Assembly (NCBI GenBank): GCA_022616415.1
Contig: JAKEEU010000332.1
Span: forward strand, 1,367-65,366
DNA from: Candidatus Zhuqueibacterota bacterium
GTDB lineage: Bacteria > Zhuqueibacterota > Zhuqueibacteria > Zhuqueibacterales > Zhuqueibacteraceae
Reading direction: 5' to 3'
DNA: 64,000 nucleotides
In this document: positions 1 through 64,000 of the stretch, one piece after another
Numbering within the stretch: the first letter of the stretch is position 1
Layout of the letters: each line of letters starts with the position of its first letter
Notes under the pieces: model-generated
Told to the model about the DNA's origin: nothing
The model's database searches: none
What the model saw: only the letters and a program-made list of their open reading frames with translations
Position numbers and translations under genes: made by a program

Positions 1-45
1 AGAGTCTAACGCCCTAGCGCATGGTTAGGCTTGGGGTTGAAGAAG

Positions 46-86
46 GGCATGCGCCCGAATATTTGAGGCGCATGCCTTTCTCTTTT
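46..86 (+). terminator. Rho-independent terminator-like hairpin, presumably for a gene upstream of the window
   Basis: Perfect 10-bp stem GGCATGCGCC (46-55) / GGCGCATGCC (67-76) with an 11-nt loop, followed by TTTCTCTTTT. Confidence 0.45.
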
Positions 87-245
87 CGAAAACTACGCTT
101 TGAAACGCCATGCAACAACGCGGGTTTTTAAGTTGAGTTCTCCCCAAGCGAGTGTGGGTTTATGAAAGGATTCATTTGTTAAAGTTTTCTGCAAACCGAA
201 GCCGGTTGCGTGTTGCGCCAAATATTTTCCAACTTTGCCGTATCC

Positions 246-770
246 TCATTGCCCCGCCGGCGCTTTCCCATCTCCCACCGGCGAAGAAACCGCGTCAGCG
301 CCAAAAGGCAGCGCCGCCGAAGCATGCTCGTGAATCAGTTGGCGTTCACGCCAGGCGTCAGGGTTACTTGTCATGTTCCGGCCGCTAGAAGTTGGGCGCT
401 CCTCCGCTTGGAAGCGATGATAGAGCGCCTCCGTTTTCTTGGCTTTCTCCTCTTCGCCAACGGCGTGATAGGCCCGGATCAGATGATAATATGCTTCCAC
501 ATTTTCGGGATCGAGGCTCAACACTTTTTCAAAATCCCGGATGGCGCGATCGTAATCCCGCATCAGCATATACAGATGTCCGCGCTCGATTTTCGCCACC
601 CGGTCGCGCGGATATTTCTTAACGCTTTTCTTGAGATATTTATGCGCCTCTTCGTATTTCCCCTGCACCTTCAAAGTCAGGCCGTAATAATAGCGGGCTG
701 GGACCAAATCGGGATTTATCTTCATAGCACTCTCCAAAGCTGATTGCGCGCCATCCAGATTTCCTTTCAC
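246..770 (-). CDS. TPR-repeat protein
   Basis: 174-aa ORF with successive 34-aa TPR-like units (ARYYYGLTLKVQGKYEEAHKYLKKSVKKYP, RGHLYMLMRDYDRAIRDFEKVLSLDPENVEAYYHLIRAY). It lies 17 nt downstream of the ftsZ-like gene on the same strand. Confidence 0.7.
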   Translation of the reverse strand: MKGNLDGAQSALESAMKINPDLVPARYYYGLTLKVQGKYEEAHKYLKKSVKKYPRDRVAKIERGHLYMLMRDYDRAIRDFEKVLSLDPENVEAYYHLIRAYHAVGEEEKAKKTEALYHRFQAEERPTSSGRNMTSNPDAWRERQLIHEHASAALPFGADAVSSPVGDGKAPAGQ

Positions 771-786
771 TGCTGTTGTGGCGGCG

Positions 787-3405
787 TCAACGGCTCGAAG
801 AGGATTTGCTCTCTGAAAAAAGACCGTCCAAATACTCCATCACCTCGGTAGCCGGCTTGGGGTAAACATTTTGTTGCGCCGCTTTATTGATGGGCGTCGC
901 CGCCGGCTTCTGGCCGGGTGTTGCGCCGGTTGGCCTGGAGAAAGAGTTTTCTCCCATCGGGGGACGCGAATTTTTCGGCGCCTCTCTCGTATTAGCCGTC
1001 GCTTGAAAAATTTCCCCCTCACCAAAAGAATCCGCCAAACGTTTCAGCCGCTCTTGATGGCGTTTCGCTTCTGCCTTCGCGTCGGCATCGCCTTGGATCA
1101 TGCCTTCAAAAATTCCCGGCATTTCCGTAAAGGCGTTCAAAATCTTTTTGTTCATATTGATCTCGCCGTCCAAAACCCGCGTGCAAATCTCCTCGAGCGT
1201 TGCCGCATAATCGGCGATCTCGTTGAAGACGAAACGCTGCGCCAGGTTGCTGATGGCCGCGGCCGCGCTCTTCATGCAACGCAAGGTTTCCTGCCGCGCC
1301 GGATCGATAAAAAGATGGCCGATGGATTCGCGAATCGTTTGCAAATTGGCCAGGCTCTTCTCTTCAAAAAGTTTATGAGAATAAGACGTGCTGCTCGCAG
1401 CCGGAGCCATTTTATTGGCAACCGCTTGCGGCCTGCTTTCCAATGGTCTGCCTTGCAAAGGCCTGCCTTCAGATGGCCTCGCATGATTAGACGGCGGCGC
1501 GTTTTGCACCGGTGGCCGAGGGGGCGGAAGTGGTTGGCTATTGGACGCCCGCCTCACCTCTTGCCGATTCACAATCGGCGCTTTGGGCCGAACCGGTTGC
1601 GGTGCGCCGGGATTGGCACTGGCCACGCGGCGAATTTCCTCACGCCCTGGCATCCGCGGTTTTGGTTTATTCGGCGCGACGCCACGCAGCGCATTCACTT
1701 CACGGCCAAACCGGCTGCGATTTACCGGCGGCACTTGAGGCCTGGCACCTTGCGGCACACCACGATTGGCGATGAGAGGACGCGCAGCTTGGTCGACATT
1801 GGGCAAAGGCGCTTGGGGCTTGGCCTGTGGCGGAGCGCCCGCGTTAATCTTGCCGGCAACTTCGCTCTCGCTTGCAGATGGCGCTTGAAATTCGCTCTCA
1901 AGCAGCGCGGCGCTATTTTCATCAACAGCGTGAGCAACCTCGTCGGCGGCGGCTGAAGCTTCCATCGGATGAGCGGTTTCAGCAGCTCGAGGAGCAGCCT
2001 CGACAGCCGGTGCGCTTGCCATGGACTTGGGCGATTTTGCTTTGCGTTTTCGCTTTGGGGCCGGCGTCTCATCCACGCCAGAGGTTTGCGCCGGCGTGTC
2101 GACGCACACAGATGGTGTTTTGGCTTTGGCTTCAGCCGGTTCAAAAAGCTTTTCGGCTACTTGACCGGCGTCAAGCTGAACCGCTCCTTCATTTGGAGAT
2201 TTTACGTCCGGCTTCAGCGATTCAGCGAGCTGAATAATCGCGCCAAGATTTGGCTCAACGCCGTTTCCGCCCGGCGATTGTTCTTTGGCCGGAGATGGCG
2301 CCGCGGTTGGCGGCTCAGCCAGGGCCTTCCGCTCTTCTCGCGTCGCCGCCCGAGGCTTTTCCGGCAAACCGGTCACAATCAACATGACACGGATGGATTT
2401 GTCGAGGCTCGGATCAATGCGCGCACCCCAAATCAACTTGGCCGAAGCATCCAATTTTTCGGCGACGACTTGCATCACCCGCTTGGCGTCTTTCAGCGGC
2501 ATCTGCGCGCCGCCGGTGACGTTGATTAACGCGCTTTTGGCGCCGGTGATATCGATGTCGAGCAGCTTGTTCTGCATCGCCAGAGCCACCGCCGCTTGCG
2601 CCCCGTCCATGCCCTCGCTCTCGCCGATGCCGATCATCGCCGTGCCGCCGTTTTGCATGATGGCGCGCACATCGGCAAAATCGAGATTGACCAGGCCTTT
2701 TTCTGTGATCAGCTCAGTGATGCCCTTCACGGCGTTGACCAAAGTTTCATCTGCAGTATTGAACGCCATGTCGAGCGGCAGATCCGGAACCACCTCGAGC
2801 AGCCGGTCGTTTTGAATGACAATCATCGTGTCCGTGCTCTGGCGCAATTTTTCGAGGCCGAGCTTGGCATTCTCCCAACGCACGACACCTTCTTCGGCAA
2901 AAGGCAGGGTGACCACGGCGATCGTCAAAGCGCCGAGCTTTTTCGAGATCTCAGCCACGATCGGCGCCGAGCCGGTGCCGGTGCCGCCGCCAAGGCCGCA
3001 AGTGACGAACACCATATCCGTATTCTGCAGCACCTCTTCGATTTCCTGCTGGTTCTCCCGCGCCGAGTCTTCGCCGATTTGCGGATTGCTGCCGGCGCCA
3101 AGCCCTTTGGTGATATTTTTGCCGATTAAAATTTTGTCATCGGCATTCGTCGCGAGCAGGTCTTGCGCGTCGGTGTTGATCGCCAAGGTTTCAACGCCTT
3201 TGACGCCGATCTCCATCAAGCGCGATATGGTGTTATTGCCGCCGCCGCCACAGCCCACGACGCGGATGCGCGTTTGGTGAGAGCGCAACACCGCCTCGAG
3301 CTCCTTATTTTTGTCGGCCGGCGTGCGCGGAGAATTTTTTTCGATGGTCAACAAGGTCTCTTTTCCCTTTTCGAAAAAATCTGAATCACCCGCTATCAGA
3401 AGCAT
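787..3405 (-). CDS. ftsZ: FtsZ/tubulin-family GTPase with an archaeal-type core, a ~500-aa Pro/Ala-rich extension and a C-terminal helical domain
   Basis: Motifs RVVGCGGGGNNTISRL, AINTDAQDL, GLGAGSNPQIGE and the tubulin signature VFVTCGLGGGTGTGSAPIVAEISKKLGALTIAVVTLPF, then NLDFADVRAIM. The ORF track gives 787..3483 with a TTG start. I chose the ATG at 3405 (MLLIAGDSDFF) because it removes the overlap with the upstream gene and gives an N-terminal length typical of FtsZ. Confidence 0.85.
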   Translation of the reverse strand: MLLIAGDSDFFEKGKETLLTIEKNSPRTPADKNKELEAVLRSHQTRIRVVGCGGGGNNTISRLMEIGVKGVETLAINTDAQDLLATNADDKILIGKNITKGLGAGSNPQIGEDSARENQQEIEEVLQNTDMVFVTCGLGGGTGTGSAPIVAEISKKLGALTIAVVTLPFAEEGVVRWENAKLGLEKLRQSTDTMIVIQNDRLLEVVPDLPLDMAFNTADETLVNAVKGITELITEKGLVNLDFADVRAIMQNGGTAMIGIGESEGMDGAQAAVALAMQNKLLDIDITGAKSALINVTGGAQMPLKDAKRVMQVVAEKLDASAKLIWGARIDPSLDKSIRVMLIVTGLPEKPRAATREERKALAEPPTAAPSPAKEQSPGGNGVEPNLGAIIQLAESLKPDVKSPNEGAVQLDAGQVAEKLFEPAEAKAKTPSVCVDTPAQTSGVDETPAPKRKRKAKSPKSMASAPAVEAAPRAAETAHPMEASAAADEVAHAVDENSAALLESEFQAPSASESEVAGKINAGAPPQAKPQAPLPNVDQAARPLIANRGVPQGARPQVPPVNRSRFGREVNALRGVAPNKPKPRMPGREEIRRVASANPGAPQPVRPKAPIVNRQEVRRASNSQPLPPPRPPVQNAPPSNHARPSEGRPLQGRPLESRPQAVANKMAPAASSTSYSHKLFEEKSLANLQTIRESIGHLFIDPARQETLRCMKSAAAAISNLAQRFVFNEIADYAATLEEICTRVLDGEINMNKKILNAFTEMPGIFEGMIQGDADAKAEAKRHQERLKRLADSFGEGEIFQATANTREAPKNSRPPMGENSFSRPTGATPGQKPAATPINKAAQQNVYPKPATEVMEYLDGLFSESKSSSSR

Positions 3406-3439
3406 CGAAGAAACGGGAATTTTCCGGCATTCGCTGCGC

Positions 3440-4516
3440 TCAGAGCCGCGGCGAAATGACGGCAGGGTTCGTTCTATCGGCAACGGTCCAAATTTGGAAG
3501 CCGATTTTTTTATTTAAATTTTTGCCGATCTCCGGCGATAATGGCGCGCCCAGGCAAAAACACCATCGCAGCGCGGAAATTCCCGATTCCATCTCCGCCA
3601 AACGCGCCAGCACGGCGGCAGAGCCTGCCAAAACGGTGATGCGTTCTTCGGCCAGCGCCTGCTGAATCGCGCGCCAATCGCTCGACGCCGGTATCACCAG
3701 AGTCGCACCGGCCGCAATGGCCGCGATCAAGCAAGGAACCAAATTATCGTGCTGGCACAAAGGCGCGGCGCAGAGCAGACAATCGTTTGAAGTCAATTCG
3801 AGCTCTGCGATCATCTTCTCGGCTTGGCGCAGCAAATCGGCGTGCGCGCGCGTCTCGATTTTGGGAGCGCTTCCCCTGGCCGCGGCCAAATGAATCACCG
3901 CCGGATGCTCGGTAAAAATTTTCTCCGCCTCACTCGCGGGCGCTTTGCCGTTCGACGCCGGCAACGACACCACCGCGTCAGCGAGCTGGCTCGGCGCCGC
4001 CGCCTTGCCATTGCGCGCGGAATCGAGCGCGGCGTTTCTGCGCTCGCGGCCGGGGTTGTTCAGCGTAACGATATTATCTTCTTCAAAGATGGCGATTGTC
4101 AACGGCAATAAAGGGGCGCCATTTGGGCCAGGCTCGGCCAACACTTTGTCGAGCAAGGTTTTGTATGCCGGCGTGGTGATGACGGCGCTGACTCCCGCGA
4201 GCGCAAGCGACGCCCGCAAATCGTGTTCACCGCTCGTCACCTCGAGCGGTACCGCGACCCCGCCGGCGCGCACCAATCCAAAAAAAGTGATCACCAGTTC
4301 CAGCGAGCTCGGGATCAATATTCCCACGCGCTGACCAGGCCGCAACGCAATCGACTGAAAATACCCCGCCATCCACTCCACGTAAAGCTGGAGCTCGAAA
4401 AAAGTGATGCGGCGATCTTCGTAAACGACGGCCGTCGCATCCGAGTGGGCCAAGGCGGCTTTGTCAAACAATTGATTCAGCATACCTAAAGTTTCGATAG
4501 AAGTATTTTCAGTCAA
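3440..4516 (-). CDS. Adenylate-forming (AMP-binding) enzyme family homolog, short and with degenerate core motifs
   Basis: The N-terminal region is typical of acyl-CoA synthetases (AVVYEDRRITFFELQLYVEWMAGYFQSIALRPGQRVGILIPSSLELVITFFGLVRAGGVAVPL). The position of the TSGTTGxPKG motif reads AAARGSAPKI, and no C-terminal subdomain is present (358 aa). Confidence 0.5.
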   Translation of the reverse strand: MTENTSIETLGMLNQLFDKAALAHSDATAVVYEDRRITFFELQLYVEWMAGYFQSIALRPGQRVGILIPSSLELVITFFGLVRAGGVAVPLEVTSGEHDLRASLALAGVSAVITTPAYKTLLDKVLAEPGPNGAPLLPLTIAIFEEDNIVTLNNPGRERRNAALDSARNGKAAAPSQLADAVVSLPASNGKAPASEAEKIFTEHPAVIHLAAARGSAPKIETRAHADLLRQAEKMIAELELTSNDCLLCAAPLCQHDNLVPCLIAAIAAGATLVIPASSDWRAIQQALAEERITVLAGSAAVLARLAEMESGISALRWCFCLGAPLSPEIGKNLNKKIGFQIWTVADRTNPAVISPRL

Positions 4517-4580
4517 TTACCGACTTTCCAACGTTTTGCGGAAGGTTTGTAGTAACGTCTTCAGGCGCCGGATACGTGAA

Positions 4581-7070
4581 TTAACACAATTTTGTGTGAT
4601 ATGGCGCAATATCGGAGTTATTCAAATCAAGCGAAGAAATTTTGGCGTCGATCGCGCACTCCGAGGCCAGCAGCCGGCGGCCGTTCAGCTCCAATTGCGA
4701 GCCTTGCACGATCGTCGCAAAGGTCAGGCGCGAATCCAGCTCGCGCCGGAGATAAGCAATGCGCGCGTCGGTGCGCAAACCGTTGATCTGTTGCAAGCGG
4801 CCGGTGAAATTGAACACCAGCCGGTCTTCCCAGCGCGCGGTGCGCAGGCTCAGAAAAAACGGCGCATCGCTCTCGGTGCTGTGACAGCCGTTTTGCTGGA
4901 TTTCGATTTCGGGAGCTTGCGCCTCGAAGGGGAGAACCAACGTGCAGAAATGCATCGGCATCAAGCCGGAAAGCCGCATGCACAAAACCGGCGCCGGCGT
5001 CTTCTCGCCGTAGCTGTGCGCCAACCAACCCTGGCTCGGCTGCTCGCCGCCGCTCATCAGCTCCAAAGACGACTCGCGCAGCCCGAGATCTTGCAGCAAA
5101 ATATTTTTGTGGTCGCGCCGTTGCGTCGCGGCTTGGCGTCCGGAAATTTTCGGCTCGGCGCCCGGCGCAAAATGAAACCAGCGCTCGACGAGATGCTCGC
5201 CCAGGCCGAACAACGCATCGAGAATCAGCCAATAACCGCCTTTGCGCCAAAAGACGCCGCGGCGATGGCGGAGGTTGGAGCCGAACCCGGTGTAACAACC
5301 CTCGATGAAAGCAAAATCGGCCTGGCAATTATAAAAAGACGGCTCGACTTCCGGAACGTAATTATAACCCAAACGTCCGACGAGATTGCACGCGCTGCGG
5401 CCATCGACCGTGACGGCATTGTGAGCGGCGCCGCCGCGAAAATGGTTTTGCCAATTCAAATCGCCGTTGTAAGTCAGCATGCCGCCATCGACCAGCAGCG
5501 GTGCGCCGTAAGCATTCAAAGTGAACCCAAGAAAATCGGCGTGGCCGTGCGCCACCGAGACGTTCTCGTCGTTGTGCAAACCGTCGCTCTGCTGGCCGCA
5601 GTCGAAAATAAAGTAATGATCGTCGCGATTCCAGCCGGTGCGGAAAATGGCGTAGCCGCTCTCGCGAAAAAATTTGCTGGGCTCCACCGGCGCGCTGCTG
5701 TTGAGCCGGGTGAATTTTTGATGGCTCTCCGGCCCCAAAAGCCACAAGCCGCTCTCGGAAAACTCGCCCGCGATCTTCTTCATGTCGCTGCGCTGAAACA
5801 GCACCGCGCCGAGCGCTAAAATATCGCGGAAATCCCACGTTTGGTAATCGCCAAAATAAATCGATCGACCGTTGTCATTGTCGCCGATCATCGGATGCGT
5901 TCCCTCGGGCTGCATGCTGAACATTGAAAACTCCAGCGCGCGTTCGGGGCGCTCCCGCATCACCGGCGCCAACAATTGGTTGTTGCGCTCGGCGAGAATG
6001 ATCGCCAAGAGATAAAAGCCAAGCGTAAAATGATGGTACGAGATCGCCTGCTCCACCGACATGCCGTCAGCATGAAACTGTTTGGTGATTTCGTTCGTGA
6101 GAATCGTCCAGCCCTTATTGCGCCAGCGCTCGGCTTCGTGAAATTCGGGAAAAAGCGTGCCGAGCATGAACAGCGCCGCAGCTTCGCCGATGAGATGATT
6201 GTATGGGCTGACGTAGAACGACAAATTGCGGCTAATGAAGCGCCCGTGCAACTGCAAGACGCGCAGAATTTTGGCGTGCGAGCGCGCGTCGAGCGCCGGC
6301 GCTTCCAAACAGAAAAAATACGCCCATATCCAAGACATGGCGCGCAAAGCCGCTTCCAACGCGCTCGTCCAATTGACACCGTAGAGATATAGATTTTGCT
6401 CGATCCAACCGGTGCATTGGCGGACAAATTCTGCGGCGTATTTTTCATCACGCGTGAGCCAGTACGCCTTGCCGAGCACGATGAAATGCTGATGCCGATT
6501 CAGCTCCCAAACGTATTTGACGTCTCCCGGAATGGCGCCGCCTTTGGCCTCACCGTTGGTGGAACGCTGGCCGTAGTATTTCATCTCGGTATAAAAGCGG
6601 TTGGGCCAGCGCCGGCGCGTGAGCGGATCATCCTGCCAGTCGATCACACCGTCGTAAGCGATCTTGCTGCCGAAGAGCGAGAATTCATGCTCGAGAATGC
6701 GATCCGCCTGCGCCAGGCTCTGCGACACCAAGCCGGCAAGATAACGATCGACGATTTGCAGCATGGCCGGACGCTGCGCCGGGCTGAAAAAAAATTGGAA
6801 CGCGCGGCTGTTATGGCTTTTCCCATCCAGACGTTTGCGCGCGTGCTCCAACAAATATTCCTCGGCTTCCGGCCAACGCTCGCCGGCAACCGCTTCGGAA
6901 AAAGGGCCGTCGAAATCCGAGGGGAGCTCGTAATGCGGCAGAAAAATTTCCGGGGCCAGAGGATTTTTTTTCACCGGCTCCGTGAGCTTCATCATTTTTT
7001 TTGTGCCGATCGACTTCAAGCGATGGCTCATTTCACCAACCGACATAGTCGTGAGCTTTTTCAGTTTCAT
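4581..7070 (-). CDS. Heparinase II/III-like family protein (alginate-lyase-like N-domain plus heparinase II/III C-domain)
   Basis: 829 aa. Motifs VKYVWELNRHQHF, GVNWTSALEAALRAMSWIW and HGHADFLGFTLNAYGAPLLVDGG are characteristic of this family. It sits in a polysaccharide gene block. Confidence 0.8.
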   Translation of the reverse strand: MKLKKLTTMSVGEMSHRLKSIGTKKMMKLTEPVKKNPLAPEIFLPHYELPSDFDGPFSEAVAGERWPEAEEYLLEHARKRLDGKSHNSRAFQFFFSPAQRPAMLQIVDRYLAGLVSQSLAQADRILEHEFSLFGSKIAYDGVIDWQDDPLTRRRWPNRFYTEMKYYGQRSTNGEAKGGAIPGDVKYVWELNRHQHFIVLGKAYWLTRDEKYAAEFVRQCTGWIEQNLYLYGVNWTSALEAALRAMSWIWAYFFCLEAPALDARSHAKILRVLQLHGRFISRNLSFYVSPYNHLIGEAAALFMLGTLFPEFHEAERWRNKGWTILTNEITKQFHADGMSVEQAISYHHFTLGFYLLAIILAERNNQLLAPVMRERPERALEFSMFSMQPEGTHPMIGDNDNGRSIYFGDYQTWDFRDILALGAVLFQRSDMKKIAGEFSESGLWLLGPESHQKFTRLNSSAPVEPSKFFRESGYAIFRTGWNRDDHYFIFDCGQQSDGLHNDENVSVAHGHADFLGFTLNAYGAPLLVDGGMLTYNGDLNWQNHFRGGAAHNAVTVDGRSACNLVGRLGYNYVPEVEPSFYNCQADFAFIEGCYTGFGSNLRHRRGVFWRKGGYWLILDALFGLGEHLVERWFHFAPGAEPKISGRQAATQRRDHKNILLQDLGLRESSLELMSGGEQPSQGWLAHSYGEKTPAPVLCMRLSGLMPMHFCTLVLPFEAQAPEIEIQQNGCHSTESDAPFFLSLRTARWEDRLVFNFTGRLQQINGLRTDARIAYLRRELDSRLTFATIVQGSQLELNGRRLLASECAIDAKISSLDLNNSDIAPYHTKLC

Positions 7071-7271
7071 ACGTTCGTAGTTGCGCCTTTAGGCGCTGAA
7101 GTTATATTGCACCATGAAATCCTCATGGACAGCAAAAGCCTGTTTTAAGCGCGAACTCGTACGTGGCGAGTTGTTCCAATTTGTCCCCGGCAGGCCAAAG
7201 CTCTTCGGCATGCGCCCGTAGCTTCGTTATGATCTCCTCGATACCGTTATCCATGCTGATCATGGCTAAGA

Positions 7272-7559
7272 TCAAACCGCGGTCGCATTTTTAGTCACAC
7301 AGCGCAGCAACTCGTCGTGCAACTGGCGTGTCAACCGGGCGCCGTCATAATTGTGGAAAGCGCCATCGACGGCAGGCGGCGCGATGCCGCCGCAGCGAAA
7401 CTCTTCCACTAATTGCAGCAGCGCCCGTTGAATGCTCTCGGCATCGTCGGGATCGACGACGATTCCAAATCTGCGATCTTGCAAAAGCTGTGTCACTAAT
7501 CCTGGCAAACAAAAATCTGCATCGGTATATCGCGAACTTTTGCTCTCTACTCCAGACAT
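7272..7559 (-). pseudogene. Possible C-terminal remnant of a GT1-type glycosyltransferase, or a small hypothetical ORF
   Basis: A 95-aa ORF that resembles only the last part of a glycosyltransferase (GIVVDPDDAESIQRALLQLVEE). There are only 73 nt to the upstream gene, so a full-length GT cannot fit. Confidence 0.3.
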
Positions 7560-7632
7560 TTTACGCCTGCCTCGCTCCGCCTTTCCTTAAATTTCATAAT
7601 GATGCGGGGCGGAGAAGGCGATACTACGAACG

Positions 7633-8955
7633 CTACCAACAAATTCCGGCATAATTCGCTTGCGTACGGCCGTCGTCCGGCAATATGCGCACGAGATCGA
7701 TGACGATTTGATCCGGACGCCGTTTCTCCAAAATATTCGCAAACTCCGGGTTGTTATTGCCGATGACGAGGATTTCCGCAAAATCAACGACTTCGTCAAA
7801 CGATTTGCGCAACAGGCACGACAAGTGCGGAATTTCCTTTTCGATGTACTCTTTGTTGGCGCCGGTCAAGCGCGCGAGCGAGACGTCGCGGTCATAAATC
7901 TTGATCTCGTACCCCTTGCCGAGCAGCGTTTCGGTGAGCTGAACGAGCGGGCTTTCGCGCAGATCGTCGGTGCCGGCTTTGAAGCTCAAGCCGAGGATGC
8001 CGACTTTTTTCTTTTGCGGCGCGACGATCATTTCCACGGCGCGCTGTATTTGCAGATCATTGCTTGGCAGAATCGCTTCCAACACCGGCAGTTGCACGTC
8101 TTGCATCTTCGCTTCGTACAAAATCGCCCGCAGATCTTTAGGCAGGCACGAGCCGCCAAAAGCGAAGCCGGGCCGCAAATAAGCTTTCGAAATATTGAGC
8201 TTGGCATCTTTCACAAAAATGTCCATCACTTGATGGCTGTCAATGCCCAAGGCTTTGCAAAGCGTGCCGATCTCGTTGGCGAAAGCGATCTTCAGCGCGT
8301 GGAAAGCGTTGCTGGCATATTTAATGGATTCGGCGACTTCAATGCTCGTGAGATAAATCGGCGCCTCGATGCCTTCGTAAAGCGCCTGCGCCTTTTCTGC
8401 GGTGGCGCGGTCGCGGCTGCCGATGAGCGTATACGGCGGCGCATAAAAATCTTTCACCGAGCTGCCTTCACGCAGAAATTCCGGATTGAAGCACAGCCCA
8501 AAGCCGTGACATAATTTTTTTCCGGACTCCTGTTCGAGCAGCGGCAGGATGATGCGATTCACCGTGCCCGGCAAAACCGTGCTGCGCAGCACGATGAGGT
8601 GATAATCTCTTTTGTGCCGCAAAACTTGTGCGATGCTGCGGCAAACGCTGATGAGGTTGTGCAAACTCAGCGAGCCGTTGCCGTTGCCGTTGCCCGGCGT
8701 GCCCAAGCAAATCACGCTAAGCTCGGTGTTGAGAACAGCGTCTTTTACATCTTCGGTGGCGCGCAGACGGCCGGCGCGGACATTCTCCATCACCATATCG
8801 CCGATTTCCTCCTCGACGATCGGGCTTTTGCCGTCATTGAGCAGCGCCACTTTTTGCGGATTAATATCTACTCCAACAACCTCGTGCCCATTCCTGGCAA
8901 AACAGGCCGAGGTCACCGTGCCGACGTAACCTAGACCCAAAATACTGACCTTCAT
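7633..8955 (-). CDS. algD: GDP-mannose 6-dehydrogenase (NDP-sugar dehydrogenase family)
   Basis: MKVSILGLGYVGTVTSACFARNGHEVVGVD Rossmann start, GFAFGGSCLPKDLRA catalytic Cys motif, LGLSFKAGTDDLRESP, and a C-terminal ...AGICW. It appears collinear with Pseudomonas AlgD as I remember that sequence. Start set at the ATG at 8955 rather than the track start 9024. Confidence 0.8.
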   Translation of the reverse strand: MKVSILGLGYVGTVTSACFARNGHEVVGVDINPQKVALLNDGKSPIVEEEIGDMVMENVRAGRLRATEDVKDAVLNTELSVICLGTPGNGNGNGSLSLHNLISVCRSIAQVLRHKRDYHLIVLRSTVLPGTVNRIILPLLEQESGKKLCHGFGLCFNPEFLREGSSVKDFYAPPYTLIGSRDRATAEKAQALYEGIEAPIYLTSIEVAESIKYASNAFHALKIAFANEIGTLCKALGIDSHQVMDIFVKDAKLNISKAYLRPGFAFGGSCLPKDLRAILYEAKMQDVQLPVLEAILPSNDLQIQRAVEMIVAPQKKKVGILGLSFKAGTDDLRESPLVQLTETLLGKGYEIKIYDRDVSLARLTGANKEYIEKEIPHLSCLLRKSFDEVVDFAEILVIGNNNPEFANILEKRRPDQIVIDLVRILPDDGRTQANYAGICW

Positions 8956-9147
8956 GGGTGTCCTCGCTGCAATGACAAACGGATTCCAAACGTTTTTTCG
9001 AAAATCATTAAAATTTACCAACAAAGCCGCGTTTAGCGGAATTTTAAATTGATGACAGTCAAAGAATTTTTAAAGAGGAATAACAATTGTTAAGGGACTG
9101 CAACAAGCAAAAGACAGAGGAAAAAAAGGCATAAAGAATAAGGTGCA

Positions 9148-10086
9148 TTATCGAGAGCTCTGCAAAAACCACGCGACGGTGCGTTTCAGGCCTTCCTTGA
9201 AATTGATGGCAGGGGAAAACCCCAGGAGGCGTTGCGCCCGTTCGATGGAAGCCATCGAGTGCTTCACATCGCCGGGGCGATCGGTTTCATAAACCGGCTG
9301 CGCTTTCTTCCCCATAATTTCAGCGAGGAGCTGCAATAGCGTATTGAGCGAGTACCGATCACCGCAAGCAATATTCATCGCATGGCCGGGCGTTGCCGCC
9401 GCGGTGCATGCCAGCAAGTTGGCCAGCACCACATTATCGACGTAAGTGAAGTCGCGCGATTGTTCGCCATCGCCATAAACAATGGGCGATTGATCGTTCA
9501 TCAAAGCGGTGATAAAACGTGGAATCACCGCGGCATATTGAGAGGTGGGATCCTGCTTGGGTCCGAAAACGTTAAAATAGCGCAAAACCACTGCCGGCAA
9601 GCCGTACACGGCGTGGAAAGACAGTGTGTAGCGCTCTCCGGCCAGCTTGGAGACGGCATACGGCGAAACCGGATTGGGCAACATGCTCTCATCTTTCGGC
9701 AAGCTCGGCGTGTTACCGTAAATCGACGAAGAGGAGGCCATAACGAAGCGCTTGACACGCGCTTGGTTCGCGGCCCAGAGCAGATTCAGTGTGCCGTTGA
9801 CATTCACGTCGTTCGAGGTGAGCGGGTCTTGCACCGACCGCGGCACCGAGCCGAGAGCGGCCTGGTGCAAAACGTAGTCGATGCCATCCACGGCGCGCTC
9901 GACTATAACCTGATCGCGAATATCGCCTTCGATAAGCTCGATTTTATTTTCCAGCTCGGCGAGGTTTTGGCGCCGTCCGGTTGAGAAATTTTCCAAAACG
10001 CGCACTGGCTGGCCGCGCTCTACGAGCGCCCGCACGATGTTGGAGCCGATAAAACCGCCGCCGCCGGTAACGAGATAATGTGCCAT
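9148..10086 (-). CDS. NAD-dependent NDP-sugar epimerase/dehydratase (WbpP/TviC-like 4-epimerase class)
   Basis: YLVTGGGGFIGSNIVRAL Rossmann motif, SSSSIYG, and YAVSKLAGE (the YxxxK catalytic motif). Start at the ATG at 10086. Confidence 0.8.
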   Translation of the reverse strand: MAHYLVTGGGGFIGSNIVRALVERGQPVRVLENFSTGRRQNLAELENKIELIEGDIRDQVIVERAVDGIDYVLHQAALGSVPRSVQDPLTSNDVNVNGTLNLLWAANQARVKRFVMASSSSIYGNTPSLPKDESMLPNPVSPYAVSKLAGERYTLSFHAVYGLPAVVLRYFNVFGPKQDPTSQYAAVIPRFITALMNDQSPIVYGDGEQSRDFTYVDNVVLANLLACTAAATPGHAMNIACGDRYSLNTLLQLLAEIMGKKAQPVYETDRPGDVKHSMASIERAQRLLGFSPAINFKEGLKRTVAWFLQSSR

Positions 10087-10100
10087 TAAATCCCTCCGTT

Positions 10101-11054
10101 TCATTTGAGAATGGCGTCGAAAAGAAGCTGAGCGCCCTTACGGTCGTATTCCGCCAGCTTTTGGTTGCGCTTGGCGCGATCGAACGCCGGATTGATTTGC
10201 TGCGCTTTCTCGAATTGTTGCACCGCCTTGTTGTTCACGAATTTGCTCATGATGACGTAGGCGACGCCGAGATGATTGTACAGGTCGGCGTAATTCGGAT
10301 GTTTCTCGATCACGTCTTGCAATTGGCGAATGTGGCGCCAGATCGCGGCGCTGTTGAGCTTTTTGCTATTATAAATAACTTGCAGATAAAAATCAATGAC
10401 AAAACCCAAATCCGCCGGCTTGGACACGCTGCGCTGGCCCTGCGTGAACGCGGCGTAGGCTTTTTCGTAATCGTTACGTTTGAGAAGTTCTTCGCCGCGG
10501 GAAGTGTGCTCATTTTTATATTGCGGATTGATTTTCGCCGCCTTTTCCAAATTCTCCATCACCCGTTGCTGGCAATTGACCGATAGCGCGAAATCCTCTT
10601 TGGTGGCGCCGTTGAGTACCAATGCCAAGGCGAGATTGAAGCAAGCGTCAGCATAATACGGATTGATATCGATGGCCCGTTGAAAGCGCTCCACGGCTTT
10701 TTTGCACCGCTCCTTTTTCAAATAAGCCACGCCCAAATTGTTGTAATAGTCGGCGCGCTCCGGCTTGAGGTTGATGGCCTGCTCCAATACCGCCACCGCC
10801 TCGTCATGTCTGCCGACGGCCATATACGCGCTGCCGAGGCTGTTGTAAAGCCCCGAAACGCGCGAATCGAGAATAATCGCTTCTTCAAACTCGCTGATAG
10901 CTTCATCATACATGCCTTTTTTCAAAAAGGCCTGTCCCAGCAGATTCTTCGTTTCCGCATTCTCCGAATCTTTCAGCTTCTCGGCGAGCTTGAGCAGGGT
11001 TTGGATCTCCGCTTTTTTAGAACGAACCCTCTCGTTGAAAACAAAATCGCCCAT
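10101..11054 (-). CDS. TPR-repeat protein
   Basis: Multiple TPR units (GQAFLKKGMYDEAISEFEEAIILD, YNSLGSAYMAVGRHDEAVAVLEQAINLKP, YNNLGVAYLKKERCKKAVERFQRAIDINP). Start chosen at the ATG at 11054, which does not overlap the upstream gene ending at 11140. Confidence 0.7.
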   Translation of the reverse strand: MGDFVFNERVRSKKAEIQTLLKLAEKLKDSENAETKNLLGQAFLKKGMYDEAISEFEEAIILDSRVSGLYNSLGSAYMAVGRHDEAVAVLEQAINLKPERADYYNNLGVAYLKKERCKKAVERFQRAIDINPYYADACFNLALALVLNGATKEDFALSVNCQQRVMENLEKAAKINPQYKNEHTSRGEELLKRNDYEKAYAAFTQGQRSVSKPADLGFVIDFYLQVIYNSKKLNSAAIWRHIRQLQDVIEKHPNYADLYNHLGVAYVIMSKFVNNKAVQQFEKAQQINPAFDRAKRNQKLAEYDRKGAQLLFDAILK

Positions 11055-11139
11055 AGGTAATCCTGTCCGATATAAGTAAATCCCTTGCTTGGCGCGGGCA
11101 GACCACCGCGCGTTGCCCCATACGCCCAAAGCCATCGAG

Positions 11140-13404
11140 CTAAATTTCCTCAGTAAGCGCCGGGGGATCGAACAATTGATCGGCATACTCCTGCCTCTTT
11201 TCGCGCGTGTTCAAGTCGGCCTCGCGCAGAAATCGATAAACCGTCGACTGGCTGATGAGTACCGGCGGCTCAAAACGATCTTTGATGAATTTGCAAATCA
11301 TGGCCGGACCAAAGTGGGGATGTGTCGCGACGACGGCTCGAACGATCTCTTCAAGATTGTCACTGGCCGGAATCTTTGGCAATGCCCCGTCCGGCGAATA
11401 GGCGTGATTCACTTCGTCATTGCCATTTTGCGAAGACAGCGACGGCAAATCCGAGGCGCGGGTGATCAACGCGGCATGTTCGTCGAGCGCAGGCGGCGTG
11501 AAAAAGTTTTCCGCAGAATCATTCTCCTGTAGAAATGCCGGCGTCTCCGCCGAGGGAGCGAAAGTTGTTTCGCTCTGCACCTCTACATCATCTTCGTGGG
11601 CACGCCAGCCGTCATCATCACCCGCCGCACCGGCGTGCGATGGAGCGGCAGATTCAGCCTGCGGCGTGATCGACGCTTTAGCTTTAGTTGATCGCCCTGT
11701 TTTGACACGCTTCATTTTGGACTTGTTCTTTTTTGTTCGAGCCGTCCTCTTTCTTTTAGATTTTGCCGGCGGATCGAACGAATCATTTCCCGGCGTATCT
11801 AAATTTTCGCCGGGCAAAGATGGCGCAGAAAAATCACCTTGCAGATCATCATCCGGGAGCATTGCATGCGCCTCTGCTTGCCGTGCGAAGTCGGGTTCGG
11901 CCTGCGCTTCTTCCTCCGCATCGTGCGTTGGCAAATCACGCAGATTATCAAACGAATCATCAGCACCGGTTTGTGACAAGGCTTCAAAATGGGTTGACAA
12001 TTCGCTTTCTTTCCCGCCCTTATCATAATCGCGCGCCTGATCCGGGAACGAGGAAAACGACTCATCTATTTCCAAATCATACGACAAAATTTCGGTTGCC
12101 GCAAAAGAAGACGATTCTTCATCCGTGGTTCCTTCTTCCATTTCATATTCTTCCGGAAACGTGTCGATTTCGTCAAGAATCCAGGGATCGCGAATATCCT
12201 GCGTTTCAAACTCATCGAACCCATCATCGCCATCGGGTGATGATTTGATAGGAGCATGCTCGAAGCCTGCTTCTGCAGAAGCCGATGCGGAATCCGTCTC
12301 GGCCCGGCTATTATCATCGACAAATGGCTCGTGCCCGGCAAAACTAAAATCCGGCGCGGCACCCAGCTCGGCAAATTCCTCGAAAGCGTTATCGGCATCT
12401 GAGCTCAAGCTTGGCGCAGGAGTTTCGCTTTCCGAGCCGGGCAATGAATCTTCTTCGTCAGGCTGGCTCGAAAACCGCTTCGTTGCACCGGAAGCAAAAA
12501 ACTGTTGCGGCTTTTCCTCTTCAGGGAACATGCGCACAGATTCTTTGAACATGTACGGATCGACGGGAGCCTTGCCGCCTGCCAATATTAGCTCCCACAT
12601 TTCCGGACCGCTTGCCGCCGGCGCCGGTAGCGTTAAATAATCTGAGCCGTTCTCGTCGCCACCCCCTGCAATGGCATAATTGTTCTGTGCTTTGACGCTG
12701 CGGTCCGCCGGTTCGGCTGCGCCATGCTCGTTATCAGACTCGGCTGAAGAATCTTCGTATTCGGCATAAGAATCTTCGTATTCAGTTTCGTCTGCATAAA
12801 CATCGCCGGCATACTCAGCTTGCTCGGCCATGCCGTCGTCGCCGTAAGACTCAGCCGAAGAACTTTCGTATTCACCTTCACCCGCATATTCATCGCCGGG
12901 ATATTCCGTCTGTTCCGCCGTGGCGTATTGGTCGTAAGTCGAATGAGAGGATTCACCATATTCGGCCATTTCTCGCGCATGCGAAGCGGCTTTGATTTCT
13001 TGCAAAATCGAAGGCCGCACCAACCGCGGGTCCGGCGCAACGACGGGCTGCGAGAAAGCGGCGAGGGCCTCATCCACCGTATCGAATGATTGAATGAAAC
13101 CATCCAGCTCGAGCAGCAGAAAAACGTCGTACATATCCGGGCTCATGTTCGCCAACTTGACGTCACCCTTTTTCCCGCGCACGCGACGGAGCTCCGCCTT
13201 GAACGCGCCCCAGCCGGCTGACGAAATAAACTCGACGTGGCCGAGATCGACGACGATTTTGTAAAAGTTCCTGGCTAAAAGATAACCGACCACTTTTTCA
13301 AATTCATTCACCGTGGAAGCGTCAAAAATATCTTTCAGGCGAATGACGTGGACGCGATTTTCGGTCACTTCGACCGTTTCTACCAGGCGCCTCTGGATAG
13401 CCAA
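11140..13404 (-). CDS. STAS-domain protein with a long acidic disordered region, a basic patch and a C-terminal HTH-like domain
   Basis: The N-terminal ~110 aa look like an anti-sigma-antagonist/STAS fold (VHVIRLKDIFDASTVNEFEKVV...VDLGHVEFISSAGWGAFKAE...VKLANMSPDMYDVFLLLELDGF). Next come ~450 aa rich in D/E/S/A, then KSKRKRTARTKKNKSKMKRVKTGRSTKAK. The tail is ICKFIKDRFEPPVLISQSTVYRFLREADL. Confidence 0.65.
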   Translation of the reverse strand: MAIQRRLVETVEVTENRVHVIRLKDIFDASTVNEFEKVVGYLLARNFYKIVVDLGHVEFISSAGWGAFKAELRRVRGKKGDVKLANMSPDMYDVFLLLELDGFIQSFDTVDEALAAFSQPVVAPDPRLVRPSILQEIKAASHAREMAEYGESSHSTYDQYATAEQTEYPGDEYAGEGEYESSSAESYGDDGMAEQAEYAGDVYADETEYEDSYAEYEDSSAESDNEHGAAEPADRSVKAQNNYAIAGGGDENGSDYLTLPAPAASGPEMWELILAGGKAPVDPYMFKESVRMFPEEEKPQQFFASGATKRFSSQPDEEDSLPGSESETPAPSLSSDADNAFEEFAELGAAPDFSFAGHEPFVDDNSRAETDSASASAEAGFEHAPIKSSPDGDDGFDEFETQDIRDPWILDEIDTFPEEYEMEEGTTDEESSSFAATEILSYDLEIDESFSSFPDQARDYDKGGKESELSTHFEALSQTGADDSFDNLRDLPTHDAEEEAQAEPDFARQAEAHAMLPDDDLQGDFSAPSLPGENLDTPGNDSFDPPAKSKRKRTARTKKNKSKMKRVKTGRSTKAKASITPQAESAAPSHAGAAGDDDGWRAHEDDVEVQSETTFAPSAETPAFLQENDSAENFFTPPALDEHAALITRASDLPSLSSQNGNDEVNHAYSPDGALPKIPASDNLEEIVRAVVATHPHFGPAMICKFIKDRFEPPVLISQSTVYRFLREADLNTREKRQEYADQLFDPPALTEEI

Positions 13405-13796
13405 GATATGCCTCTTTGGTGTTAGTGGTTGTGAATAAAGTTTCGTTAGAATGAAAATCTTTTTAACATTAGATATATACGTTCATGGGCGGGCAATGCG
13501 TAGAGAAGAGGGGGAGGGCGCGCCGGGCAAACGCCGTGTTTTCAGCCGTCGTAAAACGTCACGGCGCGGTATTTTTGCAAGAGAGCTGGCAATTTCGAAT
13601 CCGAAAGTGTGAAAGGCTCGCGGAAGGATTCAGACAAAACCCGGCCTCTTGACTTTTTGGGAATTGAGAAAAATATATCGAGATAGTTGGGGGAAAAGCG
13701 ATGAAAGGAATGCGCTGAAATGAAACAGGCGGGCGCAACGCGGGAGGTCGCGCGCCGCCGAAGCTGAAATATCGAAAATGAAACTTTACCGCTGAA

Positions 13797-14480
13797 TTAC
13801 TCCAACACCAACTGCAAACCGACTCCCACGCTCAAACCGCGCAAGCGCAAGACGTAGTCCTGCCTCATATTCATTCCCATCATGTTGTAATCGCCCGTAT
13901 ACTTTTGATCGGGCACGAGATGATAAATCGCCGTTATGCCTAAGCCGAGATGCCGCATAACATTTGCCTGCAGCTCCAAACCGGCATGTCCGGCGAAGCG
14001 ATTCAACGTCATTGGTGAAAAATTGTAAAAGTTGCCCATCGGCGTATCTTCGATGGTGGTGTGCATTTCAGTATGCCAAAGCGCCACGCCGCCGCGTGCA
14101 TTGAGGCGCACACCTCGGCTCGAAAGCAAGGGAGAAATAACGCCGGTTTCGATCCGCAGAATGCGCTCCGCGTGCTGCACGAAGGTCTCGTGCGGATGCC
14201 GCATTCGGGCGGTTTCGCTGCCTGAGAGGCTCTGCTGCAACGCCGAGAAAAGCCGCAGCCTCGCGCTGAGGTCGAAATTGAGTTGTGCGCCAAAGAAATG
14301 ATTATTGCCGTTGGCGAGATGGCGGGAATAACCGCCGCTCAAGGAGAGCGCTTTGGCAGTTTGTTTCGGGTTGTCGACGGGCTTAGGATCGGCGGCGTTG
14401 GCTTGCGCCATCGATCCGAGGCACAACACAACGACCACAAGTGATCGCGTGAATAATTTGTTTATCATAAGTGGCCTCAT
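13797..14480 (-). CDS. Outer-membrane beta-barrel protein (porin-family-like) with a signal peptide
   Basis: N-terminal signal peptide LVVVVLCLGSMAQANA, alternating amphipathic strands, and a C-terminal LSVGVGLQLVLE. Confidence 0.55.
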   Translation of the reverse strand: MRPLMINKLFTRSLVVVVLCLGSMAQANAADPKPVDNPKQTAKALSLSGGYSRHLANGNNHFFGAQLNFDLSARLRLFSALQQSLSGSETARMRHPHETFVQHAERILRIETGVISPLLSSRGVRLNARGGVALWHTEMHTTIEDTPMGNFYNFSPMTLNRFAGHAGLELQANVMRHLGLGITAIYHLVPDQKYTGDYNMMGMNMRQDYVLRLRGLSVGVGLQLVLE

Positions 14481-14496
14481 CTTTCTGAAACAAGGA

Positions 14497-14757
14497 TCAA
14501 CATCTCGGCCGCAGTTTGATAACGATACGTTTCGTGCCGATTAAAATGGAATTCAGGTTTACCGGGAGTGGCGCCGGCTGCTCGAAGACAAGTTGTCCAT
14601 TCTCAACGCGCGCGGTTAATTCGAGGCTGTCAGCAGCGTCTATAGCTGCCAGAATTTTAAAAAACTCTTCGGAGGTGAGAGCATCATATTCTGGTTTGGA
14701 CATATTGTCTAACATTAGATCAAATTCTTCTTCGCTCAGATCAGCTAATGTTTTCAT
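14497..14757 (-). CDS. Hypothetical small acidic protein
   Basis: An 86-aa ORF in a locally AT-richer segment. It overlaps the upstream small ORF by 17 nt. No family was recognised. Confidence 0.3.
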   Translation of the reverse strand: MKTLADLSEEEFDLMLDNMSKPEYDALTSEEFFKILAAIDAADSLELTARVENGQLVFEQPAPLPVNLNSILIGTKRIVIKLRPRC

Positions 14758-15031
14758 TGTGAGTCTCCTTTGTCTGTTGCCGGTTTAAGATTTTTTCCTT
14801 CCAAAGTGAGTAATCCACTGCTATCAGTTTGGTCTCACGCATTTGGACATTTAAAACTTTCGGAAAGAGGCTTGCAGCTTCATCCAAAGTCACCGCTTGC
14901 GTTTCTCCGTCTATGTTTTTCCACATAGCAGGAGTGAGAAGAACCGCCCACCGCCAAATTCGAACTGCATCCATGAATAGTCGGGTTATATAGAAATCGT
15001 GACGTAACGGGAAACTTCTTGTTATTTTCAA
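14741..15031 (-). CDS. Hypothetical small protein
   Basis: A 96-aa ORF that overlaps the next small ORF, giving an operon-like pair. No family was recognised. Confidence 0.3.
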   Translation of the reverse strand: MKITRSFPLRHDFYITRLFMDAVRIWRWAVLLTPAMWKNIDGETQAVTLDEAASLFPKVLNVQMRETKLIAVDYSLWKEKILNRQQTKETHNENIS

Positions 15032-15034
15032 GTT

Positions 15035-15802
15035 TTATCTTCCCGTAATCGAAAATCCCAATCCCAACCGCACTCTTGGCCCGGCCAGCGACACGCTGCC
15101 GCGACGCAAAAAATACGACTTGAATGGATCGCGTGGTTGGCGCCAGCCGTTTGCCACGTAGCCGCCGAAGACATATTGGCCCTCGGCAAACAAATAAGCG
15201 CCGCCGGCAAAAAGATGCTGCACGCCGAGCGTGACGCCAAACAGAAGCGCGGTGGCGTTGCTGCCGTCATCGAAAATCGGCAGATCGCCGGCCAGAGCGA
15301 TGGTGGCGGCCTCTTCCACTTTGGCAACCGCAATGCCCTGGCTGAGATAAGCTTCAGCGAAACGCGAAAGCGGCTGAAAAAGAAACGCCGTGAACGCCAC
15401 CGGCACGAGATCGAGGCGATGCGAATAGAACGGCGGCGAAGCCGGCGCCGGTTTTCCCGGCTCTAGCAGGGGCGCACGAATCTCGCTGCGCAGCGTGCTG
15501 ACCGTCACACCAAGGCCAAAGCGTTGCGTCAAACGCCAGCGCATTTCAAAGCCAAGCTCGCGGCCGCCAGGAAGGTCGGGCAGAAAGTACGAGTTCGCCA
15601 AGTCGTTGGTAAACGGATTGTTGTCGATGCGCGCGTATTGCTTGTTGTAAAAATCAAACGCGGGCCGGTACCAACCGATGGCGGGTTGCATCGACAGGCC
15701 GCGGGGAAATGGGGTTTTGTCGCCAGCGGACACGGGAACGGCAAAACCGGTAAGCGTGATGAATAAAAAAAAGCTTAGACGTTTTGAGGTAAATCGGTGC
15801 AT
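15035..15802 (-). CDS. Outer-membrane beta-barrel protein
   Basis: The start at ATG 15802 gives the signal peptide MHRFTSKRLSFFLFITLTGFAVPVSA. The sequence has beta-strand-rich composition and ends ...RLGLGFSITGR. It is the last gene of the TBDR/cargo/PorV cluster. Confidence 0.55.
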   Translation of the reverse strand: MHRFTSKRLSFFLFITLTGFAVPVSAGDKTPFPRGLSMQPAIGWYRPAFDFYNKQYARIDNNPFTNDLANSYFLPDLPGGRELGFEMRWRLTQRFGLGVTVSTLRSEIRAPLLEPGKPAPASPPFYSHRLDLVPVAFTAFLFQPLSRFAEAYLSQGIAVAKVEEAATIALAGDLPIFDDGSNATALLFGVTLGVQHLFAGGAYLFAEGQYVFGGYVANGWRQPRDPFKSYFLRRGSVSLAGPRVRLGLGFSITGR

Positions 15803-15936
15803 CAGACATGGTGGTTTGTAGTGAGGCTTTGAGGCGCATGAATACAAAATGAATTTCAATAATTCGTATTCATCACAATTATTTCTTAATTCCAGCGTTT
15901 TGCGCCTGAAGGCGCGACTACGAACGACTACGAACG

Positions 15937-15974
15937 GATAAAAGCGGGGCGCCATCAACCTGCGATGGCGCCCC
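15937..15974 (-). terminator. Rho-independent terminator downstream of the PorV-like gene
   Basis: 11-bp perfect stem GGGGCGCCATC (15946-15956) / GATGGCGCCCC (15964-15974). On the minus strand it is followed by GCTTTTAT. Confidence 0.5.
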
Positions 15975-16004
15975 TGGCCTTCCTCCTCCTCACTCCGCGT
16001 GACC

Positions 16005-17027
16005 TCAGAGGCGGAAGCCTAAGGAAAAGCGATGCGTTCTACCGAGAATGCCGAAGTCGTTGAAAGAATAATCGAGCATGAAGTTGTAGTTGGTAATAGG
16101 CAGGTTCAAGCCGCTGCCGAAGGTGAAGGATTCTTCGTCATAATTCAGCTTGTAGCCGCCGCGCAGAAAAACCCGGTCTGAAAACGAATACTCGGCGCCG
16201 AAGTTCAGTCTTTCATCGGCGTCGGTCGGGTGGTTGAAATCCGAAGCCAGCAGCAAGGTGCTCGACTCATTCCTGAAAACCTCCACCGACAGACCGACGC
16301 GAAAATTCAGCGGCAGCGGCCACGAGTTGACCACCAAATCCGCCGATTGTCCGATGTTGCCGCCCAGGACCGCATCGGCGTCAACCTCCCTTTGGGTGAG
16401 ATCGCGGCCGCCGAGCTTCATCTTGCCGCCAAAGTTGGACATGGCCATGCCGATCTTGATGCCGCGAATGCCGGTGTCGTACAAACTGCCGATGTCCATC
16501 GCCAGCGTATTAGCGGACGAATTGTAAATATTTTCCTGAATGTACTTGCCGGTGACACCGACCGCGAAGCGGTCGGTCAGCGCGCGGCTGTACGTCAACC
16601 CAAGCGCAAAACCGCTGGCGCTCCAGGTGACGCCAGAAGCGCCGTCGGGATCAGCCAGCGTAGTGACGCGCTCGTTATCCATGCCCAGCACAGCGGCGCT
16701 AAAACCGAGATTGCCGCTGCCGATCGGCACCACCAAACCGGCGAATTCAAATCGAATATCGAGAAGATAATCGACGTGGGTAAGATGGACTTCGAGATTT
16801 TTCAAATTGCCGACGCCGCCGGGATTCCAAAACAACGCTGAGGCGTCGTTGGCGACGGCGGCAAACGATTCGCCCATGGCGTTGGCGCGCGCGCCTACGG
16901 CAAATTTCAAAAATTGCGCGGCGCGGGTGCCATTATTGTTGAAACCCTCGGTCGTGGTGGCAAATTGCGCCAGCAAAGCGCCGGGAATCAGCGATGCCAC
17001 CACGGCGAAAAAGAAAGTTTTCTTCAT
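16005..17027 (-). CDS. PorV/PorQ-family outer-membrane protein (T9SS-associated)
   Basis: MKKTFFFAVVASLIPGALLAQ signal peptide, then GTRAAQFLKFAVGARANAMGESFAAVANDASALFWNPGG, which is the characteristic N-terminal motif of this family. Start at the ATG at 17027. Confidence 0.75.
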   Translation of the reverse strand: MKKTFFFAVVASLIPGALLAQFATTTEGFNNNGTRAAQFLKFAVGARANAMGESFAAVANDASALFWNPGGVGNLKNLEVHLTHVDYLLDIRFEFAGLVVPIGSGNLGFSAAVLGMDNERVTTLADPDGASGVTWSASGFALGLTYSRALTDRFAVGVTGKYIQENIYNSSANTLAMDIGSLYDTGIRGIKIGMAMSNFGGKMKLGGRDLTQREVDADAVLGGNIGQSADLVVNSWPLPLNFRVGLSVEVFRNESSTLLLASDFNHPTDADERLNFGAEYSFSDRVFLRGGYKLNYDEESFTFGSGLNLPITNYNFMLDYSFNDFGILGRTHRFSLGFRL

Positions 17028-17174
17028 ATCGAGTTTCTCCCTTGCAAATGTTGTAGCCCTGCCCCTCGTGGGGCACTGTTGAAAGACTGAATTAATTGTC
17101 ATCGAAAGCCGCCCACAAGCCCCGACCATCCTTAACGTCAAGATCAGGAAGATCGGGGCAAGAGACGGGGACTA

Positions 17175-20100
17175 CTATCGCATGATGGCAAGCTTGCCCA
17201 TTTTCGTTCCGGCCGGCGAGTCGACGTGATACAAATACACGCCGTAAGCCACTTCGCTGCCGAATTCGGTTTTCAAATCCCACCTCTCAAAACTGGCGCC
17301 GTTCACATCAGCGTTGTGCGCAATTGTTTTCACCAGCTCACCGGCCAGTGAGAAGATTTTGATGGTGCATTGCAGCGGCAATCGCGTGAAATGAATCTCG
17401 TGACGATCTCGTACGGTGTCAAAGCCGGAGGTCACCACGAACGGATTGGGAACCACACGAATGAGATCGAGCTCGCTCTTCGCTTTCGCGTCGTCGATGT
17501 TCGAGGCAATCGTGCTGAACTGGTAACGATCATTAACCGTCAACGGCTTATTGGTGATGATCCTAAATTCGGTGCCGGCGGCGTAAGTTCCCTCGAAGCC
17601 GAGGCGATAAGAATAGGTATTGGCTTCGTACCCGCCGCTGCCGGTGTACGGCGTGTCGCCGATCACGATGCGCTCAGCCACGTCGTACGTGCCGTCATAA
17701 TCGCCTTCGTCAGCGCGCGTATCGAGAATCTCGACCGTGAGTGTATCGCCCGTAGTGAGATCGAGAACGAAGAACGGCGCTGTCACCGGCACGCCGGTGT
17801 CCCAATCGGTATACGTGTAACGAAAATTAGCCGAATCTTCCGGATTCTGCACGAACTTGAAGAGATAATCGTGATCGTTCGCCCCGTCAAATATTTCGGT
17901 GGAAACCAGTAGCAACGTGTCCCCGCCGGCAAAAACGGTTTGGCCCGAGCTATCCAAATTAACATCAAGCTCGGCGTCCGTCACCAGCAGCCGAAGGCCG
18001 TCAAACATTGGCGCATTATCCAATTGTGCATCGTAAAAAGGTTGCTCACTCAAAACCTTCGGCCTTGCCGAAGCGCCAATATCGGTGACGGTATAGGTTT
18101 TATCGTTGTCCGTGACGGTAAAACTGATTTCGTAGGTGGTGGATTTGATTTTGCGCGGATCGACCACTTCCAAGCCAAAGCCGTCGAGATCGGCCTGGCC
18201 CGCGGTGTGCGAAAAAATTTGGCGATTGGCGCCGGAATCAATGGCCGCGGCGCGGAAACCAGCCGGCGGCGCTTGCGGAATAACCGCGAGAGTCTGATCG
18301 TTGGCAAACGCATCGGCAACCGTCACCGGCCGATTCTCGTTCACCGGCACCCCGAGTGCGAGATCCTCGCGGTCGTAAGCCGTCACGGTATACCAATACT
18401 CATAACCGTTCACCAACGTGCTGGGGTCTTTCCACCAGTGTGCCAAGCCGGCGTTCTTGCCGGGTTCATTTCGGCGTTGATCGACCGTGAACACGTCGCC
18501 AGCCAGCGTTGCGCCTTCAATGCGCGTGAACATGCCGGTCACATAAATATGAGACCCGGCGCGATAAACACCGTGCGTCGCATCCGGATTATCCGCTGCC
18601 AGCACCCAGTCCCCATCCAGGACGGCAAACCCGACCGCGACGGACAAGTCATCCAAATAATTCAACAGAACGCCCTGAGTCGAGTTCAGAACCTGGAACG
18701 TGCTATCGGTATCGAAGATGATTTGAAAATTATCATTGGAAAAGAAAGTGGAATTGTCAACGCCTTCGGCGTCGCCGGGTTGCGAGCCGTCGGCCAACCC
18801 TTCGCTGACAATACTCGCTTCTGAGACTTGATTGGAGTGGGCCAAGACGATGGCCGCCAATTGCCCGGAGGCGTTGATGACATCGTATTCCGCAATCGGC
18901 AAAAAGCCATTGGGATATTGCACTAAATTATCGGTTGGCGTGCCCCACGAGCCTTCCCTGCCTTTGGCTTCACTGCGATAAATGCGATAGCCCTCGAAGT
19001 CAGCACGTTGGGTAAGGGCGTCTTGAGACGATTCGCTCGGCTCAGCGTCCCAATAGAGGGTGACCGACTTGTTGCCCGGCACCGCCGTCACCGCCGGTGG
19101 CAGCGGCGCGGTGGGGCCGATGAAATTATTGTCGAAGACCTGCTGCACGGCGTTGGCATTGCGGATGAGCGCCTCAAAATCCGGCGCCGCAATAAAGGCG
19201 ACTCCCATTTCGACAGATTGGCCGGCCGGCAAATCAAATTCCCCGGCGCTCATCAAGTACGCCACGTCCGTGTTGAAGCGCGGCTTCATGTACAAGCCGG
19301 GCTGCATGTAGGCATATTGCGCATGATCGCGGCTGGCGAATTGTACGCCATTTTCATCCGGACCGTCTTCCGTTAATTCAAACTCGCCTTGCGCCGGCAT
19401 GTCGCCGTATTCAAACGTCGTCCACGCCGTAAGTCCGAGCTCCTGGCCGTTAACTTCGGGACTGCGCAAAAATTTGGTGCCGAAATGGCCGATGGTGAGG
19501 CCCGGCCGCGACGCGTAAAAATTGTCGCTGTCGCGAGCATAAGCGAGATTCAGCTCGCGGATAAAACCGTCGTCGTCATCCTCAAACTCGGCGCCGACCA
19601 AAGCCGGCATGTCCGGATCGACCAGCACGCCGAACCGGCATCGGCGCAAATCCTGGTTGCCGATATTTTTGACGGTATAAAAGGCAAAGACAAAATCTTT
19701 GGTCAAACTCGAGTTGATCTCCATCAAACGCCCGACGACCTCGACGTTCAAAGGCTGCTGCGGACTCACTTCGGGATCATTGTTGTCGCGCATCACCCAA
19801 TAGGTTTCCTGGCGCCCGAATAGCCTCAGCTCATCGGGATTGATGAACGTTCCATCGAGACTCGGCCACAGGCCGTTCCATTGCGGCGCGTAGCTTTCAA
19901 GCAGATCGCTGCGCGCGACAATCGGCGACTCCAAAATATCCCAGACGAAAGCGGGGTTGTCAAAGCCAGGCTCAGGATTGAATTGGTTGTCCGAAATGTC
20001 ATTGTAAGATTCGCTGCAGATGGTATCGCCATCGGCGGTCACGCCGCCGAAGATGATGCCGACTTGCCAGACGAGATAATTAATCGATCCCGCCGGCCAT

Positions 20101-20360
20101 TCGATGCTGCGCGTGTAATTACGGTCGCCGATGAAGCCGTTATTGTCGTAATTAACCGCCATGCGGCCATTATCCATCACGCCGATCTTGCGGTCTTCAA
20201 ACGCGCTCGGCTTGGTGAGCACATCATTTTGGCGTAAGCGCCGAATCTTTTCAGCCTTGCCTTCGCGTTTGCCGTCAGCCTGGCCGCTGGCGGCGCTTAA
20301 AAGAACCGCGACGATGAACGCCGGAACCGCCAGAAAGGCACTGAATTTTTTGATGCTCAT
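17175..20360 (-). CDS. Large secreted protein (1061 aa) with a T9SS-type C-terminal sorting domain
   Basis: Signal peptide MSIKKFSAFLAVPAFIVAVLLSAASGQA. The C-terminal ~80 aa (VVPNPFVV...CTIKIFSLAGELVKTI...YGVYLYHVDSPAGTKMGKLAIMR) match the Por secretion tail / FlgD-Ig-like CTD pattern. Confidence 0.8.
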   Translation of the reverse strand: MSIKKFSAFLAVPAFIVAVLLSAASGQADGKREGKAEKIRRLRQNDVLTKPSAFEDRKIGVMDNGRMAVNYDNNGFIGDRNYTRSIEWPAGSINYLVWQVGIIFGGVTADGDTICSESYNDISDNQFNPEPGFDNPAFVWDILESPIVARSDLLESYAPQWNGLWPSLDGTFINPDELRLFGRQETYWVMRDNNDPEVSPQQPLNVEVVGRLMEINSSLTKDFVFAFYTVKNIGNQDLRRCRFGVLVDPDMPALVGAEFEDDDDGFIRELNLAYARDSDNFYASRPGLTIGHFGTKFLRSPEVNGQELGLTAWTTFEYGDMPAQGEFELTEDGPDENGVQFASRDHAQYAYMQPGLYMKPRFNTDVAYLMSAGEFDLPAGQSVEMGVAFIAAPDFEALIRNANAVQQVFDNNFIGPTAPLPPAVTAVPGNKSVTLYWDAEPSESSQDALTQRADFEGYRIYRSEAKGREGSWGTPTDNLVQYPNGFLPIAEYDVINASGQLAAIVLAHSNQVSEASIVSEGLADGSQPGDAEGVDNSTFFSNDNFQIIFDTDSTFQVLNSTQGVLLNYLDDLSVAVGFAVLDGDWVLAADNPDATHGVYRAGSHIYVTGMFTRIEGATLAGDVFTVDQRRNEPGKNAGLAHWWKDPSTLVNGYEYWYTVTAYDREDLALGVPVNENRPVTVADAFANDQTLAVIPQAPPAGFRAAAIDSGANRQIFSHTAGQADLDGFGLEVVDPRKIKSTTYEISFTVTDNDKTYTVTDIGASARPKVLSEQPFYDAQLDNAPMFDGLRLLVTDAELDVNLDSSGQTVFAGGDTLLLVSTEIFDGANDHDYLFKFVQNPEDSANFRYTYTDWDTGVPVTAPFFVLDLTTGDTLTVEILDTRADEGDYDGTYDVAERIVIGDTPYTGSGGYEANTYSYRLGFEGTYAAGTEFRIITNKPLTVNDRYQFSTIASNIDDAKAKSELDLIRVVPNPFVVTSGFDTVRDRHEIHFTRLPLQCTIKIFSLAGELVKTIAHNADVNGASFERWDLKTEFGSEVAYGVYLYHVDSPAGTKMGKLAIMR

Positions 20361-20469
20361 CGCTCTCCTCCTGTTTATAAGCGTTGGCTTGTTTGCCGGT
20401 CAGCCCGTTCGCCCCGACTTTCCTTATAAAAAATTCAAAAGAAGTCGGGGCTGACCAGCAAACGTCGTA

Positions 20470-23106
20470 TCAATAATTCAACTCAAAACCCAACCGGATA
20501 TTGCGCTGCGGCCCGATGTTGTAAGGATCCCGTTCACCTTGCGGCGTAAAACCGGGATCGCTCGAGTCATTGGGCAAACCGGTATCGGTGTAGACATCGA
20601 GAATATTGCGGCGATTGGTAAGATTGGTGATCTCCGTGAAAACCCCGAGCTTCATGCCGCCAATATTGAACAACTTATCCACGCGCAAATCAAGCTGCCA
20701 CGTCGAAGGCGCGCGCGCCGTATTTTCGTCGGCAATGCGCTGGCCGCGGCTATCGGTCGGCGTGTAAGGCAGGCCGCTCTCAAACCGTCCGGTCAAATTG
20801 ACGCCAAAATTCGACAACAAACGTTTGCCCGAAATGAGCGGGCCTTCGTTGCCGGCGTAGCGGAAATCAATATTGAAATTGAACACGTGCGGTCGATCCC
20901 AATCCAAAATGATCAGCTCTTTGACCGGCACGCGCGGCGGCCGCGCCAGCAAATCGTTGCGCGTGTCCAACGGGTTGGAGCTGTTGCCTTCGGCGCGGGA
21001 AAGCGTGTAGCTGAAGTAAGAAGCAATGTGATTGGTGCGGCGCGTGCGCAAGTTGATCTCCACGCCGCGAGAATTGGCGAAATCCTGATTGATGTAATAC
21101 GTCACCGCCGCCGGCCTGGCGTTGGGAAACGGATCGGTCGAAACCAGGTTTTCGTAGTCCTTATAATAGCCCGTCACCGTCATCGCCAGAAAATCCGTGA
21201 TCTGTTGATCCCAGCCGACCTCGAAGGCAATGGTGCGCTGCGGCTTCAGTCCGGCAAAGCCAAGCGTCGGACGGAAAATATCGATCCAGCGCCGGCGGTT
21301 GAACGCAATTTTGTTATATTCCGGCACCTGGAAGAAATGGCCGTAAGAGAAGTGCAAATTGGCCCTCTCCGAAATCGGATGCGCCAAACCGATGCGCGGG
21401 CTTAAACGCAAAACCGCATCCGCCAGCTCGCGCCTGCCGAGGGGCTGGTTCGGATCGACCGCCACACTGTCGCGCGGATCGAAGTAATCGAGCCGCACGC
21501 CGAGGTTGATGACCAAATCCTTGAACTCCATCTTGTCCTGAATATAGCCCGCGGCCTCGACGGGGTAGATGGTGTATTCGTCGATGCGCGAATTGATAAT
21601 GTCGCCGCCGGTCAGCAGTTGTCGGCGCCAGATACGATGTTTGGCAAAATCAAGGCCGCCTTTTATATTGTGGTGAATATCCGCCTGCCAGGTGAAATCA
21701 AGCTTGGCCTGATAGACGCGATCTTCCTGCTTCAAATAACGCGGATCATCGCCCGAGAGCACGAAATCTTCGCCGGCATTGAACGTCAGAAAAAGATACT
21801 CGGAGGGATCGTTGCGAACGCGGTCGAAAAAGCGGCGCGAGAAATATTGCGCTTTGAGCTCGTAAAAAGCTTTGCTGCTCAACGTGTGTGTCCACGCCAC
21901 GAGGCCCTGCACGTTGCGCGTGCTCAAGCGATCATTGCCGGCAAAATTATTGTCCAACGAATCCCCGAAGACGCGCTGCGAATAAATTCCCTGATGCGCA
22001 AACGGGTGTTCGTAAATTTCGAGGTCTTCGCTGTTGAGATTCGTGCTGAGCGCGAGCTTTTGCCGCGCGCTCGGTGAAATCGTCAGCTTCGCCGTGCCGC
22101 GGCGGGCAAATTCGTCCTGCAGCACGCCGATATAATTGTTGGTTTGAAAATACTCGCCGGAAACGAAGTATTTCAGTTTGTTTGAAATCGGCAAAGGCCC
22201 GCCGAGGCTGAATTGGCCTTGATAAGTTCCCCAATTGGATCGATCCAGCCGGCCCTTGGTCTCAATAAGATTGTCGCGTTCCATGAATGTGTAATCTTTC
22301 GTCGACGCGCCGAAGACCGCATCGGTGAGACCGCGCACGCGGAACGAAGTCTTGCTGCCGCCTTCTTGCGTGATCAAATTGAGCACGCCGCTCAAAGCAT
22401 TGCCATATTCCGCATTGAAATTGCCGCTGATGAGCTGCAGCTCTTCGATCGCCGAATTGGTGATCTCCGTGCCGATGCCGCCGGTGATGGCGTCGCGCAC
22501 GTACATGCCGTCGACAAACACGGCCAGCTCGTTGCCGCGGCCGCCGCGCACGAAGAACTCGCCCTCGCCGCTTTCATTGTCGCCGCCAAAGCTGGCGTCG
22601 CGAATTTGCGCCGTGGTCACGCCGGAGTTCAGCGTCAGCACGTCTTTGAAATCATCCGCCACCATGTTTTCCACCACTTCAGCCTCGGTGACTTGCATGG
22701 TGGTGACGCCGTCCTTTTGAATCAGCGGCCGCTCCGCGACGATTTCAATCTTATCTCCAAGCTCCAAAGTTCTGGAAGAAAGCGCGAAATTAACCGTGGT
22801 GGTCAGATCAATGTTGACTTTCACGTTGGAGATTTGCACGGATTGGTAGCCGATGAGCGAAGCGGTGACATTGTAAGTTCCCGGCGCGATGAGCAGAATA
22901 TAATATCTTCCGTTCAAATCGGTCACGCCGCCGATTGTCGTTCCTTCCAAGACGACATTCACCCCGGGCAGCGGCTCGCCCGTCTCCTTGTCTTTCACTT
23001 CACCGGCCAGCTTGCCGGTGGTGCCGGCGCTCACGACGCCATGCCATGTCACAGCCAATGCCGCGAGAGCCAACATCGGAATCACTCGCATAACGAATCG
23101 TTTCAT
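20470..23106 (-). CDS. TonB-dependent receptor with an N-terminal carboxypeptidase-regulatory-like domain
   Basis: Signal peptide, then GKLAGEVKDKETGEPLPGVNVVLEGTTIGGVTDLNGRYYILLIAPGTYNVTASLIGYQ (CarboxypepD_reg), a plug region, a long barrel and a terminal ...NIRLGFELNY. Confidence 0.85.
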   Translation of the reverse strand: MKRFVMRVIPMLALAALAVTWHGVVSAGTTGKLAGEVKDKETGEPLPGVNVVLEGTTIGGVTDLNGRYYILLIAPGTYNVTASLIGYQSVQISNVKVNIDLTTTVNFALSSRTLELGDKIEIVAERPLIQKDGVTTMQVTEAEVVENMVADDFKDVLTLNSGVTTAQIRDASFGGDNESGEGEFFVRGGRGNELAVFVDGMYVRDAITGGIGTEITNSAIEELQLISGNFNAEYGNALSGVLNLITQEGGSKTSFRVRGLTDAVFGASTKDYTFMERDNLIETKGRLDRSNWGTYQGQFSLGGPLPISNKLKYFVSGEYFQTNNYIGVLQDEFARRGTAKLTISPSARQKLALSTNLNSEDLEIYEHPFAHQGIYSQRVFGDSLDNNFAGNDRLSTRNVQGLVAWTHTLSSKAFYELKAQYFSRRFFDRVRNDPSEYLFLTFNAGEDFVLSGDDPRYLKQEDRVYQAKLDFTWQADIHHNIKGGLDFAKHRIWRRQLLTGGDIINSRIDEYTIYPVEAAGYIQDKMEFKDLVINLGVRLDYFDPRDSVAVDPNQPLGRRELADAVLRLSPRIGLAHPISERANLHFSYGHFFQVPEYNKIAFNRRRWIDIFRPTLGFAGLKPQRTIAFEVGWDQQITDFLAMTVTGYYKDYENLVSTDPFPNARPAAVTYYINQDFANSRGVEINLRTRRTNHIASYFSYTLSRAEGNSSNPLDTRNDLLARPPRVPVKELIILDWDRPHVFNFNIDFRYAGNEGPLISGKRLLSNFGVNLTGRFESGLPYTPTDSRGQRIADENTARAPSTWQLDLRVDKLFNIGGMKLGVFTEITNLTNRRNILDVYTDTGLPNDSSDPGFTPQGERDPYNIGPQRNIRLGFELNY

Positions 23107-23208
23107 AAAACCCTCCGCTTTGAAAGGTGAAAAATAGAAACCACAATTCTAAAGTTTTTTTTCGTTGCGGTTCCCTTTTCGTTGCAAAAGTTCATATGCC
23201 TGTTTCGT

Positions 23209-23511
23209 TTAGGCGCGTCCACGGATTTTCGCTGCCCACCAGCGCAGTCCGACGAACAGAAAGCGCCAGTCCCGCAAGAACTCCGGCGGCTTGCCTTCGA
23301 ACCAGTGGCCAACAAACTGAAAAATCCACCCCACGACAAACAGCAGCAGCGCCACCTGCCACAGGTTGCGCACAAAAGGCGACGCGATGAAAAGCAGAAT
23401 CGAAACGGCAATGAGTGGAATACCGATGGTATGGCAAATTCGATTGACCGGATTCTGATGACTCTGTGCATACTGGCGAATCCACTCTTCCCAGCTTTTT
23501 CCGGCGAACAT
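23209..23511 (-). CDS. DUF962 (Mpo1-like) membrane protein
   Basis: QNPVNRICHTIGIPLIAVSILL...FVVGWIFQFVGHWFEGKPPEF. Start at the ATG at 23511, preceded by GGGAGAA. Confidence 0.65.
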   Translation of the reverse strand: MFAGKSWEEWIRQYAQSHQNPVNRICHTIGIPLIAVSILLFIASPFVRNLWQVALLLFVVGWIFQFVGHWFEGKPPEFLRDWRFLFVGLRWWAAKIRGRA

Positions 23512-23565
23512 GGTGTTTTCTCCCTGAAAGGGTTTTGACTGCATTACGCCATCACGTATTACGTT

Positions 23566-24120
23566 TTACGAATTACCCCCAACCTCCTTCCACCGCTTGT
23601 CCCACTCCCACAGCTTGAGCTGATGCTCAGGCGTGATCGGCGCGCCCAGCTCGCGAGCCCAATGGCAAATTTGGCCACGATGATGAGCCTCGTGGGTGAT
23701 CGCGGCACAGACAAGAGCGACGACGTCGGGGCGGTGGTTATAAACATGGCCGCCGGTTGCGAGCGAGCGCTCAATGAGTCGCACCATCGCCTTTGCGCTG
23801 TGAGCAAGCGCTTCTCTTACCTCCTCAATTGTCACCTCCGCGCGATCGAGCTTGGGCGGCGGTGTCTTGTCCTTGTCAGACATCACCAGCCGCATGCGGC
23901 GCACGTTGTGGATGTGCGCGAACGTCGTCGCGATATTACGCCGCTTCGAGCACGGCGGATACTCGCGCCAAATCTTCGGATCGAGGAGATCGAGCAACAC
24001 TTGATTGATGCGCTCGTTCGTCATGAACGCCTCGACCAGCGCGCGGCCGAGATCGACCGGCTCCTTGCGGTTGCGTAAAGATGCAGCATGAGAAGTCGTC
24101 GCAGACGATTTATTCTTCAT
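23566..24120 (-). CDS. DinB-family (DinB_2) metal-dependent protein
   Basis: Four-helix DinB pattern with His motifs (FAHIHNVR ... ITHEAHHRGQI). Confidence 0.7.
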   Translation of the reverse strand: MKNKSSATTSHAASLRNRKEPVDLGRALVEAFMTNERINQVLLDLLDPKIWREYPPCSKRRNIATTFAHIHNVRRMRLVMSDKDKTPPPKLDRAEVTIEEVREALAHSAKAMVRLIERSLATGGHVYNHRPDVVALVCAAITHEAHHRGQICHWARELGAPITPEHQLKLWEWDKRWKEVGGNS

Positions 24121-24248
24121 TTTCTACCTGTGTGAGCAGACTGAAAGTCTGCGCTACGAGATAACGTCGCGAAAACAGAGGTGAAAGTTGCAAGATGCTC
24201 TTACGCCTTACGCATACGTTTTAACGCTTTACGCTTCACGTTTTACGG

Positions 24249-25013
24249 TTAAATATAAATATGCTTAGGATCAAGCTCTTCGCGAATCAGGCGCAGCTCG
24301 TCAAAGGTGGGAGGATCAGTGATTCGCAGGTCGTCAGCAAAACGAACGTTCCAACCGATATTCTCCTGCACGGCGCTCTTTTCGGCGCCGGGATGAAGAT
24401 CGGTTAAAACCATCTCTCGCGTGGCTGAGTCAAAATGAAAAACCCCGAGATCCGTGATGACGACGGTCGGCCCTTGCCCGGTGATGCCCATGTCTTCGCG
24501 GGCCGTGCCGCCGGTGAGAAAACCGGGGCTGGTAACAAAGTCAACACGTTCGGGGAAATTGCGTTTCTTGAGAGGAGTAATAATGAGGACTTTTTCGGCA
24601 AGAATAGCGATTTCGCAAGCGCCACCGCTGCCAGGAAGACGAACTTTCGGTTGATGGTAATCGCTGCCGATCACCGTGGTGTTGATGTTGCCGTAACGGT
24701 CGATCTGCGCGCCGCCAAGAAAGCCGACTGTGATACGGCCGCCTTGCAGATAATTAAGAAAGACTTCGGGCAGCGAACAAACCGAAAGTGCACCGGCAAC
24801 GAGCGCCGGATCGCCAATGGAAACCGGCAAGCGCTCCGGCATCGCGCCGACCGCGCCAGACTCATAAATGAGCACGAGATTTGGCGCATGCGTCAACCGC
24901 GCCAGATTGCAAGCCAAGTTGGGTAAACCAATGCCCACAAAGACGACGTCACCGTCTTCAAGCTCGCGGCTGGCGCGGACAACCATCAACTCGCTGGCAG
25001 TGTATGCGGTCAT
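24249..25013 (-). CDS. CoA-transferase subunit B (glutaconate/3-oxoacid CoA-transferase beta family)
   Basis: YTASELMVVRASRELEDGDVVFVGIGLPNLACNLA...LIYESGAVG...GGAQIDRYGNIN. No subunit A gene is adjacent. Start at the ATG at 25013. Confidence 0.75.
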   Translation of the reverse strand: MTAYTASELMVVRASRELEDGDVVFVGIGLPNLACNLARLTHAPNLVLIYESGAVGAMPERLPVSIGDPALVAGALSVCSLPEVFLNYLQGGRITVGFLGGAQIDRYGNINTTVIGSDYHQPKVRLPGSGGACEIAILAEKVLIITPLKKRNFPERVDFVTSPGFLTGGTAREDMGITGQGPTVVITDLGVFHFDSATREMVLTDLHPGAEKSAVQENIGWNVRFADDLRITDPPTFDELRLIREELDPKHIYI

Positions 25014-25138
25014 AAGTGAACTTATTATGTCGATTATTTTTGGAAAAAGCAAGGAAAATTTTTAAACACGGACGAAATTGACGGGCGCGGACGGGATGGC
25101 GCGGAGGTTATGGACAGGGATAAAGGCGCATTACGTGC

Positions 25139-25167
25139 TTGACTATTTTGGGTTTTTCGGCTATATT
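25139..25167 (+). promoter_or_regulatory. Sigma70-type promoter, copy 1 of a repeated promoter module
   Basis: TTGACT (25139-25144), a 17-nt spacer, then TATATT (25162-25167), ~70 nt upstream of the HEPN start. Near-identical modules occur at 29439-29467 and 58224-58252 (minus strand). Confidence 0.55.
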
Positions 25168-25236
25168 GCAAGGGATGTAGCACAGTCTGCCAGACTGTAT
25201 TTTGAAAAAAACACTTCACTCGGAGGGAGGAAAACA

Positions 25237-25623
25237 ATGGCTCATTTAAATCCAAAGGAGATTTTGGCACGAGCAAAGGAGTTTCTGCAAGGCACTGAAT
25301 ACGCTGTGCAAAATCAGTATTTCAACGTCTGCGCCATCTGTTCGTATGCCACGTTATTTTGGGCTGCACGAGCTGCGTTGGCGTACGAAGGTTTTGATCG
25401 CCCGACTTGGGAACACCACGAATTGCGGTCAAAATTTACAGAAGAACTCATCAAAATTCGGACGCGCTACCCAAAAAATTTTGGCACGTGGCTTGTCGAT
25501 GCTTTCGCGCTGCGAAATGCAGCGCAATATCAATTACGCCGTCCCAAAACAAAAGAAGTTCGCCGGATGGTTTATCATGCAAAAGAGTTTATAAAGAAAA
25601 TTGAGGAGGTATTGAACAAATGA
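25237..25623 (+). CDS. HEPN-domain protein (toxin-like), copy 1
   Basis: A 128-aa all-helical protein with the Rx4H motif (VRRMVYHAKE) near the C-terminus. The RBS GGAGGGAGG lies 7 nt upstream of the ATG at 25237. The stop overlaps the next start (ATGA). Confidence 0.75.
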   Translation: MAHLNPKEILARAKEFLQGTEYAVQNQYFNVCAICSYATLFWAARAALAYEGFDRPTWEHHELRSKFTEELIKIRTRYPKNFGTWLVDAFALRNAAQYQLRRPKTKEVRRMVYHAKEFIKKIEEVLNK

Positions 25624-25913
25624 AAGCGAAAAAAAACGTCTCAAGAAGGCAATTGCAAAAACACCTCGATGAACTAATTGCAATCGCCAAAAACTTAACA
25701 CCTGATGTTGAAACCGCCGTTCAAATCCCTGGAGTGGAGGGCCAACATGCCTGGCTGGAGATTTATGTTCCGGACGAGCTTGAGGAACAAATTAGTGACC
25801 TTGTCAGTGAGCGTGTTCTCGACATTTTCATGGAAACCGGTTGCGACATCGGCGCCATCGTTTATGAGAAATCACAATTGCAAGACGAGACAGCAGAAAC
25901 CAGTGCGGTATAG
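25620..25913 (+). CDS. HEPN-associated small partner protein (antitoxin-like, no recognisable nucleotidyltransferase motif), copy 1
   Basis: 97 aa, translationally coupled to the HEPN gene. A paralog lies at 57504..57812. I could not find the GSx(n)DxD MNT motif. Confidence 0.6.
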   Translation: MKAKKNVSRRQLQKHLDELIAIAKNLTPDVETAVQIPGVEGQHAWLEIYVPDELEEQISDLVSERVLDIFMETGCDIGAIVYEKSQLQDETAETSAV

Positions 25914-25950
25914 CCAAGTCTACCGAGCAGAAATTACTTCCAAGTTCTGA

Positions 25951-25995
25951 AAGTCCCCTTCTCTTTTTTAAGAAAAGGGGACTTAAGTTTTTTAT
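25951..25995 (+). terminator. Rho-independent terminator
   Basis: 10-bp perfect stem AAGTCCCCTT (25951-25960) / AAGGGGACTT (25975-25984), followed by AAGTTTTTTAT. Confidence 0.65.
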
Positions 25996-26026
25996 ACCAC
26001 AGTGAAATTGTTGACGACGAAGCCCT

Positions 26027-28429
26027 ATGGCCAAAGATGAACAAAAACCGATGACCCGCGAAGAACTGCTTGCCATCATCGAGCAGGCCCGGCGCGAAAA
26101 CTGGGAAGGGCTTGACCTGCGTAGCAAGGGTATCACCGAACTGCCGCCGGAAATTGGGCAATTGAAAAAACTAAAAAGGCTGGATTTGGGGAATGAGTGG
26201 AATACGCCAGATGAACTCGACAATAAGTTAACACAACTCCCTGAAGAAATCGGCCAACTCAATAGCCTGCAGACGCTTGACCTGACCTATGTCAGACTGA
26301 CTGCTTTACCGGAGTCCGTCGGCCAACTCAAAAGCCTGAAGACGCTTGATCTGACCAGCAACGAACTGACCGCTCTGCCGGAATCCATCGGTCTGCTCAC
26401 CGACCTGCAGACACTTGATCTGCTCGAAAACCAATTGACCGCTTTGCCGGAGTCCATTGGCCAACTCACCTGCCTGCATGAGCTTTGCCTGCGCGACAAC
26501 AAACTGACCACTCTGCCAGTGTCCATCGGCCAACTCACCTGCCTGCAACGGCTTGACTTGGGAATTAATCAACTGACTGTTCTGCCGGAGTTCATCGGGC
26601 AGCTTACCAGCTTGCAACAGCTTTACCTGGACAACAACCAACTGACCGTTCTGCCGGAGTTCATCGGCCAGTTCACCAGCTTACAGACACTCCGCTTGGC
26701 GGCCACTGAACTAACCGCTCTGCCGGAGTCCATCGGCCGATTGACCAACTTAGAAAGCCTTGATATCAGTTATAACACAATAAAGGAACTACCAAATTTT
26801 ATTTGCTATCTTTCTCATTTGAAAGCCCTCAGCTTAACTGGTAATGATTTTACCGAAATGCCAGAATCACTCGGCAATTTACATGAATTAGAAGAAATAT
26901 TTATAGGTTCGATGGAAGACGAAAAAGAAAAAATTGAAAAATTTCCTACGTTTATCCGTCATCTAAAAAATCTTAAGTCCATCACAATCCACGACACCGA
27001 GATTCAATCAGTGCCTGATTGGCTCGGAACACTTACGCAAATAGAAGTTATAGATTTATCTGGAAATAAAGTCTTATCCATTCCATCTTCCATCGCACGG
27101 CTGGAGAAACTCAAAGATCTCCAACTTGATGGCAACCCCCTCAACCCCGCCCTACAGAGCGCCTACGATCAAGGCCTGCCAGCCCTTATGGCCTACCTGC
27201 GAAGTCTTGAGCAGGCCGAGCCACTTTATGAGTCCAAGCTGGTGCTGGTCGGCGAAGGTGGCGTGGGCAAGACGACTTTGCTCAAAGCGCTCACCGGCAA
27301 AGAGCCAAAGCAGAACGAGCCAACCACCCACGGCGTGAGCATTGACATCCACTCCATGCAACTGCCTCATCTCGAAAAACAGGGCGTCAACATCCAGTTC
27401 AACGCGTGGGATTTCGGCGGGCAGGAGGTTTACCGCGTCACGCATCAATTCTTCTTCAGCAAACGCTCGGTCTATCTGCTGGTCTGGGAGCCGCGCATGG
27501 GCGTGCAGCAATGTCAAGTGGAAGACTGGCTCAAGCTCATTCGCCTGCGCGTCGGCGATGATGCCAAAGTCATTATTATCTCCACCCATGCCAAAACCGG
27601 CGAGCGCATCGCCCGCATCGACCAGCCCGTGTTCCTTCGCGACTACGGCTCGATGATCGTCGATTTTATAGAAGTGGATAGCCTCGAGCCGGATCCCCAA
27701 AATAAAAATGAAAAATTCGGTATCGCGACGCTTAAGCAACTCATTGCCGATGCTGCCCAAAAACTCGAGCACATGGGCACGGACTTCGGCAAAGCTTGGA
27801 AAGAAGCTCGCGACGAGCTGATTGAGCTGGGGCAAACCCAGCCGCACGTCGCTTATGCACAATTTGCCGCCGTGTGCGAAAAGCATGGTTTGGAGAGCAT
27901 CGGCACGCGCACGCTTGCGGGAATCATGCACGATCTCGGCTATATCGTTTACTACGGCGACGACGAACGCCTGCGCAGCGATGTCGTGCTCCAACCCGAG
28001 TGGCTCACCAAAGCCATTGGCTTCGTGCTCGAAGATCGCAAGACGCAGGAAATGGACGGCATCCTACCCGACAACCGCCTACGCGAGGTTTTGTTCGACC
28101 ATCCTTTTCAGAACGAGCCAAAGTACCCGATGGAGTTGTACCCCTTCTTCCTGCGCCTGATGGAAAAGTACGACGTCTCCTACCGCCTCGAAAGCGGCGA
28201 GGCTTCGCTGGTCGCCCAACACGTGCCGCAGGTTCGCCCCGCATTGCCGTGGCAGCCGGAAGAAGCGCATCATCCCGACCGCCGCCGCATTGCGATGGTG
28301 TGCGTGATGGAAGAATCGCCGCCCGGCTTGGTGCCGTGGATGATCGTGCGCACGCATGAATACGCCTATGATTCCAACGGCCATCGCCTGCACTGGCAGA
28401 AAGGCGCGTTCCTGAAATATAAAGATTAG
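26027..28429 (+). CDS. ROCO protein, N-terminal part: LRR repeats, Roc GTPase, COR-A and the start of COR-B. It ends at an in-frame TAG.
   Basis: At least 12 LRR units of 23 aa (LTALPESIGQLTxLQxLDLxxNQ). Roc G-domain motifs are LVLVGEGGVGKTTLLKAL and WDFGGQEVY. COR-like sequence follows, up to HWQKGAFLKYKD. Confidence 0.85.
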   Translation: MAKDEQKPMTREELLAIIEQARRENWEGLDLRSKGITELPPEIGQLKKLKRLDLGNEWNTPDELDNKLTQLPEEIGQLNSLQTLDLTYVRLTALPESVGQLKSLKTLDLTSNELTALPESIGLLTDLQTLDLLENQLTALPESIGQLTCLHELCLRDNKLTTLPVSIGQLTCLQRLDLGINQLTVLPEFIGQLTSLQQLYLDNNQLTVLPEFIGQFTSLQTLRLAATELTALPESIGRLTNLESLDISYNTIKELPNFICYLSHLKALSLTGNDFTEMPESLGNLHELEEIFIGSMEDEKEKIEKFPTFIRHLKNLKSITIHDTEIQSVPDWLGTLTQIEVIDLSGNKVLSIPSSIARLEKLKDLQLDGNPLNPALQSAYDQGLPALMAYLRSLEQAEPLYESKLVLVGEGGVGKTTLLKALTGKEPKQNEPTTHGVSIDIHSMQLPHLEKQGVNIQFNAWDFGGQEVYRVTHQFFFSKRSVYLLVWEPRMGVQQCQVEDWLKLIRLRVGDDAKVIIISTHAKTGERIARIDQPVFLRDYGSMIVDFIEVDSLEPDPQNKNEKFGIATLKQLIADAAQKLEHMGTDFGKAWKEARDELIELGQTQPHVAYAQFAAVCEKHGLESIGTRTLAGIMHDLGYIVYYGDDERLRSDVVLQPEWLTKAIGFVLEDRKTQEMDGILPDNRLREVLFDHPFQNEPKYPMELYPFFLRLMEKYDVSYRLESGEASLVAQHVPQVRPALPWQPEEAHHPDRRRIAMVCVMEESPPGLVPWMIVRTHEYAYDSNGHRLHWQKGAFLKYKD

Positions 28430-28438
28430 GGGGAAGCG

Positions 28439-29422
28439 ATGTTGGAACTACGCGACCGCGAATTTCACGTCTATACTCAGGCCGAAGGCTATCCAGAATT
28501 TTTTGGGAATATCCTTCGCCAAACTCTGCAGAAATTAATCACTGATAACTGGCCAGGCTTGGAGGGGCGCTATCATTTTGCCGTTCCCTGCAAAACCCGA
28601 AAGGATGGCAATAATTGCAAAGGCCGTTTCCGTATTGACGCCCTCGGGCGGTTTAAACAAAGAGGCATGTCAGAAATTCCTTGCCAGACATGCTACGAGC
28701 CACAGAATATTCTCGAATTGCTTTACGGATTCGAAGAAGAGAATCCACGTGAACAACTGGCCCGCATTGAGAGCAAAATCGGGATCGGCTTCGACGCGCT
28801 ACAACAGCAAGTATTCGGCTTGGAAAGCAGGCTTGCGAACTCTGTCATGGGCATCATGCACGCCATCGCCAGCGAATCCAAAGACGGCCCACGGCTGTTC
28901 AACATCATCGCGACTGAAGGCAACTGGCATGCCGAGCGTTTTCGGCTCCATCTGTGGTGCGAAGCTGAAGGTTGCTCGCATCCCGTTCTTGAAGAAGGCA
29001 AAGGTGTTTATGAATTCGAAGCCACGCGGGAGTGGATTAAGAAGATCGCGCCGTATGCCAATTTTGTTGCCGGCGTGCTGAAAACTCTTTTGCCGATGGT
29101 CGCGCCCGCGGTGAACACCTTTTGGGGCGAGAAGACGATTGAAAAATTAGGCCTGCAAGATAAATTGGATCTCATGAAAGAGGGTACCGGCAATCTGCTC
29201 AAAGACATCAAGATTTCCGATCCCTCGCGGCTGCGGCAACATGTGCTGAGCGAGGCCGAGCGCTCCGGCGTGCTGGCGCTGCACGCGTTCCTGCGCGAAG
29301 TCGATCCGCATCACGAAAAACTCGGATTGAAGCGTATTCCGACGTACACCGGCGATTATCTGAGGCTCTGCGAGAAACATTATGAACTGAGCCAGTCGAA
29401 GATTCCGGATAAAATTGAGTGA
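28439..29422 (+). CDS. ROCO continuation: rest of COR-B with a Cys-rich insert, plus a ~230-aa C-terminal domain of unknown function
   Basis: It is in the same frame as 26027..28429, separated only by TAG GGG GAA GCG. The N-terminus (LELRDREFHVYTQAEG...FAVPCKTRKDGNNCKGRF...IPCQTCYEPQNILELLYG) reads as the end of a COR domain. Confidence 0.7.
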   Translation: MLELRDREFHVYTQAEGYPEFFGNILRQTLQKLITDNWPGLEGRYHFAVPCKTRKDGNNCKGRFRIDALGRFKQRGMSEIPCQTCYEPQNILELLYGFEEENPREQLARIESKIGIGFDALQQQVFGLESRLANSVMGIMHAIASESKDGPRLFNIIATEGNWHAERFRLHLWCEAEGCSHPVLEEGKGVYEFEATREWIKKIAPYANFVAGVLKTLLPMVAPAVNTFWGEKTIEKLGLQDKLDLMKEGTGNLLKDIKISDPSRLRQHVLSEAERSGVLALHAFLREVDPHHEKLGLKRIPTYTGDYLRLCEKHYELSQSKIPDKIE

Positions 29423-29438
29423 GAGATTATTTCCGTGC

Positions 29439-29467
29439 TTGATTATTTACGGTTTTTCGGCTATATT
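29439..29467 (+). promoter_or_regulatory. Sigma70-type promoter, copy 2 of the repeated promoter module
   Basis: TTGATT (29439-29444), a 17-nt spacer, then TATATT (29462-29467). The surrounding ~38 nt (CGTGCTTGAYTATTTNNGGTTTTTCGGCTATATTGC) is nearly identical to 25134-25170. Confidence 0.55.
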
Positions 29468-29514
29468 GCGAGAGAGACAAAATTGCGCTTTTCTAAAATG
29501 GAGAACTATAACCT

Positions 29515-29883
29515 ATGAGCAAAATAATTGAAGAAACCACTGCTAACGGTTTAGTTGTGCCCAATACCGTTCTTGAACAAGGGGGCATTGAAGAAGGCAC
29601 CAAAGTCGTTATTGAATCTTACAATAAAACCATCGTTATTAAGCCGGAAGCATTAAACGCGCGTGACATTGCCAAGCGCGCACGTATTTTTCTTTTGTGG
29701 AAAGTTGGCGATGCTACCGACGTGAAATTGCCAATCAAAGAAGGCAATAAATGGCGCGTGACAGTGGTGCTGCCTTATTTGAAAAAAGAACTGGGGCAAC
29801 TTACTTATACACTTGATGGCACGTTAGTTCCTGAAGAATCGAATACGGCTGAGCAGTTGAAGGCGAAAGCGAATGAAGATTGA
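29515..29883 (+). CDS. AbrB/MazE/SpoVT-like small protein (putative antitoxin/regulator)
   Basis: The N-terminus LVVPNTVLEQGGIEEGTKVVIESYNKTIVIKP resembles a swapped-hairpin beta-barrel. It overlaps the next ORF by 11 nt. Confidence 0.5.
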   Translation: MSKIIEETTANGLVVPNTVLEQGGIEEGTKVVIESYNKTIVIKPEALNARDIAKRARIFLLWKVGDATDVKLPIKEGNKWRVTVVLPYLKKELGQLTYTLDGTLVPEESNTAEQLKAKANED

Positions 29884-30331
29884 TCTACAGCCTTTTCTGC
29901 AAGAGAACAATGCAACTTGCTTGCCGGCTTGCCTCAGAATCGTGCTTCATTATTTTGGTGTTGACATGTCTGAAGAATTGCTGGCCGAAACATGCCAAAC
30001 CAACCGAGAAGGCACGAGCATTGAAATGGCGGCGCAAGCCATGCGTTCGCAAAATTTTGAAGCGTTAGAGTTGAACGAGGCGGATTTGTTCACGCTTGTC
30101 GAGCATATAGTTAAAGGCCGGCCCGTGATCGTTGCGTTGGATGTTGGGCTGCTGCCATACGGTGAATCCGGTATGCACGCAGTTGCCATTTGTGGCTTTG
30201 AAAACAATGAGGTGCAATATATTGACCCAGCCTTGGGGCAGGAAATATCTTTAGACCTCTTCACCTTTTTTAAATCATGGGATTCTCTTGGCCGCAGCGG
30301 TTTAGCCATCCATCCAAAATCAAACTCATAA
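29873..30331 (+). CDS. Peptidase C39-like (papain-fold cysteine peptidase) domain protein
   Basis: QENNATCLPACLRIVLHYFG is a candidate catalytic Cys context, GMHAVAICGFENNEVQYIDP a candidate His context. At 152 aa it is a stand-alone domain. Confidence 0.55.
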   Translation: MKIDLQPFLQENNATCLPACLRIVLHYFGVDMSEELLAETCQTNREGTSIEMAAQAMRSQNFEALELNEADLFTLVEHIVKGRPVIVALDVGLLPYGESGMHAVAICGFENNEVQYIDPALGQEISLDLFTFFKSWDSLGRSGLAIHPKSNS

Positions 30332-30355
30332 CCACAAAAATTTTTGGAGCAAAAT

Positions 30356-31837
30356 ATGCTCACCCAAATGTGGATTAACGGCGAGTTCGTCAACAGTTCC
30401 AGCCAACAACGTTTTGACGTCATTAACCCAGCGACAGAAGAAGTCATCGCCACCGTGCCGCGCGGCAATGCGGCGGATGCGGAGAAAGCCGTGGCTGCAG
30501 CGAATGCGGCATTCAAATGCTGGCGCAAGCTCGGCAGTCTCGATGTGAAAGACATGCTCCGCGAAGTCGCGCACAAGCTGCGCGCGAAAAGCGAAGACTT
30601 CGCGACACTCATGACGATGGAAGGCGGCAAGCCGCTCATCGAAAACCGCGATGAGGTGGAGTGGGTGGCTTCGTGTTTTGAATATTACTCTGAAATCGGC
30701 CGCGACCAAAAAGGCCGCGTCGTCGCGCCGGTATTCGAGCATCAACTCAGCTACATCAGCAAAGAGCCGTATGGCACCGTCGCCGCGATTGTGCCGTGGA
30801 ACTATCCTCTCCTTTTATTAGGATGGAAAGTGGCGCCCGCTCTCGCCGCCGGCAATACCGTCGTCATCAAGCCTTCCGAATATACGCCGCTTTCAACCCT
30901 CGCGCTCGCGCAAATTTTTGATCATCTCCCCAAAGGTGTCGTGAGCATCGTTACCGGTTTCGGCAAAGAATGCGGCGAGCCGCTCGTCACTTCCAAAGGC
31001 ACGGATCTCATCGCCTTCACCGGCAGCGTCGACACCGGCCGGCACATCGCGGTGCTCGCGGCGCAGCAACTCAAAAAAACGCATCTTGAGCTTGGCGGCA
31101 ACGATCCGTTCATCGTCTGCGACGACGTCGATGTTGACATCACCGTGGCTGCCGGTGCATGGGCCGCATTTCTCAACGCCGGACAAGTTTGCACTTCTGC
31201 CGAGCGCTTCTACGTGCTCGAACCCATCGCCAAAAAATTCATCGAGGGCATGGTTGAAACGAGCAAGAAACTTCGTCTCGGCAATCCGATGGGACCGGAT
31301 GTCGACATGGGGCCGTTGGTTCGTGAAGTCCAACGTCAAAAAGTCGAGGCCAAAGTCGCGCGCGCGAAACAACAGGGCGCAAAAATTTTGAGTGGTGGCA
31401 AACGCCCGCCGCAATTCTCGAAAGGCTATTTCTACGAGCCGACAGTGATCACCGAAGTGACACCGGAAATGGAACTCATGCGCAGCGAAACTTTCGGCCC
31501 GGTTGCGCCGATTCAAGTGGTGAAAGATATAAATGAAGCGATCGAACTCGCCAACAATTCCGAATATGGTCTCGGCGCTTCCATTTTCACAAACGATTTG
31601 GAAAAAGCACTGACCGCGGCGGAGAACATCAAAGCCGGCACGTTCTGGATCAACGATCCGCTCACCGACAACGACGCCGCGCCGTTCGGCGGCATGCGCG
31701 CCAGCGGCCACGGCCGCGAGCTGGGCATCGAAGGCCTCGACGAATTTCGCGAGCCGAAACACGTGCTCATCGACTACAAAATCGAGCGCAAGAAATATTG
31801 GTTCCCCTACAATTGGAGCGGGCCGAGGAAAACATAA
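30356..31837 (+). CDS. NAD(P)-dependent aldehyde dehydrogenase
   Basis: WNYPLLLLGWKVAPALAAGNTVVIKPSE, FTGSVDTGRHI, ELGGNDPFIV, and catalytic Cys context NAGQVCTSAERFYV. The ATG at 30356 is preceded by GGAG. Confidence 0.9.
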   Translation: MLTQMWINGEFVNSSSQQRFDVINPATEEVIATVPRGNAADAEKAVAAANAAFKCWRKLGSLDVKDMLREVAHKLRAKSEDFATLMTMEGGKPLIENRDEVEWVASCFEYYSEIGRDQKGRVVAPVFEHQLSYISKEPYGTVAAIVPWNYPLLLLGWKVAPALAAGNTVVIKPSEYTPLSTLALAQIFDHLPKGVVSIVTGFGKECGEPLVTSKGTDLIAFTGSVDTGRHIAVLAAQQLKKTHLELGGNDPFIVCDDVDVDITVAAGAWAAFLNAGQVCTSAERFYVLEPIAKKFIEGMVETSKKLRLGNPMGPDVDMGPLVREVQRQKVEAKVARAKQQGAKILSGGKRPPQFSKGYFYEPTVITEVTPEMELMRSETFGPVAPIQVVKDINEAIELANNSEYGLGASIFTNDLEKALTAAENIKAGTFWINDPLTDNDAAPFGGMRASGHGRELGIEGLDEFREPKHVLIDYKIERKKYWFPYNWSGPRKT

Positions 31838-31886
31838 AAAGCAAACAGCAAAAGGCAAAAAGAAATTCATTTTACGGAGAGTAACT

Positions 31887-32693
31887 ATGATTTCTCGAAA
31901 GACAGTGCTATATCTGCTGTTCGGACTCGCGCTGGCGCTGGGTTGTGGCGAAAAGAGTCCTTTGCCCACCGGCCGTTGGGTCGATCTGAGTTACGATTTC
32001 TCCTCGGCAACGATTTACTGGCCCACCGCCGAGCCTTTCAGATTGGATTCCGTCGCCGGAGGCTTCACGGAAAAAGGCTATTATTACGCCGCCAACAATT
32101 TTCGCTCGGCCGAGCATGGGGGCACTCACATCGACTCCCCGATTCATTTCGCCGCTGACCGCATGACCGTCGATCAAATTCCTCTCGAACAGCTCATCAG
32201 CTCGGCCGTGTTGATCGACGTTTCGGAAAAAGCCCAAGGCAATCGCGACTATCAAATCACCACCGAAGATTTCACCGCCTGGGAATCGCAACACGAAAAA
32301 ATTCCCGACAGATCCATCGTGCTCCTGCGCACCGGCTATCACCGTTTCTGGCCGGATCGCGTTCGATACATGGGCACCGACAAGCGCGGCCAGGAAGGCG
32401 TTGCCGCGCTGCATTTCCCCGGCCTGCATCCTGACGCCGCGCGTTGGCTGGTGGAGAATCGCCAAATCAACGCCATCGGCTTGGATACGCCGAGCATCGA
32501 TTACGGCCAATCGCAGCTTTTTGAGAGCCATCAAACTCTTTTTGCCAAAAATATTCCGGCCTTTGAAAACGTCGCCAATCTCGATCAATTGCCGCCCACG
32601 GGGGCGCTTGTGTTCGCGTTGCCGATGAAAATAAAAGGCGGCAGCGGCGGCCCGCTGCGGATCGTGGCGCTGGTACCCAACAACGTGGAGTGA
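31887..32693 (+). CDS. Cyclase-family protein (kynurenine formamidase-like), probable lipoprotein
   Basis: Lipobox LALALGCGE. The motif SAEHGGTHIDSPIHF is typical of the putative cyclase / arylformamidase family. Confidence 0.75.
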   Translation: MISRKTVLYLLFGLALALGCGEKSPLPTGRWVDLSYDFSSATIYWPTAEPFRLDSVAGGFTEKGYYYAANNFRSAEHGGTHIDSPIHFAADRMTVDQIPLEQLISSAVLIDVSEKAQGNRDYQITTEDFTAWESQHEKIPDRSIVLLRTGYHRFWPDRVRYMGTDKRGQEGVAALHFPGLHPDAARWLVENRQINAIGLDTPSIDYGQSQLFESHQTLFAKNIPAFENVANLDQLPPTGALVFALPMKIKGGSGGPLRIVALVPNNVE

Positions 32694-32695
32694 TG

Positions 32696-32825
32696 GATTA
32701 CTGTGGAGATGGATTATTGGATCGATGGATTGATGGAGTTTAGCACCGCATTACTCCAACACTCCATTACTCCAATAATCCATATATCCAGCCATCCATC
32801 AATCCTGTAATCCAAATGATTCATT
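32696..32825. repeat. Octamer-periodic imperfect palindrome (NNATGGAT units facing TCCANNNN units)
   Basis: Left half: TGATGGAT TACTGTGG AGATGGAT TATTGGAT CGATGGAT TGATGGAG. Right half: TCCAACAC TCCATTAC TCCAATAA TCCATATA TCCAGCCA TCCATCAA TCCTGTAA TCCAAATG. The halves are largely reverse-complementary. Confidence 0.7.
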
Positions 32826-32870
32826 AATCTATTCTCACAGTTTCATATCCAAATTTCAAGGAGGCTTTTT

Positions 32871-33467
32871 ATGAAATCGTTTTTTCGCACAGCGCAAATC
32901 GTGTTATCGATCGTGGTTTCTCTTGCGCTCGTAAGCTGCAGCAAGCAAGAAGAACCTCAAACCGCGGCCTCGGAAGACAACAAGGCCGCAACTGCCGAAG
33001 CACCGGCGGCTGGTGATCGCGGCACTGCCAACGCGACATTTGGGAGTGCAACGGTCAGCATCGATTATGGGCGCCCACAACTGGAAGGCCGTGACATGCT
33101 GGCGCAAGCCACCGACGGCATGGTATGGCGCATGGGCATGAACGAAGCCACGGAAATCAAAACCGACGCCGAGCTCAAATTCGGCGACACGGTTATTCCG
33201 GCAGGCTCCTACTCGCTATGGATGAAGAAAATCAGTGCCGACCAATGGCACCTCATTTTCAACAAGAAAACCGGCATCTGGGGTACGGAACATTCCGAGG
33301 CGGATGATTTCGCCGAAGTGCCGTTGACGATGTCAACCAATCCCGAATCGGTCGAGGCTTTCACCGTCGAGCTGGCGGCTTCGGATGAAACGACCGGCAC
33401 ACTTAAGGCGATGTGGGGCACGGCAATCTTGTCGGCGGATTTTACGGCAAGCGCCGACGCGATGTAA
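32871..33467 (+). CDS. DUF2911-domain lipoprotein
   Basis: Lipobox SLALVSCSK. VSIDYGRPQLEGRDM...VWRMGMNEATEIKTDAELKFGDTVIPAGSYSLWM matches the DUF2911 pattern. Confidence 0.65.
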   Translation: MKSFFRTAQIVLSIVVSLALVSCSKQEEPQTAASEDNKAATAEAPAAGDRGTANATFGSATVSIDYGRPQLEGRDMLAQATDGMVWRMGMNEATEIKTDAELKFGDTVIPAGSYSLWMKKISADQWHLIFNKKTGIWGTEHSEADDFAEVPLTMSTNPESVEAFTVELAASDETTGTLKAMWGTAILSADFTASADAM

Positions 33468-33756
33468 TATTAGGGCGGCGGGAATAGGACGCCGTGCATC
33501 ATCGTTCAAGTTGGATGGCGGGTGGGTGTTAGTTTTTCGGGTAGGTTGTACTGAAGCCCTAACAGGCGTCTCGTTCTTAAAAAGAATTGCCCAAGGGATA
33601 AACTGCGGCCAACGGAAGAGCAACTTTCCAACTTTAAGAAGCTCCAAAGGCCAGTAAGGCGCATGGAGTCTCTTTTCTTCACCCAGATTGATGAAACCCA
33701 CGGTTTTCTTGCACGCATCATCCGTGGTTTTTTCAATCCGTAGGAGGGAATCAAAA

Positions 33757-34728
33757 ATGAAAAGCTTCTTCTCCAGATCCGTTGGTCGCTTTTTATCTGT
33801 TGGACTTAAGCGGAGCACGAAAATGCGAATGATGAAGCACGTTCTGACGTGTATCGGGATTTTATCCGTCAGCCTCTCTCCCGTTGCGGCGCAAGACTTC
33901 TGGTCATGGTGGGGCGATGGCAAAGGTGAACTGTCCTCGTACAAAGTCGTAGTGTCCCGTTACGGCGAATTACGCGAAGGTTACTCCGTGCTGGTTTTCG
34001 TAACCGAGGACATCTCTCGCACCACCCGCATCAAAGACGATTCCGGCACACTGCCGCCGGCGGATCGCGCACCGGTGCTGAAGCTCAACCGCGCCGTCAA
34101 ATTCACCACCGGTATTTACGATTACTCCATTCTCACGTCAACTTTCAGCAGCGTGAATTCTGAGCTTGACCGCAAGCCGTTTGAGCCGCTTAAAATTTCC
34201 TTCTCGGCGCAGGAATGGTGCGGCCACGTTTTTCAAATGTTGATTCCGCAGCGCGATCAAGTTGAGTTCACACTGCACAGCTATTTTCAAGGTGAGGGCG
34301 ACCAGAAGCGCACGATCAAATTGCCGCCGAATGCGGCCTTTGAAGATAATCTGCCAATCTGGATTCGCGAATTAAACGGCGAAGTGCTGGCCGCTGGACG
34401 ACGCCGTGAGCTGCAATTTCTTCCCAGCGCCTGGTTTTTGCGGGCAGCGCACAAACCGGCGGATTTTCAATCCGGCTGGATTATGAAAGAAGAAGGCGAA
34501 GCGCTAAAAGGGACGAACGGCAGCGCGCCAACTTGGCGCTGGACATGGCAGGTCGGCAATCGCAAGGAAACTTATTGGGTGGAGAAGGCCTATCCGCGCC
34601 GCATCATCAAATGGAATTCCAGCGACGGCGGCAAAGGCGAGATCATAAAAACGCTGCGCCTGCCGTATTGGCAATTGCACGGCAATGATGATTTGCCGTA
34701 TCGCGAGCAGCTTGGCGTGCCGAAGTAA
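33757..34728 (+). CDS. Hypothetical secreted protein
   Basis: The ATG at 33757 is preceded by AGGAGGG. A hydrophobic signal-like segment HVLTCIGILSVSLSPVAAQ is present. No family was recognised. The track ORF starts at 33688. Confidence 0.5.
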   Translation: MKSFFSRSVGRFLSVGLKRSTKMRMMKHVLTCIGILSVSLSPVAAQDFWSWWGDGKGELSSYKVVVSRYGELREGYSVLVFVTEDISRTTRIKDDSGTLPPADRAPVLKLNRAVKFTTGIYDYSILTSTFSSVNSELDRKPFEPLKISFSAQEWCGHVFQMLIPQRDQVEFTLHSYFQGEGDQKRTIKLPPNAAFEDNLPIWIRELNGEVLAAGRRRELQFLPSAWFLRAAHKPADFQSGWIMKEEGEALKGTNGSAPTWRWTWQVGNRKETYWVEKAYPRRIIKWNSSDGGKGEIIKTLRLPYWQLHGNDDLPYREQLGVPK

Positions 34729-34797
34729 CCCAGATGGCTCGTCTGGAAAGGTCTAAATCATCCTTGAAAAAGTGGGAGAATATGCCTATAATTATTT

Positions 34798-35073
34798 ATG
34801 GAATTCACCTGGGACGAAAAGAAAAGGAAAACCAACGTTAGGAAGCGTGGTTTGGACTTCGCCGACGCGGAAATGGTTTTCGCTGGTGCGACGTTTACTT
34901 TTGAAGATGACCGTTTTGATTATGGAGAACAACGATTCATCACGATAGGATTATTACGAGGTATCGTTGTCGTGATTGCCCATACTGAGGGAGACGAAAC
35001 GGTTCGTATTATTTCAATGCGAAAGGCCACCAAACATGAACAAGAAATATTCTTCGAAAGCCTCTCAAACTGA
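34798..35073 (+). CDS. brnT: BrnT-family ribonuclease toxin (DUF497)
   Basis: MEFTWDEKKRKTNVRKRGLDFADAEMVF...FITIGLLRGIVVVIAHTE...IRIISMRKATKHE is the canonical BrnT pattern. Confidence 0.8.
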   Translation: MEFTWDEKKRKTNVRKRGLDFADAEMVFAGATFTFEDDRFDYGEQRFITIGLLRGIVVVIAHTEGDETVRIISMRKATKHEQEIFFESLSN

Positions 35074-35371
35074 TTGGGACCGTATCTATAGGATGCGAGA
35101 TGAGGATATCGATTTATCTGAAATCCCCGAAATCACGGCCAAACAAATGGCGCGAACGGTGTTGCGTGTTGGAGGAAAACCAGCGCCCAAAGGCAAGGTT
35201 CAAGTCAATCTCTCACTTGACGCCGGCGTTGTGGCCTATTTCAAAACACAAGCCGGCGGGCGCAATTTTCAGAAGCTCATCAATGAAGCCTTGAAGACAA
35301 AAATTCGCGACCAGAATATCGAGAATATTCTGCGCCGTGTCATTCGCGAAGAATTGCAGGGAGCGGGTTAA
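35036..35371 (+). CDS. brnA: BrnA-family antitoxin
   Basis: DWDRIYRMRDEDIDLSEIPE...VNLSLDAGVVAYFKTQAGGRNFQKLINEAL. It overlaps the brnT 3' end, as is typical of brnTA operons. Confidence 0.75.
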   Translation: MNKKYSSKASQTDWDRIYRMRDEDIDLSEIPEITAKQMARTVLRVGGKPAPKGKVQVNLSLDAGVVAYFKTQAGGRNFQKLINEALKTKIRDQNIENILRRVIREELQGAG

Positions 35372-35472
35372 GCCGCATTTCGCAGATAAAGACGATTCTC
35401 GGAAAGAAAAAGATTGTGGCGAGGAACCCAATAATCCAACAATCCATTGCTCCAACACTCCATATTGAAAAA

Positions 35473-38112
35473 ATGCCCGGTCAAAAAGTTCGCTTACTTA
35501 AAATTTTCATCGCCTCGCCGAGCGACGTGAGGCCCGAACGCGAAAAAGCTCGTGAAGAAATCATCAGCCTGCGGCTACTGGCGCAAAAGCATGGTTTTGA
35601 TTTGCAGCCTGTCGGCTGGGAGGCGAACGCCACGCCCGGTGTTGGCCGCCCCCAAGAGCGGATCAACCCGCTCGTGCGCGAATGCGATTTATTCATTGGC
35701 ATCCTGTGGCGGAAATTCGGGGCGCCCACAGGCGAAGCTGAGGCCGGCACGCTGGAAGAATTCAATCTCGCCCGCGAACGTTTCGTGAAAGAACGTGCGC
35801 CCGAAGTCATGCTCTATTTCCGCGAAGTGCATCCCGATTTTCTGGAGGATGCCGGCCCGCAATTGCAAAAAGTTTTGGATTTCAAAAAGCAAATTGAAGA
35901 AAGCCGTCTCGCGCTCTATTGGCAGTACCGCGACCCGGAGCATTTTGCCGCATTGCTGCGCCAGCACGTCACCGACTGGTTGTTGAAATTGGTTCCTACT
36001 CCCGATGACCGCCCGATCAGTGCTACTGCCACTGCAACTGCTACTGCCACTGAAGCTCCCCCTCTCTCCGCCTTTGCCGAACACCTCGAATACTGCCGTG
36101 CCGAATTGCAAAAAACCGCTCGCCCACTCAGGCTTCGGACGTTGACACTGCCACCGCTCTTTCTCGAAGAAGTCGATGCCGAACGGCCTCGCAACATGAA
36201 AGTGAGCAACGCCGTCAAAATGTTTCCCCGCTTGCTCATTCTCGGCGAGCCTGGCGCGGGCAAAACCACTTCGCTCAAAAAGCTCGCCGCCGAATATGCC
36301 GTGTGGCGCGGTGAAGGCAAGGAACCCGGTCTCAACGAGCCGGAAGATTTTAACCTGCCGATTTTTGTCGATCTCTCCGCTTATCCAACTGTATCTGCCG
36401 GCGATTCCAAACATGGCTTGTGGCGGCTCATCACCGCGAGCGTGCGTGGTGTTCATGATGTTGACGTGCGCAAACGCATTGCTGCCGGTGGGTGCTTGCT
36501 GTTGTTTGATGGCCTCAACGAAGTTGGCGAAGCGTATGACGAAGTCGTTTATCAAATTCGTCATCTCGTGAATACCGAAGCGCCGCAGAATCGTTTCGTC
36601 GTCACCTGCAGGCCCGGTGTGTATCGCGACGAGCTGCGCAACGAGTTTGTCGCGTTTCAATTGGAGCGCCTGAGCAGTTTCAACGCTTCGAAAGTTTTGG
36701 AAATTGAAATCGGCGCGGAGAAAGCGCAAGCCGCGTGGAAAGGTTTGGACGAATACACCCGCGATCTCTGCCGCAATCCGCTCATGCTCACTCTGCTCGC
36801 CGACGAGCTTCGTGCCAGCGACACGCCGCCGCAAAACCGCGCCCAACTCTTCGACCGCTTTGTGGATCGCTATTTGAGCGAATGGGCCCGCGTCAAAGGC
36901 GCCGGCGCGGTGCGCGTGGAAAAAGAAATTCTCTCCGCGTTGGCGTGGCGACTCGGCACCAACCGTACATTGCTTTCCGCCGATGAAGCCGCTGCCGCAA
37001 TGTCTGCCCGGCTTACCGAATTACAAAACAAAAAGGAAGCTCGACTCGATCTCAATGTTGACGAGCTCAATCGTGAATTTCTCCACCACGGCCTGTTGCG
37101 TGAAAGCGCCGGCCAAACCGGCTTCTTCCATCAAGCCGTGCAGGAATATTTCTTTGCACGTGAGGTGGCGTTGCATCAGTCAATGGAATATGTTTTGAAG
37201 CACGTTAACGATCCGGAGTGGGCGGAGGTTTTGGTGTTTGTGTGCGGTTTGGCTGAGGATGCGACGGAGGTTGTGCGGGAGGTGATGAAGGTGGACCCGT
37301 ATTTGGCGGCGAGGTGTACCACGAATGCAAAGGAAATAAATGGGAAAGTTGTTGATGAACTAGCTTTAGTATTGATCCAAAATCTCAAGATGAAATTTGA
37401 TTCCGGTATTTGGCTTGGAAAACTATACCAGGAAATGCTTGCCGTTTTATCCATCGAATCAAAAACCTATACTCAAAAATTGTCAGACCTTTTTCATCGT
37501 GCTTATAATCAGGAACCTCATGCACTGCATGAATTCGCCCGTCTGCTTATCGGCATGTATATTCCTGAAAAAGTTATTCCTATATTCGAACCCATAATAA
37601 ATGAAAAATCTGATGATTTCCGACTAATTGGATGGCTAGGAGTGGCGCTGCGTATGGTTAACAATTTTGAAAAATCTTTCGCATATTTCAAAAAGTGTTT
37701 AGAATTGGCTCCTGAAGATGCGTGGATTTGGTTCAATTTGGGTTTCGTTTATCAAGACGTAGAAAACTATGAACAAGCAGAATTTTGCTTTCGTAAAGCC
37801 ATTGAATTAAATGCAAAAATACCCTGGCCGTACACTCATCTCGGCTTCACCTTGTTGCAGAAAAAGGATTATGACGGTGCCGTACAACAATATCAGAAAG
37901 CTATTAGCTTAAATTGGGAATACAGCTGGCCACATATTGGTTTGGCAGAAATTTATCAAGAATTTCTTAATGAGCCCGAAAAGGCAATCGAAGAATATAA
38001 AATTTCTCTTCAATTTGAAAAGCGGCCCTTTTTATTACCTGAACCTATATTCGCACTTGCCCGCGCCCTCGAAGCCACCGGTCGCACCGCCGAAGCCCGG
38101 CAGCGTTATTAA
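35473..38112 (+). CDS. STAND NTPase: DUF4062 (TIR-like) N-domain, NACHT and TPR repeats. It ends at an in-frame TAA with 23 more TPR-like codons downstream.
   Basis: KIFIASPSDVRPEREKAREEI...DLFIGILWRKFG (DUF4062 pattern), Walker A LILGEPGAGKTTSLKKL, Walker B CLLLFDGLNEV, and C-terminal TPR units (WFNLGFVYQDVENYEQAEFCFRKAIELN...). Confidence 0.8.
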   Translation: MPGQKVRLLKIFIASPSDVRPEREKAREEIISLRLLAQKHGFDLQPVGWEANATPGVGRPQERINPLVRECDLFIGILWRKFGAPTGEAEAGTLEEFNLARERFVKERAPEVMLYFREVHPDFLEDAGPQLQKVLDFKKQIEESRLALYWQYRDPEHFAALLRQHVTDWLLKLVPTPDDRPISATATATATATEAPPLSAFAEHLEYCRAELQKTARPLRLRTLTLPPLFLEEVDAERPRNMKVSNAVKMFPRLLILGEPGAGKTTSLKKLAAEYAVWRGEGKEPGLNEPEDFNLPIFVDLSAYPTVSAGDSKHGLWRLITASVRGVHDVDVRKRIAAGGCLLLFDGLNEVGEAYDEVVYQIRHLVNTEAPQNRFVVTCRPGVYRDELRNEFVAFQLERLSSFNASKVLEIEIGAEKAQAAWKGLDEYTRDLCRNPLMLTLLADELRASDTPPQNRAQLFDRFVDRYLSEWARVKGAGAVRVEKEILSALAWRLGTNRTLLSADEAAAAMSARLTELQNKKEARLDLNVDELNREFLHHGLLRESAGQTGFFHQAVQEYFFAREVALHQSMEYVLKHVNDPEWAEVLVFVCGLAEDATEVVREVMKVDPYLAARCTTNAKEINGKVVDELALVLIQNLKMKFDSGIWLGKLYQEMLAVLSIESKTYTQKLSDLFHRAYNQEPHALHEFARLLIGMYIPEKVIPIFEPIINEKSDDFRLIGWLGVALRMVNNFEKSFAYFKKCLELAPEDAWIWFNLGFVYQDVENYEQAEFCFRKAIELNAKIPWPYTHLGFTLLQKKDYDGAVQQYQKAISLNWEYSWPHIGLAEIYQEFLNEPEKAIEEYKISLQFEKRPFLLPEPIFALARALEATGRTAEARQRY

Positions 38113-38292
38113 GAATATCTCGACCGCTTCCCTTGGGGCGAGCATGCGCAAGAGGCGCTGGCGGCGTTGGAGCGGCTGGGGTGATTTTCCTTCGCCTGCC
38201 CATAAATGGAGCAGGCTAAGACATGAAAGGCCGATGAATCGGCCTACTCGGAAATTTTGAAAGGAAAGAACTTGCCTCAATCATAAAATCAG

Positions 38293-38736
38293 TCAGAATT
38301 TCACGCTTGCCAAGCCTTTGGGATAACTTGAGAGCAATGTGCTCATTGTAAGAAAGTCTTCAAATCCCAAAATAAGCGGTACGGAATCTGTTTCAAGAAG
38401 GAAAGCCCTGAATTTTAATGGCTTCGTAGCTTTCGCACGATATGAAACGCGGGCAGTGACTTCTCCAAGATAACCAAAAACTTTACCTTCGCCTATGCCA
38501 CCGAGAGAAAATTTCTTAGCGAGAATGAGGCGATTGATCGACTGAGACCAAATGTATTGAGGAATAATATTAGCCGGACTGCCGGTGTCAATGATCGCTT
38601 GATATTTCGGAGACCACCCATCGAGTGTTTTGAAATCAACGTCGGCGAGAAGGCGAATCAAATTGAATTTAACACCTTCGGACAACAACTCAGGATCATA
38701 ATGCGATTTAAATCGAAGTGGAATAACCGTAGACAT
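38293..38736 (-). CDS. Retropepsin-like (clan AA) aspartic peptidase domain protein
   Basis: The motif AIIDTGSPANIIP (D-T-G) in a ~147-aa protein. Start at the ATG at 38736. Confidence 0.6.
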   Translation of the reverse strand: MSTVIPLRFKSHYDPELLSEGVKFNLIRLLADVDFKTLDGWSPKYQAIIDTGSPANIIPQYIWSQSINRLILAKKFSLGGIGEGKVFGYLGEVTARVSYRAKATKPLKFRAFLLETDSVPLILGFEDFLTMSTLLSSYPKGLASVKF

Positions 38737-38965
38737 GAATTCCCCTCTCACTAAATGTAAAAACAGGATCATTGATGCCCAGTTTCCGGACTTGCCTGGC
38801 CACGTGACCAAGTTCCTTATGATGGGCAATAACCTTTTTGTTGTAAATTGCCACCCATTGGTTGGGGCATCGTTCGGATAGCGTCTGAGCATTCGCTATG
38901 GCCCAATCGCTATCATCCCAATAGCGTGACGGCGTCTTGCGTTCGTTGCTTTTTGGTTTACGCAT
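38708..38965 (-). CDS. DUF5678-like small protein
   Basis: NQWVAIYNKKVIAHHKELGHVARQVRKLGINDPVFTF. It overlaps the start of the aspartic peptidase gene by 29 nt. Confidence 0.45.
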   Translation of the reverse strand: MRKPKSNERKTPSRYWDDSDWAIANAQTLSERCPNQWVAIYNKKVIAHHKELGHVARQVRKLGINDPVFTFSERGIHVYGYSTSI

Positions 38966-39069
38966 AAAGCCTGTTCTCCAAAATAAAAGTGCACAATTGA
39001 GGACCATATCTGGAGCTCGGCATCGATTGCAGCGCGAAGTTCTTTTGAAACTAAAGATTTCATGAGAAC

Positions 39070-39378
39070 CTACACAGCAGCCATATCGGGTCCGATTTCA
39101 ACTCTTTCATATTTTTCGTATTCCTCTTCAGTCATGGTGAGCACGAGGGTAAGAACAAGATCGTTATCTGGATTCGCGTGCTGATGCAGATAGTTGAACA
39201 GATCATTGCGGCGTTCATGACGAGGCCAATTTTCAAAACCACGCCGCGCAACGACCAGCACGTGAATATTTGACCCAATACCGCTTGGCTTGACTTCGAT
39301 GAGCGTAGCATCGACGTTGTGGAGTCGCGTCCAATCTTCGACCGCGGCGCGAAGCTGAGCAAGTTTAGATAATTTCAT
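39070..39378 (-). CDS. Hypothetical protein
   Basis: A 102-aa ORF, 9 nt downstream of the preceding ORF on the same strand. No family was recognised. Confidence 0.4.
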   Translation of the reverse strand: MKLSKLAQLRAAVEDWTRLHNVDATLIEVKPSGIGSNIHVLVVARRGFENWPRHERRNDLFNYLHQHANPDNDLVLTLVLTMTEEEYEKYERVEIGPDMAAV

Positions 39379-39387
39379 GGCAATATC

Positions 39388-39801
39388 TCAAAAATAAGGT
39401 GTCAAAAAAGTTAACACGCCATCGGGAATATCAAAAAGAGCGTGGTCCACGTCATCTGATTCTGTCTGGCTTTTAGCGCCTTCATACCGCAAGGTCATTG
39501 ACCAATTGTCCAAGATAGCTATAAAGTTATTCTGCAGGTTTTTGTTTGTGTCTAGAGCGCTTTGCTGGCCGGAGCAATAAAACAAGAATTCGAGATCATG
39601 TACCTGAAAAGCCGTTGGCAATCGCTGTACTTTGAAATGTTTGCAAATAACGATCTTCAAGGCAACCTCGAGCAAAACGCCGGCATGAAGAATGGCTCCA
39701 GCCCAATTTCCCGCAGCGCGAAGCGAATCGTATTCTCTACTACGTTCCGCAAAGGCGTCACGCAATGTTTGAACGTCTTGCTTAATAAGCTTGAGAGCCA
39801 T
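39388..39801 (-). CDS. Hypothetical all-helical protein
   Basis: The ATG at 39801 is preceded by GGGAGGAA. 137 aa. No family was recognised, though it may be HEPN-like. Confidence 0.4.
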   Translation of the reverse strand: MALKLIKQDVQTLRDAFAERSREYDSLRAAGNWAGAILHAGVLLEVALKIVICKHFKVQRLPTAFQVHDLEFLFYCSGQQSALDTNKNLQNNFIAILDNWSMTLRYEGAKSQTESDDVDHALFDIPDGVLTFLTPYF

Positions 39802-39910
39802 CGCCGTTCCTCCCTGGGATTTGCATCTCAATAGTTTTTAATATGGGCAAAGTCCACTCTCAACTGCGTTAAATCAATGTAACAGATCATCACATGAAAA
39901 TCAAGAAGAT

Positions 39911-41509
39911 TTGTTGATGCCTTCCTCCCTCACCAAAAAAGTCGGCTTCGCGGCGCTGATTATGATGGCCTCTGTGCTGCTCAGCCGCGTCATCGGTTTG
40001 CTGCGCAACATGGTGATCGGCTACATCGGCGGCGCCAGCGGCGCGGTGGATGCTTATCAAGTCGCGTTCATCATTCCGGAAATTCTCAATCACGTCGTCG
40101 CCAGCGGTTTTCTCTCCGTCACGTTCATTCCGATTTTCTCCAATTACCTCGTGCAAAATAAGGAAGCCGAAGGGTGGAAGGTTTTCTCGCTCATCGTGAC
40201 CACCTTCGGGGTCATGCTGATCGTTTTAATCGGGGTCGCGTTTATCCTTGCGCCGCAACTGGTCGCCATCACCGCGCCAGGCTTGAAAGACGCCGCACAG
40301 ATCGCCAGTGCGATACGCATGACCCGCATCATCCTGCCGGCGCAGCTTTTCTTTTTTGCCGGCGGCATGTTGATGGCGGTGCAATTTGCCAAAGAGCAAT
40401 TCAAGCTGCCGGCGCTGGCGCCGCTGATTTACAATCTGGGCATCATTCTCGGCGGCATTCTGCTCAGCCGCTGGCTCGGCATGGAGGGATTTTCCTGGGG
40501 CGTGCTCGCCGGCGCTTTTGTTGGCAATTTCTGGATTCAGTACATTGGCGCGAAACGCGCCGGCATGCAATTTTCGCCAACTTTCGATCTGCGCCACCCC
40601 GATCTGAGAAAGTACGTTTTGCTCACCTTGCCGTTGATGGTGGGCTTGACTGCAACGTTCTCCAACGAATTCTTCTACAGATTCTTCGGCTCGTATTTAC
40701 CTCAAGGGGGCGTTGCCACGCTGGACTACGCGCTGCGTGTGATGCTCGTTTTGGTTGGCATCTTCGGCCAAGCCGCCGGCGTCGCCTCGTTTCCATTTCT
40801 CGCGCGCCTTGTCGCAGAAGGCAAACTGACAGAAATGAACCGCCTGCTCGATGACACCCTGCGGCGTTACATCGCATTGGTGATTCCGTTTTCCGTTTTG
40901 CTGATGGTGCTGCGCAACGAAGTGATCCGCCTGCTCTTTCAACGCGGCAAGTTCGACGCCGCTGCCACTGCCATAACCTCTGAAGCGCTTTTGTTCATGC
41001 TCATTGGCGCTTTCGCTTTTGCCGGACAAACCGTGGTGGTGCGCGGATATTATGCCATGCAAAACACGCTTTTTCCAACCGTCTTCGGCACGCTCGCGGT
41101 GCTGGCGAGTTTGCCGTTATACTGGTACGGCTTGCAGCACCTCGGCATCAATGGCGTGGCGCTGGCGATGTCCGTCTCGGCCATCATCCAAACCACCCTG
41201 CTCTACGCGTTGTGGAATCGCCGGACTAACAACGCCGGCAGCAGCGCCATTTATCAATTTTTTGCCAAGATGATTTTCCTGAGCGCCATCACCGGCCTCG
41301 CTCTGCATTGGCTCAAAACCCAGACGCTGCAAACGATCGATCACTCGACATTCATCGGAAGTCTGTTGAGCTGTCTGATTATCGGCGCCGTATTCGTATT
41401 GGCATTCGTCGCCATCGGATACGTTTTTCGTATTGGTGAGATCGTGAATGTGATCAATCGGCTGGTGAAAAAATTATTCGGCCGCCGAGGTTCTACCAAC
41501 CCGGACTAG
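39911..41509 (+). CDS. murJ: Lipid II flippase MurJ
   Basis: 532 aa and polytopic. N-terminal LLSRVIGLLRNMVIGYIGGASGAVDAYQVAFIIPEILNHVVASGFLSVTFIPIF is the canonical MurJ/MviN motif. Confidence 0.9.
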   Translation: MLMPSSLTKKVGFAALIMMASVLLSRVIGLLRNMVIGYIGGASGAVDAYQVAFIIPEILNHVVASGFLSVTFIPIFSNYLVQNKEAEGWKVFSLIVTTFGVMLIVLIGVAFILAPQLVAITAPGLKDAAQIASAIRMTRIILPAQLFFFAGGMLMAVQFAKEQFKLPALAPLIYNLGIILGGILLSRWLGMEGFSWGVLAGAFVGNFWIQYIGAKRAGMQFSPTFDLRHPDLRKYVLLTLPLMVGLTATFSNEFFYRFFGSYLPQGGVATLDYALRVMLVLVGIFGQAAGVASFPFLARLVAEGKLTEMNRLLDDTLRRYIALVIPFSVLLMVLRNEVIRLLFQRGKFDAAATAITSEALLFMLIGAFAFAGQTVVVRGYYAMQNTLFPTVFGTLAVLASLPLYWYGLQHLGINGVALAMSVSAIIQTTLLYALWNRRTNNAGSSAIYQFFAKMIFLSAITGLALHWLKTQTLQTIDHSTFIGSLLSCLIIGAVFVLAFVAIGYVFRIGEIVNVINRLVKKLFGRRGSTNPD

Positions 41510-41567
41510 CCTGCCCTGCCAATGCTCTAAACAAGCCAGGGCCGCAACCAAACAGTAAAAGCTTTTT

Positions 41568-41641
41568 GTATCCGGATTTTGCGAATCGTCCGGATTAAAA
41601 TTAAATGACTTGTATCCGGACGATTCGGCAAATCCGGATAC
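41568..41641. repeat. Long imperfect palindrome downstream of murJ
   Basis: GTATCCGGATTTTGCGAATCGTCCGGA (41568-41594) pairs with TCCGGACGATTCGGCAAATCCGGATAC (41615-41641). Confidence 0.6.
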
Positions 41642-41779
41642 CACTATAAAATCTTTGCTTTTTGCACAGGTTTGACTGTTAAGAGAATTGAACGAATCGA
41701 AGCTTTAGAAGTCTCAATTTTAATGTGGTGTCGCATAAATCACGCAGGGATGGTCACTTTAACGCAAGGAGGAAGAGTG

Positions 41780-43342
41780 ATGCAACGTCATCGTCTCGTT
41801 CTCGTGTTGTTCGTGGCGGCGCTGGCACAAGTCGCCTGGTCACAAGAACCGGTGAATCTCGAAGTCGTTTCGCGCATTAAGTCGGAAGGCTTCCAAAATT
41901 CGCAGGTGATGGAAACGCTGTTTTGGCTGACCGATGTACACGGCCCGCGCTTGACCGGCTCACCGAACATGAAAGCGTCCAGCGAATGGGCGCGCGATCA
42001 ACTGGCGAAATGGGGTCTGGAGAATGCGAAGTTGGAGTCATGGGGCACATTCGGCCGCGGCTGGACGACGGAAAGATTTTCCATTGAGATGATCGAGCCG
42101 CAATATCAACCGATCATTGCGTGGCCGCAAGCCTGGACGGCCGGCACCAATGGCGCGGTGTCTGGCACACCCGTTATGGTGGAGGCCACCACCGAAGAAG
42201 ATCTGGCAAAATATAGAGGCAAGCTGCGCGGCGCCATCGTGTTGATGCAAAAGCCGCGCGAAGCGGAGACGCATTTTGAGGCGGATGCCAAGCGCCACGA
42301 CGAGAAGGATCTGGCCGAGCTGGCGCAAGCGCCGGAATTGGGCGCGGCCTCGCCATTCGAAGCCCGCCGTCAGGAGTTTCGCGCGCAACGCGCTTTGCGG
42401 GATAAAATGGCCAAATTCTTCCGTGAAGAAGGCGTCGCAGTGTTGCTCCAACCCAGCCGCGGCGAGCACGGCACCGTTTTCTCAGGCGGCGCTGGTTCGC
42501 GCAATATCGGCGCCGAGCAAGCATTGCCAACCATGGTTGTCGCCATCGAGCATTACTCGCGCGTATGGCGCTTGCTGGAAAAAGGCCTGCCGGTGAAACT
42601 GGAAGTCAATATGCAAAACCGTTTTTATGAAGATGACTCGCTCGGCTACAATGTGATCGCAGAAATTCCCGGCACCGACAAAAAACTCAAAGACGAGGTG
42701 GTCATGCTCGGCGGCCATCTCGATTCCTGGCATCCCGGCACCGGCACGACGGATAACGCCGCCGGCTGCTCGGTCGCGATGGAAGCCGTGCGCATTCTGA
42801 AGACGCTCGGCATTCAGCCGCGCCGCACGATTCGCATTGCGTTGTGGAGCGGCGAAGAGCAGGGCTTGCTCGGCTCGCGCGGTTACGTGAAGCAACATTT
42901 CGCCGATCCCACGATTATGCAGCCCAAGCCGGAGCACGCCAAATTCGCCGCGTATTTCAACCTCGACAACGGCACCGGCAAGATTCGCGGCGTTTATTTG
43001 CAGGGCAACGACATGGTGCGGCCGGTCTTCGAAGCCTGGCTCAAGCCGTTCAACGATCTCGGCGCCAACACGCTGACGATTCGCAACACCGGCGGCACCG
43101 ACCATCTCGCCTTCGACGGCGTCGGCTTGCCCGGCTTCCAATTCATTCAAGATGAGATCGACTACGACACGCGCACGCACCATACCAATATGGATCTCTA
43201 CGATCACGCCATCAAAGGCGATTTGATGCAAGCCTCGGTGATCATGGCTTCGTTTGTTTATCACGCCGCCATGCGCGAGGAAAAGCTGCCGCGCAAGCCG
43301 ATGCCGAAGCCGCAAACCGGGCAGCGCTTTACGTTACAATAA
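41780..43342 (+). CDS. M28-family metallopeptidase with a PA domain, secreted
   Basis: The ATG at 41780 follows AAGGAGGAAG. Signal peptide LVLVLFVAALAQVAWSQ. Metal-binding motifs HLDSWHPGTGTTDNAAGC, WSGEEQGLLGS and GGTDHLAF. Confidence 0.8.
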   Translation: MQRHRLVLVLFVAALAQVAWSQEPVNLEVVSRIKSEGFQNSQVMETLFWLTDVHGPRLTGSPNMKASSEWARDQLAKWGLENAKLESWGTFGRGWTTERFSIEMIEPQYQPIIAWPQAWTAGTNGAVSGTPVMVEATTEEDLAKYRGKLRGAIVLMQKPREAETHFEADAKRHDEKDLAELAQAPELGAASPFEARRQEFRAQRALRDKMAKFFREEGVAVLLQPSRGEHGTVFSGGAGSRNIGAEQALPTMVVAIEHYSRVWRLLEKGLPVKLEVNMQNRFYEDDSLGYNVIAEIPGTDKKLKDEVVMLGGHLDSWHPGTGTTDNAAGCSVAMEAVRILKTLGIQPRRTIRIALWSGEEQGLLGSRGYVKQHFADPTIMQPKPEHAKFAAYFNLDNGTGKIRGVYLQGNDMVRPVFEAWLKPFNDLGANTLTIRNTGGTDHLAFDGVGLPGFQFIQDEIDYDTRTHHTNMDLYDHAIKGDLMQASVIMASFVYHAAMREEKLPRKPMPKPQTGQRFTLQ

Positions 43343-43381
43343 AAAGTCGGAGAGTCCGAAGTCCAAAGTTGAGCAGTCTGA

Positions 43382-43420
43382 AGTCGGGCTTGCGGAAATC
43401 GCAAGTCCGACTGCTTTGCT
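43382..43420 (+). terminator. Terminator-like hairpin after the M28 peptidase gene
   Basis: 13-bp stem AGTCGGGCTTGCG / CGCAAGTCCGACT (one G-U pair) with loop GAAAT, followed by GCTTTGCTTTG. Confidence 0.5.
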
Positions 43421-43559
43421 TTGGGGAACAACAAGTGAAACAAGAGTTGACTTTGAAAACTTTTGTCCCTATTTTAAAAATTAGAAAGAGCGGTATATGC
43501 ACAGAAAACCATAGCCAGGCGTTATCCACGTTTTGAATTGCGGCTTGCCCGCATGTAAC

Positions 43560-44783
43560 ATGAAAGCTTCCCCTCCATCCTACCCCATCTTCTTTTTGGT
43601 CGAAGATCATCTCTTTCTCGACGATCTCCAAAAACTTCCGTGGCAATATCCCATCGAAGAGTGGCGGCAGCTTGGCGTCAAGCATCTGAACATCAAAGCC
43701 GGCATCGGGCGGCATCCGGTGGTTTTTGTGCAAGTGGATGGCCGCAACCTCGTCGTCAAGCAACTCGGCTTCGAGGTGTCGCAACGCGAAGTGGACAATT
43801 ACAAAGAAATGCTGCTGCGCGGCATTCACACGCTCATTCCCCTCGGTTGTGTGATGCGCGAAGAAGAGCCGATTGCGGTCAAAACCCCGGTGGGCAAAAT
43901 TTATGAGCGCAATCTCATCGGCCACACCGTCACGCTGCTCATCGATCGCGTGCTGCCGGATTCGCAACTCTACCGGCGCGCTTTCAAGTTCGAGAATCGC
44001 CAACGCATTTGGGATGCCATCGTCGATCTCTTTGTCGAGCTGCACCTCAACGGCGTTTATTGGGGCGACGCCTCGCTCGCCAACACGCTTATCAAGTTTT
44101 ATAAAGTCGATATTCCGCATATCGGCAAAAAGACTCAGCTCAAAGCTTTTCTCGCCGACGCCGAGACGGTGGAAATTCACGACTCGATTTCCGATTCCTT
44201 GCGCGAGGCGGACGTCGGCTTTTTTATCGAATCGATGGAATGGATCGACGAAGACCTGCGCGCCAGCGGCATCATTCGCGATGAGCTGGCGACCGAGCAG
44301 GACAAGGCCTACGTGCAGACGCAATACGAGCGCAGGTACGAAGTCGCGGTAAAAGGCCGCGCGTTCGAGAAAATGAGCGCCTTGAATATCGACCAATACC
44401 TCGGCCCCGTGCGCGATCCGGCATATTTCGACACGCTGCAAAAACACATTGATGAGCACAAGTGGTATCTGAGCGAGCGCCGGAAGCGCGAAGTCCCTTT
44501 CACCGCAGCGGCGCAGGATTGGCTGCAAAAAGTTTTCATCCCGGTCTGCGAGCTGATCAAAAAGGAAGGCGTGCTGGATTTCTTTCCCGGCAAAACCGCC
44601 TCGGAGCTGTACGTGGAGATTATGAACAACAAATATTTGTTGAGCAAGGAGAAAGGCAAGGACGTGGGCATCATTCACGCCGCACGCGACTACGCCAAGA
44701 AATTCGGCCAGGAGCCGCCGCTGGCCGCGTTTTGGAATGGGATTGCGAGAAAGGTGCGGGAGATTTTGAGAATGCAACCTTGA
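43560..44783 (+). CDS. DUF4032-domain protein (LPS-kinase-like N-region)
   Basis: HLNGVYWGDASLANTLIKF is a kinase-like catalytic-loop context. The C-terminal WYLSERRKREVPFTAAAQDWLQKVFIPVCELI matches my memory of DUF4032. Confidence 0.55.
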   Translation: MKASPPSYPIFFLVEDHLFLDDLQKLPWQYPIEEWRQLGVKHLNIKAGIGRHPVVFVQVDGRNLVVKQLGFEVSQREVDNYKEMLLRGIHTLIPLGCVMREEEPIAVKTPVGKIYERNLIGHTVTLLIDRVLPDSQLYRRAFKFENRQRIWDAIVDLFVELHLNGVYWGDASLANTLIKFYKVDIPHIGKKTQLKAFLADAETVEIHDSISDSLREADVGFFIESMEWIDEDLRASGIIRDELATEQDKAYVQTQYERRYEVAVKGRAFEKMSALNIDQYLGPVRDPAYFDTLQKHIDEHKWYLSERRKREVPFTAAAQDWLQKVFIPVCELIKKEGVLDFFPGKTASELYVEIMNNKYLLSKEKGKDVGIIHAARDYAKKFGQEPPLAAFWNGIARKVREILRMQP

Positions 44784-44813
44784 TTTTCTTGTACGCTGCT
44801 ATACTTTTTGGCG

Positions 44814-44880
44814 CCCAACGGATAGATGAACCCAACTGTAAAAATTTTTTCCGTTGGGTTATCTATCCGTGGGAATTTTT
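44814..44880 (+). terminator. Imperfect long hairpin plus T-run (CCCAACGGATA family)
   Basis: CCCAACGGATAGATGAACCCAAC (from 44814) pairs with CCGTTGGGTTATCTATCCGTGGG (44851-44873), then AATTTTTTTTAAAA. Confidence 0.5.
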
Positions 44881-44917
44881 TTAAAATAAACTTTTATCAG
44901 AAAATCTTTTCTTGGGC

Positions 44918-46432
44918 ATGCCCACCGTGATACAAACTCCCTTGTCGGATTGGCTACTCGGCGCTGTACTTTTTTCCGGCATGATCGTTCTCCTAACTTT
45001 GGCGGAACGCATCTATCGCCGTTATCCCGAACGCGCCGAAGCTTTGCGCAAGTTCATCCACATCGTGACCGGTGTGGCGGTTTTGCCGGCGCCGTGGCTT
45101 TTCACTTCGTGGCTGCCGATTTTTATCATCACCGCGTTTTTTGCTTTGGCTAATTGGTGGGCAATCCGGCGTGGTAAGCTCAAATCCATTCATCAAGTTT
45201 CCCGCGCGTCGCTCGGCACGTTTTATTATCCGCTTGCTTATGCGCTCTTGCTGCTGTTGTTTTGGAAACGTCATGTGATGATTCTCTCCATTGCATTCGC
45301 ACTTATGGCGTTTGGTGATGCCATCGCCGGAATCATCGCCGGCAAAGTGAAACAGCGCAAAATTCTGCCGCTGCCGTGGGACAAAAAATCTTTGCAAGGC
45401 GGCGCCGCGATGTTTGTCACCTCAACACTTTTGGTTGCGATTGGCTTGGCGCTCTTTCGTCACGAGCACAATTTGTCAATTAGTAATTGCGTTTTAATTT
45501 CAGTGGCTATCGGCCTGCTCGCCACCGCCGCCGAAGCGCTTTCCTATCGCGGTTCGGATAATTTGACCGTACCGTTGCTGGCGGCGTTGGGATTATATGT
45601 CGTTCTGCAGCCAGAAATGCAGCAACAATTTTTTCTCGGCGAAACGCTGGCGCTCGGCGTCACCTTGACAGCTTTCCTCGTCAAGTCATTGAATTTGAGC
45701 GGCGCGTTGATGGGATTCTTGATTGGAACCATCGTCTTCGGCATTGGCGGATGGACTTTCGCCATTACAATGTTGTTGTTCTTCATCGGCTCCAGTCTGC
45801 TCTCCAAACTGCCGCAGAAGGACGCAAAGCCGGCCCAAGAAATGATCGCCAAAGGCGGCCGCCGCGACGCCGTGCAAGTTTTGGCGAATGGCCTGCTCCC
45901 AACGCTCATGGTGATCGCCAGTTTGATCATTAAAAATGAAACAGCTTTTCTGCTTTATCTCGGCGGACTGGCGGCAGCAACGGCAGATACCTGGGCAACA
46001 GAAATCGGTTTGCGTTTTGGCGGCCAACCGCGTTTCATTTTAACCGGAAAATTGGTTGCGCCCGGTACTTCGGGTGGAATCACAGTAGCGGGTGTTCTCG
46101 GCGCGTGCCTCGGCGCTGCGCTTGTAGCGCTGGCGGGATATTTGAGCTATCGGTTTTTTGAAAATGTTGAAACTCGTTGGCAGCCATTTATTGGCGTGAC
46201 CATAGCCGGCATCATCGCGCAGTTCATCGACAGCCTGCTCGGCGCGACGCTGCAACGCCGGAATCGCTGTGTCGTTTGTGGAAAAATCACCGAGCGCAGC
46301 GAGCATTGCGGGCAACCCACAAACTACGCGTCGGGATGGCGTTGGTTGGATAATGACGTGGTGAATATCGCGTGCGGAGTGAGTGGGATCGTTCTGGTGG
46401 CAATAACAAACACGATGCTATTCAGCAATTGA
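44918..46432 (+). CDS. Polytopic membrane protein: CTP-dependent polyprenol/phytol-kinase-like N-half plus DUF92 (TMEM19-like) C-half with a Cys4 tail
   Basis: LRKFIHIVTGVAVL and GDAIAGIIAGK in the N-half, AATADTWATEIG (DUF92 hallmark) in the C-half, and the tail CVVCGKITERSEHCGQP. Confidence 0.6.
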   Translation: MPTVIQTPLSDWLLGAVLFSGMIVLLTLAERIYRRYPERAEALRKFIHIVTGVAVLPAPWLFTSWLPIFIITAFFALANWWAIRRGKLKSIHQVSRASLGTFYYPLAYALLLLLFWKRHVMILSIAFALMAFGDAIAGIIAGKVKQRKILPLPWDKKSLQGGAAMFVTSTLLVAIGLALFRHEHNLSISNCVLISVAIGLLATAAEALSYRGSDNLTVPLLAALGLYVVLQPEMQQQFFLGETLALGVTLTAFLVKSLNLSGALMGFLIGTIVFGIGGWTFAITMLLFFIGSSLLSKLPQKDAKPAQEMIAKGGRRDAVQVLANGLLPTLMVIASLIIKNETAFLLYLGGLAAATADTWATEIGLRFGGQPRFILTGKLVAPGTSGGITVAGVLGACLGAALVALAGYLSYRFFENVETRWQPFIGVTIAGIIAQFIDSLLGATLQRRNRCVVCGKITERSEHCGQPTNYASGWRWLDNDVVNIACGVSGIVLVAITNTMLFSN

Positions 46433-46465
46433 CCTGGATTATCGGGGTTGGTACGGCAAGTAACA

Positions 46466-46660
46466 TGTCATCCTGGAAGGATCTTGTTCAAATTGAGTAC
46501 ACTGCTTGTGCTGAACAAGATTTTTCTAGAATGATGTGTTACTTGCGAGTTCGTTCGCCAGGCAACACAACTGTCATCCTGAAAGGATGTTTTTTGGATT
46601 GAGCACAGTGCTGGCGCTAAAAAGGATTCTTGCAAAATGACGTGGTACTTGGAAGTTGGG
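46466..46660. repeat. Two tandem ~106-nt units beginning TGTCATCCTG(G/A)AAGGAT
   Basis: Unit A begins at 46466 and unit B at 46572. They share blocks TGTCATCCTGRAAGGAT...ATTGAG.ACA.TGCT.G.GCT.AA.A.GATT.TT...AATGA.GTG.TACTTG. Unit A contains the 10-bp stem ATCTTGTTCA/TGAACAAGAT. Confidence 0.6.
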
Positions 46661-46775
46661 GATTGACTTTTAAAAAAATTTAACCTACCTTTTCTTTAAC
46701 ATCACGGGCTTCCTAGGCACTGAAGAATCTTCGCAGTATTGATAGTTTTCCAAGACAATAAGTGGAGCAACCACA

Positions 46776-47666
46776 ATGGGATTCACAAAAATGGTCAAGC
46801 CCCAATATCCGCCGCGATTATGGACTTTGGCGGGATTTCCCGGATCGGGAAAGAGCACCTTCGCCGCGCAAATGCGCCCTCCCCTGCTTGCTATCGACGC
46901 GGATCGCCGGTTCTCTGAAGTTCTCAACCTGGCGCAAGGCGAGGTTTATTCGCTCAGCGAAGCTGCCGCTGATAATGCCAACACCGACAAAATCGTGTCA
47001 TTGTTAAAGGCCAATATGCCGGGCAGTGAGGTCAACACGATTATCGTTGATAGTCTGAGCGCGGTCATCAGCCCTTTGGTGACGCAGGCGATTATAGACA
47101 ACGACGCCGGGCGCAATCGCAATCGCGCGGCGGCGTTCAAGAACAAAGCCCTGGCGATGCGACAACTCCAGGACGCGGTCACGTGTTGGGGCAAAGACGT
47201 GCTGTGGATTTATCATCTCAAAGAAGGCCGTGATGGGCAAGGGAGTAAAGTTATCCGCACGACCGTGCCGGAAACCGAGCTGGAAAGATTGAAACGTTCG
47301 ATCAACCTGCAATTGGAAATCGTGCAGGACGGAGAAAGACGCGGCATTAAAGTGATTTGGGCCAGACAAGGGCGGAATCAAATAACCTTATGGGATGAAA
47401 CCGGCAGATGGCTGGGAATGCCGGAGCGCATAGAAGCCGCAGTTTATGGCGGGTTGCCGGACCAGGAAAAAGCTGAAAACAGCATTCCCAAACAATTCGC
47501 TAATATCGAGGCGGCAATTGTCTGGGGAATGTCCCTGGGCGTTTTCCCAGACGCCACCAGCGCCCGGCAAGCTTATGATGAAATCAAGCGGAAGAACAAA
47601 CCCAAGACCGCCACGGAGATGGCGTCTTATTGGACGGCTGAAGTGTTGAGGCGGCGGAAAAAGTAA
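46776..47666 (+). CDS. AAA_24 / Sak4-like P-loop ATPase (phage-type RecA-fold protein)
   Basis: Walker A LAGFPGSGKSTFA, Walker B-like NTIIVDSLSAV. RBS GGAG is 9 nt upstream. Confidence 0.55.
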   Translation: MGFTKMVKPQYPPRLWTLAGFPGSGKSTFAAQMRPPLLAIDADRRFSEVLNLAQGEVYSLSEAAADNANTDKIVSLLKANMPGSEVNTIIVDSLSAVISPLVTQAIIDNDAGRNRNRAAAFKNKALAMRQLQDAVTCWGKDVLWIYHLKEGRDGQGSKVIRTTVPETELERLKRSINLQLEIVQDGERRGIKVIWARQGRNQITLWDETGRWLGMPERIEAAVYGGLPDQEKAENSIPKQFANIEAAIVWGMSLGVFPDATSARQAYDEIKRKNKPKTATEMASYWTAEVLRRRKK

Positions 47667-47817
47667 TGAACGATTTTATGTTTCTTTTGCAAAAAAATTT
47701 TGCAAGAATGGGAAAAAGCATTTCAATGCTGACTTGACTTTTTGCTAAAACATGATTAACTTTAGTTGTAAATTCTAATGTTCACCATTCTAACAATACG
47801 CTTTCACAGGATGAACC

Positions 47818-48150
47818 ATGAAACTGGAAGACTATTTTGACTTTCTCTCGCCCGATGACATTCGCCTCAAAGGGCACCGGATCGGCATTGATAATGTGCT
47901 CGCTTATTACCTGCAAGGATACACGCCGGAGGAAATTGCCGTGCATCTTCCCCCTTTGAGTTTGGAGAAGATTTACGCCACGATCACTTATTACCACCAT
48001 AAGCGCGCCGAAGTGGATGCCTATCTCGCGCGGCTGGCGGCCTGGCGGGAACAACGATATCAGGAAGCGCAGGCCAATCCTTCGCCTGTCGTGCAACGGC
48101 TGCGCGCCATAAAAGCAGAACGGCAGAAAGCGCGAATGGGGCTGCAATGA
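47818..48150 (+). CDS. DUF433-domain protein (antitoxin-like HTH)
   Basis: IRLKGHRIGIDNVLAYYLQGYTPEEIAVHLPPLSLEKIYATITYY. Its stop overlaps the start of the next gene. Confidence 0.65.
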   Translation: MKLEDYFDFLSPDDIRLKGHRIGIDNVLAYYLQGYTPEEIAVHLPPLSLEKIYATITYYHHKRAEVDAYLARLAAWREQRYQEAQANPSPVVQRLRAIKAERQKARMGLQ

Positions 48151-48506
48151 AGATGTGTTTCCTTTTGGACGAAAACATCTCGCCGCGAGTCAAAGCGGCA
48201 TTGCTTCGTCTGAATCCGACAATTGACGTGTTGCGTGTTGGTGATCCAGGCACGCCATCATTGGGCACACTTGATCCGGAAATCCTGCGCTTCCTTGAGG
48301 TGTCGCAGCGGCTTTTAATCACCGACAATCGCATCAGCATGCCGGCGCATATTGAAGCACATTGGGCTGCCGGCGGCCATATTGGGGGATTGTTTTGGGT
48401 TCGCCCGGAAACCGCGATTGGCCGGCTGGCAGAAGAGCTGCACCTCATTTGGGAGACGAGCGAAGCCGAGGAGTGGATCGATCGGCTGGATTGGATTCCG
48501 TTCTAA
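48147..48506 (+). CDS. DUF5615-family PIN-like protein (toxin-like)
   Basis: MCFLLDENISPRVKAALLRL...LITDNR. This is the usual partner of DUF433. Confidence 0.6.
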   Translation: MKMCFLLDENISPRVKAALLRLNPTIDVLRVGDPGTPSLGTLDPEILRFLEVSQRLLITDNRISMPAHIEAHWAAGGHIGGLFWVRPETAIGRLAEELHLIWETSEAEEWIDRLDWIPF

Positions 48507-48592
48507 AAAAATTTTCGAGGCGCTCGCTTCGCTCGCGCCAAACAAATGATCGAATAATAAAATAATCAAATGACTCAAATAACCAAAGGCTC

Positions 48593-48699
48593 GATGATTG
48601 TCACGAGCGCACCGCACGCACGTAGAGGCTGCTGCCAATGCCGTGGCGATCGCAACTGCCGTAGCCGAAATCGACATACCACGCACGCCCAGCGCTTTC
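48593..48699 (-). repeat. DGR variable repeat 1 (VR1), 3' end of the TIR-DUF1566 gene
   Basis: It aligns without gaps to TR 51236-51342. By my count, 13 mismatches lie in the body plus 1 near the stop codon and 1 at the 5' edge. Every one is at a plus-strand T of TR, which is a coding-strand A. Confidence 0.9.
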
Positions 48700-49686
48700 C
48701 TTATCCGCCGTCCAAATCCACGTCTGTTGGCGATCAAACACCGGATCGATATACAAATTGCCGTGCTCTTTCGGCTCCATCAGTGACATCGCCTCTTCCA
48801 AAGTTGGCAAACGCCAATCCGTGACGCCGCCATGTTTGTTGGCGTTCAACTGGCGAATATAAGTTTCAGCCTCTTTGAACGGCACATACTTTTCCGAGCC
48901 GCCTTTCTGCCAAGTCAACCCCGTCGCGTGATCAATCACCAACGCCGCACCGGCCCTCTCGACGCTTTCATATTCATGCTGAATGCCTTTTCCCGACGAA
49001 TTCTTGTATTGGTCGTAAAAATTTTTCTCGCGCAGCATCTGTTGAACTGCTTCGGCAGACAAAGGATTGATCGGCGTGTGGCGTAGTTGGATAATGGTTG
49101 GACGAGCCGGCGGGGTTGGCTTGGAAACCGGCGGTTTGCTTTTGGGCGGCGCTGCTTTTGGTCCATTCTGCGGCGGCTTGGGTACGGAGGGCGACGCGGC
49201 TTGTGACAGGCGGGCATGAATGACGCCGGCGAGTTCCGACTCAGTATCCAAATCTTTGGCGCTGGTTTGGGCCAATTGCAAGGCGCGCAACAATTCCCGT
49301 ACGCCCTGCTCGCGGTCGGAAAAGTCGATATAAGCCGTGTTCGCCATAATCGGCGGCACCGGCGTGCCGTCAATCGGACATGGAACGATCAATTTGCGCA
49401 ACGAGATGGCGTTGGTCCACTCGAGCTTGACCCAATGGGAACCCTTCGCCGCTTTTGACCACACCAGCAGCAGGGTATTACACCACTCCAACGCATCGTT
49501 AATGCGCTCGGGCAAGTTATCGCCGCCGCGGATGCCGGCGTGATCCACCCACACTTCGGCACCGGCGTCCGCCAGCGTCTTTTCAAGGCGGCGTACCAGC
49601 GCTTTGTCTTCCCACGCATGGCTGATGAAAATGCGCGGGGGCTCAGTTTTTGGCGGTTTGGCCAACTTCGTTCTCCGGGTATTCAA
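48601..49686 (-). CDS. TIR domain, Pro-rich linker and DUF1566 (CLec-fold) protein; DGR target 1
   Basis: RIFISHAWEDKALVRRLEKTLADAGAEVWVDHAGIRGGDNL...LLLVWSKAAKGSHWVKLEW (TIR). Linker PKPPQNGPKAAPPKSKPPVSKPTPPARP. C-terminal domain TGLTWQKGG...DWRLPTLEEAMSL...WIWTADKESAGRAWYVDFGYGSCDRHGIGSSLYVRAVRS (DUF1566). Confidence 0.85.
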   Translation of the reverse strand: MNTRRTKLAKPPKTEPPRIFISHAWEDKALVRRLEKTLADAGAEVWVDHAGIRGGDNLPERINDALEWCNTLLLVWSKAAKGSHWVKLEWTNAISLRKLIVPCPIDGTPVPPIMANTAYIDFSDREQGVRELLRALQLAQTSAKDLDTESELAGVIHARLSQAASPSVPKPPQNGPKAAPPKSKPPVSKPTPPARPTIIQLRHTPINPLSAEAVQQMLREKNFYDQYKNSSGKGIQHEYESVERAGAALVIDHATGLTWQKGGSEKYVPFKEAETYIRQLNANKHGGVTDWRLPTLEEAMSLMEPKEHGNLYIDPVFDRQQTWIWTADKESAGRAWYVDFGYGSCDRHGIGSSLYVRAVRS

Positions 49687-51166
49687 TCATCATCGCGATC
49701 AAGCGTTGTTTCGTGTGGCGCAATTCATGGCCGGTTTCTTCCACCACCACGACCGGCAGGCGCTGCGACTTGAGTTTGCTCAACACGGCGCTGATTTGCT
49801 TTTTCGGAAAGCCGCACGCCGGCGAAAAGCCGCGCCACTTTGCATTTAGGTTCAGACCGGCGGCTTGGTGCAGAACCTCCGCCTGCCAGCCGTAGGCTTC
49901 AAAATAGCTTCCCACCTGAACAAGACACAGATGATGGGGAAATGTTCGCAGCAGCCAGCGAATCTGCTGCCGCAAATACCGCGTGCGCCGCAGGGCCTGA
50001 TCCAATCTAACGATTTTATGTTTTTTTCGCAAAAAGAATTTTTGCAGAAACACGTGTTGTTGGAATAATTTTTCCACCAGCCGGCCGGTCTGCGCGTGGC
50101 GGAAAAGGCCGAGATAGGAATTGATCGTGGCGAGCGTCTTTTCCAACGTCTCGAGATCGAAGCGATAAGCCGTGCAGCTTTCGGTGTGGATGGCCAACTT
50201 TGGCCGAAGCTGCCGCAGTTTTTCCTTCAAATTGCCCACGTTGCGCCGGCGCACCAATTGATAACCCGGCCGCACGATACAACCCGCAAAGTCGATGCCG
50301 CCGTGCACCGGTCCGATTTGCATCATCTTTTCATGGACTTCCAACTGCAGCGTGGTTTTGAGAAAATCTCGAATCGCCTGCTGCCATTGCGCCAACTGCC
50401 AGCGGTGGCGCGCCAGCAAAATGAAATCATCGACGTAGCGCAAATAGAAGCGGCATTTGAGCACGTGCTTGACGAATTGATCGAGCGCATTCAAATAGAC
50501 GTTGGCAAAAAACTGGCTGGTGTAATTGCCGATGGGCAATCCGCAGCCTGGCGGCGCGCCAAAGAGCGTTTTGTGCGGCGGAATGCGATGGCGCAAGCCC
50601 TCAGCGTCTTGCAGCTCGTAATCTTGGGTGGGATCGTGAAATACCAGCACGCGCACCAGCCACAGCAGCTCGTGCGGGTGCGGGCAGTGTTTGGCCAGCA
50701 TCTCAAACAGCAACTGCCGGTTGATGGTCATGAAAAAATTCTTCACGTCCATTTTGAGAAAAAAGGCGGGGCGCTTGCCATTGGCGGTGAGGCGGCGCAG
50801 CAGCGTTTGCAGGGTTTGCGCCGCAGCCAATGGACCCTTGTCGGAGCGACAGGCATAAGAATGGTGGATGAAAATTTTCTCCCACACCGGTTCGAGATGG
50901 CTGCAAAGCAGGTGGTGGACGACGCGGTCACGAAACGCGGCGGCAAACACCTCCCGCGCCTTCGGCTTGCTGGTATAAAAGCACACCGAAGTCGAAGGCT
51001 GGTAACGCCGCTCCCGCAGCTCGTCGACGAGCGCCACGAGGTTCTCTTCGTGGTTCTGCTCGAAATCCAGCGCGCTCGGCTTGTTGCGTTTGTTGCGGCG
51101 ACACGCCAGATACGCTTTGTACACCTGCGGGAAATCGAACAAGACTGACCGGTCACTTAAGGCCAT
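49643..51166 (-). CDS. DGR reverse transcriptase with a C-terminal MutS-domain-I-like extension
   Basis: RT motifs FFLKMDVKNFF, the DGR hallmark LPIGNYTSQFFANVYLNALDQF, and FYLRYVDDFILLA. 507 aa. The tail reads VQVGSYFEAYGWQAEVL...GFPKKQISAVLSKLKSQRLPVVVVEETG. Confidence 0.9.
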   Translation of the reverse strand: MALSDRSVLFDFPQVYKAYLACRRNKRNKPSALDFEQNHEENLVALVDELRERRYQPSTSVCFYTSKPKAREVFAAAFRDRVVHHLLCSHLEPVWEKIFIHHSYACRSDKGPLAAAQTLQTLLRRLTANGKRPAFFLKMDVKNFFMTINRQLLFEMLAKHCPHPHELLWLVRVLVFHDPTQDYELQDAEGLRHRIPPHKTLFGAPPGCGLPIGNYTSQFFANVYLNALDQFVKHVLKCRFYLRYVDDFILLARHRWQLAQWQQAIRDFLKTTLQLEVHEKMMQIGPVHGGIDFAGCIVRPGYQLVRRRNVGNLKEKLRQLRPKLAIHTESCTAYRFDLETLEKTLATINSYLGLFRHAQTGRLVEKLFQQHVFLQKFFLRKKHKIVRLDQALRRTRYLRQQIRWLLRTFPHHLCLVQVGSYFEAYGWQAEVLHQAAGLNLNAKWRGFSPACGFPKKQISAVLSKLKSQRLPVVVVEETGHELRHTKQRLIAMMIEYPENEVGQTAKN

Positions 51167-51206
51167 TGCACGAGGAAAGATTTGCGCCTAAAAGTGACCG
51201 GTCAGT
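51144..51206 (-). promoter_or_regulatory. 15-bp inverted repeat bracketing the RT start codon, in the TR-RT spacer
   Basis: ACTGACCGGTCACTT (51144-51158) is the exact reverse complement of AAGTGACCGGTCAGT (51192-51206). The 33-nt loop contains the RT ATG (51164-51166). Confidence 0.6.
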
Positions 51207-51235
51207 AGCTTTCCAAACACGCTCGAACAGCGGAT

Positions 51236-51342
51236 GATGATTTTCACGAGCGCACCGCACGCACGTAGTTGTTGTTGCCAATGTCGTTGTGATTGCAATT
51301 GCCGTTGTTGAAATTGACATACCACGCACGCCCAGCGCTTTT
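51236..51342 (-). repeat. DGR template repeat (TR)
   Basis: A non-coding copy of the VR lying between avd and RT. In the VR frame it reads KSAGRAWYVNFNNGNCNHNDIGNNNYVRAVRS*, with 9 AAY codons. Confidence 0.9.
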
Positions 51343-51459
51343 GCCCCTCTACTTGTGGCCCGTCTTTTCGGGCCCACGTCCGGCCAATCCCGCTGGTGCA
51401 GGTATGGCCGCCGGCGAACTAATGCCCCGAGAGTCGGGGCGAGAGGGGTGCACAATCAT

Positions 51460-51864
51460 CTAATTGGCGCGCGCTTGCCCCGCACCGGTGTGCGAGGAAG
51501 ATTCTGGCCGTCCACTTTTTTGCAGCGTTGACTTCAGCCAGCCTTCGTTCTGCCGGCATAAGTCCACCACCTGATTCACACTATAGTGATACGAATCAAA
51601 ATTTGCAAAGGCTTTTTCTTCTTTGGCGATGCGCAAAGTGATTTTCAAATCTTCCAACAGCTCGCGCAGCTTTTCAAGTTGCGGCGCTTTCTCGGTCGCG
51701 TTGTTGGCGCGCACGATCTGGCGGAGCACCTCGTGCGAAAGCTGGCGCAGCTCCGTGCCGAGGCTGTATTTGTGGTAACGGCTGAAATGGCGCACGACCT
51801 TCTCGAAGTAAACGGTAAGATCGAAAGCCTTTTTGTAAATGGGAAGATGCTTGTATTGAGCCAT
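51460..51864 (-). CDS. avd: DGR accessory variability determinant (Avd; four-helix-bundle, 23S rRNA-IVS-protein-like)
   Basis: A 134-aa basic helical protein (LPIYKKAFDLTVYFEKVVRHFSRYHKYSLGTELRQLSHEVLRQIVRAN) immediately upstream of TR-RT. Confidence 0.8.
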   Translation of the reverse strand: MAQYKHLPIYKKAFDLTVYFEKVVRHFSRYHKYSLGTELRQLSHEVLRQIVRANNATEKAPQLEKLRELLEDLKITLRIAKEEKAFANFDSYHYSVNQVVDLCRQNEGWLKSTLQKSGRPESSSHTGAGQARAN

Positions 51865-52047
51865 GGCTATTCTCCGCGAGAATGCGAAGTCGGACTTGGT
51901 CAGAGGAATTTTCTAAATTTGAACGATCGTTGTGACCAAGTCCGACTTCACTTTTTCCAAAAAATTTTCGAGGCGCTCGCTTCGCTCGCGCCCAAGCAAA
52001 TGATCGAATTATAAAATAATCAAATGACTCAAATAATCAAAGGCTCA

Positions 52048-52153
52048 ATGATTGTCACGAGCGCACCGCACGCACGTAGATGACGTCGCCAAAGCCGTGG
52101 CGACTGCAATAGCCGAGGACGAAATTGACAGACCACGCACGCCCAGCGCTTTC
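52048..52153 (-). repeat. DGR variable repeat 2 (VR2), 3' end of the NTPase-DUF1566 gene
   Basis: It aligns without gaps to TR 51237-51342. By my count, 15 body mismatches plus the same 2 edge mismatches seen in VR1. All are at TR coding-strand adenines. Confidence 0.9.
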
Positions 52154-53911
52154 TTTGTCCGCCGTCCAAATCCACGTCTGTTGGCGATCAAACAACGGAT
52201 CGATGTACAAATTACCCTGCTTCGTTTCGCGTTCCATCAACGACATCGCTTCTTCGAGAGTCGGCAAGCGCCAGTCGTTGAAACCGGCGTACTTTTTCGC
52301 GTTCAATTCTTTAACGTAATCCTGCGCTTGCTCGAAAATCAACTGGTCAGGTGAGCCGGATTGTTGCCAACTCAAACCGGTGGTTATATCAAAGACTAAA
52401 GTTTCCTTGTCTCGGACATAAGGCACATAAACATGCGGAACTCCTCGTCCACTTTTGTTCCAGGATGAATCAAAGAAGCCATAGCGTTTGATCATTTCCT
52501 GAACTTGCGATGAAGATAACGTATACGGCTCACGGCGGAACGACCGAGTTGGCACACCGGCAAGCTGCACCAGCCCAAGCAAATCAGCTTTTGACAGATC
52601 GAGCGGCTTTGGCATATTGGCTTGTACCATCTCCCACAAAAATCGCTTCATCTGATCCGTCCAGCTCAATTCCGGCCGTTCCGCCGCCGGCAGCGCGAGA
52701 AACCGCTTGACCGATAAATATTCCATAATCGAGCGATGGGCGAACTTGAAATTGTCTTCGGCATCGCGGTTGAGCAAGGAGCGGCTGGTGAGCTTCCAGC
52801 CTTCCAGTTTAATCCCAAACTTTTGTGCCAGCGGCTCAATGGCCTCATACGGCAGACGCTCTTCCTTCTTCTCTTGGCGCTGCACAAACAATTCGATGGC
52901 GAGGCGCTCGCAAAATTCGCGCAGCGGTTCTTTTTGCAATCCTTCCACGCGGCCCACTTCGCGATCTAACCACCCTTCCACCGCTTCTTCGTACAACTGA
53001 AACGAATAGCTAAAATCACGACCGCTGGCGAGAAAATTATCAATCAGCGCCAGCAGCATTGGTCGCACGGTCAACTGAGGAATTTTGCCTGCCACTTGGC
53101 GCGCCTGCCGACGTTTGCGCCAGCGCCAGAACCGATAGCGCAGTTGTAAATACTTTTTCACTTGCGCGTCATCAAAGGGCGAGAGATAAAGCTTGTGAAA
53201 AAAGTACTCACCCGTTTCTTTCGGCCCGATGGTGCCCAATTTGACCACGCCGGTGCGGCCCGGCTCTTCTTCGGCGCGCGGGAAAAACTGGGTGCGGCAG
53301 GTGATGAGCACGCGGCGAAACTCGCGGGTCAGGTCGCACAAATCCAACACCCGCTGGCGGTGGTCGACGATGGCGAGCGTGTCTTCGTCCAACGCATCGA
53401 GAAAGAGCACGGTGTCGGATTTTGCGGCAACGGCTTTGATGCGGGCATCGGCATCTTTAATGCCCAGCGGGATCACTTGCAACTGAAACGGTTTACGGAA
53501 CCGGCGCAGGTAGCGGGCGTAGTAATTCAACTGGAAGGCGGTTTTGCCCATGCCGGAGTCGGCGAGCAGGAGCAGATACTTGAATTCGGTGTCTTCGTCG
53601 AGCAAACGGTCGATGGCGGAAAACAAATCTTCGCGCGAGGCATACACGCCACGAATTTCCGGGCTTTGGGCGGGATCGACGCTCTGGCAATACGGCCGGA
53701 GATAATAGCGCATCGCGCGCTCGATATCTTCCGGCGTATAGAGCGTCGCACCGAGTCGCTTCCGCAACGAGCGGCGGTCGTGCCATTGTTTGAGCTTCGC
53801 CAGCAAGCCCAGCAGGCCGCCGCCCCCAATGATGCTCAAAATGGTATCGAGATGATCGAGCCAGGTTTTGGGATCAAAAAGCAGATTGGTGAGGGTGGTA
53901 TCAGGCGGCAT
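52055..53911 (-). CDS. NACHT-like P-loop NTPase with an N-terminal hydrophobic helix and C-terminal DUF1566 (CLec-fold) domain; DGR target 2
   Basis: Walker A LLLLADSGMGKTAF, Walker B VLFLDALDED, an N-terminal ILSIIGGGGLLGLLAKL, and a C-terminal TGLSWQQSG...DWRLPTLEEAMSL...WIWTADKESAGRAWSVNFVLGYCSRHGFGDVIYVRAVRS. Confidence 0.85.
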   Translation of the reverse strand: MPPDTTLTNLLFDPKTWLDHLDTILSIIGGGGLLGLLAKLKQWHDRRSLRKRLGATLYTPEDIERAMRYYLRPYCQSVDPAQSPEIRGVYASREDLFSAIDRLLDEDTEFKYLLLLADSGMGKTAFQLNYYARYLRRFRKPFQLQVIPLGIKDADARIKAVAAKSDTVLFLDALDEDTLAIVDHRQRVLDLCDLTREFRRVLITCRTQFFPRAEEEPGRTGVVKLGTIGPKETGEYFFHKLYLSPFDDAQVKKYLQLRYRFWRWRKRRQARQVAGKIPQLTVRPMLLALIDNFLASGRDFSYSFQLYEEAVEGWLDREVGRVEGLQKEPLREFCERLAIELFVQRQEKKEERLPYEAIEPLAQKFGIKLEGWKLTSRSLLNRDAEDNFKFAHRSIMEYLSVKRFLALPAAERPELSWTDQMKRFLWEMVQANMPKPLDLSKADLLGLVQLAGVPTRSFRREPYTLSSSQVQEMIKRYGFFDSSWNKSGRGVPHVYVPYVRDKETLVFDITTGLSWQQSGSPDQLIFEQAQDYVKELNAKKYAGFNDWRLPTLEEAMSLMERETKQGNLYIDPLFDRQQTWIWTADKESAGRAWSVNFVLGYCSRHGFGDVIYVRAVRS

Positions 53912-53921
53912 AGGAATTCAC

Positions 53922-54016
53922 GTTAGACGGTTAGCTGGTTGGCCAGTTAGCCTGTTCGCCAGTTGATCAGTTATTTATTAACCGGCTAACAAGCCAACCG
54001 GCAAACAGGCAAACTG
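53922..54016. repeat. Octamer-periodic imperfect palindrome (GGTTNGCN units facing GCNAACCN units)
   Basis: ACGGTTAG CTGGTTGG CCAGTTAG CCTGTTCG CCAGTTGA ... TAACCGGC TAACAAGC CAACCGGC AAACAGGC AAACTGAG. GGTTGGCCAGTTAGCC pairs imperfectly with GGCTAACAAGCCAACC. Confidence 0.55.
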
Positions 54017-54027
54017 AGAAACGCTTC

Positions 54028-55206
54028 TCACACCAGCGGCACCAGCGGGCCCATGTCGAACAAGAAGCGCTGGATGTATTCCGGCGTGATATTGTCGCGG
54101 CCGGTCAGGCTGCGGCCAAATTGCAAAACCATTTGGTGCCCGAAGGTGTAACGCAGCTCGCGAATGTCTTCGGAAGTGAGGCCGCCGGAGAGCACGGGCA
54201 TGCACTTTTTCAGGCCGAACCAATTTTGGTTGAAGCGCTGCGGGTTTTGCGTGGTGAAATTTTCGGCCAGCAGGTTGGTGTGCAGCGCCACAACTTGGGC
54301 TTGGGTTTCAATCATGTCGCCGGTGATGGAACCGATCTCCACCAAGTCGGCGCCAGCCAAGCGCGCCAGCTTGCCGATGGTGGTCATGGCGATGCCGTGC
54401 TTTTTGTTGCGGGCGACGGCGCCGTGCGAGGTGCGGTCGGCGTAAATAATCAATCCGGGGAATTCATTGCGCAACATTTGCAGCACGCCGAAGCCGCTGG
54501 TTTGGAAATCGATCGCCACGCCGTTGCCGCCGGAGTTGATAACGAAGCGCGTGCGTTTGAGCACGACGTCGCCGGGGCCGGTGACATTGGGAAAATAAAG
54601 CTTGGGCAGCTCCGATTTTTTCACGGCCTCTTGCGTGAGCGCGAGCACCGCTTTGACGCGCTCTTCAAACCGATTGTTGGGCAAGTCGGTCAACTGATGG
54701 CTATCGCGAATGATGTCGCACCCGCCCATCAAAGCGGCAGAGGCTTTTTTCTTATAGGTTTCCAAATCCACGCCGACTTCCGGCGCAATCAACGCCGAGA
54801 CCAGCGGCCGCTCCGGACTGCCCAATAGCTCGTGCAATGCTTCGCTGCCCTGGGCCGGGCCGCGAAAACTCTTTACCCACCATTCGGGAAAACATACGTC
54901 GAGCAAACGCAAATTGGCAATATTCGCAAGGCCGAAAATTCTGCCGGCGACGACAGAAAGCACTTGGGGAATATTGCCGGCCTCGAAGTGCTCGGCGGGA
55001 TAGGCCACTTTGACGTTGTTGCCGTCAATCGCATACGCATGGGCGGCGAGAGCGGCGCGGTTCGCGCCAGCGCTGGCGTCAATCGCGGCTTTGCTGCACA
55101 ATTCTTCGGTCACGGATTCCAACGTCTTGCCGTTGGTTGGCTCGAGGTGATAGCTGCACAAAAGGTCGGTGGGTTGGGGTTGGTAAGCTTTGTCGATATA
55201 GGGCAT
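54028..55206 (-). CDS. RuBisCO large-subunit-like protein (form IV RLP-type) with a non-canonical active site
   Basis: Collinear with RbcL-family proteins (IPQVLSVVAGRIFG, GGCDIIRDSHQL at the GGxDFxKDDE position, DRTSHGAV, PVLSGGL). Start at the ATG at 55206. Confidence 0.75.
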   Translation of the reverse strand: MPYIDKAYQPQPTDLLCSYHLEPTNGKTLESVTEELCSKAAIDASAGANRAALAAHAYAIDGNNVKVAYPAEHFEAGNIPQVLSVVAGRIFGLANIANLRLLDVCFPEWWVKSFRGPAQGSEALHELLGSPERPLVSALIAPEVGVDLETYKKKASAALMGGCDIIRDSHQLTDLPNNRFEERVKAVLALTQEAVKKSELPKLYFPNVTGPGDVVLKRTRFVINSGGNGVAIDFQTSGFGVLQMLRNEFPGLIIYADRTSHGAVARNKKHGIAMTTIGKLARLAGADLVEIGSITGDMIETQAQVVALHTNLLAENFTTQNPQRFNQNWFGLKKCMPVLSGGLTSEDIRELRYTFGHQMVLQFGRSLTGRDNITPEYIQRFLFDMGPLVPLV

Positions 55207-55431
55207 GGTCGAGTTCCTTTCCCGAGTGATGGATTTTTTTGGTTTCATGAAACAAAAGAAATATCGCAAAAAATCGGACAAATGTCAACAGCGAGATCCG
55301 GATTTTAAAATAATTTACGGGAGTGAGTTATAGCTTGACAATCTCGCCAGATTCTGCTATCTTTAAAATCAGGCAGCAGTCCCAATAAGCCTCTTCGATT
55401 TTCACTCGTGCATTATGAAAAAATTAGCAGT

Positions 55432-55917
55432 ATGGGTGATCAAATGGAAACGACGGATATTATCAAAGTCCATCCTTCTTTGCCGGAGCAAGCCGCCGAC
55501 GAAATTGTCGATTATATTATTAAAATCGTGCAATTTTCCAATCTTCCGGACAATTGGGATTCCGAGGGCGCCAAAGCCGTCCCACCCGAGGTATGTGAAA
55601 AGACAGCCAAATATTTGTACGCCGCACACCGAGAGCTGGCTGCCGAATTTAAATCGGCTGCAGCGAATTTTCGTGAATCATATTATGAACGCCACAAGCC
55701 TTTCATTGCTCCGGGAGGAGATGGTTCTATTGTAATTGAATGGGAATCAGACCAGGTGGAGCTTATCGTCGTCTTCCGTCCTCGCAGCCATCGAGTTGAT
55801 GTTGAGTATTTAACCGTTGAAAAAAAGCATGGCAAAGAATTCGAGAAAGAAGGTATGCTCAATTCCGCGGCGGCTTTTGTGCAAGCTGTTAAATGGGCAT
55901 CTATGCTTCAAGCCTAA
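55432..55917 (+). CDS. Hypothetical protein
   Basis: ~161 aa. Motifs NWDSEGAKAV and PGGDGSIVIEWE. No family name was recognised. The start is uncertain (GTG 55408, ATG 55432 or ATG 55444). Confidence 0.45.
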   Translation: MGDQMETTDIIKVHPSLPEQAADEIVDYIIKIVQFSNLPDNWDSEGAKAVPPEVCEKTAKYLYAAHRELAAEFKSAAANFRESYYERHKPFIAPGGDGSIVIEWESDQVELIVVFRPRSHRVDVEYLTVEKKHGKEFEKEGMLNSAAAFVQAVKWASMLQA

Positions 55918-55947
55918 AAACGATTTAAATTTTTCCGGAGATTTTTT

Positions 55948-56217
55948 ATGAGTGAGACAATTAAAGCGATTTATAAAAATGGCATCATTGAGCCTGCTGA
56001 ACCATTAAAGATCGCCGAAGGCACTGAAGTTTATGTGGTTGTGCCTAAGACCACTAAATCTACGGCATATCGCACAGTTCTTGAGGAACTCAGAAGAGAG
56101 GGGTTTCTTGATTTTGATTCCCAGACCATCGCTCAGCCATTTTCCAAGCGCCGGCGTGGGCGTATTCAGGGTAAACCGGTGTCGGAGACTATTATTGAAG
56201 ATCGAGGGCCAAGATGA
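55948..56217 (+). CDS. DUF104/AF2212-type antitoxin (VapB-like)
   Basis: MSETIKAIYKNGIIEPAEPLKIAEGTEVYVVV is the canonical N-terminus of this antitoxin family. It overlaps the PIN gene start. Confidence 0.7.
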   Translation: MSETIKAIYKNGIIEPAEPLKIAEGTEVYVVVPKTTKSTAYRTVLEELRREGFLDFDSQTIAQPFSKRRRGRIQGKPVSETIIEDRGPR

Positions 56218-56675
56218 TCCATTATTTTGACAGTAGTGCAGTCGTTAAAATTTATCTTCAAGAAATTGGCAGCGATTGGGTTGAAACTGTCTGTTTACAA
56301 AATTCCGAGGGCGAAATAGGCATTTCGCAAATTGCCGGAGCCGAAGTGGTTGCTGCGATAAACCGGCGGCATCGTACTGGTGATATAGATGCCGCAACGT
56401 TAGAGACTGCCCTCGACGCATTTGAGAGTGATTTTTCTCGCTTCTTTGTCAGAATTCCTGTTTCGTTGGCGATTATTAGGCAAGCGATGAGACTCCTTCG
56501 ACGCCATCCCTTGCGTGGTTATGATGCTGTTCAATTGGCCACGGCCTTGGAGTGGGCAGATCGACTAAATGCATTTGGTTTAGCTAAACCAATTTTTGTC
56601 AGCGCCGATAACCTCCTGAATCAAGCAGCTATACAAGAAGGGTTGCAGACCGAAAATCCCAACGCTCATCCTTGA
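56214..56675 (+). CDS. vapC: PIN-domain toxin (VapC family)
   Basis: MIHYFDSSAVVKIYLQE (first acidic residue), LRGYDAVQLATAL, and FVSADNLLNQAA. Confidence 0.75.
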   Translation: MIHYFDSSAVVKIYLQEIGSDWVETVCLQNSEGEIGISQIAGAEVVAAINRRHRTGDIDAATLETALDAFESDFSRFFVRIPVSLAIIRQAMRLLRRHPLRGYDAVQLATALEWADRLNAFGLAKPIFVSADNLLNQAAIQEGLQTENPNAHP

Positions 56676-56721
56676 GATTTGCTGAGCCGGAACTCGGCAA
56701 ATCGTTCACGCCTAATTTGTA

Positions 56722-57483
56722 ATGGAACTCCTCGAAGGCAAACAATCCATCCTCCCGGCCCTGCAAGCGCGGCAGAGAAATTTCCGGCTCATCTTGATCA
56801 AGCAAAGCCTCAATCCGGCAAAAACTCGTGAGATCATAGCGGCGGCAGAAGAGCAGGCGATTCCGGTCAAATATGTGCCGGCGGCAGAGATCGACGCGAT
56901 GACGAAGGGGAAATCGCACGGCGGGCTGGCGGCGATTTGTACGGCCAAGCCGAAGTTTGAAATCGACAAGCTGATCGAGTTCTGCAAAAAATTATCCGAG
57001 CCGGCGTTTCTTTTGCTCGTCGAGGGCACAGAGGATGCGCAGAATCTCGGCTACACGCTGCGCTCCGCTGAAGCGCTCGGCGCGCACGCGGTTTTGCTCA
57101 AAAAGCACGTGTGGAATTTCGAGGCGGTGGCGGTGGCGCGTGCATCTTCGGGCGCGTTCGAGAGAATGCCGCTGGTGCAAGTGGAAAATGCCGAGAAAGA
57201 ATTGTTGCCCTTGCAGCGGATGGGAATCAAATTCTACGGCTGCATTGGCGGGGCGAAGCGAACTATTTACGACGTCGATTTAACCGTTCCGGTGCTTCTG
57301 GCGATCGGCGGTGAGCGACGCGGCTTGTCCGGCGCGCTGCGGGAAATGTGCGACAGCTTCGTGCGGATTCCGATGACGGCAGGCGCCGGTTCATTGTCGT
57401 TGAGCCACGCCGCAGCGGTGGTGATGGCGGAAGTGATGCGGCAGCGACGGCAGACGCAGGCACAAGCCTACAAAATCTTATGA
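56722..57483 (+). CDS. TrmH/SpoU-family RNA 2'-O-methyltransferase (RlmB-like)
   Basis: EGTEDAQNLGYTLRSAEALGAHAVLL, LLAIGGERRGLS and IPMTAGAGSLSLSHAAAVVMAE are the SpoU motifs 1-3. Confidence 0.8.
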   Translation: MELLEGKQSILPALQARQRNFRLILIKQSLNPAKTREIIAAAEEQAIPVKYVPAAEIDAMTKGKSHGGLAAICTAKPKFEIDKLIEFCKKLSEPAFLLLVEGTEDAQNLGYTLRSAEALGAHAVLLKKHVWNFEAVAVARASSGAFERMPLVQVENAEKELLPLQRMGIKFYGCIGGAKRTIYDVDLTVPVLLAIGGERRGLSGALREMCDSFVRIPMTAGAGSLSLSHAAAVVMAEVMRQRRQTQAQAYKIL

Positions 57484-57503
57484 CTTCCTACCAAAAATTG
57501 GCT

Positions 57504-57812
57504 TCATGATCTATCATTAAATTCACCTTCTGTTTCTGCTGTCTCAGACTGCAATCGCGACTTCTCGTACGCAATGGCAGCAATGTCGTAGCCGGTTTCG
57601 ATGAAAATGTCGTTGGCGCGTTCAACAATAAGGTCGTGAACGCGCTCTTCAAGCTCGTCTGGAACGAAAACCTTTAGCCAGGCATGCTGACCTTCGTCTC
57701 CAGGAATGAGAATTTCTGTCTGTACATCTGGCGTCACAGACTTGGCGAGAGCAATCAGTTCATCGAGATGCTTTCGCAATTGCCTTTTTGAGATAACGGA
57801 TTTCGCTTTCAT
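57504..57812 (-). CDS. HEPN-associated small partner protein, copy 2
   Basis: A paralog of 25620..25913 (MKAKSVISKRQLRKHLDELIALAKSVTPDVQTEILIPGDEGQHAWLKVFVPDELEE...). Confidence 0.6.
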   Translation of the reverse strand: MKAKSVISKRQLRKHLDELIALAKSVTPDVQTEILIPGDEGQHAWLKVFVPDELEERVHDLIVERANDIFIETGYDIAAIAYEKSRLQSETAETEGEFNDRS

Positions 57813-58195
57813 TTGTTCAAACCCTCCTCGACCTTTTGAATGAATTCTTTAGCATGATTGACCATCCGTCGGACCGTTTTCGCTTTTGGGGAGTCAAACT
57901 GATACTGGGCCGTATTGCGTAATACAAACGCATCTGCGAGCCAAGTACCAAAGTTGCCTGGTTAGCGGCTTCGGTTTTTGATGAGTTCTTCCGTGAATTT
58001 CGACCGCAATTCACTATGTTTCCACGTTGGCCTGTCCAAACCCTCGTATGCCAAAGCTGCTCGCGCTGCCCAGAAGAGCGCTGCATACGAACAAATGGCG
58101 GAAGCATTAAAATCGTTATTTTTTACAGCCAAGTCGGCAGTTCGTGAAAATTCTTTCGCACGGCCTAAAATTTCTTTTGGCGTCAAATGCGCCAT
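57809..58195 (-). pseudogene. HEPN-domain gene, copy 2, interrupted by an in-frame TAA at 57962-57964
   Basis: My in-frame translation reads MAHLTPKEILGRAKEF...ELRSKFTEELIKNRSR*PGNFGTWLADAFVLRNTAQYQFDSPKAKTVRRMVNHAKEFIQKVEEGLNK. It is collinear with copy 1, where the stop position is Tyr (RTRYPKNFGTW). The ATGA overlap with the partner gene is conserved. Confidence 0.75.
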
Positions 58196-58223
58196 CATTC
58201 CCTCCTCAAAGTTCCTTAATGCC

Positions 58224-58252
58224 AATATAGCAGAGAAAACTAAAATTGTCAA
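58224..58252 (-). promoter_or_regulatory. Sigma70-type promoter, copy 3 of the repeated promoter module
   Basis: On the minus strand: TTGACA (58252-58247), a 17-nt spacer, then TATATT (58229-58224), upstream of HEPN copy 2. Confidence 0.5.
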
Positions 58253-58356
58253 CTTGAAAAATTTTTTAAATTTTCATCTTGCTTCCTCCATAGAAAAGCC
58301 GTATTTTTGAACAAATCGAAACTATTTTCTCAATCGCGCAAAATATCCAACGTTTC

Positions 58357-61152
58357 ATGGACGATAGAATGATCGAGCCGCTTATTGAACGCCGCGTCGA
58401 GAAAACGGAGAAGCTCTCTCCGCTCTTCGCGGCCAATTGGCCTGAAATCATCACGCAGGCGGCTTCCCGCTCCAACGGCGCGAGTTTTTATCGCTGCGCG
58501 CTGCAAGTGAATACGCCGTTTCAAGACAATTTCAAAGGCTTTGACTCCCGCCATCGTCGCCGCACGGCGACTCATCAGCGTGACTATGCGCTGGCGCTGG
58601 CGAAAGCTTGCAAAAAAATCGGCATCGATGTGATCGGACTATGTGACCATAACAGTGTGGATTACATCGAAACCGTTCGCCACGAACTCGGGCAGGAAGG
58701 CATCATTGTTTTTCCCGGCTTCGAGGTGGCGAGCACCGAAGGCATTCATATCTTATGCTTGTTCAGCCCGCACGCTAATGTTAAAGATCTCGATCATTTG
58801 CTCACCGAATTGGACTTGCCCCCGAAAGAACGCTGGACGAACGGCGAGGGGCAGGCACCGCGACAATCGAAACGCTCGTTCCCACAAATTTTGGAACGTG
58901 TGCAACGCAATCGCGAAGGCATTTGTATCGCGGCCCATGTTGATCGCGAAAACGGCTTGCTCGATGAATGCTCCAAAACCACACGCGTACAATATTTTAC
59001 CGATCCCAGTCTGCTTGCGGCCCAAATTGCCGGCCGGCGGGAAGATTTGACGGATTTCTACCGCAAAATCGTCAACGGTGAACTCGATCATTATCGCCGG
59101 CAACAATCCATCGCGCTGATCAACTGCCTAGATGTTTACAATTTGAAAGACTTGAACCAGCCCGTATGCAGCACCTGGATCAAAATGTCCTCGCCGTCCA
59201 TCGAAGGCTTGTGGCAGGCGTTTCTCGATCCGGATTCGCGGCTGCGCCTGCTCTCGGAGGAACCTCCCAAACCTCACGCCGAATTGGTCGCCATCACTTG
59301 GCAGGGCGGCTTTCTGGATGGCGGCATGATTCATCTCAACGAAAATCTCAATTGTCTGATCGGCGGCCGCGGCGCTGGCAAATCCACCGTCATCGAAAGC
59401 TTGCGCTACGTTTTGGATCTCAAGCCGATTGGCGAGGAGGTTCGCCGGTCGCACGCCGGAATTTTGCAACAGGTGCTGCGCACGGGCACGCATGTCTCTT
59501 TGCTGGTGCGGTCATATTTTCCTTCGCCTTGTCATTATCTCATCGAGCGCACGTATCCCGAAGCGCCGGTGGTGCATGACGAAGAGGGCAACGAGCTGCC
59601 CATTCACCCCGGTGAGATTTTGCCCGGCGTGGAAATTTTTGGCCAGCACGAGATTGCGGAGATTGCAAAAAATCCGGCGAAGCAATATCAGCTTTTGCGC
59701 CGCTTCCGCAACGTCGAAGCGGTCGAGCTGGAAGCGACGAAACAAGAGCTATGTCGCGCTCTCGAAGCCAATCGCCTCGAGCTGGCAAAGGTGGAAAAAG
59801 AGATGGAGGCCGTCGAAGAGAAACTCAGTCGCTTGCCCGCGGTCGAAGAGAAACTGCGGCGTTACAAGGATCTCGGCATTGAAACGAAATTGCAAGAACA
59901 ATCCCTGCTCGCGCGTGAAGAATCCCTCGTCAAGGCCAGCCGCCAGCGCTTGCCGGCGTTCAAAAAAGCGCTCGAGTCGCTGCATCAAATTTTGGCGCAA
60001 AGCCTCACTCGTCGTGACGCTGCCGCCATGGCCGATTTGCCCAACGCCGATCTCATGGAACGTCTTGACGACGCGCTTGCCAACCTCGAGGAGCAGGCGC
60101 AGAACAGCGTGGATGAGATGACGAATGCGCTGAAGCAAGCCGAAGACGAGCTCTTGGGTATTTCCGGGGAATGGGAAAAACGGCGGCAGGCCAAGCGCAG
60201 CGAGTACGAAAAGACACTCCGCGAACTGCACAAAGAGGCGATTGACGGCGCTGATTTCATGAAGCTGCGAAAAGAGTACGAAATGCTCGTACCATTGCAA
60301 AAAGAGGCGCACAAATTAAAGCAACAATGCGACGATTTACTGGCGCAACGTCACCAGCTTTTGGAGGAATGGGAAGCGGCCAAATCGCAACTATTTGAAT
60401 TCGACCAGGAAGCCGCCGACAAAATTTCAGAGGAGTTGGCCGGACGCGTGCGGGCAAGGGTGGTGAGGGAGTTTGACTTGACTCCGCTGATCGAGCTGTT
60501 GAAAAGACACATTAAAAATTTAAAAACGCCCCCACTTTATAATCGTCTGCACGAAAAAAATTTGATTTCGTTGGCTGACTTCATTCAGCACGTCCGTGAG
60601 GGCAAAGAGACGCTACGCGATATTTATGGCTTGCAGGATAAAACCGCGGCGGCGCTGGCAGGCCTCTCCGAAAAAGCTTTGCGCGAAATGGAAGAGCTGG
60701 AGCTGCCGACCACGATTCGTCTCGAGTTGAACACAGCACTCCAAGGCCGGGCGCCGAATTGGAAGGAGATGCAGGAGCTTTCCACCGGCCAAAAAGCGAC
60801 GGTGATTTTGCTGCTGCTGTTTTTGGAAAGCGAAACGCCGTTAGTGATCGACCAGCCGGAAGACGATCTCGACAACAGCTTCATTGCGGAGACCATCATC
60901 CCCACACTGCGCCAGGAGAAACGCCGGCGGCAATTTCTTTTTGCGACGCACAACGCCAATCTGCCGGTGTTGGGTGACGCCGAGCTGATCGTGACACTCG
61001 AGGCTTCCGGCGAAGGCGAGACCGGTTCTGCAAAAATTAACGACGAGCATATTGGCTCGATTGACCTGGCTTCGGTTAAATTCCAGGTGGAGCAAATTTT
61101 GGAGGGCGGCAAGCAGGCGTTTGAGATGCGGCGGGCGAAGTATGGGTTTTGA
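58357..61152 (+). CDS. PHP-domain phosphoesterase fused to an SMC/Rad50/RecF-like ABC ATPase with a long coiled-coil insert
   Basis: PHP-like motifs GLCDHNSV, FPGFEVASTEGIHILCLF and IAAHVDREN. Walker A LIGGRGAGKST (~59362-59388). About 330 aa of E/K/L/Q-rich coiled coil. Signature LSTGQKA, Walker B LVIDQPEDDLD, and FATHNANL. Confidence 0.75.
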   Translation: MDDRMIEPLIERRVEKTEKLSPLFAANWPEIITQAASRSNGASFYRCALQVNTPFQDNFKGFDSRHRRRTATHQRDYALALAKACKKIGIDVIGLCDHNSVDYIETVRHELGQEGIIVFPGFEVASTEGIHILCLFSPHANVKDLDHLLTELDLPPKERWTNGEGQAPRQSKRSFPQILERVQRNREGICIAAHVDRENGLLDECSKTTRVQYFTDPSLLAAQIAGRREDLTDFYRKIVNGELDHYRRQQSIALINCLDVYNLKDLNQPVCSTWIKMSSPSIEGLWQAFLDPDSRLRLLSEEPPKPHAELVAITWQGGFLDGGMIHLNENLNCLIGGRGAGKSTVIESLRYVLDLKPIGEEVRRSHAGILQQVLRTGTHVSLLVRSYFPSPCHYLIERTYPEAPVVHDEEGNELPIHPGEILPGVEIFGQHEIAEIAKNPAKQYQLLRRFRNVEAVELEATKQELCRALEANRLELAKVEKEMEAVEEKLSRLPAVEEKLRRYKDLGIETKLQEQSLLAREESLVKASRQRLPAFKKALESLHQILAQSLTRRDAAAMADLPNADLMERLDDALANLEEQAQNSVDEMTNALKQAEDELLGISGEWEKRRQAKRSEYEKTLRELHKEAIDGADFMKLRKEYEMLVPLQKEAHKLKQQCDDLLAQRHQLLEEWEAAKSQLFEFDQEAADKISEELAGRVRARVVREFDLTPLIELLKRHIKNLKTPPLYNRLHEKNLISLADFIQHVREGKETLRDIYGLQDKTAAALAGLSEKALREMEELELPTTIRLELNTALQGRAPNWKEMQELSTGQKATVILLLLFLESETPLVIDQPEDDLDNSFIAETIIPTLRQEKRRRQFLFATHNANLPVLGDAELIVTLEASGEGETGSAKINDEHIGSIDLASVKFQVEQILEGGKQAFEMRRAKYGF

Positions 61153-61353
61153 TGTTGTAGGGTCCGAGGTCCGAAGCCGTAAAGTCCGAAGTCTACGTCT
61201 TGATTCACCGCCAGAACATCCGTGCTATTGATAAGATGCACGGCACAAAATGGCCTTGGGAAAAGATGATTTGTTAGCCGTTCAAAACGTGACGTGGGAA
61301 AATTGGCTCGCGGCCTGCTCGCCATTCATTCCACTTATCGGTTAAAAACCCTG

Positions 61354-62238
61354 TCATCCTAAAACCTCGCCCGCGTGATTTTTCTTCGCAGCTTCCCATC
61401 CCAGCATCGCTTTCTTTCGCGCTGCGCCCCAACGATAATTTCCAAACTCGCCGAGCTTGCGGACGACGCGGTGACAGGGAATGATGTACGCCACCGGATT
61501 TTGCGCGACCGCGTTGCCGACGGCGCGTGAGGCGTTCGGCATGCCGATGCGGGCCGCAATATCTTCATAAGACGCGACGGCGCCCGCAGGAATTTTGAGC
61601 AACGCCTCCCACACTTTGATTTGAAAATTGGTGCCGGCGAGAAACAGGTGCAATGGCCGCGGTTTGCCGTTTTTGATGGGATTAAAAATTTGTTCGACCA
61701 ACGCGCGCGTTTTGTTTGGGGCGACGGTTATTCTAGCGTTCTCCCATCTTTTTTGAAGTGATTTGATGGCTTGGGTGCGCTCACCTTCTTGCACGAATGA
61801 CAAATGGCAAATGCCGCGATCCGTTACAGCGAGCAAACAGTGGCCGAACGGCGTGGGATGGAATCCGTAAAATATCTGCAACCCCTCGCCTTTGTTTTTA
61901 AACTCGCCCGGCGTAACGGCTTCACACGTGACAAATAGTTCGTGCAAACGTCCGGTACCGGAGAGCCCGCTCTCATAAGCCACGTCCAGCAAGTTGGGCG
62001 AGCTTTCGATTAATTCCTTGGCGTATTCTTTGGTCAGAAATTGGATAAAGCGCTTGGGGCTGATGCCGACCCAGCGGCTGAACAGGCGCTGGAAATGGTA
62101 TTCACTCAGCGCCATACTCTTGGCAATCTGGTCCAAGCTCGGCTGCCGGCGAAAATTCTTTTCGAGCGCAATAATGGCTTGCTCGATGCGCTGATAATCA
62201 GCAGAAAGCTGCGTGTTGTTTGGCGATGACATAAGCAC
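61354..62238 (-). CDS. AraC-type HTH domain fused to methylated-DNA-protein-cysteine methyltransferase (Ada/Ogt-like)
   Basis: LDQIAKSMALSEYHFQRLFSRWVGISPKRF (AraC HTH) and IIPCHRVV (MGMT active-site PCHR motif). Confidence 0.8.
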   Translation of the reverse strand: MLMSSPNNTQLSADYQRIEQAIIALEKNFRRQPSLDQIAKSMALSEYHFQRLFSRWVGISPKRFIQFLTKEYAKELIESSPNLLDVAYESGLSGTGRLHELFVTCEAVTPGEFKNKGEGLQIFYGFHPTPFGHCLLAVTDRGICHLSFVQEGERTQAIKSLQKRWENARITVAPNKTRALVEQIFNPIKNGKPRPLHLFLAGTNFQIKVWEALLKIPAGAVASYEDIAARIGMPNASRAVGNAVAQNPVAYIIPCHRVVRKLGEFGNYRWGAARKKAMLGWEAAKKNHAGEVLG

Positions 62239-62246
62239 CTCTGGTT

Positions 62247-62446
62247 GGGCGAAGTCGAACTTGGGCAGCAGGTTTTACGAAATTTGAAACAGCATCGCGC
62301 CCAAGTCCGACTTCACATTCACTGGTGCTATTTTAATCATTTTGCAGCTCAAAAACAACCCGATTCTTGCGATCTTTGCGAAGCCGGACTTGGGCGCACC
62401 GTTTCTTCACTTTTAAGAAATCCTGATGCCCAAGCCCGACTTCACT
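62247..62446. repeat. Two tandem copies of the GAAGTCGGACTTGG...CCAAGTCCGACTTC hairpin element
   Basis: GCGAAGTCGAACTTGGGC ... GCCCAAGTCCGACTTCAC (about 62249-62316) and GCGAAGCCGGACTTGGGC ... GCCCAAGCCCGACTTCAC (about 62378-62446). A related element lies at 51886-51949. Confidence 0.6.
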
Positions 62447-62915
62447 TATATTGCTCGGCGAGGCGCTGGCGTTCCGCCGCCGTCCACGCGCCAAGCTGCT
62501 GAATGTCATCTTGAGAAAGCCTGGCCTCGGGATGGAGCAGCAGATACGACTTGAGCGGCATGGCGCCTTTTTCCACTTCCTCGAACATCTCTTGGAGCTT
62601 TTTTCTCATGCGCTTTGGCTCATAAGCAGCCCATTCGGAAAAATTCAAATGCTTGCGACCGTCGTTGACGTGATCAACGAGAAACCACGAAACCGGCTCG
62701 ACGTAGCTGTACAACGGCCATCGCGTTTGATGAGAATGGCAGTCCTGGCAAGCGCGCGCGATGATCGCCGAAACTTCCGGTGTTATTTGGGTGTTCACTT
62801 GAATCGTACGCGCAGCTTCAACAGGCGGGTTGGTCTTTTCAGGGCCGGCGAACTGGATGGCTGCAAACAATGCTGCTAAAGCCAGGGTTGGCCATTTTAA
62901 AATTTTTTTCATCAT
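62442..62915 (-). CDS. Heme-binding-domain protein (CxxCH), secreted
   Basis: Signal-like MMKKILKWPTLALAALFAAIQFA. ACQDCHSHQTRWPLYSYVEPVSWFLVDHVNDGRKHLNFSEW matches the haem-binding domain family pattern. Confidence 0.65.
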   Translation of the reverse strand: MMKKILKWPTLALAALFAAIQFAGPEKTNPPVEAARTIQVNTQITPEVSAIIARACQDCHSHQTRWPLYSYVEPVSWFLVDHVNDGRKHLNFSEWAAYEPKRMRKKLQEMFEEVEKGAMPLKSYLLLHPEARLSQDDIQQLGAWTAAERQRLAEQYK

Positions 62916-63011
62916 TTCGTTTCCAGATTGGTTTGGAGTTTGCCCTTCTACCAAAGCATGCTAGACTCTCCGCTCTGTGGATTAAAGCATTTTTCATTTG
63001 AATAAAGAGGT

Positions 63012-63095
63012 TGTCATTCCGAGCGTAGCGAGGAATCTGCTGCTAAACAGATTCCCTGCGGGCGTAGCCTCGTCGCTACGCTCCTCGGAATGACA
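63012..63095. repeat. REP-like nested palindrome of the GTCATTCCGAGCG.AGCGAGGAATC type
   Basis: TGTCATTCCGAGCGTAGCGAGG ... CCTCGTCGCTACGCTCCTCGGAATGACA, with the inner stem GGAATCTG/CAGATTCC. Confidence 0.6.
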
Positions 63096-63244
63096 TACTC
63101 ACTCAATCGAAAAATGCTGTAATATCAACAAATTTAAAAAATTCTAAATGATGATGCCGGCAACAATAAGATGCCGCGTAGAGATAAAGGTTTAACTGGA
63201 GGAGAAGAGCAAAGTTTTATTTTAATTCGTAGTGTCACACATGC

Positions 63245-63850
63245 CTACTTCAATCTGATATCTTTGACCACTCGCCACACGCCGTCTTTATCCTTGGTCA
63301 GTGGCCGGACAGATAGAAAAGTATCGGCCCGTTGTGAGGCCGAAAGGTTCGGATTTCCGAGCCAGCGGTCGCCTTCGAATTGCAGCTCGTCATACTGCTT
63401 GGAGTAACCTTTGCCCGAAATCACGTAATGCACGTGCGCCGGGTTGCCGCCGCCGGGATAAGCAGCCGGCTTGATCGTGCGATACTCGTATTTACCCTCG
63501 GCATTGGTTCGCATCGCGCCGTTGAGGCGCGGGTTGGATGAGCTGTTGCTGCCTTTGCGATAATAGCCCTCGGCATCGGTGTGATAAACGTAAACCGTGA
63601 TGCCCTCCACTGGCGTCTTGCCGCCCGGCTTATAAACCGTTCCGGAGACGACGAGCGGCTCGCCCGGCTCGTCGCTGGACGCGATGACGGTTTTCCAGGA
63701 GAGTGATTTTGAGGCGCCGTTAGTTGAACGAGCTTGTGAGAAAGCCCGATTAGCGGACAAAACCAAAACATAAACCAGTCCGAGGAACAGCGTAAGAAGA
63801 CGTTGAACGATCCGGAAGCGGCGGATGGCTTTTGAAAATTTTGCACTCAT
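63245..63850 (-). CDS. Intradiol ring-cleavage dioxygenase-like protein, secreted
   Basis: GEPLVVSGTVYKPGGKTPVEGITVYVYHTDAEGYY...RTNAEGKYEYRTIKPAAYPGGGNPAHVHYVI. Start at the ATG at 63850. Confidence 0.65.
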   Translation of the reverse strand: MSAKFSKAIRRFRIVQRLLTLFLGLVYVLVLSANRAFSQARSTNGASKSLSWKTVIASSDEPGEPLVVSGTVYKPGGKTPVEGITVYVYHTDAEGYYRKGSNSSSNPRLNGAMRTNAEGKYEYRTIKPAAYPGGGNPAHVHYVISGKGYSKQYDELQFEGDRWLGNPNLSASQRADTFLSVRPLTKDKDGVWRVVKDIRLK

Positions 63851-63900
63851 AACAAAAACCTCACTAAATGAATTCACGTTTGAAAAACTTTTTTAAAATT

Positions 63901-63961
63901 CCCAACGGATAAATGCAGACCAACGGATAAAACCTCAGTTGGTCTGCATTTATCCGTTGGG
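63901..63961. repeat. Perfect 24-bp inverted repeat (CCCAACGGATA family), a bidirectional terminator-like hairpin
   Basis: CCCAACGGATAAATGCAGACCAAC (63901-63924) is the exact reverse complement of GTTGGTCTGCATTTATCCGTTGGG (63938-63961). It is flanked by A/T runs. Confidence 0.65.
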
Positions 63962-64000
63962 AAAATTATTTTCATTTCCTCGAATCAATCTTAGCACCGG

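Follow-up and report, generated by a model that had tools for sequence, protein, structure and literature searches.

A chromosomal diversity-generating retroelement with TIR and NTPase target genes, an RT-fused MutS domain I and a structured RNA domain in a candidate division KSB1 bacterium

The experimental prototype of diversity-generating retroelements (DGRs) is the mtd-avd-TR-brt cassette of Bordetella phage BPP-1. The locus described here shares with it the order avd, template repeat (TR) and reverse transcriptase (RT), together with an Avd protein, an RT with the IGxxxSQ motif, equivalents of Arg74 and Ile181 and the same core fold, adenine-specific differences between the TR and its variable repeats (VRs) at positions 1 and 2 of AAY codons, a C-type-lectin-fold gene that carries the VR at its 3' end, and a VR that ends in a constant GC-rich block. 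It differs in being chromosomal (in a KSB1 bacterium) and in having two targets that flank the cassette; these are cytoplasmic-looking TIR and NTPase fusions, whereas the BPP-1 target is a tail fibre. The RT is 507 amino acids long, including a MutS domain I, compared with 328 for bRT. The avd-TR and TR-RT spacers span 117 nt (structured) and 69 nt, whereas in BPP-1 the TR abuts avd and is followed by a 144-nt Sp. At the present locus the VR is followed by a period-8 array, which BPP-1 lacks, and the GC hairpin is weak.

The targets resemble those of the clade 5 cellular DGRs of multicellular or aggregating bacteria, especially clade 5D and Thiohalocapsa PB-PSB1 (PMC10907252). Those elements likewise have two targets with a single C-terminal CLec domain each, central P-loop/STAND NTPases or N-terminal effectors (TIR, peptidase), and N-terminal domains that have been shuffled onto a conserved VR module; one of the RT relatives of the present locus (L034) comes from an uncultured Thiohalocapsa MAG. 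The differences from clade 5D lie in the host phylum (KSB1 here) and the CLec subtype (Lcl_C/DUF1566 here, FGE-sulfatase there), and text searches of Doré et al. 2024 (PMC10907252) gave no mention of MutS or of any IMH or hairpin element 3' of the VR.

A homologue of a mismatch-recognition domain is also part of the DGRs with MSL genes ('Architecture D'; Wu et al. 2018, PMC5758913), in which, as here, it co-occurs with avd. In Bacteroides, DGR output is lowered 5–10-fold by host MutS, and a stand-alone MutS-like protein, Msl, is known as a DGR accessory protein (bioRxiv 10.1101/2024.11.15.621889). Unlike MSL genes and Msl, the MutS domain of the present locus is fused to the RT, and modelling confirms its fold. 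Wu et al. 2018 (PMC5758913) reported only three RTs whose C-terminus shows a weak MutS_I motif; in today's databases the fusion is common. Finally, a hairpin/cruciform element for target recognition has been described downstream of the VR in other DGRs (Guo et al. 2011, PMC3240598), and archaeal DGRs have GRA-loop hairpins (PMC4372165). The period-8 array resembles the hairpin/cruciform element in lying 3' of the VR, in being absent from the TR and in its fixed orientation, and differs in consisting of direct tandem AT-rich 8-mers, not an inverted repeat.

Within the 64,000-nt stretch of DNA that was analysed (the window), all components of the locus lie on the minus strand in the canonical order target 2/VR2, avd, TR, RT, target 1/VR1, and every defining component is intact. 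The same architecture is found in seven close relatives and many distant ones, and related loci have adenine-biased TR/VR pairs in 53 of 80 genomic and 71 of 80 viral cases (124 of 160 together). The locus is very probably a complete chromosomal DGR of a candidate division KSB1 bacterium, and would work by the cycle proposed below. The type of system is already known: all of its core features, TIR/NTPase-CLec targets and the MutS module have been published (Wu 2018, Doré 2024). A preliminary description of the sequence had seen in it a textbook DGR signature, which holds for the core; it made no mention of the RT-fused MutS domain I, of the TIR and NTPase domains found in the targets, or of the non-coding elements.

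The TR (51236–51342; 107 nt) comprises an adenine-rich core (51269–51320) and a GC-rich, IMH*-like constant 3' block (51244–51265), and matches without gaps the 3' ends of both target genes: VR1 (48593–48699; variable core 48626–48677) in target 1 and VR2 (52047–52153; variable core 52080–52131) in target 2. In an ungapped three-way alignment of the minus strand (register VR1 48593 = TR 51236 = VR2 52047), 22 adenines are located between the first and last variable positions of the TR (51320–51269); 13 are changed in VR1, 15 in VR2 and 20 in at least one of the two. Mismatches at non-adenine positions number 0 of 71 in each VR, which favours a DGR, and the hypergeometric probability that all mismatches would fall on adenines by chance is ∼1e-8 for the 13 in VR1 and ∼4e-10 for the 15 in VR2. 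The mutated adenines are confined to codon positions 1 and 2 (11 and 10, with none at position 3). Translated in the VR frame, the TR reads WYVNFNNGNCNHNDIGNNNYVRAVRS, with nine AAY codons, and about 10^15.5 peptides per VR are possible from it; neither VR contains a stop codon or frameshift. The computational realignment reproduced, base for base, the gapless match, the adenine counts, the lack of non-adenine changes and the three translations of the preliminary description, along with its TR and VR1 coordinates; only the VR2 start, placed there at 52048, moves to 52047 under the strict register.

No further TR-like copy was found in the 64-kb window. Immediately upstream of the repeat the two target genes differ at 23 of 91 bases (25%), and this divergence, taken together with identity at the 71 non-adenine positions, indicates that one template overwrites both VRs, now or recently. 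Within the 107 nt, the two VRs also depart together from the TR at two further adenine sites: position 51342, where A becomes G, and position 51243, directly past the stop codon, where A becomes C. Because the two VRs of the sister element from Ca. Zhuqueibacter pondensis (L004; RT 84% identical) likewise have C at the second of these sites, the A>C change more plausibly reflects a fixed IMH/IMH* difference than mutagenesis.

Target gene 1 (48601..49665, minus strand; 354 amino acids as publicly annotated, with the longest ORF starting at 49686) overlaps the stop of the RT gene by 23 nt. Its product consists of an N-terminal TIR domain (Pfam TIR_2, 88.5 bits), a Pro-rich linker and a C-terminal Lcl_C domain (74.3 bits) bearing VR1; the TIR domain is similar to PdTIR and AbTIR and keeps the conserved WxxxE glutamate. 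Target gene 2 (52055..53911, minus strand; 618 amino acids, publicly named 'DUF1566 domain-containing protein', KSB1 bacterium) encodes a hydrophobic N-terminal segment, a P-loop NTPase with the Walker A sequence GMGKT, and a C-terminal, C-type-lectin-like Lcl_C domain (DUF1566; 71.6 bits, residues 505–617) bearing VR2. The NTPase is weakly STAND-like (nSTAND3 17.7 bits and AAA_16 15.9 bits, both under cut-off). Across 40 TIR-Lcl_C homologues, column entropy reaches ∼3.2 bits at the positions of the TR AAY codons, compared with 0–0.3 bits at scaffold residues. Both targets look like intracellular sensor-effector proteins, consistent with a proposed role of such DGRs in diversifying the sensors used by conflict or immunity systems.

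The anatomy, adenine pattern, homologies, folds and conservation or covariation reported here are direct observations, and each step of the cycle that we propose for them is modelled on the Bordetella phage prototype. A transcript would be made from the avd-TR-RT region, and the RT and Avd would copy the TR RNA into cDNA, misincorporating opposite template adenines. The mutagenized cDNA would then overwrite the matching VR at the 3' terminus of one or the other flanking gene, recoding up to ∼14 codons on the ligand-binding face of the Lcl_C domain. Three clade-specific additions would act in this cycle. A structured RNA domain just 5' of the TR is probably a scaffold for the ribonucleoprotein of RT and Avd; the period-8 array, which is AT-rich, adjoins the GC-rich VR end and is missing at the TR, probably marks the recipient site; and the RT-fused MutS domain I probably engages the heavily mismatched cDNA:VR heteroduplex, aiding its escape from host mismatch repair.

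The array after VR2 (51997..52044, minus strand) comprises ∼5.5 units of the consensus GRTYATTT (TRF period 8, 5.5 copies) and begins where TR/VR2 homology ends. That after VR1 (48545..48590, minus strand) is made up of the units GTTATTTG, AGTCATTTG, ATTATTTT, ATTATTCG and ATCATTTG, with a TRF call of period 8 at 48553–48587 and a strict 4-unit array at 48560–48588. These two VR flanks hold the only 4-unit arrays in the 128 kb of the window (both strands). In relatives, the array is present in ∼40–50% of VR flanks, in 0 of 118 TR flanks and in 0 of 173 gene bodies; in 22 of 26 cases it sets in 0–8 nt after TR/VR homology stops, and its range runs from KSB1 through to CPR bacteria and viral contigs. 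No description of it was found in Rfam or the literature searched. Alternatively, the array may belong to the 3' ends of the target genes, as a site for transcript stability, termination or protein binding, or may be an upstream promoter element of avd, with no part in retrohoming. It is AT-rich and placed past the stop codon, it directly precedes avd behind upstream targets, and the BPP-1 prototype functions without it; in one relative, L008, it comes after the stop codon that ends a PEP-CTERM-like tail, ∼100 nt past the VR, a placement equally compatible with homing and with a 3'-end or terminator role. However, the array also stands behind downstream targets with no avd following, its onset keeps close to the homology end, it is absent past TRs and in gene bodies, and it has been kept across that whole taxonomic range, tracking DGR VRs over unrelated target architectures. 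We consider a role outside retrohoming possible, if somewhat doubtful.

Next to each array lies a GC-rich hairpin with a T run. The one at 51959..51995 (minus strand; repeat D5) is terminator-like, has a GAA loop and is 97% identical to the copy downstream of VR1 (48506..48542, minus strand; repeats D5 and D7), which abuts the stop of a convergent DUF5615 gene. The former is kept in L004, and its fold (−6.8 kcal/mol, z −0.18) is indistinguishable from shuffles; at the present locus, the GC-rich hairpin that canonically follows the VR is weak. Of the VR flanks examined, about one in three has a GC-rich hairpin, whose loop is often GCA or GAA. Such hairpins begin 27–70 nt past the homology end, and the array, where both occur, separates them from the GC-rich end of the VR; the array often occurs without any hairpin.

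In L004, nine non-adenine TR substitutions are mirrored in both of its VRs, indicating concerted evolution since the species split and arguing for activity since divergence. The DGR might still be a relic with intact parts, in which retrohoming has ceased and the VR/TR differences are fossils of earlier activity: protein clusters contain no VR variants, two degenerate VR scans of metagenomes gave no match, and only one further public assembly contains the locus (L003), with 100% identity across 3,278 bp, stopping at the VR-flank repeats and thus leaving the VRs out. We judge this unlikely, given that the 2 × 71 non-adenine positions show no mismatch despite the 25% difference in the adjacent gene bodies, that all ORFs and catalytic motifs are intact and the VRs uninterrupted, and that the TR and VRs have co-evolved following the split from L004.

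Judged by its sequence and modelled fold, the RT (49643..51166, minus strand; Pfam RVT_1 56.9 bits; AlphaFold model pLDDT 90) is a DGR-type reverse transcriptase. It contains the motifs LPIGNYTSQ (IGxxxSQ) and YVDD, as claimed earlier, and its top PDB match by sequence is the BPP-1 DGR RT (8ub7_A, E 1e-37; best group II intron RT match, E 1e-10), which is also its top fold match (TM 0.89 over target). Residues R71 and I212, both invariant in the RT family, align to bRT Arg74 and Ile181, which have been demonstrated to promote adenine mutagenesis (PMC7826257). Its class, on which the preliminary description had made the identification depend, came out as DGR by these structural and sequence proxies. 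The Avd-like gene seen earlier directly upstream of the TR is also present (51460..51864, minus strand; 134 amino acids), with its product matching Pfam bAvd (PF22296) at 45.4 bits (cut-off 40) and NCBIfam DivGenRetAVD at 49.7 bits, under the cut-off of 80. A rival reading, in which the three repeats arose by ordinary paralogous duplication or gene conversion and owe their adenine bias to chance, and the RT is of another class (group II intron, retron or defence), is effectively refuted and merits almost no credence: in NCBIfam the best scores go to group II intron and Drt/retron models (all far under cut-offs, with no DGR-specific RT match in that library) and PADLOC returns generic RT matches, but against this stand the chance probability of adenine restriction per VR (∼1e-8 to 4e-10), an RT motif of IGxxxSQ and not QGxxxSP, best sequence and fold matches to a DGR RT with Avd adjoining, no match at the locus to intron RNA or retron ncRNA families, and the same adenine bias in 124 of 160 related loci.

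The C-terminal module of this DGR-type RT (49676..49984, minus strand; residues ∼395–497) matches Pfam MutS_I at 27.5 bits (cut-off 20.6) and Taq MutS at a phmmer E of 1e-4, with G419-S-Y-F-E423 aligned to MutS GDFYE. Its model has a pLDDT of 91, and the top 50 fold matches are all MutS/MSH proteins (TM ∼0.7 relative to the query). G419 and E423, the latter being the Glu of the Phe-X-Glu motif, are invariant among 29 RTs. PF01624 occurs in dozens of the best 120 RT homologues, and the fusion in 35 of 80 genomic loci; MutS-positive relatives mostly have the domain fused to the RT, and a few have it detached (L026, L054, L070).

The spacer between avd and the TR is filled by a structured RNA domain (51344..51448, minus strand) that ends 2 nt before the TR and is composed of a closing helix and three hairpins. 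This four-helix domain is supported by covariation. In an RNAalifold analysis of nine relatives, 18 of 28 pairs still pair despite changes on both sides, and 89% of cells are paired compared with 73% in shuffles (0 of 500 reach the observed value) and 31–49% in slid controls. A covariance model recovered 11 further copies, every one directly upstream of a TR; over 20 sequences, 24 of the 28 pairs are compensatory, and 0 of 500 shuffles match the observed values on all five measures. The domain has no Rfam match and no description was found in the literature searched.

The TR-RT spacer (51167..51235, minus strand; 69 nt) is poorly conserved relative to L004, with the alignment failing past TGAAAATCATC, and its folding gave nothing significant (z +0.75). 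A long hairpin between target 2 and avd (51865..51965, minus strand; RNA MFE −42.1 kcal/mol, z −6.7) is a REP/MITE-like dispersed repeat, with related arm copies at 62249–62445, and probably does not belong to the DGR. Among 18 loci checked, only the window and L004 have an equivalent inverted repeat of 19 bp, with a different sequence in L004.

The locus comprises five consecutive features, all on the minus strand: target gene 2 (53911–52055), avd (51864–51460, a 134-aa gene that ends 117 nt before the template), the 107-nt template repeat TR (51342–51236, between avd and the reverse transcriptase), the RT gene (51166–49643; 507 aa, with an RVT_1 domain and a C-terminal MutS_I domain) and target gene 1 (49665–48601). 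The preliminary description had read this arrangement as a complete DGR, and that reading is upheld: adenine-specific differences between TR and its variable repeats, a DGR-type RT, an Avd and two Lcl_C targets are all present, and the locus is a complete DGR that appears to be functional. The public annotation of the host, a MAG of candidate division KSB1, does not recognise the element, and names its genes ‘RNA-directed DNA polymerase’, ‘four helix bundle protein’, ‘TIR domain-containing protein’ and ‘DUF1566 domain-containing protein’.

An ungapped three-way alignment of TR with VR1 (48593–48699, in target gene 1) and VR2 (52047–52153, in target gene 2) exactly reproduced the numbers previously reported for them. 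Twenty-two TR adenines lie between the first and last variable positions, with VR1 changed at 13 and VR2 at 15. All of the core mismatches (13/13 and 15/15) fall on TR adenines, and none on the 71 non-adenine positions of either VR; the chance of all 13 or all 15 random mismatches landing on adenines is ~1e-8 and 4e-10, respectively. Eleven of the mutated adenines occupy codon position 1, ten position 2 and none position 3. The nine AAY codons previously counted in TR were also found here, and the reachable repertoire was computed as ~10^15.5 peptides per VR. No further TR-like copies were found within the 64-kb window. Two additional differences at A sites are common to both VRs. Just past the stop codon, TR carries an A where the VRs carry a C; because C is also found in both VRs of L004, the sister element from Ca. 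Zhuqueibacter pondensis (and thus in all four VRs of the two species), this site is best read as a fixed difference between IMH and IMH* (the non-identical constant blocks at the VR and TR ends, which set where mutagenesis stops on the 3' side) rather than as a product of mutagenesis. A GC-rich block, GTGCGTGCGGTGCGCTCGTGA, is identical in TR, VR1 and VR2 and corresponds by sequence to a putative IMH/IMH*, and the TR/VR homology stops ~7 nt past the stop codon.

The RT contains the LPIGNYTSQ and YVDD motifs noted previously, the former matching the signature of DGR RTs, [I/V/L]GxxxSQ (PMC7826257), and the latter YxDD; none of 29 homologues departs from it at I212, G213, S217 or Q218. R71 and I212 align to Arg74 and Ile181 of bRT, the RT of the prototype BPP-1 element, which promote adenine mutagenesis (PMC7826257), and both are likewise invariant across those homologues. 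Among PDB sequences the RT comes closest to the DGR RT of Bordetella phage (E 1e-37); the highest-ranking group II intron RT has an E value of 1e-10. A model of the protein (pLDDT 90) returned the BPP-1 DGR RT, from DGR RNP structures, as all of its top five fold matches (TM 0.89 over the target). There was no DGR-specific RT match in NCBIfam, where the best matches (group II, Drt3a and retron) lie far below their cut-offs, and PADLOC returned only domain-level TIR and RT matches and called no system. In six RT homologues (P0002, P0004, P0008, P0011, P0038 and P0046 of alignment A1), the public gene calls start too early and read through TR, producing spurious N-termini with many T, I and A residues (such as MAIATTTTSTTTT), an annotation artefact that marks the TR position. 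The gene beside TR, previously described as Avd-like, matches Pfam bAvd at 45.4 bits (cut-off 40) and NCBIfam DivGenRetAVD at 49.7 bits, below its cut-off of 80.

Both target proteins have a predicted C-terminal Lcl_C/DUF1566 domain, the C-type-lectin-like (CLec) variable domain (74.3 bits in target 1 and 71.6 bits in target 2). The N-terminus of target 1 matches TIR_2 at 88.5 bits, with PdTIR (1e-9) and AbTIR (1.7e-5) as PDB matches, and residues W85 and E89 of its WVKLE sequence are invariant in 40 homologues. The glutamate of the WxxxE motif is conserved in NAD-cleaving TIRs such as SARM1 and AbTIR; E89 occupies that position in target 1. Target 2 contains a Walker A motif (GMGKT) and a Walker B-like segment (LFLDALDE). 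Its predicted P-loop NTPase weakly resembles STAND families, at sub-threshold scores (nSTAND3, 17.7–17.9 bits against a cut-off of 27.2; AAA_16, 15.9 against 32.6), and it gave no match in PADLOC or the PDB.

Cellular DGRs that have two lectin-type targets, joined to TIR and NTPase modules, and an RT extended by a MutS-like domain are already known, and this element is a new member of that kind. Doré et al. 2024 (PMC10907252) described modular sensor-effector targets in cellular clade 5 DGRs, among them pairs of CLec targets that contain NTPase or TIR parts. The two-target CLec plus NTPase/TIR architecture of clade 5D (Doré 2024; Roux 2021) matches that seen here, and the RT would be expected to belong to the cellular clade 5. 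The locus adds one well-preserved DGR from a little-studied candidate phylum.

An adenine-biased repeat pair is present in 53 of 80 related loci from named genomes and in 71 of 80 related viral contigs; most of the 53 have the template directly before the RT, and in many of them a VR lies upstream and another downstream. Six further close relatives preserve the order Lcl_C target, bAvd, TR, RT and second target wherever the contig reaches, the second target being a TIR-Lcl_C protein in three. The window and L004 are homologous only between the lectin end of target 2 and the VR1 flank, which leaves the genes on either side of no use for dating the insertion. The upstream target of L004 (5275–7107) retains the lectin/VR end of its counterpart (window 52055–53911), with a caspase (Peptidase_C14) in place of the P-loop NTPase. 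Together with the confinement of homology to the cassette, this replacement indicates that effector domains have been swapped on a conserved DGR module. In other relatives NACHT, protein kinase, M23 peptidase or vWA domains are joined to the same variable module. The locus is in keeping with, and lends support to, the idea that what cellular DGRs diversify are sensor-effector proteins inside the cell (TIR and NTPase here; caspase, NACHT or kinase in relatives). In some relatives (L006, L008, L013 and L034) the VR does not lie at the very end of the gene, and the translated flanks, inspected by eye, suggest that a short hydrophobic PEP-CTERM-like tail follows it.

The C-terminus of the RT matches PF01624 (MutS_I) at 27.5 bits, above the cut-off of 20.6, and aligns to Taq MutS with an E value of 1e-4. 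A model of residues 385–507 (pLDDT 91) returned only MutS, MSH3 or MSH6 proteins among its top 50 Foldseek matches, including Taq and E. coli MutS, at TM values of 0.53–0.74 relative to the query (typically ~0.7 over ~100 residues) and rmsd of 1.0–5.0 Å. The mismatch-contacting motif of MutS is Phe-X-Glu (F36 and E38 in E. coli MutS). In the RT the segment G419-S-Y421-F-E423 aligns to GDFYE of Taq MutS, which places a tyrosine (Y421), a conservative variant, at the Phe position; G419 and E423 are invariant, and the aromatic positions are F or Y in most, of 29 RTs. A fused MutS domain is found in 35 of 80 genomic relatives, and in a few the domain is detached from the RT match. Three such detached sequences resembling MutS domain I (L026, 6937–7044; L054, 3034–3282; L070, 10545–10802) lie upstream of the RT match or more than 1 kb downstream of it, and are presumably counterparts of the MSL genes, stand-alone accessory genes that were defined by Wu et al. 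2018. That study also noted three RTs with a weak MutS_I motif (PMC5758913), and host MutS has been reported to cut DGR output 5-10-fold, in an all-or-nothing manner (Macadangdang et al. 2024). Given the fold and motif of the domain, this published effect of host MutS and the existence of MSL genes, it is reasonable to infer that the fused domain may help a mismatched cDNA:VR heteroduplex to escape repair. A MutS domain I joined to the RT gives direct access to the question of how the heteroduplexes formed by DGRs avoid mismatch repair.

Three indirect arguments suggest that the element works or worked very recently. The first is the homogenisation of non-adenine sites: the two target genes differ at 23 of 91 bases directly upstream of the repeat, and yet within the repeat neither departs from the other or from TR at any of the 71 non-A positions, as continuous overwriting from a single template would predict. 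The second comes from the sister element L004, which has the same architecture and an RT 84% identical to that of the window. Its TR carries nine non-A substitutions relative to the window TR, and both of its VRs carry the same nine, a case of concerted evolution since the two lineages separated. The third is drawn from 40 TIR-Lcl_C homologues, in which column entropy is ~3.2 bits at positions corresponding to the TR AAY codons versus 0–0.3 bits at the intervening scaffold residues. Public sequence collections yielded no additional VR variants. Two of the fetched loci (L001 and L002) turned out to be the very contig that contains the window. The other public assembly of the locus (L003, from Logan) is identical to it and, because it ends exactly at the VR-flank repeats, is uninformative on VR variants; the Logan assembly of run SRR16971109 contains the identical contig. 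The 90% clusters of the target proteins held only the same protein or N-terminal TIR fragments, and two scans of metagenome contigs, using the VR scaffold with N at every TR adenine, gave no match.

Each VR is followed by a short tandem array with a period of 8 nt (by TRF), at 48545–48590 after VR1 and at 51997–52044 after VR2, both on the minus strand. The arrays consist of approximately five AT-rich 8-mers, begin where TR/VR homology ends, and are the only 4-unit arrays in the window's 128 kb (both strands). Among relatives, a strict array follows 24 of 71 VRs versus 0 of 54 TRs (P ~2e-43 against local background), with the first unit 0–8 nt past the homology end in 22 of 26 cases. The arrays contain 3–6 units with the consensus GRTYATTT, in which positions outside the search pattern are also strongly biased; viral variants include AGYCATTY. 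Cellular loci with an array in their VR flanks include L004, L005, L009–L012, L016–L019, L021, L023, L042, L043 and L057, and the many viral loci include L093, L097, L103 and L106–L111. In a motif-free version of the analysis, in which the 40 nt after each VR were scored for whether a shift of 8 gave the best self-similarity with at least 50% identity, the period was recovered in 37 of 70 cellular and 42 of 110 viral VR flanks, as compared to 0 of 118 TR flanks, 0 of 173 gene bodies and ~1.6% of shuffles.

A GC-rich inverted repeat (hairpin or cruciform) is found downstream of the VR in 34% of DGRs, and is hence not universal (Wu et al. 2018, PMC5758913). Roughly a third of the VR flanks of the relatives contain a GC-rich hairpin, which is positioned after the array and in many cases has GCA or GAA as its loop. 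The corresponding element of the window is weak: a 5 + 2 bp stem with a GAA loop ~60 nt past the stop codon (-6.8 kcal/mol, z -0.18), conserved after both VRs and also in L004. The VR ends showed no significant long-range pairing with the downstream GC block (z -1.9 and -1.2).

The 117-nt spacer between avd and TR contains a structured RNA domain (51448–51344, minus strand) composed of a closing helix and three hairpins. In nine relatives, standard pairs occupy 89% of pair cells versus 73% in shuffles (0 of 500 shuffles reach 89%) and 31–49% in slid registers, and 18 of the 28 pairs are maintained although both partners have changed. The same nine sequences were used to build a covariance model, which recovered 11 more copies among 88 sequences searched, all directly upstream of TRs and none elsewhere; their hosts are MAGs labelled Nitrospirae/Nitrospinota, Desulfobacterota, purple sulfur Gammaproteobacteria and one CPR bacterium. 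Across the resulting 20 copies, 24 of 28 pairs are compensatory and 0 of 500 shuffles reach the observed value on any of five measures, in an alignment that was fitted to the model and so favours the structure. Homologous domains lie upstream of TR in L004, L005, L165–L170, L011, L016, L018, L023, L027, L030, L034, L036, L043, L066 and L071. Rfam identified no family in the window at gathering thresholds, and its sole match with E <= 1 in 51100–51560 is a chance miRNA. A published RNA survey of other DGRs covered just 40 nt upstream of TR.

The array and the 5'-TR RNA domain are statistically solid sequence features that are widespread among relatives, and a search of DGR papers outside subscription journals (Wu 2018, Yan 2019, Roux 2021, Doré 2024, Paul 2015, Schillinger 2012, Guo 2011 and Handa 2024) found no description of either. 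Both also distinguish the locus from BPP-1, which is without a period-8 array and in which the essential RNA scaffold lies mostly downstream of TR, whereas the RNA domain seen here lies upstream. The array may act at the 3' end of the target gene, a role compatible with its position in L008, where it follows the stop codon of the PEP-CTERM-like tail, ~100 nt past the VR. A bolder reading, which we put forward tentatively and regard as somewhat doubtful, is that a large set of DGRs, cellular as well as viral, have their recipient site marked by the 3–6-unit GRTYATTT array and not mainly by a GC hairpin, such that the array would be a new homing signal and, together with the four-helix RNA 5' of TR and the putative mismatch-binding domain fused to the RT, would define a variant of retrohoming unlike the BPP-1 paradigm. 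Were the array such a signal, either the RT or oligomeric Avd might recognise it, or it might serve as an easily melted entry site. The wider value of the locus comes from what its relatives brought to light, an array and an RNA domain that are sharply defined and easily mutated. Now that DGRs have been reconstituted in E. coli (PMC12875486), these two elements and the MutS domain give entry to target recognition. This is the least understood step of retrohoming, and it is important if DGRs are to be reprogrammed for directed evolution.

Several other inverted repeats are present in the window. A very stable hairpin between target 2 and avd (51865–51965; z -6.7), whose imperfect arms are 25 nt long and pair over 19 bp with one mismatch, was considered as a DGR regulatory element and rejected: related copies are dispersed at 62249–62267, 62298–62316 and 62427–62445, and an equivalent 19-bp inverted repeat, of differing sequence, was found only in the window and L004 among 18 loci checked. 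Its features are those of a REP/MITE-like insertion, probably belonging to a dispersed repeat family in this genome. Two tandem 97-nt copies (46455–46551 and 46561–46657; 73% identical) between a DUF92 gene and an AAA_24 gene, the first of which contains a 35-nt inverted repeat, are another REP-like element or a small structured RNA. Strong local inverted repeats at 32687–32805 (53-nt arms rich in GGATT/TGGAT units) and 63894–63968 (34-nt arms, 91% complementary) appear to be unrelated to the DGR.

The neighbourhood of the DGR has the look of a variable defence or addiction island. Directly upstream of the element is a RuBisCO large-subunit-like gene (54028–55281, minus strand; 417 aa, with both RuBisCO_large domains). 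Toxin-antitoxin-like pairs flank the DGR on either side, one (47818–48506, plus strand) encoding DUF433 and DUF5615/PIN-like proteins and the other (55948–56675, plus strand) AF2212-like and PIN proteins, and slightly beyond these pairs lie a HEPN gene and a gene for a 927-aa SMC_N/AAA_21 protein.

Follow-up and report, generated by a model that had tools for sequence, protein, structure and literature searches.

A TIR domain joined to a DGR-diversified C-type-lectin-fold domain: a candidate hypervariable immune receptor of KSB1 and Calditrichota bacteria

Can a single short protein combine a sensor that is rewritten by a DGR with an effector that acts on it? The question is raised by a DGR cassette in a 64-kb window (the whole stretch of DNA analysed, to which all positions refer), where the reverse transcriptase (RT) gene overlaps a gene encoding an N-terminal TIR domain and a C-terminal C-type-lectin-fold (CLec) domain. 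The original prediction regarded this TIR-CLec protein as a minimal sensor-effector. That reading is well supported: both domains give significant profile matches, the TIR keeps its catalytic glutamate in alignments, and the diversified residues are predicted to lie on a surface.

Architecture of the gene and its DGR cassette

The cassette and its parts are arranged as follows:

48506..48600 (-), sequence 3' of VR1, almost the same as the 3' flank of VR2 (51959-52054); contains repeat families D1, D4 and D6
48601..49686 (-), TIR-CLec gene (DGR target 1), from the ORF list; Pfam TIR_2 and Lcl_C
48601..48699 (-), VR1; 14/14 mismatches to the template repeat (TR) at TR adenines
48604..49059 (-), CLec domain of the Lcl_C/DUF1566 class (aa ~210-361), from Pfam, AF2 and Foldseek
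49072..49194 (-), Pro/Lys-rich disordered linker (about aa 165-205), AF2 pLDDT 53-62
49288..49632 (-), TIR domain (aa 19-133); Pfam TIR_2 E=6e-25, 88.5 bits, cutoff 28
49420-49422 (-), codon of E89, the presumed catalytic Glu, with W85 at E-4
49643..51166 (-), DGR reverse transcriptase, 507 aa; RVT_1 3e-15
50426-50437 (-), RT motif YVDD (aa 244-247)
50513-50533 (-), RT motif IGNYTSQ (aa 212-218), fitting the DGR-clade pattern [I/L/V]GxxxSQ
51244..51342 (-), TR, non-coding, between avd and RT; repeat to VR1 and VR2
51460..51864 (-), bAvd accessory gene; PF22296 45.4 bits, cutoff 40
52055..53911 (-), DGR target 2, P-loop/STAND-like NTPase with Lcl_C, 618 aa; Lcl_C 9e-20
52055-52153 (-), VR2; 16/16 mismatches to TR at TR adenines

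Counted from its first TTG, the TIR-CLec gene encodes 361 aa. The public gene call (354 aa) starts instead from a second TTG in frame (49665), which is preceded at 7 nt by a GGAG and is likely the true start. The 44-nt overlap with the RT 3' end that had been described holds for the first TTG and becomes 23 nt for the second. Because the two ORFs overlap and a consensus scan finds no terminator-like site on the gene strand from 48601 to 51166, co-transcription with the RT, as proposed earlier, is plausible; the best explanation is that TIR-CLec forms the last cistron of an avd-TR-RT unit.

The AF2 model of the protein (mean pLDDT 88) comprises a TIR fold, a disordered linker and a CLec fold. 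The linker, called Pro/Lys-rich in the original prediction, shows the highest entropy outside the VR in our family alignment, and the pTM is only 0.58, with no rigid interdomain interface predicted. The protein contains no hydrophobic segment (19-aa Kyte-Doolittle mean, maximum 0.79), and the same scan gives no signal peptide, transmembrane segment or export signal; it is therefore probably cytoplasmic and soluble. We rejected a surface adhesin identity, as an export signal is absent; the N-terminal TIR, moreover, is of an intracellular type. Only TIR_2, Lcl_C and the disordered linker are found by Pfam and AF2: a central STAND NTPase between effector and sensor is absent, and no oligomerisation or NTPase module is recognised.

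The RT carries a MutS_I-like domain at its C-terminus (aa 408-480, Pfam MutS_I 3.8e-6), and the bAvd gene also matches NF033474 (3.6e-13, under the model cutoff). In the VR frame, the TR holds seven AAC and three AAT codons. Across the 99-nt block, every TR/VR mismatch falls on a TR adenine, 14 of 14 for VR1 (P=1e-9) and 16 of 16 for VR2 (P=3e-11; both hypergeometric). VR1 and VR2 have diverged independently from one TR. VR1 had been identified as DGR-written, which these counts bear out, but the extent given for it, the last 26 codons, needs correcting: it occupies the last 99 nt of the gene, 33 codons including the stop, of which 13 are variable (aa 337, 339, 341, 342, 344, 346-350 and 352-354). 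Target 2 has weak nSTAND3/AAA_16 matches in Pfam and a Walker A motif (GMGKT) at aa 120; it bears only a short N-terminal extension and has no recognised effector domain.

The conserved flank downstream of VR1 includes a GC-rich hairpin, after which comes a run of A/T. The predicted fold downstream of the VRs is no better than that of shuffled sequences (z=0.15) and the hairpin is not called in the consensus terminator scan; we thus dropped it as a terminator or DGR cruciform and retain it as a conserved flank only. An assembly break was likewise rejected as evidence of VR heterogeneity: a second public assembly with the identical RT (L080) breaks off at 48711 and at 51988, and since each of these ends falls inside the repeat shared by the two targets, the repeat alone can account for the breaks. 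The cassette is surrounded by housekeeping genes such as those for MurJ, a RuBisCO-like protein and SpoU, and a Pfam scan of the window ORFs places toxin-antitoxin and NLR-like genes nearby. A phage origin was rejected, as the flanking genes are chromosomal and the viral contigs of IMG/VR contain no TIR-CLec gene (one weak, CLec-only match).

The TIR catalytic motif and the variable lectin face

Foldseek matches the TIR domain to the TIR domains of SPARTA, SARM1, PdTIR and AbTir with a probability of 1.00, the best structural matches being the NAD+-depleting SPARTA TIR-APAZ and SARM1. A profile search of the PDB recovers PdTIR (6e-12) as well as BtTir and AbTir. Both motifs quoted in the original prediction (FISHAWEDK and SHWVKLEW) are present, the second of them spanning S83-x-W85-V-x-L-E89-W90, in which W85-V-K-L-E89 corresponds to the W-x-x-x-E catalytic motif. 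E89, W90 and S83 are kept in 88/88 homologues and W85 in 79/88, and in profile alignments E89 and W85 line up with the Glu and Trp of PdTIR, BtTir and AbTir. Within the family alignment, conservation is highest in the TIR, at an entropy of 1.23 bits. We infer from these comparisons that TIR-CLec may act as an NADase.

The DUF1566 assignment of the C-terminal domain is borne out by Pfam Lcl_C (=DUF1566) at aa 249-360 (E=1e-20, 74.3 bits, cutoff 34.9). The domain is modelled with a pLDDT of 95-99 and matches the C-terminal domain of Legionella Lcl (Lcl-CTD, 8q4e) with a Foldseek probability of 1.00. The same structure is recovered, weakly (E=5e-4), by a profile of 18 CLec domains; phmmer with the single CLec sequence gives only chance-level matches in the PDB.

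The VR1 variable columns reach 3.37 bits entropy in the family alignment, compared with 1.46 for the remaining CLec domain, and the variable codons are interleaved with the invariant framework residues W336, V338, F340, G343 and C345. In the weak profile alignment (E=5e-4), aa 341, 342, 346, 352 and 353 correspond to Lys380, Thr381, Lys385, Lys391 and Thr392 of the Lcl-CTD, residues on the upper surface with which that domain binds glycosaminoglycans (PMC11162425). The alternation with framework residues and the alignment support a placement of the variable positions on the surface of the predicted ligand-binding face, rather than in the core.

Distribution and diversification of the family

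Our searches define a large, little-described family. Among the 120 best-matching database clusters, at least 110 contain both TIR_2 and Lcl_C, and so the fusion is not the rarity it had been taken for. Most hosts are KSB1 and Calditrichota MAGs, with several copies per genome. An association of TIR-DUF1566 genes with neighbouring DGR RTs, which the original prediction had suggested surveying, is found for about 10% of the copies; most are unlinked, and among these are copies that match a TR of the same genome in trans.

Related loci elsewhere, among them L005 and L002 with the cassette order seen here, provide further TR/VR pairs, which we compared by gapped blastn with default scoring, as an ungapped comparison under-called matches (for example at L005). 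Mismatches between TR and TIR-CLec VR fall on adenines in 12/13 cases at L005 (STAND-CLec / Avd / RT / TIR-CLec), 11/11 at L002 (signal-peptide caspase-CLec / Avd / RT / TIR-CLec), and 14/14 and 18/18 at L029. For pairs in trans the counts are 17/18, 14/16 and 11/12, and one TR of a Zhuqueibacter pondensis MAG is matched by at least seven VRs spread over three contigs. Dispersed TIR-CLec paralogues are targeted in trans. The N-terminal module is interchangeable: the position that follows the RT is occupied in cassettes of this kind by a Nuc_deoxyrib_tr-like-CLec or multi-TM-CLec gene, and the upstream slot by a STAND-, CHAT-nSTAND1- or caspase-CLec gene. Orthologues with at least 90% identity carry 11/12, 6/6 and 10/11 of their differences within the last 27 aa. 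Since hardly any of the differences between such close orthologues lie outside the VR, diversification of the family appears to be ongoing in nature.

Several described proteins resemble TIR-CLec in part. The DGR-associated STAND NTPase-CLec/FGS 'antigen sensors' (PMC8195603; clade 5D loci in Dore et al. 2024, PMC10907252) likewise have a cytoplasmic C-terminal CLec VR written by Avd and RT; they carry N-terminal conflict effectors including TIR, typically occur in two-target cassettes, and target 2 is of this type. TIR-CLec differs from them in the lack of an NTPase between effector and sensor, in its CLec class (Lcl_C/DUF1566 versus FGE-sulfatase), and in its hosts (KSB1 and Calditrichota versus Chromatiales or cyanobacteria). 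Closer in layout are the cyanobacterial 'grafted' two-domain DGR variable proteins with a TIR-like N-terminus (Vallota-Eastman et al. 2020, PMC7517822) and the CHAT+TIR+CLec target of Thiohalocapsa DGR 2, in which a TIR also lies N-terminal to a diversified CLec (PMC10907252). These targets are mostly predicted to be cytosolic and have remote paralogues, as TIR-CLec does, but they differ in lineage and CLec subfamily, and appear in survey listings without family analysis, catalytic-residue check or binding-surface mapping. The DGR target category 'd' (DUF1566/DUF823/Fib_succ_major, including Legionella LdtA; Wu et al. 2018, PMC5758913) has a VR domain of the same Pfam class, also at the extreme C-terminus. 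Its members are described as lipoproteins or adhesins of the cell surface that are extended by Ig-like or fimbrial parts (PMC5758913), whereas TIR-CLec has no export signal and would be intracellular, with a predicted NAD+-dependent enzyme domain. AbTir, PdTIR, SPARTA TIR-APAZ and ThsB have the same TIR fold as TIR-CLec and likewise carry W-x-x-x-E and a flexible segment resembling a BB loop; none has a hypervariable sensor domain rewritten by a retroelement.

The original expectation that such a fusion is little characterised stands insofar as we found neither a described TIR-DUF1566 protein nor an experimentally tested DGR-linked TIR in the literature. TIR-containing DGR targets, however, and the idea of a DGR-diversified lectin as an intracellular antigen sensor, are already published (PMC7517822, PMC8195603, PMC10907252), and the novelty of the present finding is modest.

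A probable single-chain receptor-effector and its alternatives

We favour, as the probable function, a single-chain receptor-effector in which a DGR-rewritten lectin head is connected by a flexible linker to a TIR with an intact catalytic centre. The adjacent Avd-TR-RT would rewrite ~13 codons of the ligand face by adenine-specific mutagenic retrohoming, and so supply the population with many binding specificities. Binding of a variant to a ligand from an invader, probably a multivalent one, would bring the lectin heads together; the clustered TIR domains could build composite active sites and cut NAD+, and the infected cell would stop growing or die. With no rigid interdomain interface predicted (low pTM, disordered linker), activation by clustering is favoured over allostery. 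From the architecture and its comparisons we infer the defence role, the clustering by ligand and the kind of ligand; should the lectin domain form a constitutive trimer like that of the Lcl-CTD, simple ligand-induced proximity would be inadequate as an explanation.

TIR-CLec could instead serve as effector for the STAND-CLec protein encoded in the same cassette, with the NTPase of target 2 providing regulated oligomerisation and recruiting the TIR protein. VR1 and VR2 are written from one TR, target 2 has no recognised effector domain of its own, 9 of 40 TIR-CLec genes have a STAND-CLec gene no more than 10 kb away (usually directly upstream), and STAND-FGS proteins pair with separate TIR proteins via shared adaptor domains (Kaur et al. 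2021, PMC8195603). We consider this two-component arrangement unlikely: 31/40 TIR-CLec genes have no STAND neighbour and there are no other conserved neighbours; apart from the CLec domain, no adaptor domain shared by the two targets is detectable; and, as VR1 and VR2 diverged independently, the targets would be expected to see different ligands.

In a Thoeris-like scheme, the TIR would make a nucleotide second messenger (of the cADPR isomer or His-ADPR type) for an effector encoded elsewhere, and NAD+ would not be depleted. ThsB proteins are stand-alone sensor TIRs, and the TIR domain has a weak likeness to their models: it scores 21.0 bits with the ThsB-family model PF08937, just under the cutoff of 21.2, matches several PADLOC ThsB profiles weakly, and reaches 1.7e-6 with NCBIfam Thoeris type III ThcB4 (27 bits, far under the cutoff of 220). 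Such a scheme appears improbable to us, since no ThsA-like gene (SIR2, SLOG or Macro) or other conserved partner is found across the 32 loci examined, none of the Pfam-scanned ORFs of the window is ThsA-like, and the closest structures are NAD+-depleting TIRs. A non-immune role, with TIR-CLec as an adjustable sensor for regulation, kin recognition or development, would suit the housekeeping surroundings and the interpretation of Vallota-Eastman et al. 2020 (PMC7517822), for whom multidomain cyanobacterial DGR variable proteins, TIR-like ones included, tune regulatory pathways. It is very unlikely, however, given that every module swapped at the N-terminus (TIR, caspase/CHAT, deoxyribosyltransferase-like, STAND) is an effector of the sort typical of conflict systems, that genomes contain several dispersed, independently diversified paralogues, and that toxin-antitoxin and NLR-like genes lie close by.

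Taken together, the comparisons suggest that the TIR-CLec family is probably a hypervariable bacterial immune receptor acting as a single-chain receptor-effector. What the survey adds is a family that is large, mostly unlinked to an RT and, by its orthologue alignments, still being diversified. Published DGR immune candidates are mostly large NTPase or multi-protein ternary systems. To our knowledge, no experiment yet shows what intracellular DGR-diversified bacterial lectins recognise, or demonstrates anticipatory, adaptive-like DGR immunity. TIR-CLec offers a tractable test case, being short (354 aa) and predicted to be soluble, with a predicted NAD+-loss readout, a mutable invariant Glu and a 13-codon programmable face, and would naturally serve as a scaffold on which to engineer switches of the 'binder-triggered NADase' type. 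A bolder possibility, which we advance tentatively, is that in KSB1 and Calditrichota the dispersed TIR-lectin repertoire, all of it continually rewritten from one DGR template, provides anticipatory, antibody-like intracellular immunity in which clustering directly activates the NADase without an NTPase or adaptor. If this is true, the repertoire would represent the simplest known hypermutating immune receptor.

Domain architecture and putative catalytic motif of the TIR-CLec protein

Target 1 of the diversity-generating retroelement (DGR) had been read from sequence as a TIR domain fused to a hypervariable DUF1566 domain, and Pfam matches to both domains lie well above their cutoffs. DUF1566 is now named Lcl_C.

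Features of target 1 and its product (residues counted from the first TTG)
48601-49686, minus strand: TIR-CLec open reading frame, 361 residues from the first TTG
Residues 19-133: TIR_2 (Pfam E = 6.3e-25, 88.5 bits, cutoff 28)
Residues 18-135: TIR-type α/β domain, followed by two short helices (AlphaFold2)
Residues ~165-205: Pro/Lys-rich linker, low confidence (AlphaFold2)
Residues 210 to end: mixed α/β C-terminal domain (AlphaFold2, pLDDT 95-99)
Residues 249-360: Lcl_C (Pfam E = 1.3e-20, 74.3 bits, cutoff 34.9)

An AlphaFold2 model calculated from an alignment of 88 homologues has a mean pLDDT of 88 and a pTM of just 0.58, and thus no fixed orientation of the TIR and the C-type-lectin-fold (CLec) domain is predicted. 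Foldseek searches against the PDB match the N-terminal half to SPARTA TIR-APAZ, SARM1, PdTIR, BtpA and AbTir, and the C-terminal half to the C-terminal domain of Legionella Lcl (Lcl-CTD, PDB ID 8q4e). We found no hydrophobic segment in the protein (the 19-residue Kyte-Doolittle mean peaks at 0.79), which suggests that it should be soluble and cytoplasmic.

The best matches among solved structures in a profile search are PdTIR (3h16, 6e-12), BtTir (7uxr), AbTir (7uwg, 8g83), Cat1 and SARM1. Trp-85 and Glu-89 are matched by a Trp and a Glu of PdTIR, BtTir and AbTir in all three alignments; this Glu is the catalytic residue of TIR NADases (Glu-208 in AbTir, Glu-642 in SARM1), with the Trp four residues earlier. 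Conservation is highest in the TIR domain (mean column entropy 1.23 bits): across 88 full-length homologues Ser-83, Glu-89 and Trp-90 are invariant, and Trp-85 is present in 79. Residues 52-55, modeled with low confidence, correspond to the flexible BB-loop region.

The DGR cassette and the variable repeat

The TIR-CLec gene is the last member of a minus-strand cassette, preceded in 5' to 3' order by four elements.

Elements of the cassette upstream of the TIR-CLec gene
52055-53911, minus strand: target 2, P-loop/STAND-like NTPase with Lcl_C
51460-51864, minus strand: bAvd
51244-51342, minus strand: template repeat (TR)
49643-51166, minus strand: reverse transcriptase (RT; RVT_1, DGR-typical IGNYTSQ motif, YVDD, C-terminal MutS_I-like domain)

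We compared the TR with the variable repeats of targets 1 and 2 (VR1 and VR2) over 99 nt, without gaps and with the stop codon at the end. All 30 mismatches (14 in VR1, 16 in VR2) fall on TR adenines, which make up 28 of the 99 bases (hypergeometric P = 1e-9 and 3e-11, respectively). Read in the VR frame, the TR is a string of AAC/AAT codons, and its 16 adenine-bearing codons allow ∼3e15 protein variants. The 44-nt overlap with the RT gene noted previously holds when counted from the first TTG, the RT stop lying inside the TIR-CLec frame; a second TTG at 49665, with GGAG 7 nt upstream, is the start in the public annotation of the source contig (GCA_974014315.1) and reduces the overlap to 23 nt. 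Since a consensus scan of the minus strand found no terminator-like site within the RT and target 1 genes, co-transcription with avd-TR-RT is plausible.

Several further properties of the cassette were observed. The ∼95 nt 3' of both VR stops (48506-48600 and 51959-52054) are almost identical far past the TR homology and contain a GC-rich hairpin (GGCGC...GCGCC, a fold without statistical support) followed by A4T7; they may represent a common retrohoming or termination element, or the trace of a duplication. The RT C terminus (residues 408-480; 49727-49945, minus strand) resembles the mismatch-binding MutS domain I (Pfam E = 3.8e-6, above cutoff), and at 14 related loci the RT, or what remains of it, keeps this region; Wu et al. 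2018 (PMC5758913) described MutS_I-like tails on just three RTs. An independent public assembly (L080, Logan SRR16971109) is 100% identical to positions 48711-51988, and both its ends break inside repeats common to the two targets, which fits an assembly-graph break induced either by repeats or by VR heterogeneity.

The 13 codons that differ from the TR in VR1 or VR2 (residues 337, 339, 341, 342, 344, 346-350, and 352-354) had been expected to map to a ligand-binding face. We judged their position from the family alignment and from homology to the solved Lcl-CTD, both of which are indirect. Mean entropy at these positions is 3.37 bits, versus 1.46 in the remaining lectin domain, and they alternate with near-invariant framework residues (Trp-336, Val-338, Phe-340, Gly-343, Cys-345), the pattern expected of β-strands with one face exposed and the other buried; AlphaFold2 puts strands at 334-339 and 344-349. 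Eighteen CLec domains combined into a profile align weakly with Lcl-CTD (E = 5e-4). An offset of +236 converts the numbering of the solved chain to that of Lcl, a conversion validated by the four lysines that the Lcl paper names, each of which falls on a lysine of that chain. In the TIR-CLec protein, residues 341, 342, 346, 352 and 353 then correspond to Lcl Lys-380, Thr-381, Lys-385, Lys-391 and Thr-392, which make up or border the positively charged upper surface, the binding site of sulfated glycosaminoglycans (PMC11162425). Because this alignment, though weak, agrees with the Foldseek match, the VR residues are placed on the predicted binding face rather than in the core.

Family distribution, diversification and module exchange

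We searched ∼5.8 billion protein clusters and obtained 1,893 proteins at E ≤ 1e-5. Of the best 120 matches, at least 110 carry both PF13676 and PF07603, mostly in 300-420 residues; the best match is 78% identical, and the named ones come from 'candidate division KSB1 bacterium' MAGs. GTDB contigs (one genome per species) yielded 40 TIR-CLec genes in 36 loci, often in multiple copies per genome, in KSB1 (including Zhuqueibacter), Calditrichia, and a few Planctomycetota, Brocadia and Chromatiales MAGs; none was found in IMG/VR viral contigs. A DGR RT lies within 10 kb of just 4 of the 40 genes, or of 3 when the count is confined to the 20 genes flanked by 5 kb or more on each side; the cassette-embedded arrangement of the window is thus the minority state. 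A STAND-CLec gene neighbors 9 of the 40 genes, and no other neighbor family was found to recur.

RT-unlinked copies are nevertheless DGR targets. At least seven VRs, spread over three contigs (L002, L003, L006), match a single TR of a Zhuqueibacter pondensis MAG (JAPDQK01, locus L002, 8389-8493) with adenine-specific mismatches. These belong to three TIR-CLec paralogues (11/11 mismatches at A in the adjacent copy; in trans, 14/16 in L003 and 17/18 in L006) and several non-TIR CLec genes, a trans-target repertoire that would be unusually large for a single element. An orphan TIR-CLec gene in locus L011 matches the TR of L057 (11/12 at A), and the linked arrangement recurs in L005 (12/13) and L029 (14/14 and 18/18).

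We measured diversification on orthologues in the clustered database, from which the window protein itself is absent. Within each 90%-identity cluster compared, the members are nearly identical outside the VR: differences fall in the last 27 residues in 11/12 cases for P0004 versus P0122, 6/6 for P0020 versus P0127 (both annotated KSB1 MAG proteins) and 10/11 for P0023 versus P0129. The pattern shows that rewriting of this family continues in natural populations, with the TIR left unchanged.

Other CLec proteins take the post-RT slot in related cassettes that share the Avd-TR-RT(MutS_I) core. In L027, L030, L044 and L046 these combine a Nuc_deoxyrib_tr-like N terminus (weak, below cutoff), a long Glu/Lys/Gln-rich helical-looking stretch and CLec; in L057, a multi-pass hydrophobic region precedes CLec. 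Upstream slots encode STAND-CLec, CHAT-nSTAND1-CLec (L041, 7940-10474) and a signal-peptide caspase-CLec (L002, 5798-7630). The sister cassettes look like one hypervariable sensor on which a set of effector heads is shuffled. Nothing else in the genomic context argues as strongly for the TIR as output module as this swapping of effectors typical of conflict systems on a sensor that stays constant. Target 2 itself has a Gly-rich hydrophobic stretch at residues 20-38 (HLDTILSIIGGGGLLGLLA, Kyte-Doolittle mean 1.47), followed by a P-loop NTPase (Walker A GMGKT at residue 120; weak nSTAND3/AAA_16 match); its N terminus may be a membrane-directed effector on a divergent STAND.

Mechanistic model and genomic setting

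The most economical model, which we consider reasonably probable, is a single-chain receptor: ligand binding to the rewritten lectin face would cluster the TIR domains, and clustering would switch on NAD+ cleavage. We favor it because no interdomain interface is predicted, no partner gene is conserved and the closest structural matches are NAD+-depleting TIRs. It gives no account of how the TIR is silenced, above all if the lectin domain trimerizes like Lcl-CTD; the invariant Trp-291 aligns with Trp-315 of the Lcl-CTD trimer interface. Cooperation with the co-encoded STAND-CLec protein seems unlikely to us. We give similarly little credence to a Thoeris-like signal generator acting on a distant effector, and a non-immune regulatory role appears more improbable still.

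The TIR-CLec gene and its cassette have chromosomal flanks (DUF92, DUF4032, M28 peptidase, MurJ, RuBisCO-like protein, SpoU methylase) with conflict-type genes scattered around.

Conflict-type and neighboring genes around the cassette
35416-38112, plus strand: DUF4062-NACHT-TPR protein, 898 residues, Avs/NLR-like architecture, ∼10 kb from the cassette
46776-47666, plus strand: AAA_24-family ATPase adjoining the next pair, gene order as in the public source contig (L079)
47818-48506, plus strand: DUF433/DUF5615 (PIN-like) pair with overlapping stop/start, convergent with and directly downstream of the TIR-CLec gene; probably a toxin-antitoxin module
56214-56675, plus strand: PIN-domain protein, on the other side of the cassette
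58357-61152, plus strand: AAA_21/SMC_N-type (SMC-like) ATPase, 931 residues, also on that side

The last two may be further defense or toxin genes. The AAA_24 family is common in phages and mobile elements.

The general concept is already published. DGR-linked FGS/CLec domains were placed by Kaur et al. (PMC7159879, PMC8195603) in conflict systems built on NTPases, whose N-terminal effectors include TIR and DRHyd; the authors explicitly drew a parallel with hypermutating immune receptors. Dore et al. (PMC10907252) found STAND-CLec proteins, some of them with TIR, at DGR loci with two targets, and also a CHAT+TIR+CLec target; two-domain variable proteins of cyanobacteria whose N termini are TIR-like are listed by Vallota-Eastman et al. 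(PMC7517822), and Wu et al. (PMC5758913) took DUF1566-class targets as surface proteins. In the literature we found neither a published TIR-DUF1566 family nor an experiment on any DGR-linked TIR. TIR-CLec proteins thus form a well populated family whose worth lies in being a minimal, testable example rather than a conceptual surprise.

Follow-up and report, generated by a model that had tools for sequence, protein, structure and literature searches.

Background

DGR-diversified STAND-CLec and TIR sensors have already been described (Wu 2018, PMC5758913; Kaur 2021, PMC8195603; Doré 2024, PMC10907252), and those of the STAND-CLec type have been proposed to act as antigen sensors (Doré 2024, PMC10907252; Kaur 2021, PMC8195603). 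In Thiohalocapsa PB-PSB1, the targets of DGR3 and DGR6 (RT clade 5D; PMC10907252) combine a central STAND NTPase with a C-terminal DGR-diversified C-type-lectin domain, for which an antigen-sensor role was proposed; two targets per DGR are typical, and some targets carry TM segments or TIR domains. The STAND NTPase-FGS conflict systems (Kaur, Iyer, Burroughs, Aravind 2021, PMC8195603; 2020, PMC7159879) consist of an N-terminal effector or adaptor, a STAND NTPase and a lectin-fold sensor; they frequently have an RT and an accessory four-helix protein linked to them, are found in several copies per genome, and have been proposed as analogues of hypermutating adaptive receptors. A further relative is the antiphage system Avs5 (AVAST type 5; SIR2-nSTAND3-repeat sensor), whose NTPase is nSTAND3 (10.1101/2025.07.08.663546).

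Here we analyze a 64,000-nucleotide stretch of DNA (hereafter the window) that holds a chromosomal two-target DGR of a KSB1 (Zhuqueibacterota-like) bacterium. In one target (target 2) an N-terminal hydrophobic helix precedes a STAND NTPase, and the protein ends in a lectin-type tail of the DUF1566/Lcl_C class; the other (target 1) is a TIR-CLec protein. The cassette resembles the Thiohalocapsa PB-PSB1 system in having two targets, a central STAND NTPase, a C-terminal DGR-diversified domain that is a putative C-type lectin, a putative TM segment and a TIR domain, and in its proposed sensor role, and differs from it in its KSB1 host, in a lectin of the DUF1566/Lcl_C type rather than FGE-sulfatase, in an NTPase that belongs to a divergent nSTAND3-like clade and is present in only one of the two targets, and in an RT with a MutS_I-like C-terminal domain. 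The three-part layout, linkage, copy number and proposed analogy of the STAND NTPase-FGS systems are likewise shared, but those systems usually carry EAD/Death-like adaptors or enzymatic effectors at their N-terminus, whereas the target 2 family has only a hydrophobic helix and a conserved region of ~60 aa.

With Avs5, target 2 has in common its best Pfam match (nSTAND3) and a tripartite logic with a variable C-terminal sensor, and Avs4 (8dgf) is among its structural matches; unlike Avs5, other Avs and bNACHT, it has no PADLOC match, its nSTAND3 match is sub-threshold, a SIR2 or nuclease effector is absent, and its sensor is a hypermutated lectin instead of the helical repeats of Avs5. The closest solved folds are those of animal NLRs (NLRC4, NLRP3, NOD2, NAIP5; E 1e-9 to 1e-7), with which target 2 has in common the Walker A, a Walker B of DxxDE type, an Arg at sensor 1 and a His in the winged helix. 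It is 11-16% identical to them, with TM-scores of 0.38-0.44, and lacks LRRs, CARD and PYD; its diversity would come from a somatic retroelement rather than from germline paralogy. Finally, Legionella LdtA and other CLec2 (DUF1566) targets (Wu 2018, PMC5758913) also have their VR at the extreme C-terminus, an avd-TR-RT arrangement and AAY-rich TRs; however, LdtA, like most targets of category 'd', is a surface or adhesin protein, whereas the KSB1 DUF1566 domains are fused to signalling modules that are probably cytoplasmic (STAND, TIR), fusions that Wu et al. (PMC5758913) list for FGE-sulfatase-type targets only (categories b7-b11). An NLR-like repertoire diversified by hypermutation, which an earlier note on this DNA had envisaged, is therefore an idea already published (PMC5758913, PMC8195603, PMC10907252), between 2018 and 2024, and the locus opens no new concept; a full-text literature search found no description of such a system from phylum KSB1.

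Gene content of the cassette

The cassette spans ~5.4 kb of the minus strand, on which all features below lie, and is a single DGR with two targets in the order target 2, Avd, TR, RT, TIR-target 1. Target 2 (52055..53911) is a 618-aa open reading frame with an ATG start, as the earlier note had described it; an NCBI entry of identical sequence, on contig CDARHB010000094.1, carries the annotation 'DUF1566 domain-containing protein [candidate division KSB1 bacterium]'. The Avd accessory protein (51460..51864) matches Pfam bAvd (E 1.3e-11) and NCBIfam DivGenRetAVD (E 3.6e-13, with a score under the NCBIfam cut-off). The DGR reverse transcriptase (49643..51166; 507 aa; RVT_1 E 3e-15) has the motifs IGNYTSQ (aa 212) and YVDD (aa 244), and ends in a MutS_I-like domain (49727-49945; E 3.8e-6), such that target 2 has within its own cassette both a cognate DGR-type RT ([I/L]GxxxSQ and YxDD) and an accessory protein. 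Target 1 (48601..49686) joins a TIR domain (TIR_2 E 6.3e-25) through a Pro-rich linker to its own DUF1566/Lcl_C domain (Lcl_C E 1.3e-20).

The two targets share a lectin-type module, which in target 2 occupies aa 465-618 (52058..52519) and is 58% identical to that of target 1 over 154 aa. Pfam Lcl_C (DUF1566), a class treated as CLec2 (PMC5758913), covers aa 505-617 of target 2 (E 8.9e-20; 71.6 bits against a threshold of 34.9). The two tails had been called paralogous, with ends nearly identical outside the VR positions, and this holds: from L568 on, the sole difference outside variable codons is L573, a V in target 1. The AF2 model of the target 2 tail is poor (pLDDT 36-60), and its comparison with PDB sequences gave noise only, with no relative detectable.

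Proposed mechanism

We consider it fairly probable that target 2 is, all parts taken jointly, a DGR-rewritten, membrane-tethered STAND/NACHT-like switch with a cytoplasmic lectin that senses an invader ligand; its immune function is inferred. Under this proposal, the short acidic N-terminal tail and the Gly-rich helix would hold target 2 at the inner membrane, oriented N-out/C-in, with the ATPase and the hypervariable lectin facing the cytoplasm. The diversified lectin surface would bind a ligand inside the cell, probably a protein or glycoconjugate that stems from an invader, and this binding would release autoinhibition, upon which ATP-dependent oligomerisation would cluster the N-terminal helices and lead to membrane damage or to a signalling platform. 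The TIR-lectin protein, which the same TR diversifies independently, would act as a second sensor-effector that probably consumes NAD, and the two targets together would form a small reprogrammable NLR-like receptor set.

As a compact, complete and apparently intact bacterial NLR-like sensor with a hypermutated predicted ligand-binding surface, the target 2 cassette is of practical interest: it is small, has two output modules and a design conserved across genomes, and is therefore a practical candidate for reconstitution. Such work could address whether DGR-diversified intracellular lectins act as antigen sensors, and the cassette could show by what means a STAND switch signals when its N-terminus offers just a putative transmembrane helix.

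N-terminal segment and membrane topology

A hydrophobic, Gly-rich segment at aa 24-40 (ILSIIGGGGLLGLLAKL; 53792..53842) is a putative N-out/C-in anchor, as judged from Kyte-Doolittle hydropathy and flank charges. The hydrophobic N-terminal helix that the earlier note had recognized is thus present, but in target 2 itself it is marginal as a transmembrane helix: the 15-residue Kyte-Doolittle value is 2.1 and the 19-residue maximum is 1.47 (below 1.6), whereas 93 of 111 relatives reach a 19-residue value of at least 1.6. Charges flanking the segment in target 2 are -3 on the N side and +5 on the C side, and in every one of the 93 relatives with a strong segment the flank on the C side is more positive than that on the N side (mean +4.85 vs -1.34); positive charges on the C side would therefore place the NTPase and the lectin domain in the cytoplasm. 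The segment probably tethers target 2 to the membrane. Its insertion is uncertain, because in this protein the segment is short (15-17 aa), rich in Gly (four consecutive residues), of marginal hydrophobicity and modelled at low confidence.

By analogy with the ZAR1 resistosome, the family might be an uncharacterised membrane-anchored bacterial NLR in which the Gly-rich helix is itself the death effector and forms a pore by clustering when the protein oligomerises; in KSB1-like bacteria a dedicated DGR clade, marked by the RT-MutS_I fusion and a phased-TTTG target element, would then reprogram this receptor beside a TIR or deoxyribosyltransferase-like effector-lectin. We regard this more specific proposal as tentative and on the whole unlikely.

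Relatives and surroundings of the cassette

The family to which target 2 belongs comprises more than 1,000 detected proteins in KSB1, Calditrichota, Acidobacteriota, Chloroflexota, Gemmatimonadota and Proteobacteria, and the cassette recurs in more distant KSB1-like genomes. A comparison of paired targets, which had been suggested as a check, bears out the pairing. One relative (locus L001; 69% protein identity) is syntenic, with the same gene order and chromosomal context, and differs from the target 2 locus in VR content; its changes fall at TR adenines in 17 of 18 cases for VR2 and 10 of 10 for VR1 (TR-homologous core). Locus L033 (48% identity) keeps the order NTPase-CLec, Avd, RT-MutS, TIR-CLec, while L024 and L060 have a weak Nuc_deoxyrib_tr-like module in place of TIR. 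Mismatches between TR and VR are adenine-biased in L015, L024 and L060. In other relatives the same NTPase is fused to C-terminal modules of other kinds (FGE-sulfatase, pentapeptide repeats, Clp_N) or to none recognised. The TRs of L024 and L060 had no match in other NTPase-CLec paralogs of the same MAGs (MAG_5, M3-S bin.56), which were searched for trans-targets; this search gave no case of one TR serving many genes.

The recurrence of these pairs could be read in another way, in which the STAND protein is a sensor or scaffold only, its helix a mere tether, and the two targets act together, with enzymatic output supplied by the TIR of target 1 or, in the related cassettes, by the Nuc_deoxyrib_tr-like domain. 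A STAND-CLec gene followed by an effector-CLec gene around one RT is found in the window, L001, L033, L024 and L060; the second protein in these cassettes always has an N-terminus of nucleotide-processing type, target 2 itself has no recognisable enzymatic effector domain (Pfam, PADLOC), and STAND-FGS proteins paired with separate TIR proteins are known (Kaur 2021, PMC8195603). However, apart from the lectin module the two targets share no adaptor domain; with 10 of 13 VR codons different, they are not expected to bind the same epitope; and in most of the family, tandem NTPase-CLec paralogs (L003) among them, no TIR gene lies nearby. Such a division of labour between the two proteins is possible but doubtful.

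Somewhat less likely still, to our judgment, is that target 2 is not an immune receptor but a diversifiable switch for self or environmental ligands, which might for instance serve to recognise kin, have a social role of this sort, or regulate processes in a bacterium of complex lifestyle. PADLOC defence models give no match to target 2 (0 families at E<=0.1), and the locus is chromosomal, syntenic between genomes, and flanked by housekeeping genes, with a RuBisCO-like gene and a SpoU methylase next to it and a clear defence operon absent; regulatory roles were also proposed for cyanobacterial DGR targets in earlier work cited in PMC10907252. Against this, the cassette also has toxin-antitoxin modules and HEPN genes as neighbours, target 1 carries a TIR domain that is recognised by Thoeris, Argonaute-TIR and retron-TIR defence models, and a STAND fold with swappable C-terminal sensors is typical of conflict systems.

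The STAND NTPase

The nucleotide-binding oligomerisation module of the proposed switch (NBD, helical domain and winged helix) occupies aa 107-440 (52592..53593), on the evidence of AF2, Foldseek and Pfam nSTAND3. It is preceded by a conserved, family-specific pre-NBD region at aa 45-106 (RSLRKR...YYxxPxCQxxDP; 53594..53779), in which D79 and P80 are invariant and Y70, P73, C75 and Q76 are nearly so (alignment A2). The GMGKT and FLDALDE motifs previously noticed lie within the Walker A ADSGMGKT at aa 117-124 (53540..53563; invariant A117, D118, G120, M121, G122 and K123) and within an extended Walker B (DxxDE), VLFLDALDED, at aa 168-177 (53381..53410; invariant D172, A173, D175, E176 and D177). 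The sensor-1 strand ITCRTQFF at aa 203-210 (53282..53305) has invariant R206, T207, Q208, F209 and F210, with R206 at the end of model strand 200-205. Beyond the NBD, the model has helices at 248-348, a helix at 355-364, a beta-hairpin at 380-390 and a helix starting from KFAHRS, where the winged-helix His motif KFAHRSIMEYL at aa 389-399 (52715..52747) has invariant K389, F390, H392, S394, E397 and L399. Walker A, Walker B, the sensor-1 Arg, an RPMLL motif and the His motif of the winged helix show no variation among 44 relatives, and at the level of sequence all catalytic and sensor motifs of target 2 are intact.

The AF2 model of the NTPase by itself has a pLDDT of 82.8 and a pTM of 0.76. 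In Foldseek searches against the PDB, NACHT NLRs fill the top 28 matches of the full-length model and the top 17 of the NTPase-only model (E 1e-9 to 1e-6), the best being NLRP5, NOD2, NLRP3, NLRC4, NLRP7 and NLRP9 (E 2e-9 to 4e-7); alignments to NLRs run over 360-440 columns, with modest TM-scores of 0.38-0.44. In Pfam, the best NTPase family is nSTAND3 (PF20720; aa 107-216, E 0.0031, 17.7 bits, below the cut-off of 27.2), and NACHT (PF05729) has no match to target 2 at E<=0.1. Among the 44 relatives (E<=0.01), 26 match nSTAND3, with a best E of 1.7e-5, 14 match nSTAND5 and two match NACHT (E about 0.004); nSTAND3 is also precomputed for some relatives. A profile of the family found no match among PDB sequences at E<=1. 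Target 2 was without a match to the characterised antiphage STANDs (Avs1-5, bNACHT, EruA) in PADLOC or NCBIfam defence models, NCBIfam EruA being far below its cut-off (E 0.025; 12.7 bits vs 1000). The accurate label is NACHT-like STAND, nSTAND3-related, because the nSTAND3 match is sub-threshold and Pfam NACHT is without a match; the earlier assignment to the STAND/NACHT type is upheld by the conserved motifs and NLR folds, but not by any profile match above threshold.

Both the DxxDE of Walker B and the FxHxS..E of the winged helix are STAND/NACHT signatures. It is very improbable that the NTPase is instead a generic AAA+, ORC/Cdc6-type or KAP-type P-loop protein: STAND-family profile matches are sub-threshold and ORC/Cdc6, next after the NACHT NLRs, and other AAA+ proteins appear in Foldseek at E 1e-6 to 1e-5, but NACHT NLRs score 2-3 orders better than ORC/Cdc6 in both searches, the signatures just named are present, and the relatives match nSTAND3, nSTAND5, nSTAND1 and NACHT, with KAP absent from their 19 Pfam families.

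Template and variable repeats

The window contains one template repeat and two variable repeats. The TR (51236-51341) has 24 adenines in its coding-equivalent part and nine AAY codons; substitution of its adenines can reach no stop codon and could potentially yield ~1.6e14 protein variants per target. VR2, the TR-homologous repeat of target 2 (52047..52152; 106 nt), differs from the TR at 16 internal positions and VR1 of target 1 (48593-48698) at 14, and every one of these mismatches, over 105-106 nt, is at a TR adenine (16/16, hypergeometric P 1.2e-9; 14/14, P 2.5e-9). The 13 variable codons of VR2 run from S594 to I611 (52079..52132) and are interleaved with the scaffold residues V595, F597, G600, C602 and G608. 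Of the 13 variable positions, 11 have a column entropy above 3 bits in the family, the other two being S594 (2.1) and F607 (2.6); at the scaffold residues V595, F597, G600 and C602 it is at most 0.6 bits. The two VRs differ from one another at 16 nucleotides and encode different residues at 10 of the 13 variable codons, in keeping with the earlier view that a single TR acts on two distinct output modules, each with its own VR content.

The IMH of VR2 (52048..52079) reads CTACGTGCGTGCGGTGCGCTCGTGA and then CAATCAT, and is the same in VR1; the IMH* of the TR, TGAAAATCAT, differs by one base (AAATCAT where the VRs have CAATCAT), and homology stops after it. The 25-nt GC-rich 3' end occurs in exactly three copies in the window (TR, VR1 and VR2), against 0 expected by chance. 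Downstream of VR2 lies a non-coding element (51959..52047) of phased TTTG repeats, a GC-rich GCGAGCG repeat and then CTCGAAAATTTTTT. This element (~95 nt) is found in the window only at both VR flanks, in almost identical copies, and it stands beside all 14 VRs examined at six loci and is missing from the TR flank. That the sequence downstream of the VR forms a hairpin or cruciform was considered and rejected, as there is just a 5-bp GGCGC/GCGCC stem and the folding energy is like that of shuffled sequences (z -0.1 and -0.35); a terminator scan left the element unflagged. With no folding signal, the conserved element is therefore described by its sequence alone.

By its sequence, target 2 is a genuine and currently targetable DGR variable protein, and VR2 is not a decayed copy, a case that the earlier note had named as one that would count against its reading. 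It is scarcely credible that VR2 is a relic, left by duplication of the lectin tail and now beyond the action of the DGR. JGI metagenome contigs were scanned for exact patterns in which each TR-adenine position was set to N, with no match and hence no strain-level VR variants, and some relatives have decayed RTs beside their NTPase-CLec genes (an in-frame stop in L005; remnants only in L004, L014 and L020); yet a relic would gain non-adenine changes and VR2 has none in 105 nt, its IMH and downstream element are intact, and so are the RT, Avd and TR. The 90% identity cluster of target 2 contains a single sequence.

VR1 and VR2 carry identical substitutions at three consecutive codons (CGC CAC GGC). 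Gene conversion between them was rejected, since the five of eight co-mutated adenines that are identical were judged too few. The substitutions are absent from the ortholog L001. An open reading frame over the TR (51153-51455) was likewise rejected as a gene and is a translation artefact of the TR; in L001, an open reading frame across the TR is called as a gene with a weak Lcl_C match.

Organization of the DGR cassette

The diversity-generating retroelement (DGR) of the window comprises five elements, all on the minus strand and spanning ~5.4 kb: target 2 (53911..52055), a 618-aa NTPase with a lectin-type (CLec) tail; Avd (51864..51460; Pfam bAvd, E 1.3e-11); a 106-nt template repeat (TR; 51341..51236); a 507-aa reverse transcriptase (RT; 51166..49643; RVT_1, E 3e-15); and target 1 (49686..48601), a 361-aa protein joining a TIR domain (TIR_2, E 6.3e-25) to a lectin-type tail (Lcl_C, E 1.3e-20). 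The RT stop and the target 1 start overlap by 44 nt (49643-49686) and the gaps between elements on this single strand are 69-190 nt, which suggests a single operon with translational coupling. Target 2 is identical to an NCBI entry, 'DUF1566 domain-containing protein [candidate division KSB1 bacterium]', encoded on a MAG contig of 171 kb, and the 64-kb window holds no extra paralogs of either target and no extra copies of TR or variable repeat (VR). A 100-aa open reading frame across the TR (51153-51455, minus strand) was rejected as a translation artefact of the template; its counterpart in L001, an orthologous locus, had been annotated as a gene and matches Lcl_C weakly, likely an annotation trap.

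On either side of the cassette, the intervals 47818-48506, 55948-56675, 57962-58252 and 58357-61152 encode toxin-antitoxin-like pairs (DUF433 with DUF5615; AF2212-like with PIN), a 931-aa AAA_21/SMC-like ATPase and a small HEPN protein, which lend the neighbourhood a defence- or addiction-island flavour; these genes recur around the L001 cassette. The gene for a 417-aa RuBisCO large-subunit-like protein (54028-55281, minus strand) directly precedes target 2 in the same orientation, and this synteny is kept in L001.

IGNYTSQ, the signature of DGR enzymes, and the catalytic YVDD are both present in the window RT, which ends in a MutS domain-I-like module (aa 408-480; 49727-49945, minus strand; Pfam MutS_I, E 3.8e-6) that is kept in all full-length RTs of the clade. 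Its motif, (I/V)Q(I/V)G-x-[YF][YF]-E, takes the form VQVGSYFEAYG in the window, is seen with the module in the RTs of L001, L005, L007, L015, L018, L024, L033 and L060 (loci of target 2 relatives), and recalls GDFYE, the mismatch-binding motif of MutS. In the survey of Wu et al. 2018 (PMC5758913), a weak MutS_I match was found in only three RTs.

Evidence for targeting of both variable repeats

Both targets end in paralogous DUF1566 domains, as the earlier note had claimed: the Lcl_C/DUF1566 match of target 2 covers aa 505-617 (E 8.9e-20), its last 154 aa share 58% identity with the tail of the TIR protein, and from L568 to the end the sole difference outside the variable codons is L573/V. Over the 106-nt repeat, VR2 (in target 2) differs from the TR by 16 mismatches and VR1 (in target 1) by 14, all at TR adenines (hypergeometric P 1.2e-9 and 2.5e-9, respectively, given 31 adenines in the TR's 106 nt); one more VR2/TR difference is the last base, where homology ends. 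TR adenines account for all coding mismatches of both VRs, one template serves two different modules, and the changes are confined to codon positions 1 or 2 of AAY, CAC, GAC, ATT or TAT. The 13 variable codons are interleaved with a scaffold of W593, V595, F597, G600, C602, G608 and Y612-VRAVR, and the 24 adenines in the coding-equivalent part of the TR permit 1.6e14 protein variants and never a stop codon. When 69 lectin-bearing relatives are compared, 11 of the 13 variable positions have a column entropy above 3 bits (S594, 2.1; F607, 2.6), and the entropy is at most 0.6 bits at scaffold positions V595, F597, G600 and C602. VR1 and VR2 differ from each other at 16 nucleotides and encode unlike residues at 10 of the 13 variable codons, and the two specificities are therefore independent.

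A GC-rich 25-mer, CTACGTGCGTGCGGTGCGCTCGTGA, is the same in TR, VR1 and VR2 and has no other occurrence in the window; the next seven bases are CAATCAT in VR1 and VR2 and AAATCAT in the TR, which is the expected arrangement of IMH and IMH* (defined as in PMC5758913). The alternative that VR2 is a decayed copy with its IMH disrupted relative to VR1 is contradicted by the identity of both blocks in the two VRs, which leaves the IMH of VR2 intact. At the sequence level the DGR as a whole is intact, its single TR explaining both VRs, and we are highly confident that target 2 is a DGR target.

Three consecutive codons show the same changes in VR1 and VR2 (TR CAC AAC GAC to CGC CAC GGC, R-H-G; 52094-52102 and 48640-48648), and five of the eight adenines mutated in both VRs carry the same substitution. 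The shared R-H-G codons, which are without counterpart in L001, are suggestive of shared history or selection, at a level that is not statistically compelling.

Just 3' of the stop codons of target 1 and target 2 is a non-coding element (48506-48600 and 51959-52054, minus strand) consisting of GACAAT, four TTTG/TTTT blocks phased ~9-10 nt, a GCGAGCG-type GC-rich direct repeat and CTCGAAAATTTTTT; in the window it occurs only at the two VR flanks, with no copy at the TR flank. GACAAT and the phased blocks stand beside 14 of 14 VRs examined in six loci, and beside about half of these the GC repeat and CTCGAAAATTTTTT tail are found as well; in L015 the TTTG element is 3' of all four targets. No significant folding into a hairpin was found for the element. 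The element could serve in target recognition or as a shared terminator, and might correspond, in this clade, to the inverted repeat that promotes retrohoming in Bordetella phage (PMC3240598).

Classification of the NTPase

The Walker A and Walker B motifs reported in the earlier note were located as ADSGMGKT (aa 117-124) and VLFLDALDED (aa 168-177). Every motif of the STAND/NACHT set is invariant in an alignment of 44 relatives, which share 38-70% identity with target 2: Walker A GMGK; Walker B D172 and D175-E176-D177, the DxxDE form reportedly typical of NACHT by Koonin and Aravind's definition; sensor-1 R206 in CRTQFF; RPMLL; and K389-F390-x-H392-x-S394..E397, which is like the NACHT winged-helix FxHxSxQE. 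AlphaFold2 models of the full length (pLDDT 73) and of aa 90-460 (pLDDT 82.8, pTM 0.76) both contain a nucleotide-binding domain (NBD), a helical domain and a winged helix. The top Foldseek matches in the PDB are exclusively NACHT NLRs (NLRC4, NLRP3, NOD2, NLRP5, NLRP7, NLRP9 and NAIP5; E 1e-9 to 1e-6), followed by ORC/Cdc6, other AAA+ proteins and Avs4 (E 1e-6 to 1e-5), with modest TM-scores of 0.38-0.44.

Profile matches of target 2 itself are sub-threshold: Pfam nSTAND3 (E 0.0031; 17.7 bits vs a cut-off of 27.2) and, weakly, AAA_16 (E 0.024) and the NCBIfam NACHT-type EruA (E 0.025). The family as a whole gives a coherent picture: among the 44 relatives, nSTAND3 was matched in 26 (best E 1.7e-5), nSTAND5 in 14, nSTAND1 in 3 and NACHT in 2; PADLOC models gave no match to target 2, and a sequence search of PDB chains with the family profile found none. 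The proposed NACHT-like character is thus borne out by motifs and fold, but not as membership of Pfam NACHT. The NTPase is almost certainly of the STAND class, with a NACHT-like fold and, as nearest named family, nSTAND3, the NTPase domain of the antiphage system Avs5 (10.1101/2025.07.08.663546); by available models it is outside Pfam NACHT and every characterised Avs or bNACHT family. As read from its sequence, target 2 joins a diversified lectin-type tail to a STAND ATPase whose catalytic and sensor motifs are intact.

N-terminus and topology

The hydrophobic segment noted near the N-terminus, ILSIIGGGGLLGLLAKL, lies at aa 24-40. It is short and Gly-rich, with a Kyte-Doolittle value of 2.1 over 15 residues and a 19-residue maximum of 1.47, below the usual 19-residue threshold of 1.6, and taken alone would be a marginal transmembrane helix. 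Among near-full-length relatives, 93 of 111 have a 19-residue segment of at least 1.6 in the same place (median start residue 21), with 14% Gly and, in 54 of the 93, small-xxx-small-xxx-small patterns. In all 93 the flank on the C side has the more positive charge (averages, C side vs N side, +4.85 vs -1.34; target 2, +5 and -3), and the positive-inside rule therefore predicts for this conserved hydrophobic helix cytoplasm-facing C-side flanks and an N-out/C-in orientation, with the ATPase and the hypervariable lectin in the cytoplasm, as any ATPase also needs. Between helix and NBD is a family-specific conserved region of ~60 aa, in which D79 and P80 are invariant and no known domain was found.

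Proposed mechanism and relation to published systems

On the model of Avs and NLR proteins, and of what Kaur et al. and Doré et al. proposed, the lectin surface would bind a cytoplasmic invader-derived ligand, upon which target 2 would oligomerise in an ATP-dependent manner, clustering its N-terminal helices and so causing membrane damage or forming a membrane-bound platform; the TIR-lectin target 1 would act as a second sensor-effector whose specificity is set independently. We consider this mechanism as a whole moderately probable.

The interpretation of the earlier note, an NLR-like receptor repertoire, coincides with a hypothesis that is already in print. Wu et al. 2018 (PMC5758913) catalogued DGR targets joining TIR, NTPase and other domains to FGE-type lectins, and found two targets in 13% of DGRs. 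According to Kaur et al. 2021 (PMC8195603), STAND NTPase-FGS proteins are widespread, vary in their N-terminal effectors (TIR among them) and are in many cases linked to a DGR RT and an accessory protein; the authors explicitly compared them with adaptive receptors that hypermutate. In an RT clade presented by Doré et al. 2024 (PMC10907252), DGRs with two STAND-CLec targets are common; transmembrane segments or TIR domains occur in some, and the authors discussed whether the proteins sit in the cytoplasm or the periplasm. Particular to the window system are its KSB1 host, the split of STAND and TIR between two targets, the RT-MutS_I fusion, a DUF1566-type lectin on predicted cytoplasmic signalling modules (in contrast to the FGE-type lectins of Wu et al.), and the divergent nSTAND3-like NTPase with a putative transmembrane helix alone at its N-terminus.

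Distribution and conservation among relatives

The NTPase module belongs to a large family (>1,000 matches in a word-indexed search; 283 in a pattern scan of species-representative genomes) found in KSB1/Zhuqueibacter, Calditrichota, Acidobacteriota, Chloroflexota, Gemmatimonadota and Proteobacteria, and one MAG frequently encodes several paralogs. The domain at the C-terminus changes between members (DUF1566, FGE-sulfatase, pentapeptide repeats, Clp_N or no recognised module), as is usual for the sensor position of STAND proteins; lectin fusions occur in ~38 of 83 fetched loci and are concentrated in KSB1-like genomes.

L001 (69% protein identity) has the whole cassette in the same chromosomal context, in the order RuBisCO-like gene, NTPase-CLec, Avd, TR, RT, TIR-CLec, with PIN, AF2212-like, SpoU and HEPN flanks. 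Its VR content is unlike that of the window, and within the TR-homologous core its changes are adenine-restricted (VR1, 10/10; VR2, 17/18, with one C-to-T exception). The gene order of L033 (48% identity) is the same as in the window. L015 (KSB1; 450-8100) has four DUF1566 targets around one Avd-TR-RT, namely a short CLec-only protein, an NTPase-CLec and two TIR-like-CLec proteins, and the three of its VRs aligned to the TR (ends 682, 4787 and 5873) have adenine-biased mismatches; the NTPase-linked VRs of L015, L024 and L060 likewise show this bias. In L024 (4531-5748) and L060 (12183-13427) a different N-terminal module replaces TIR in the second target; it resembles Nuc_deoxyrib_tr weakly (E 0.0075, a match seen in L060 only), and next come a linker of coiled-coil-like character and the same DUF1566 tail, so that effector modules are swapped on a constant diversified sensor. 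Judging from the synteny of L001, together with L033 and the variant loci, the design of a STAND-lectin plus a nucleotide-processing effector-lectin with one shared TR is conserved and evolutionarily maintained.

Some relatives keep NTPase-CLec and TIR-CLec genes beside degraded RTs, and these are apparently decaying DGRs: the RT of L005 (Ca. Zhuqueibacter pondensis; 10700-11123) has an in-frame stop and a truncated core, and those of L004, L014 and L020 are reduced to MutS_I-like remnants. In L002 (7945-8601), from a KSB1 bin labelled Deferribacteres, one 66-aa open reading frame and three consecutive 51-aa ones, a tandem array, lie directly downstream of the NTPase-CLec gene.
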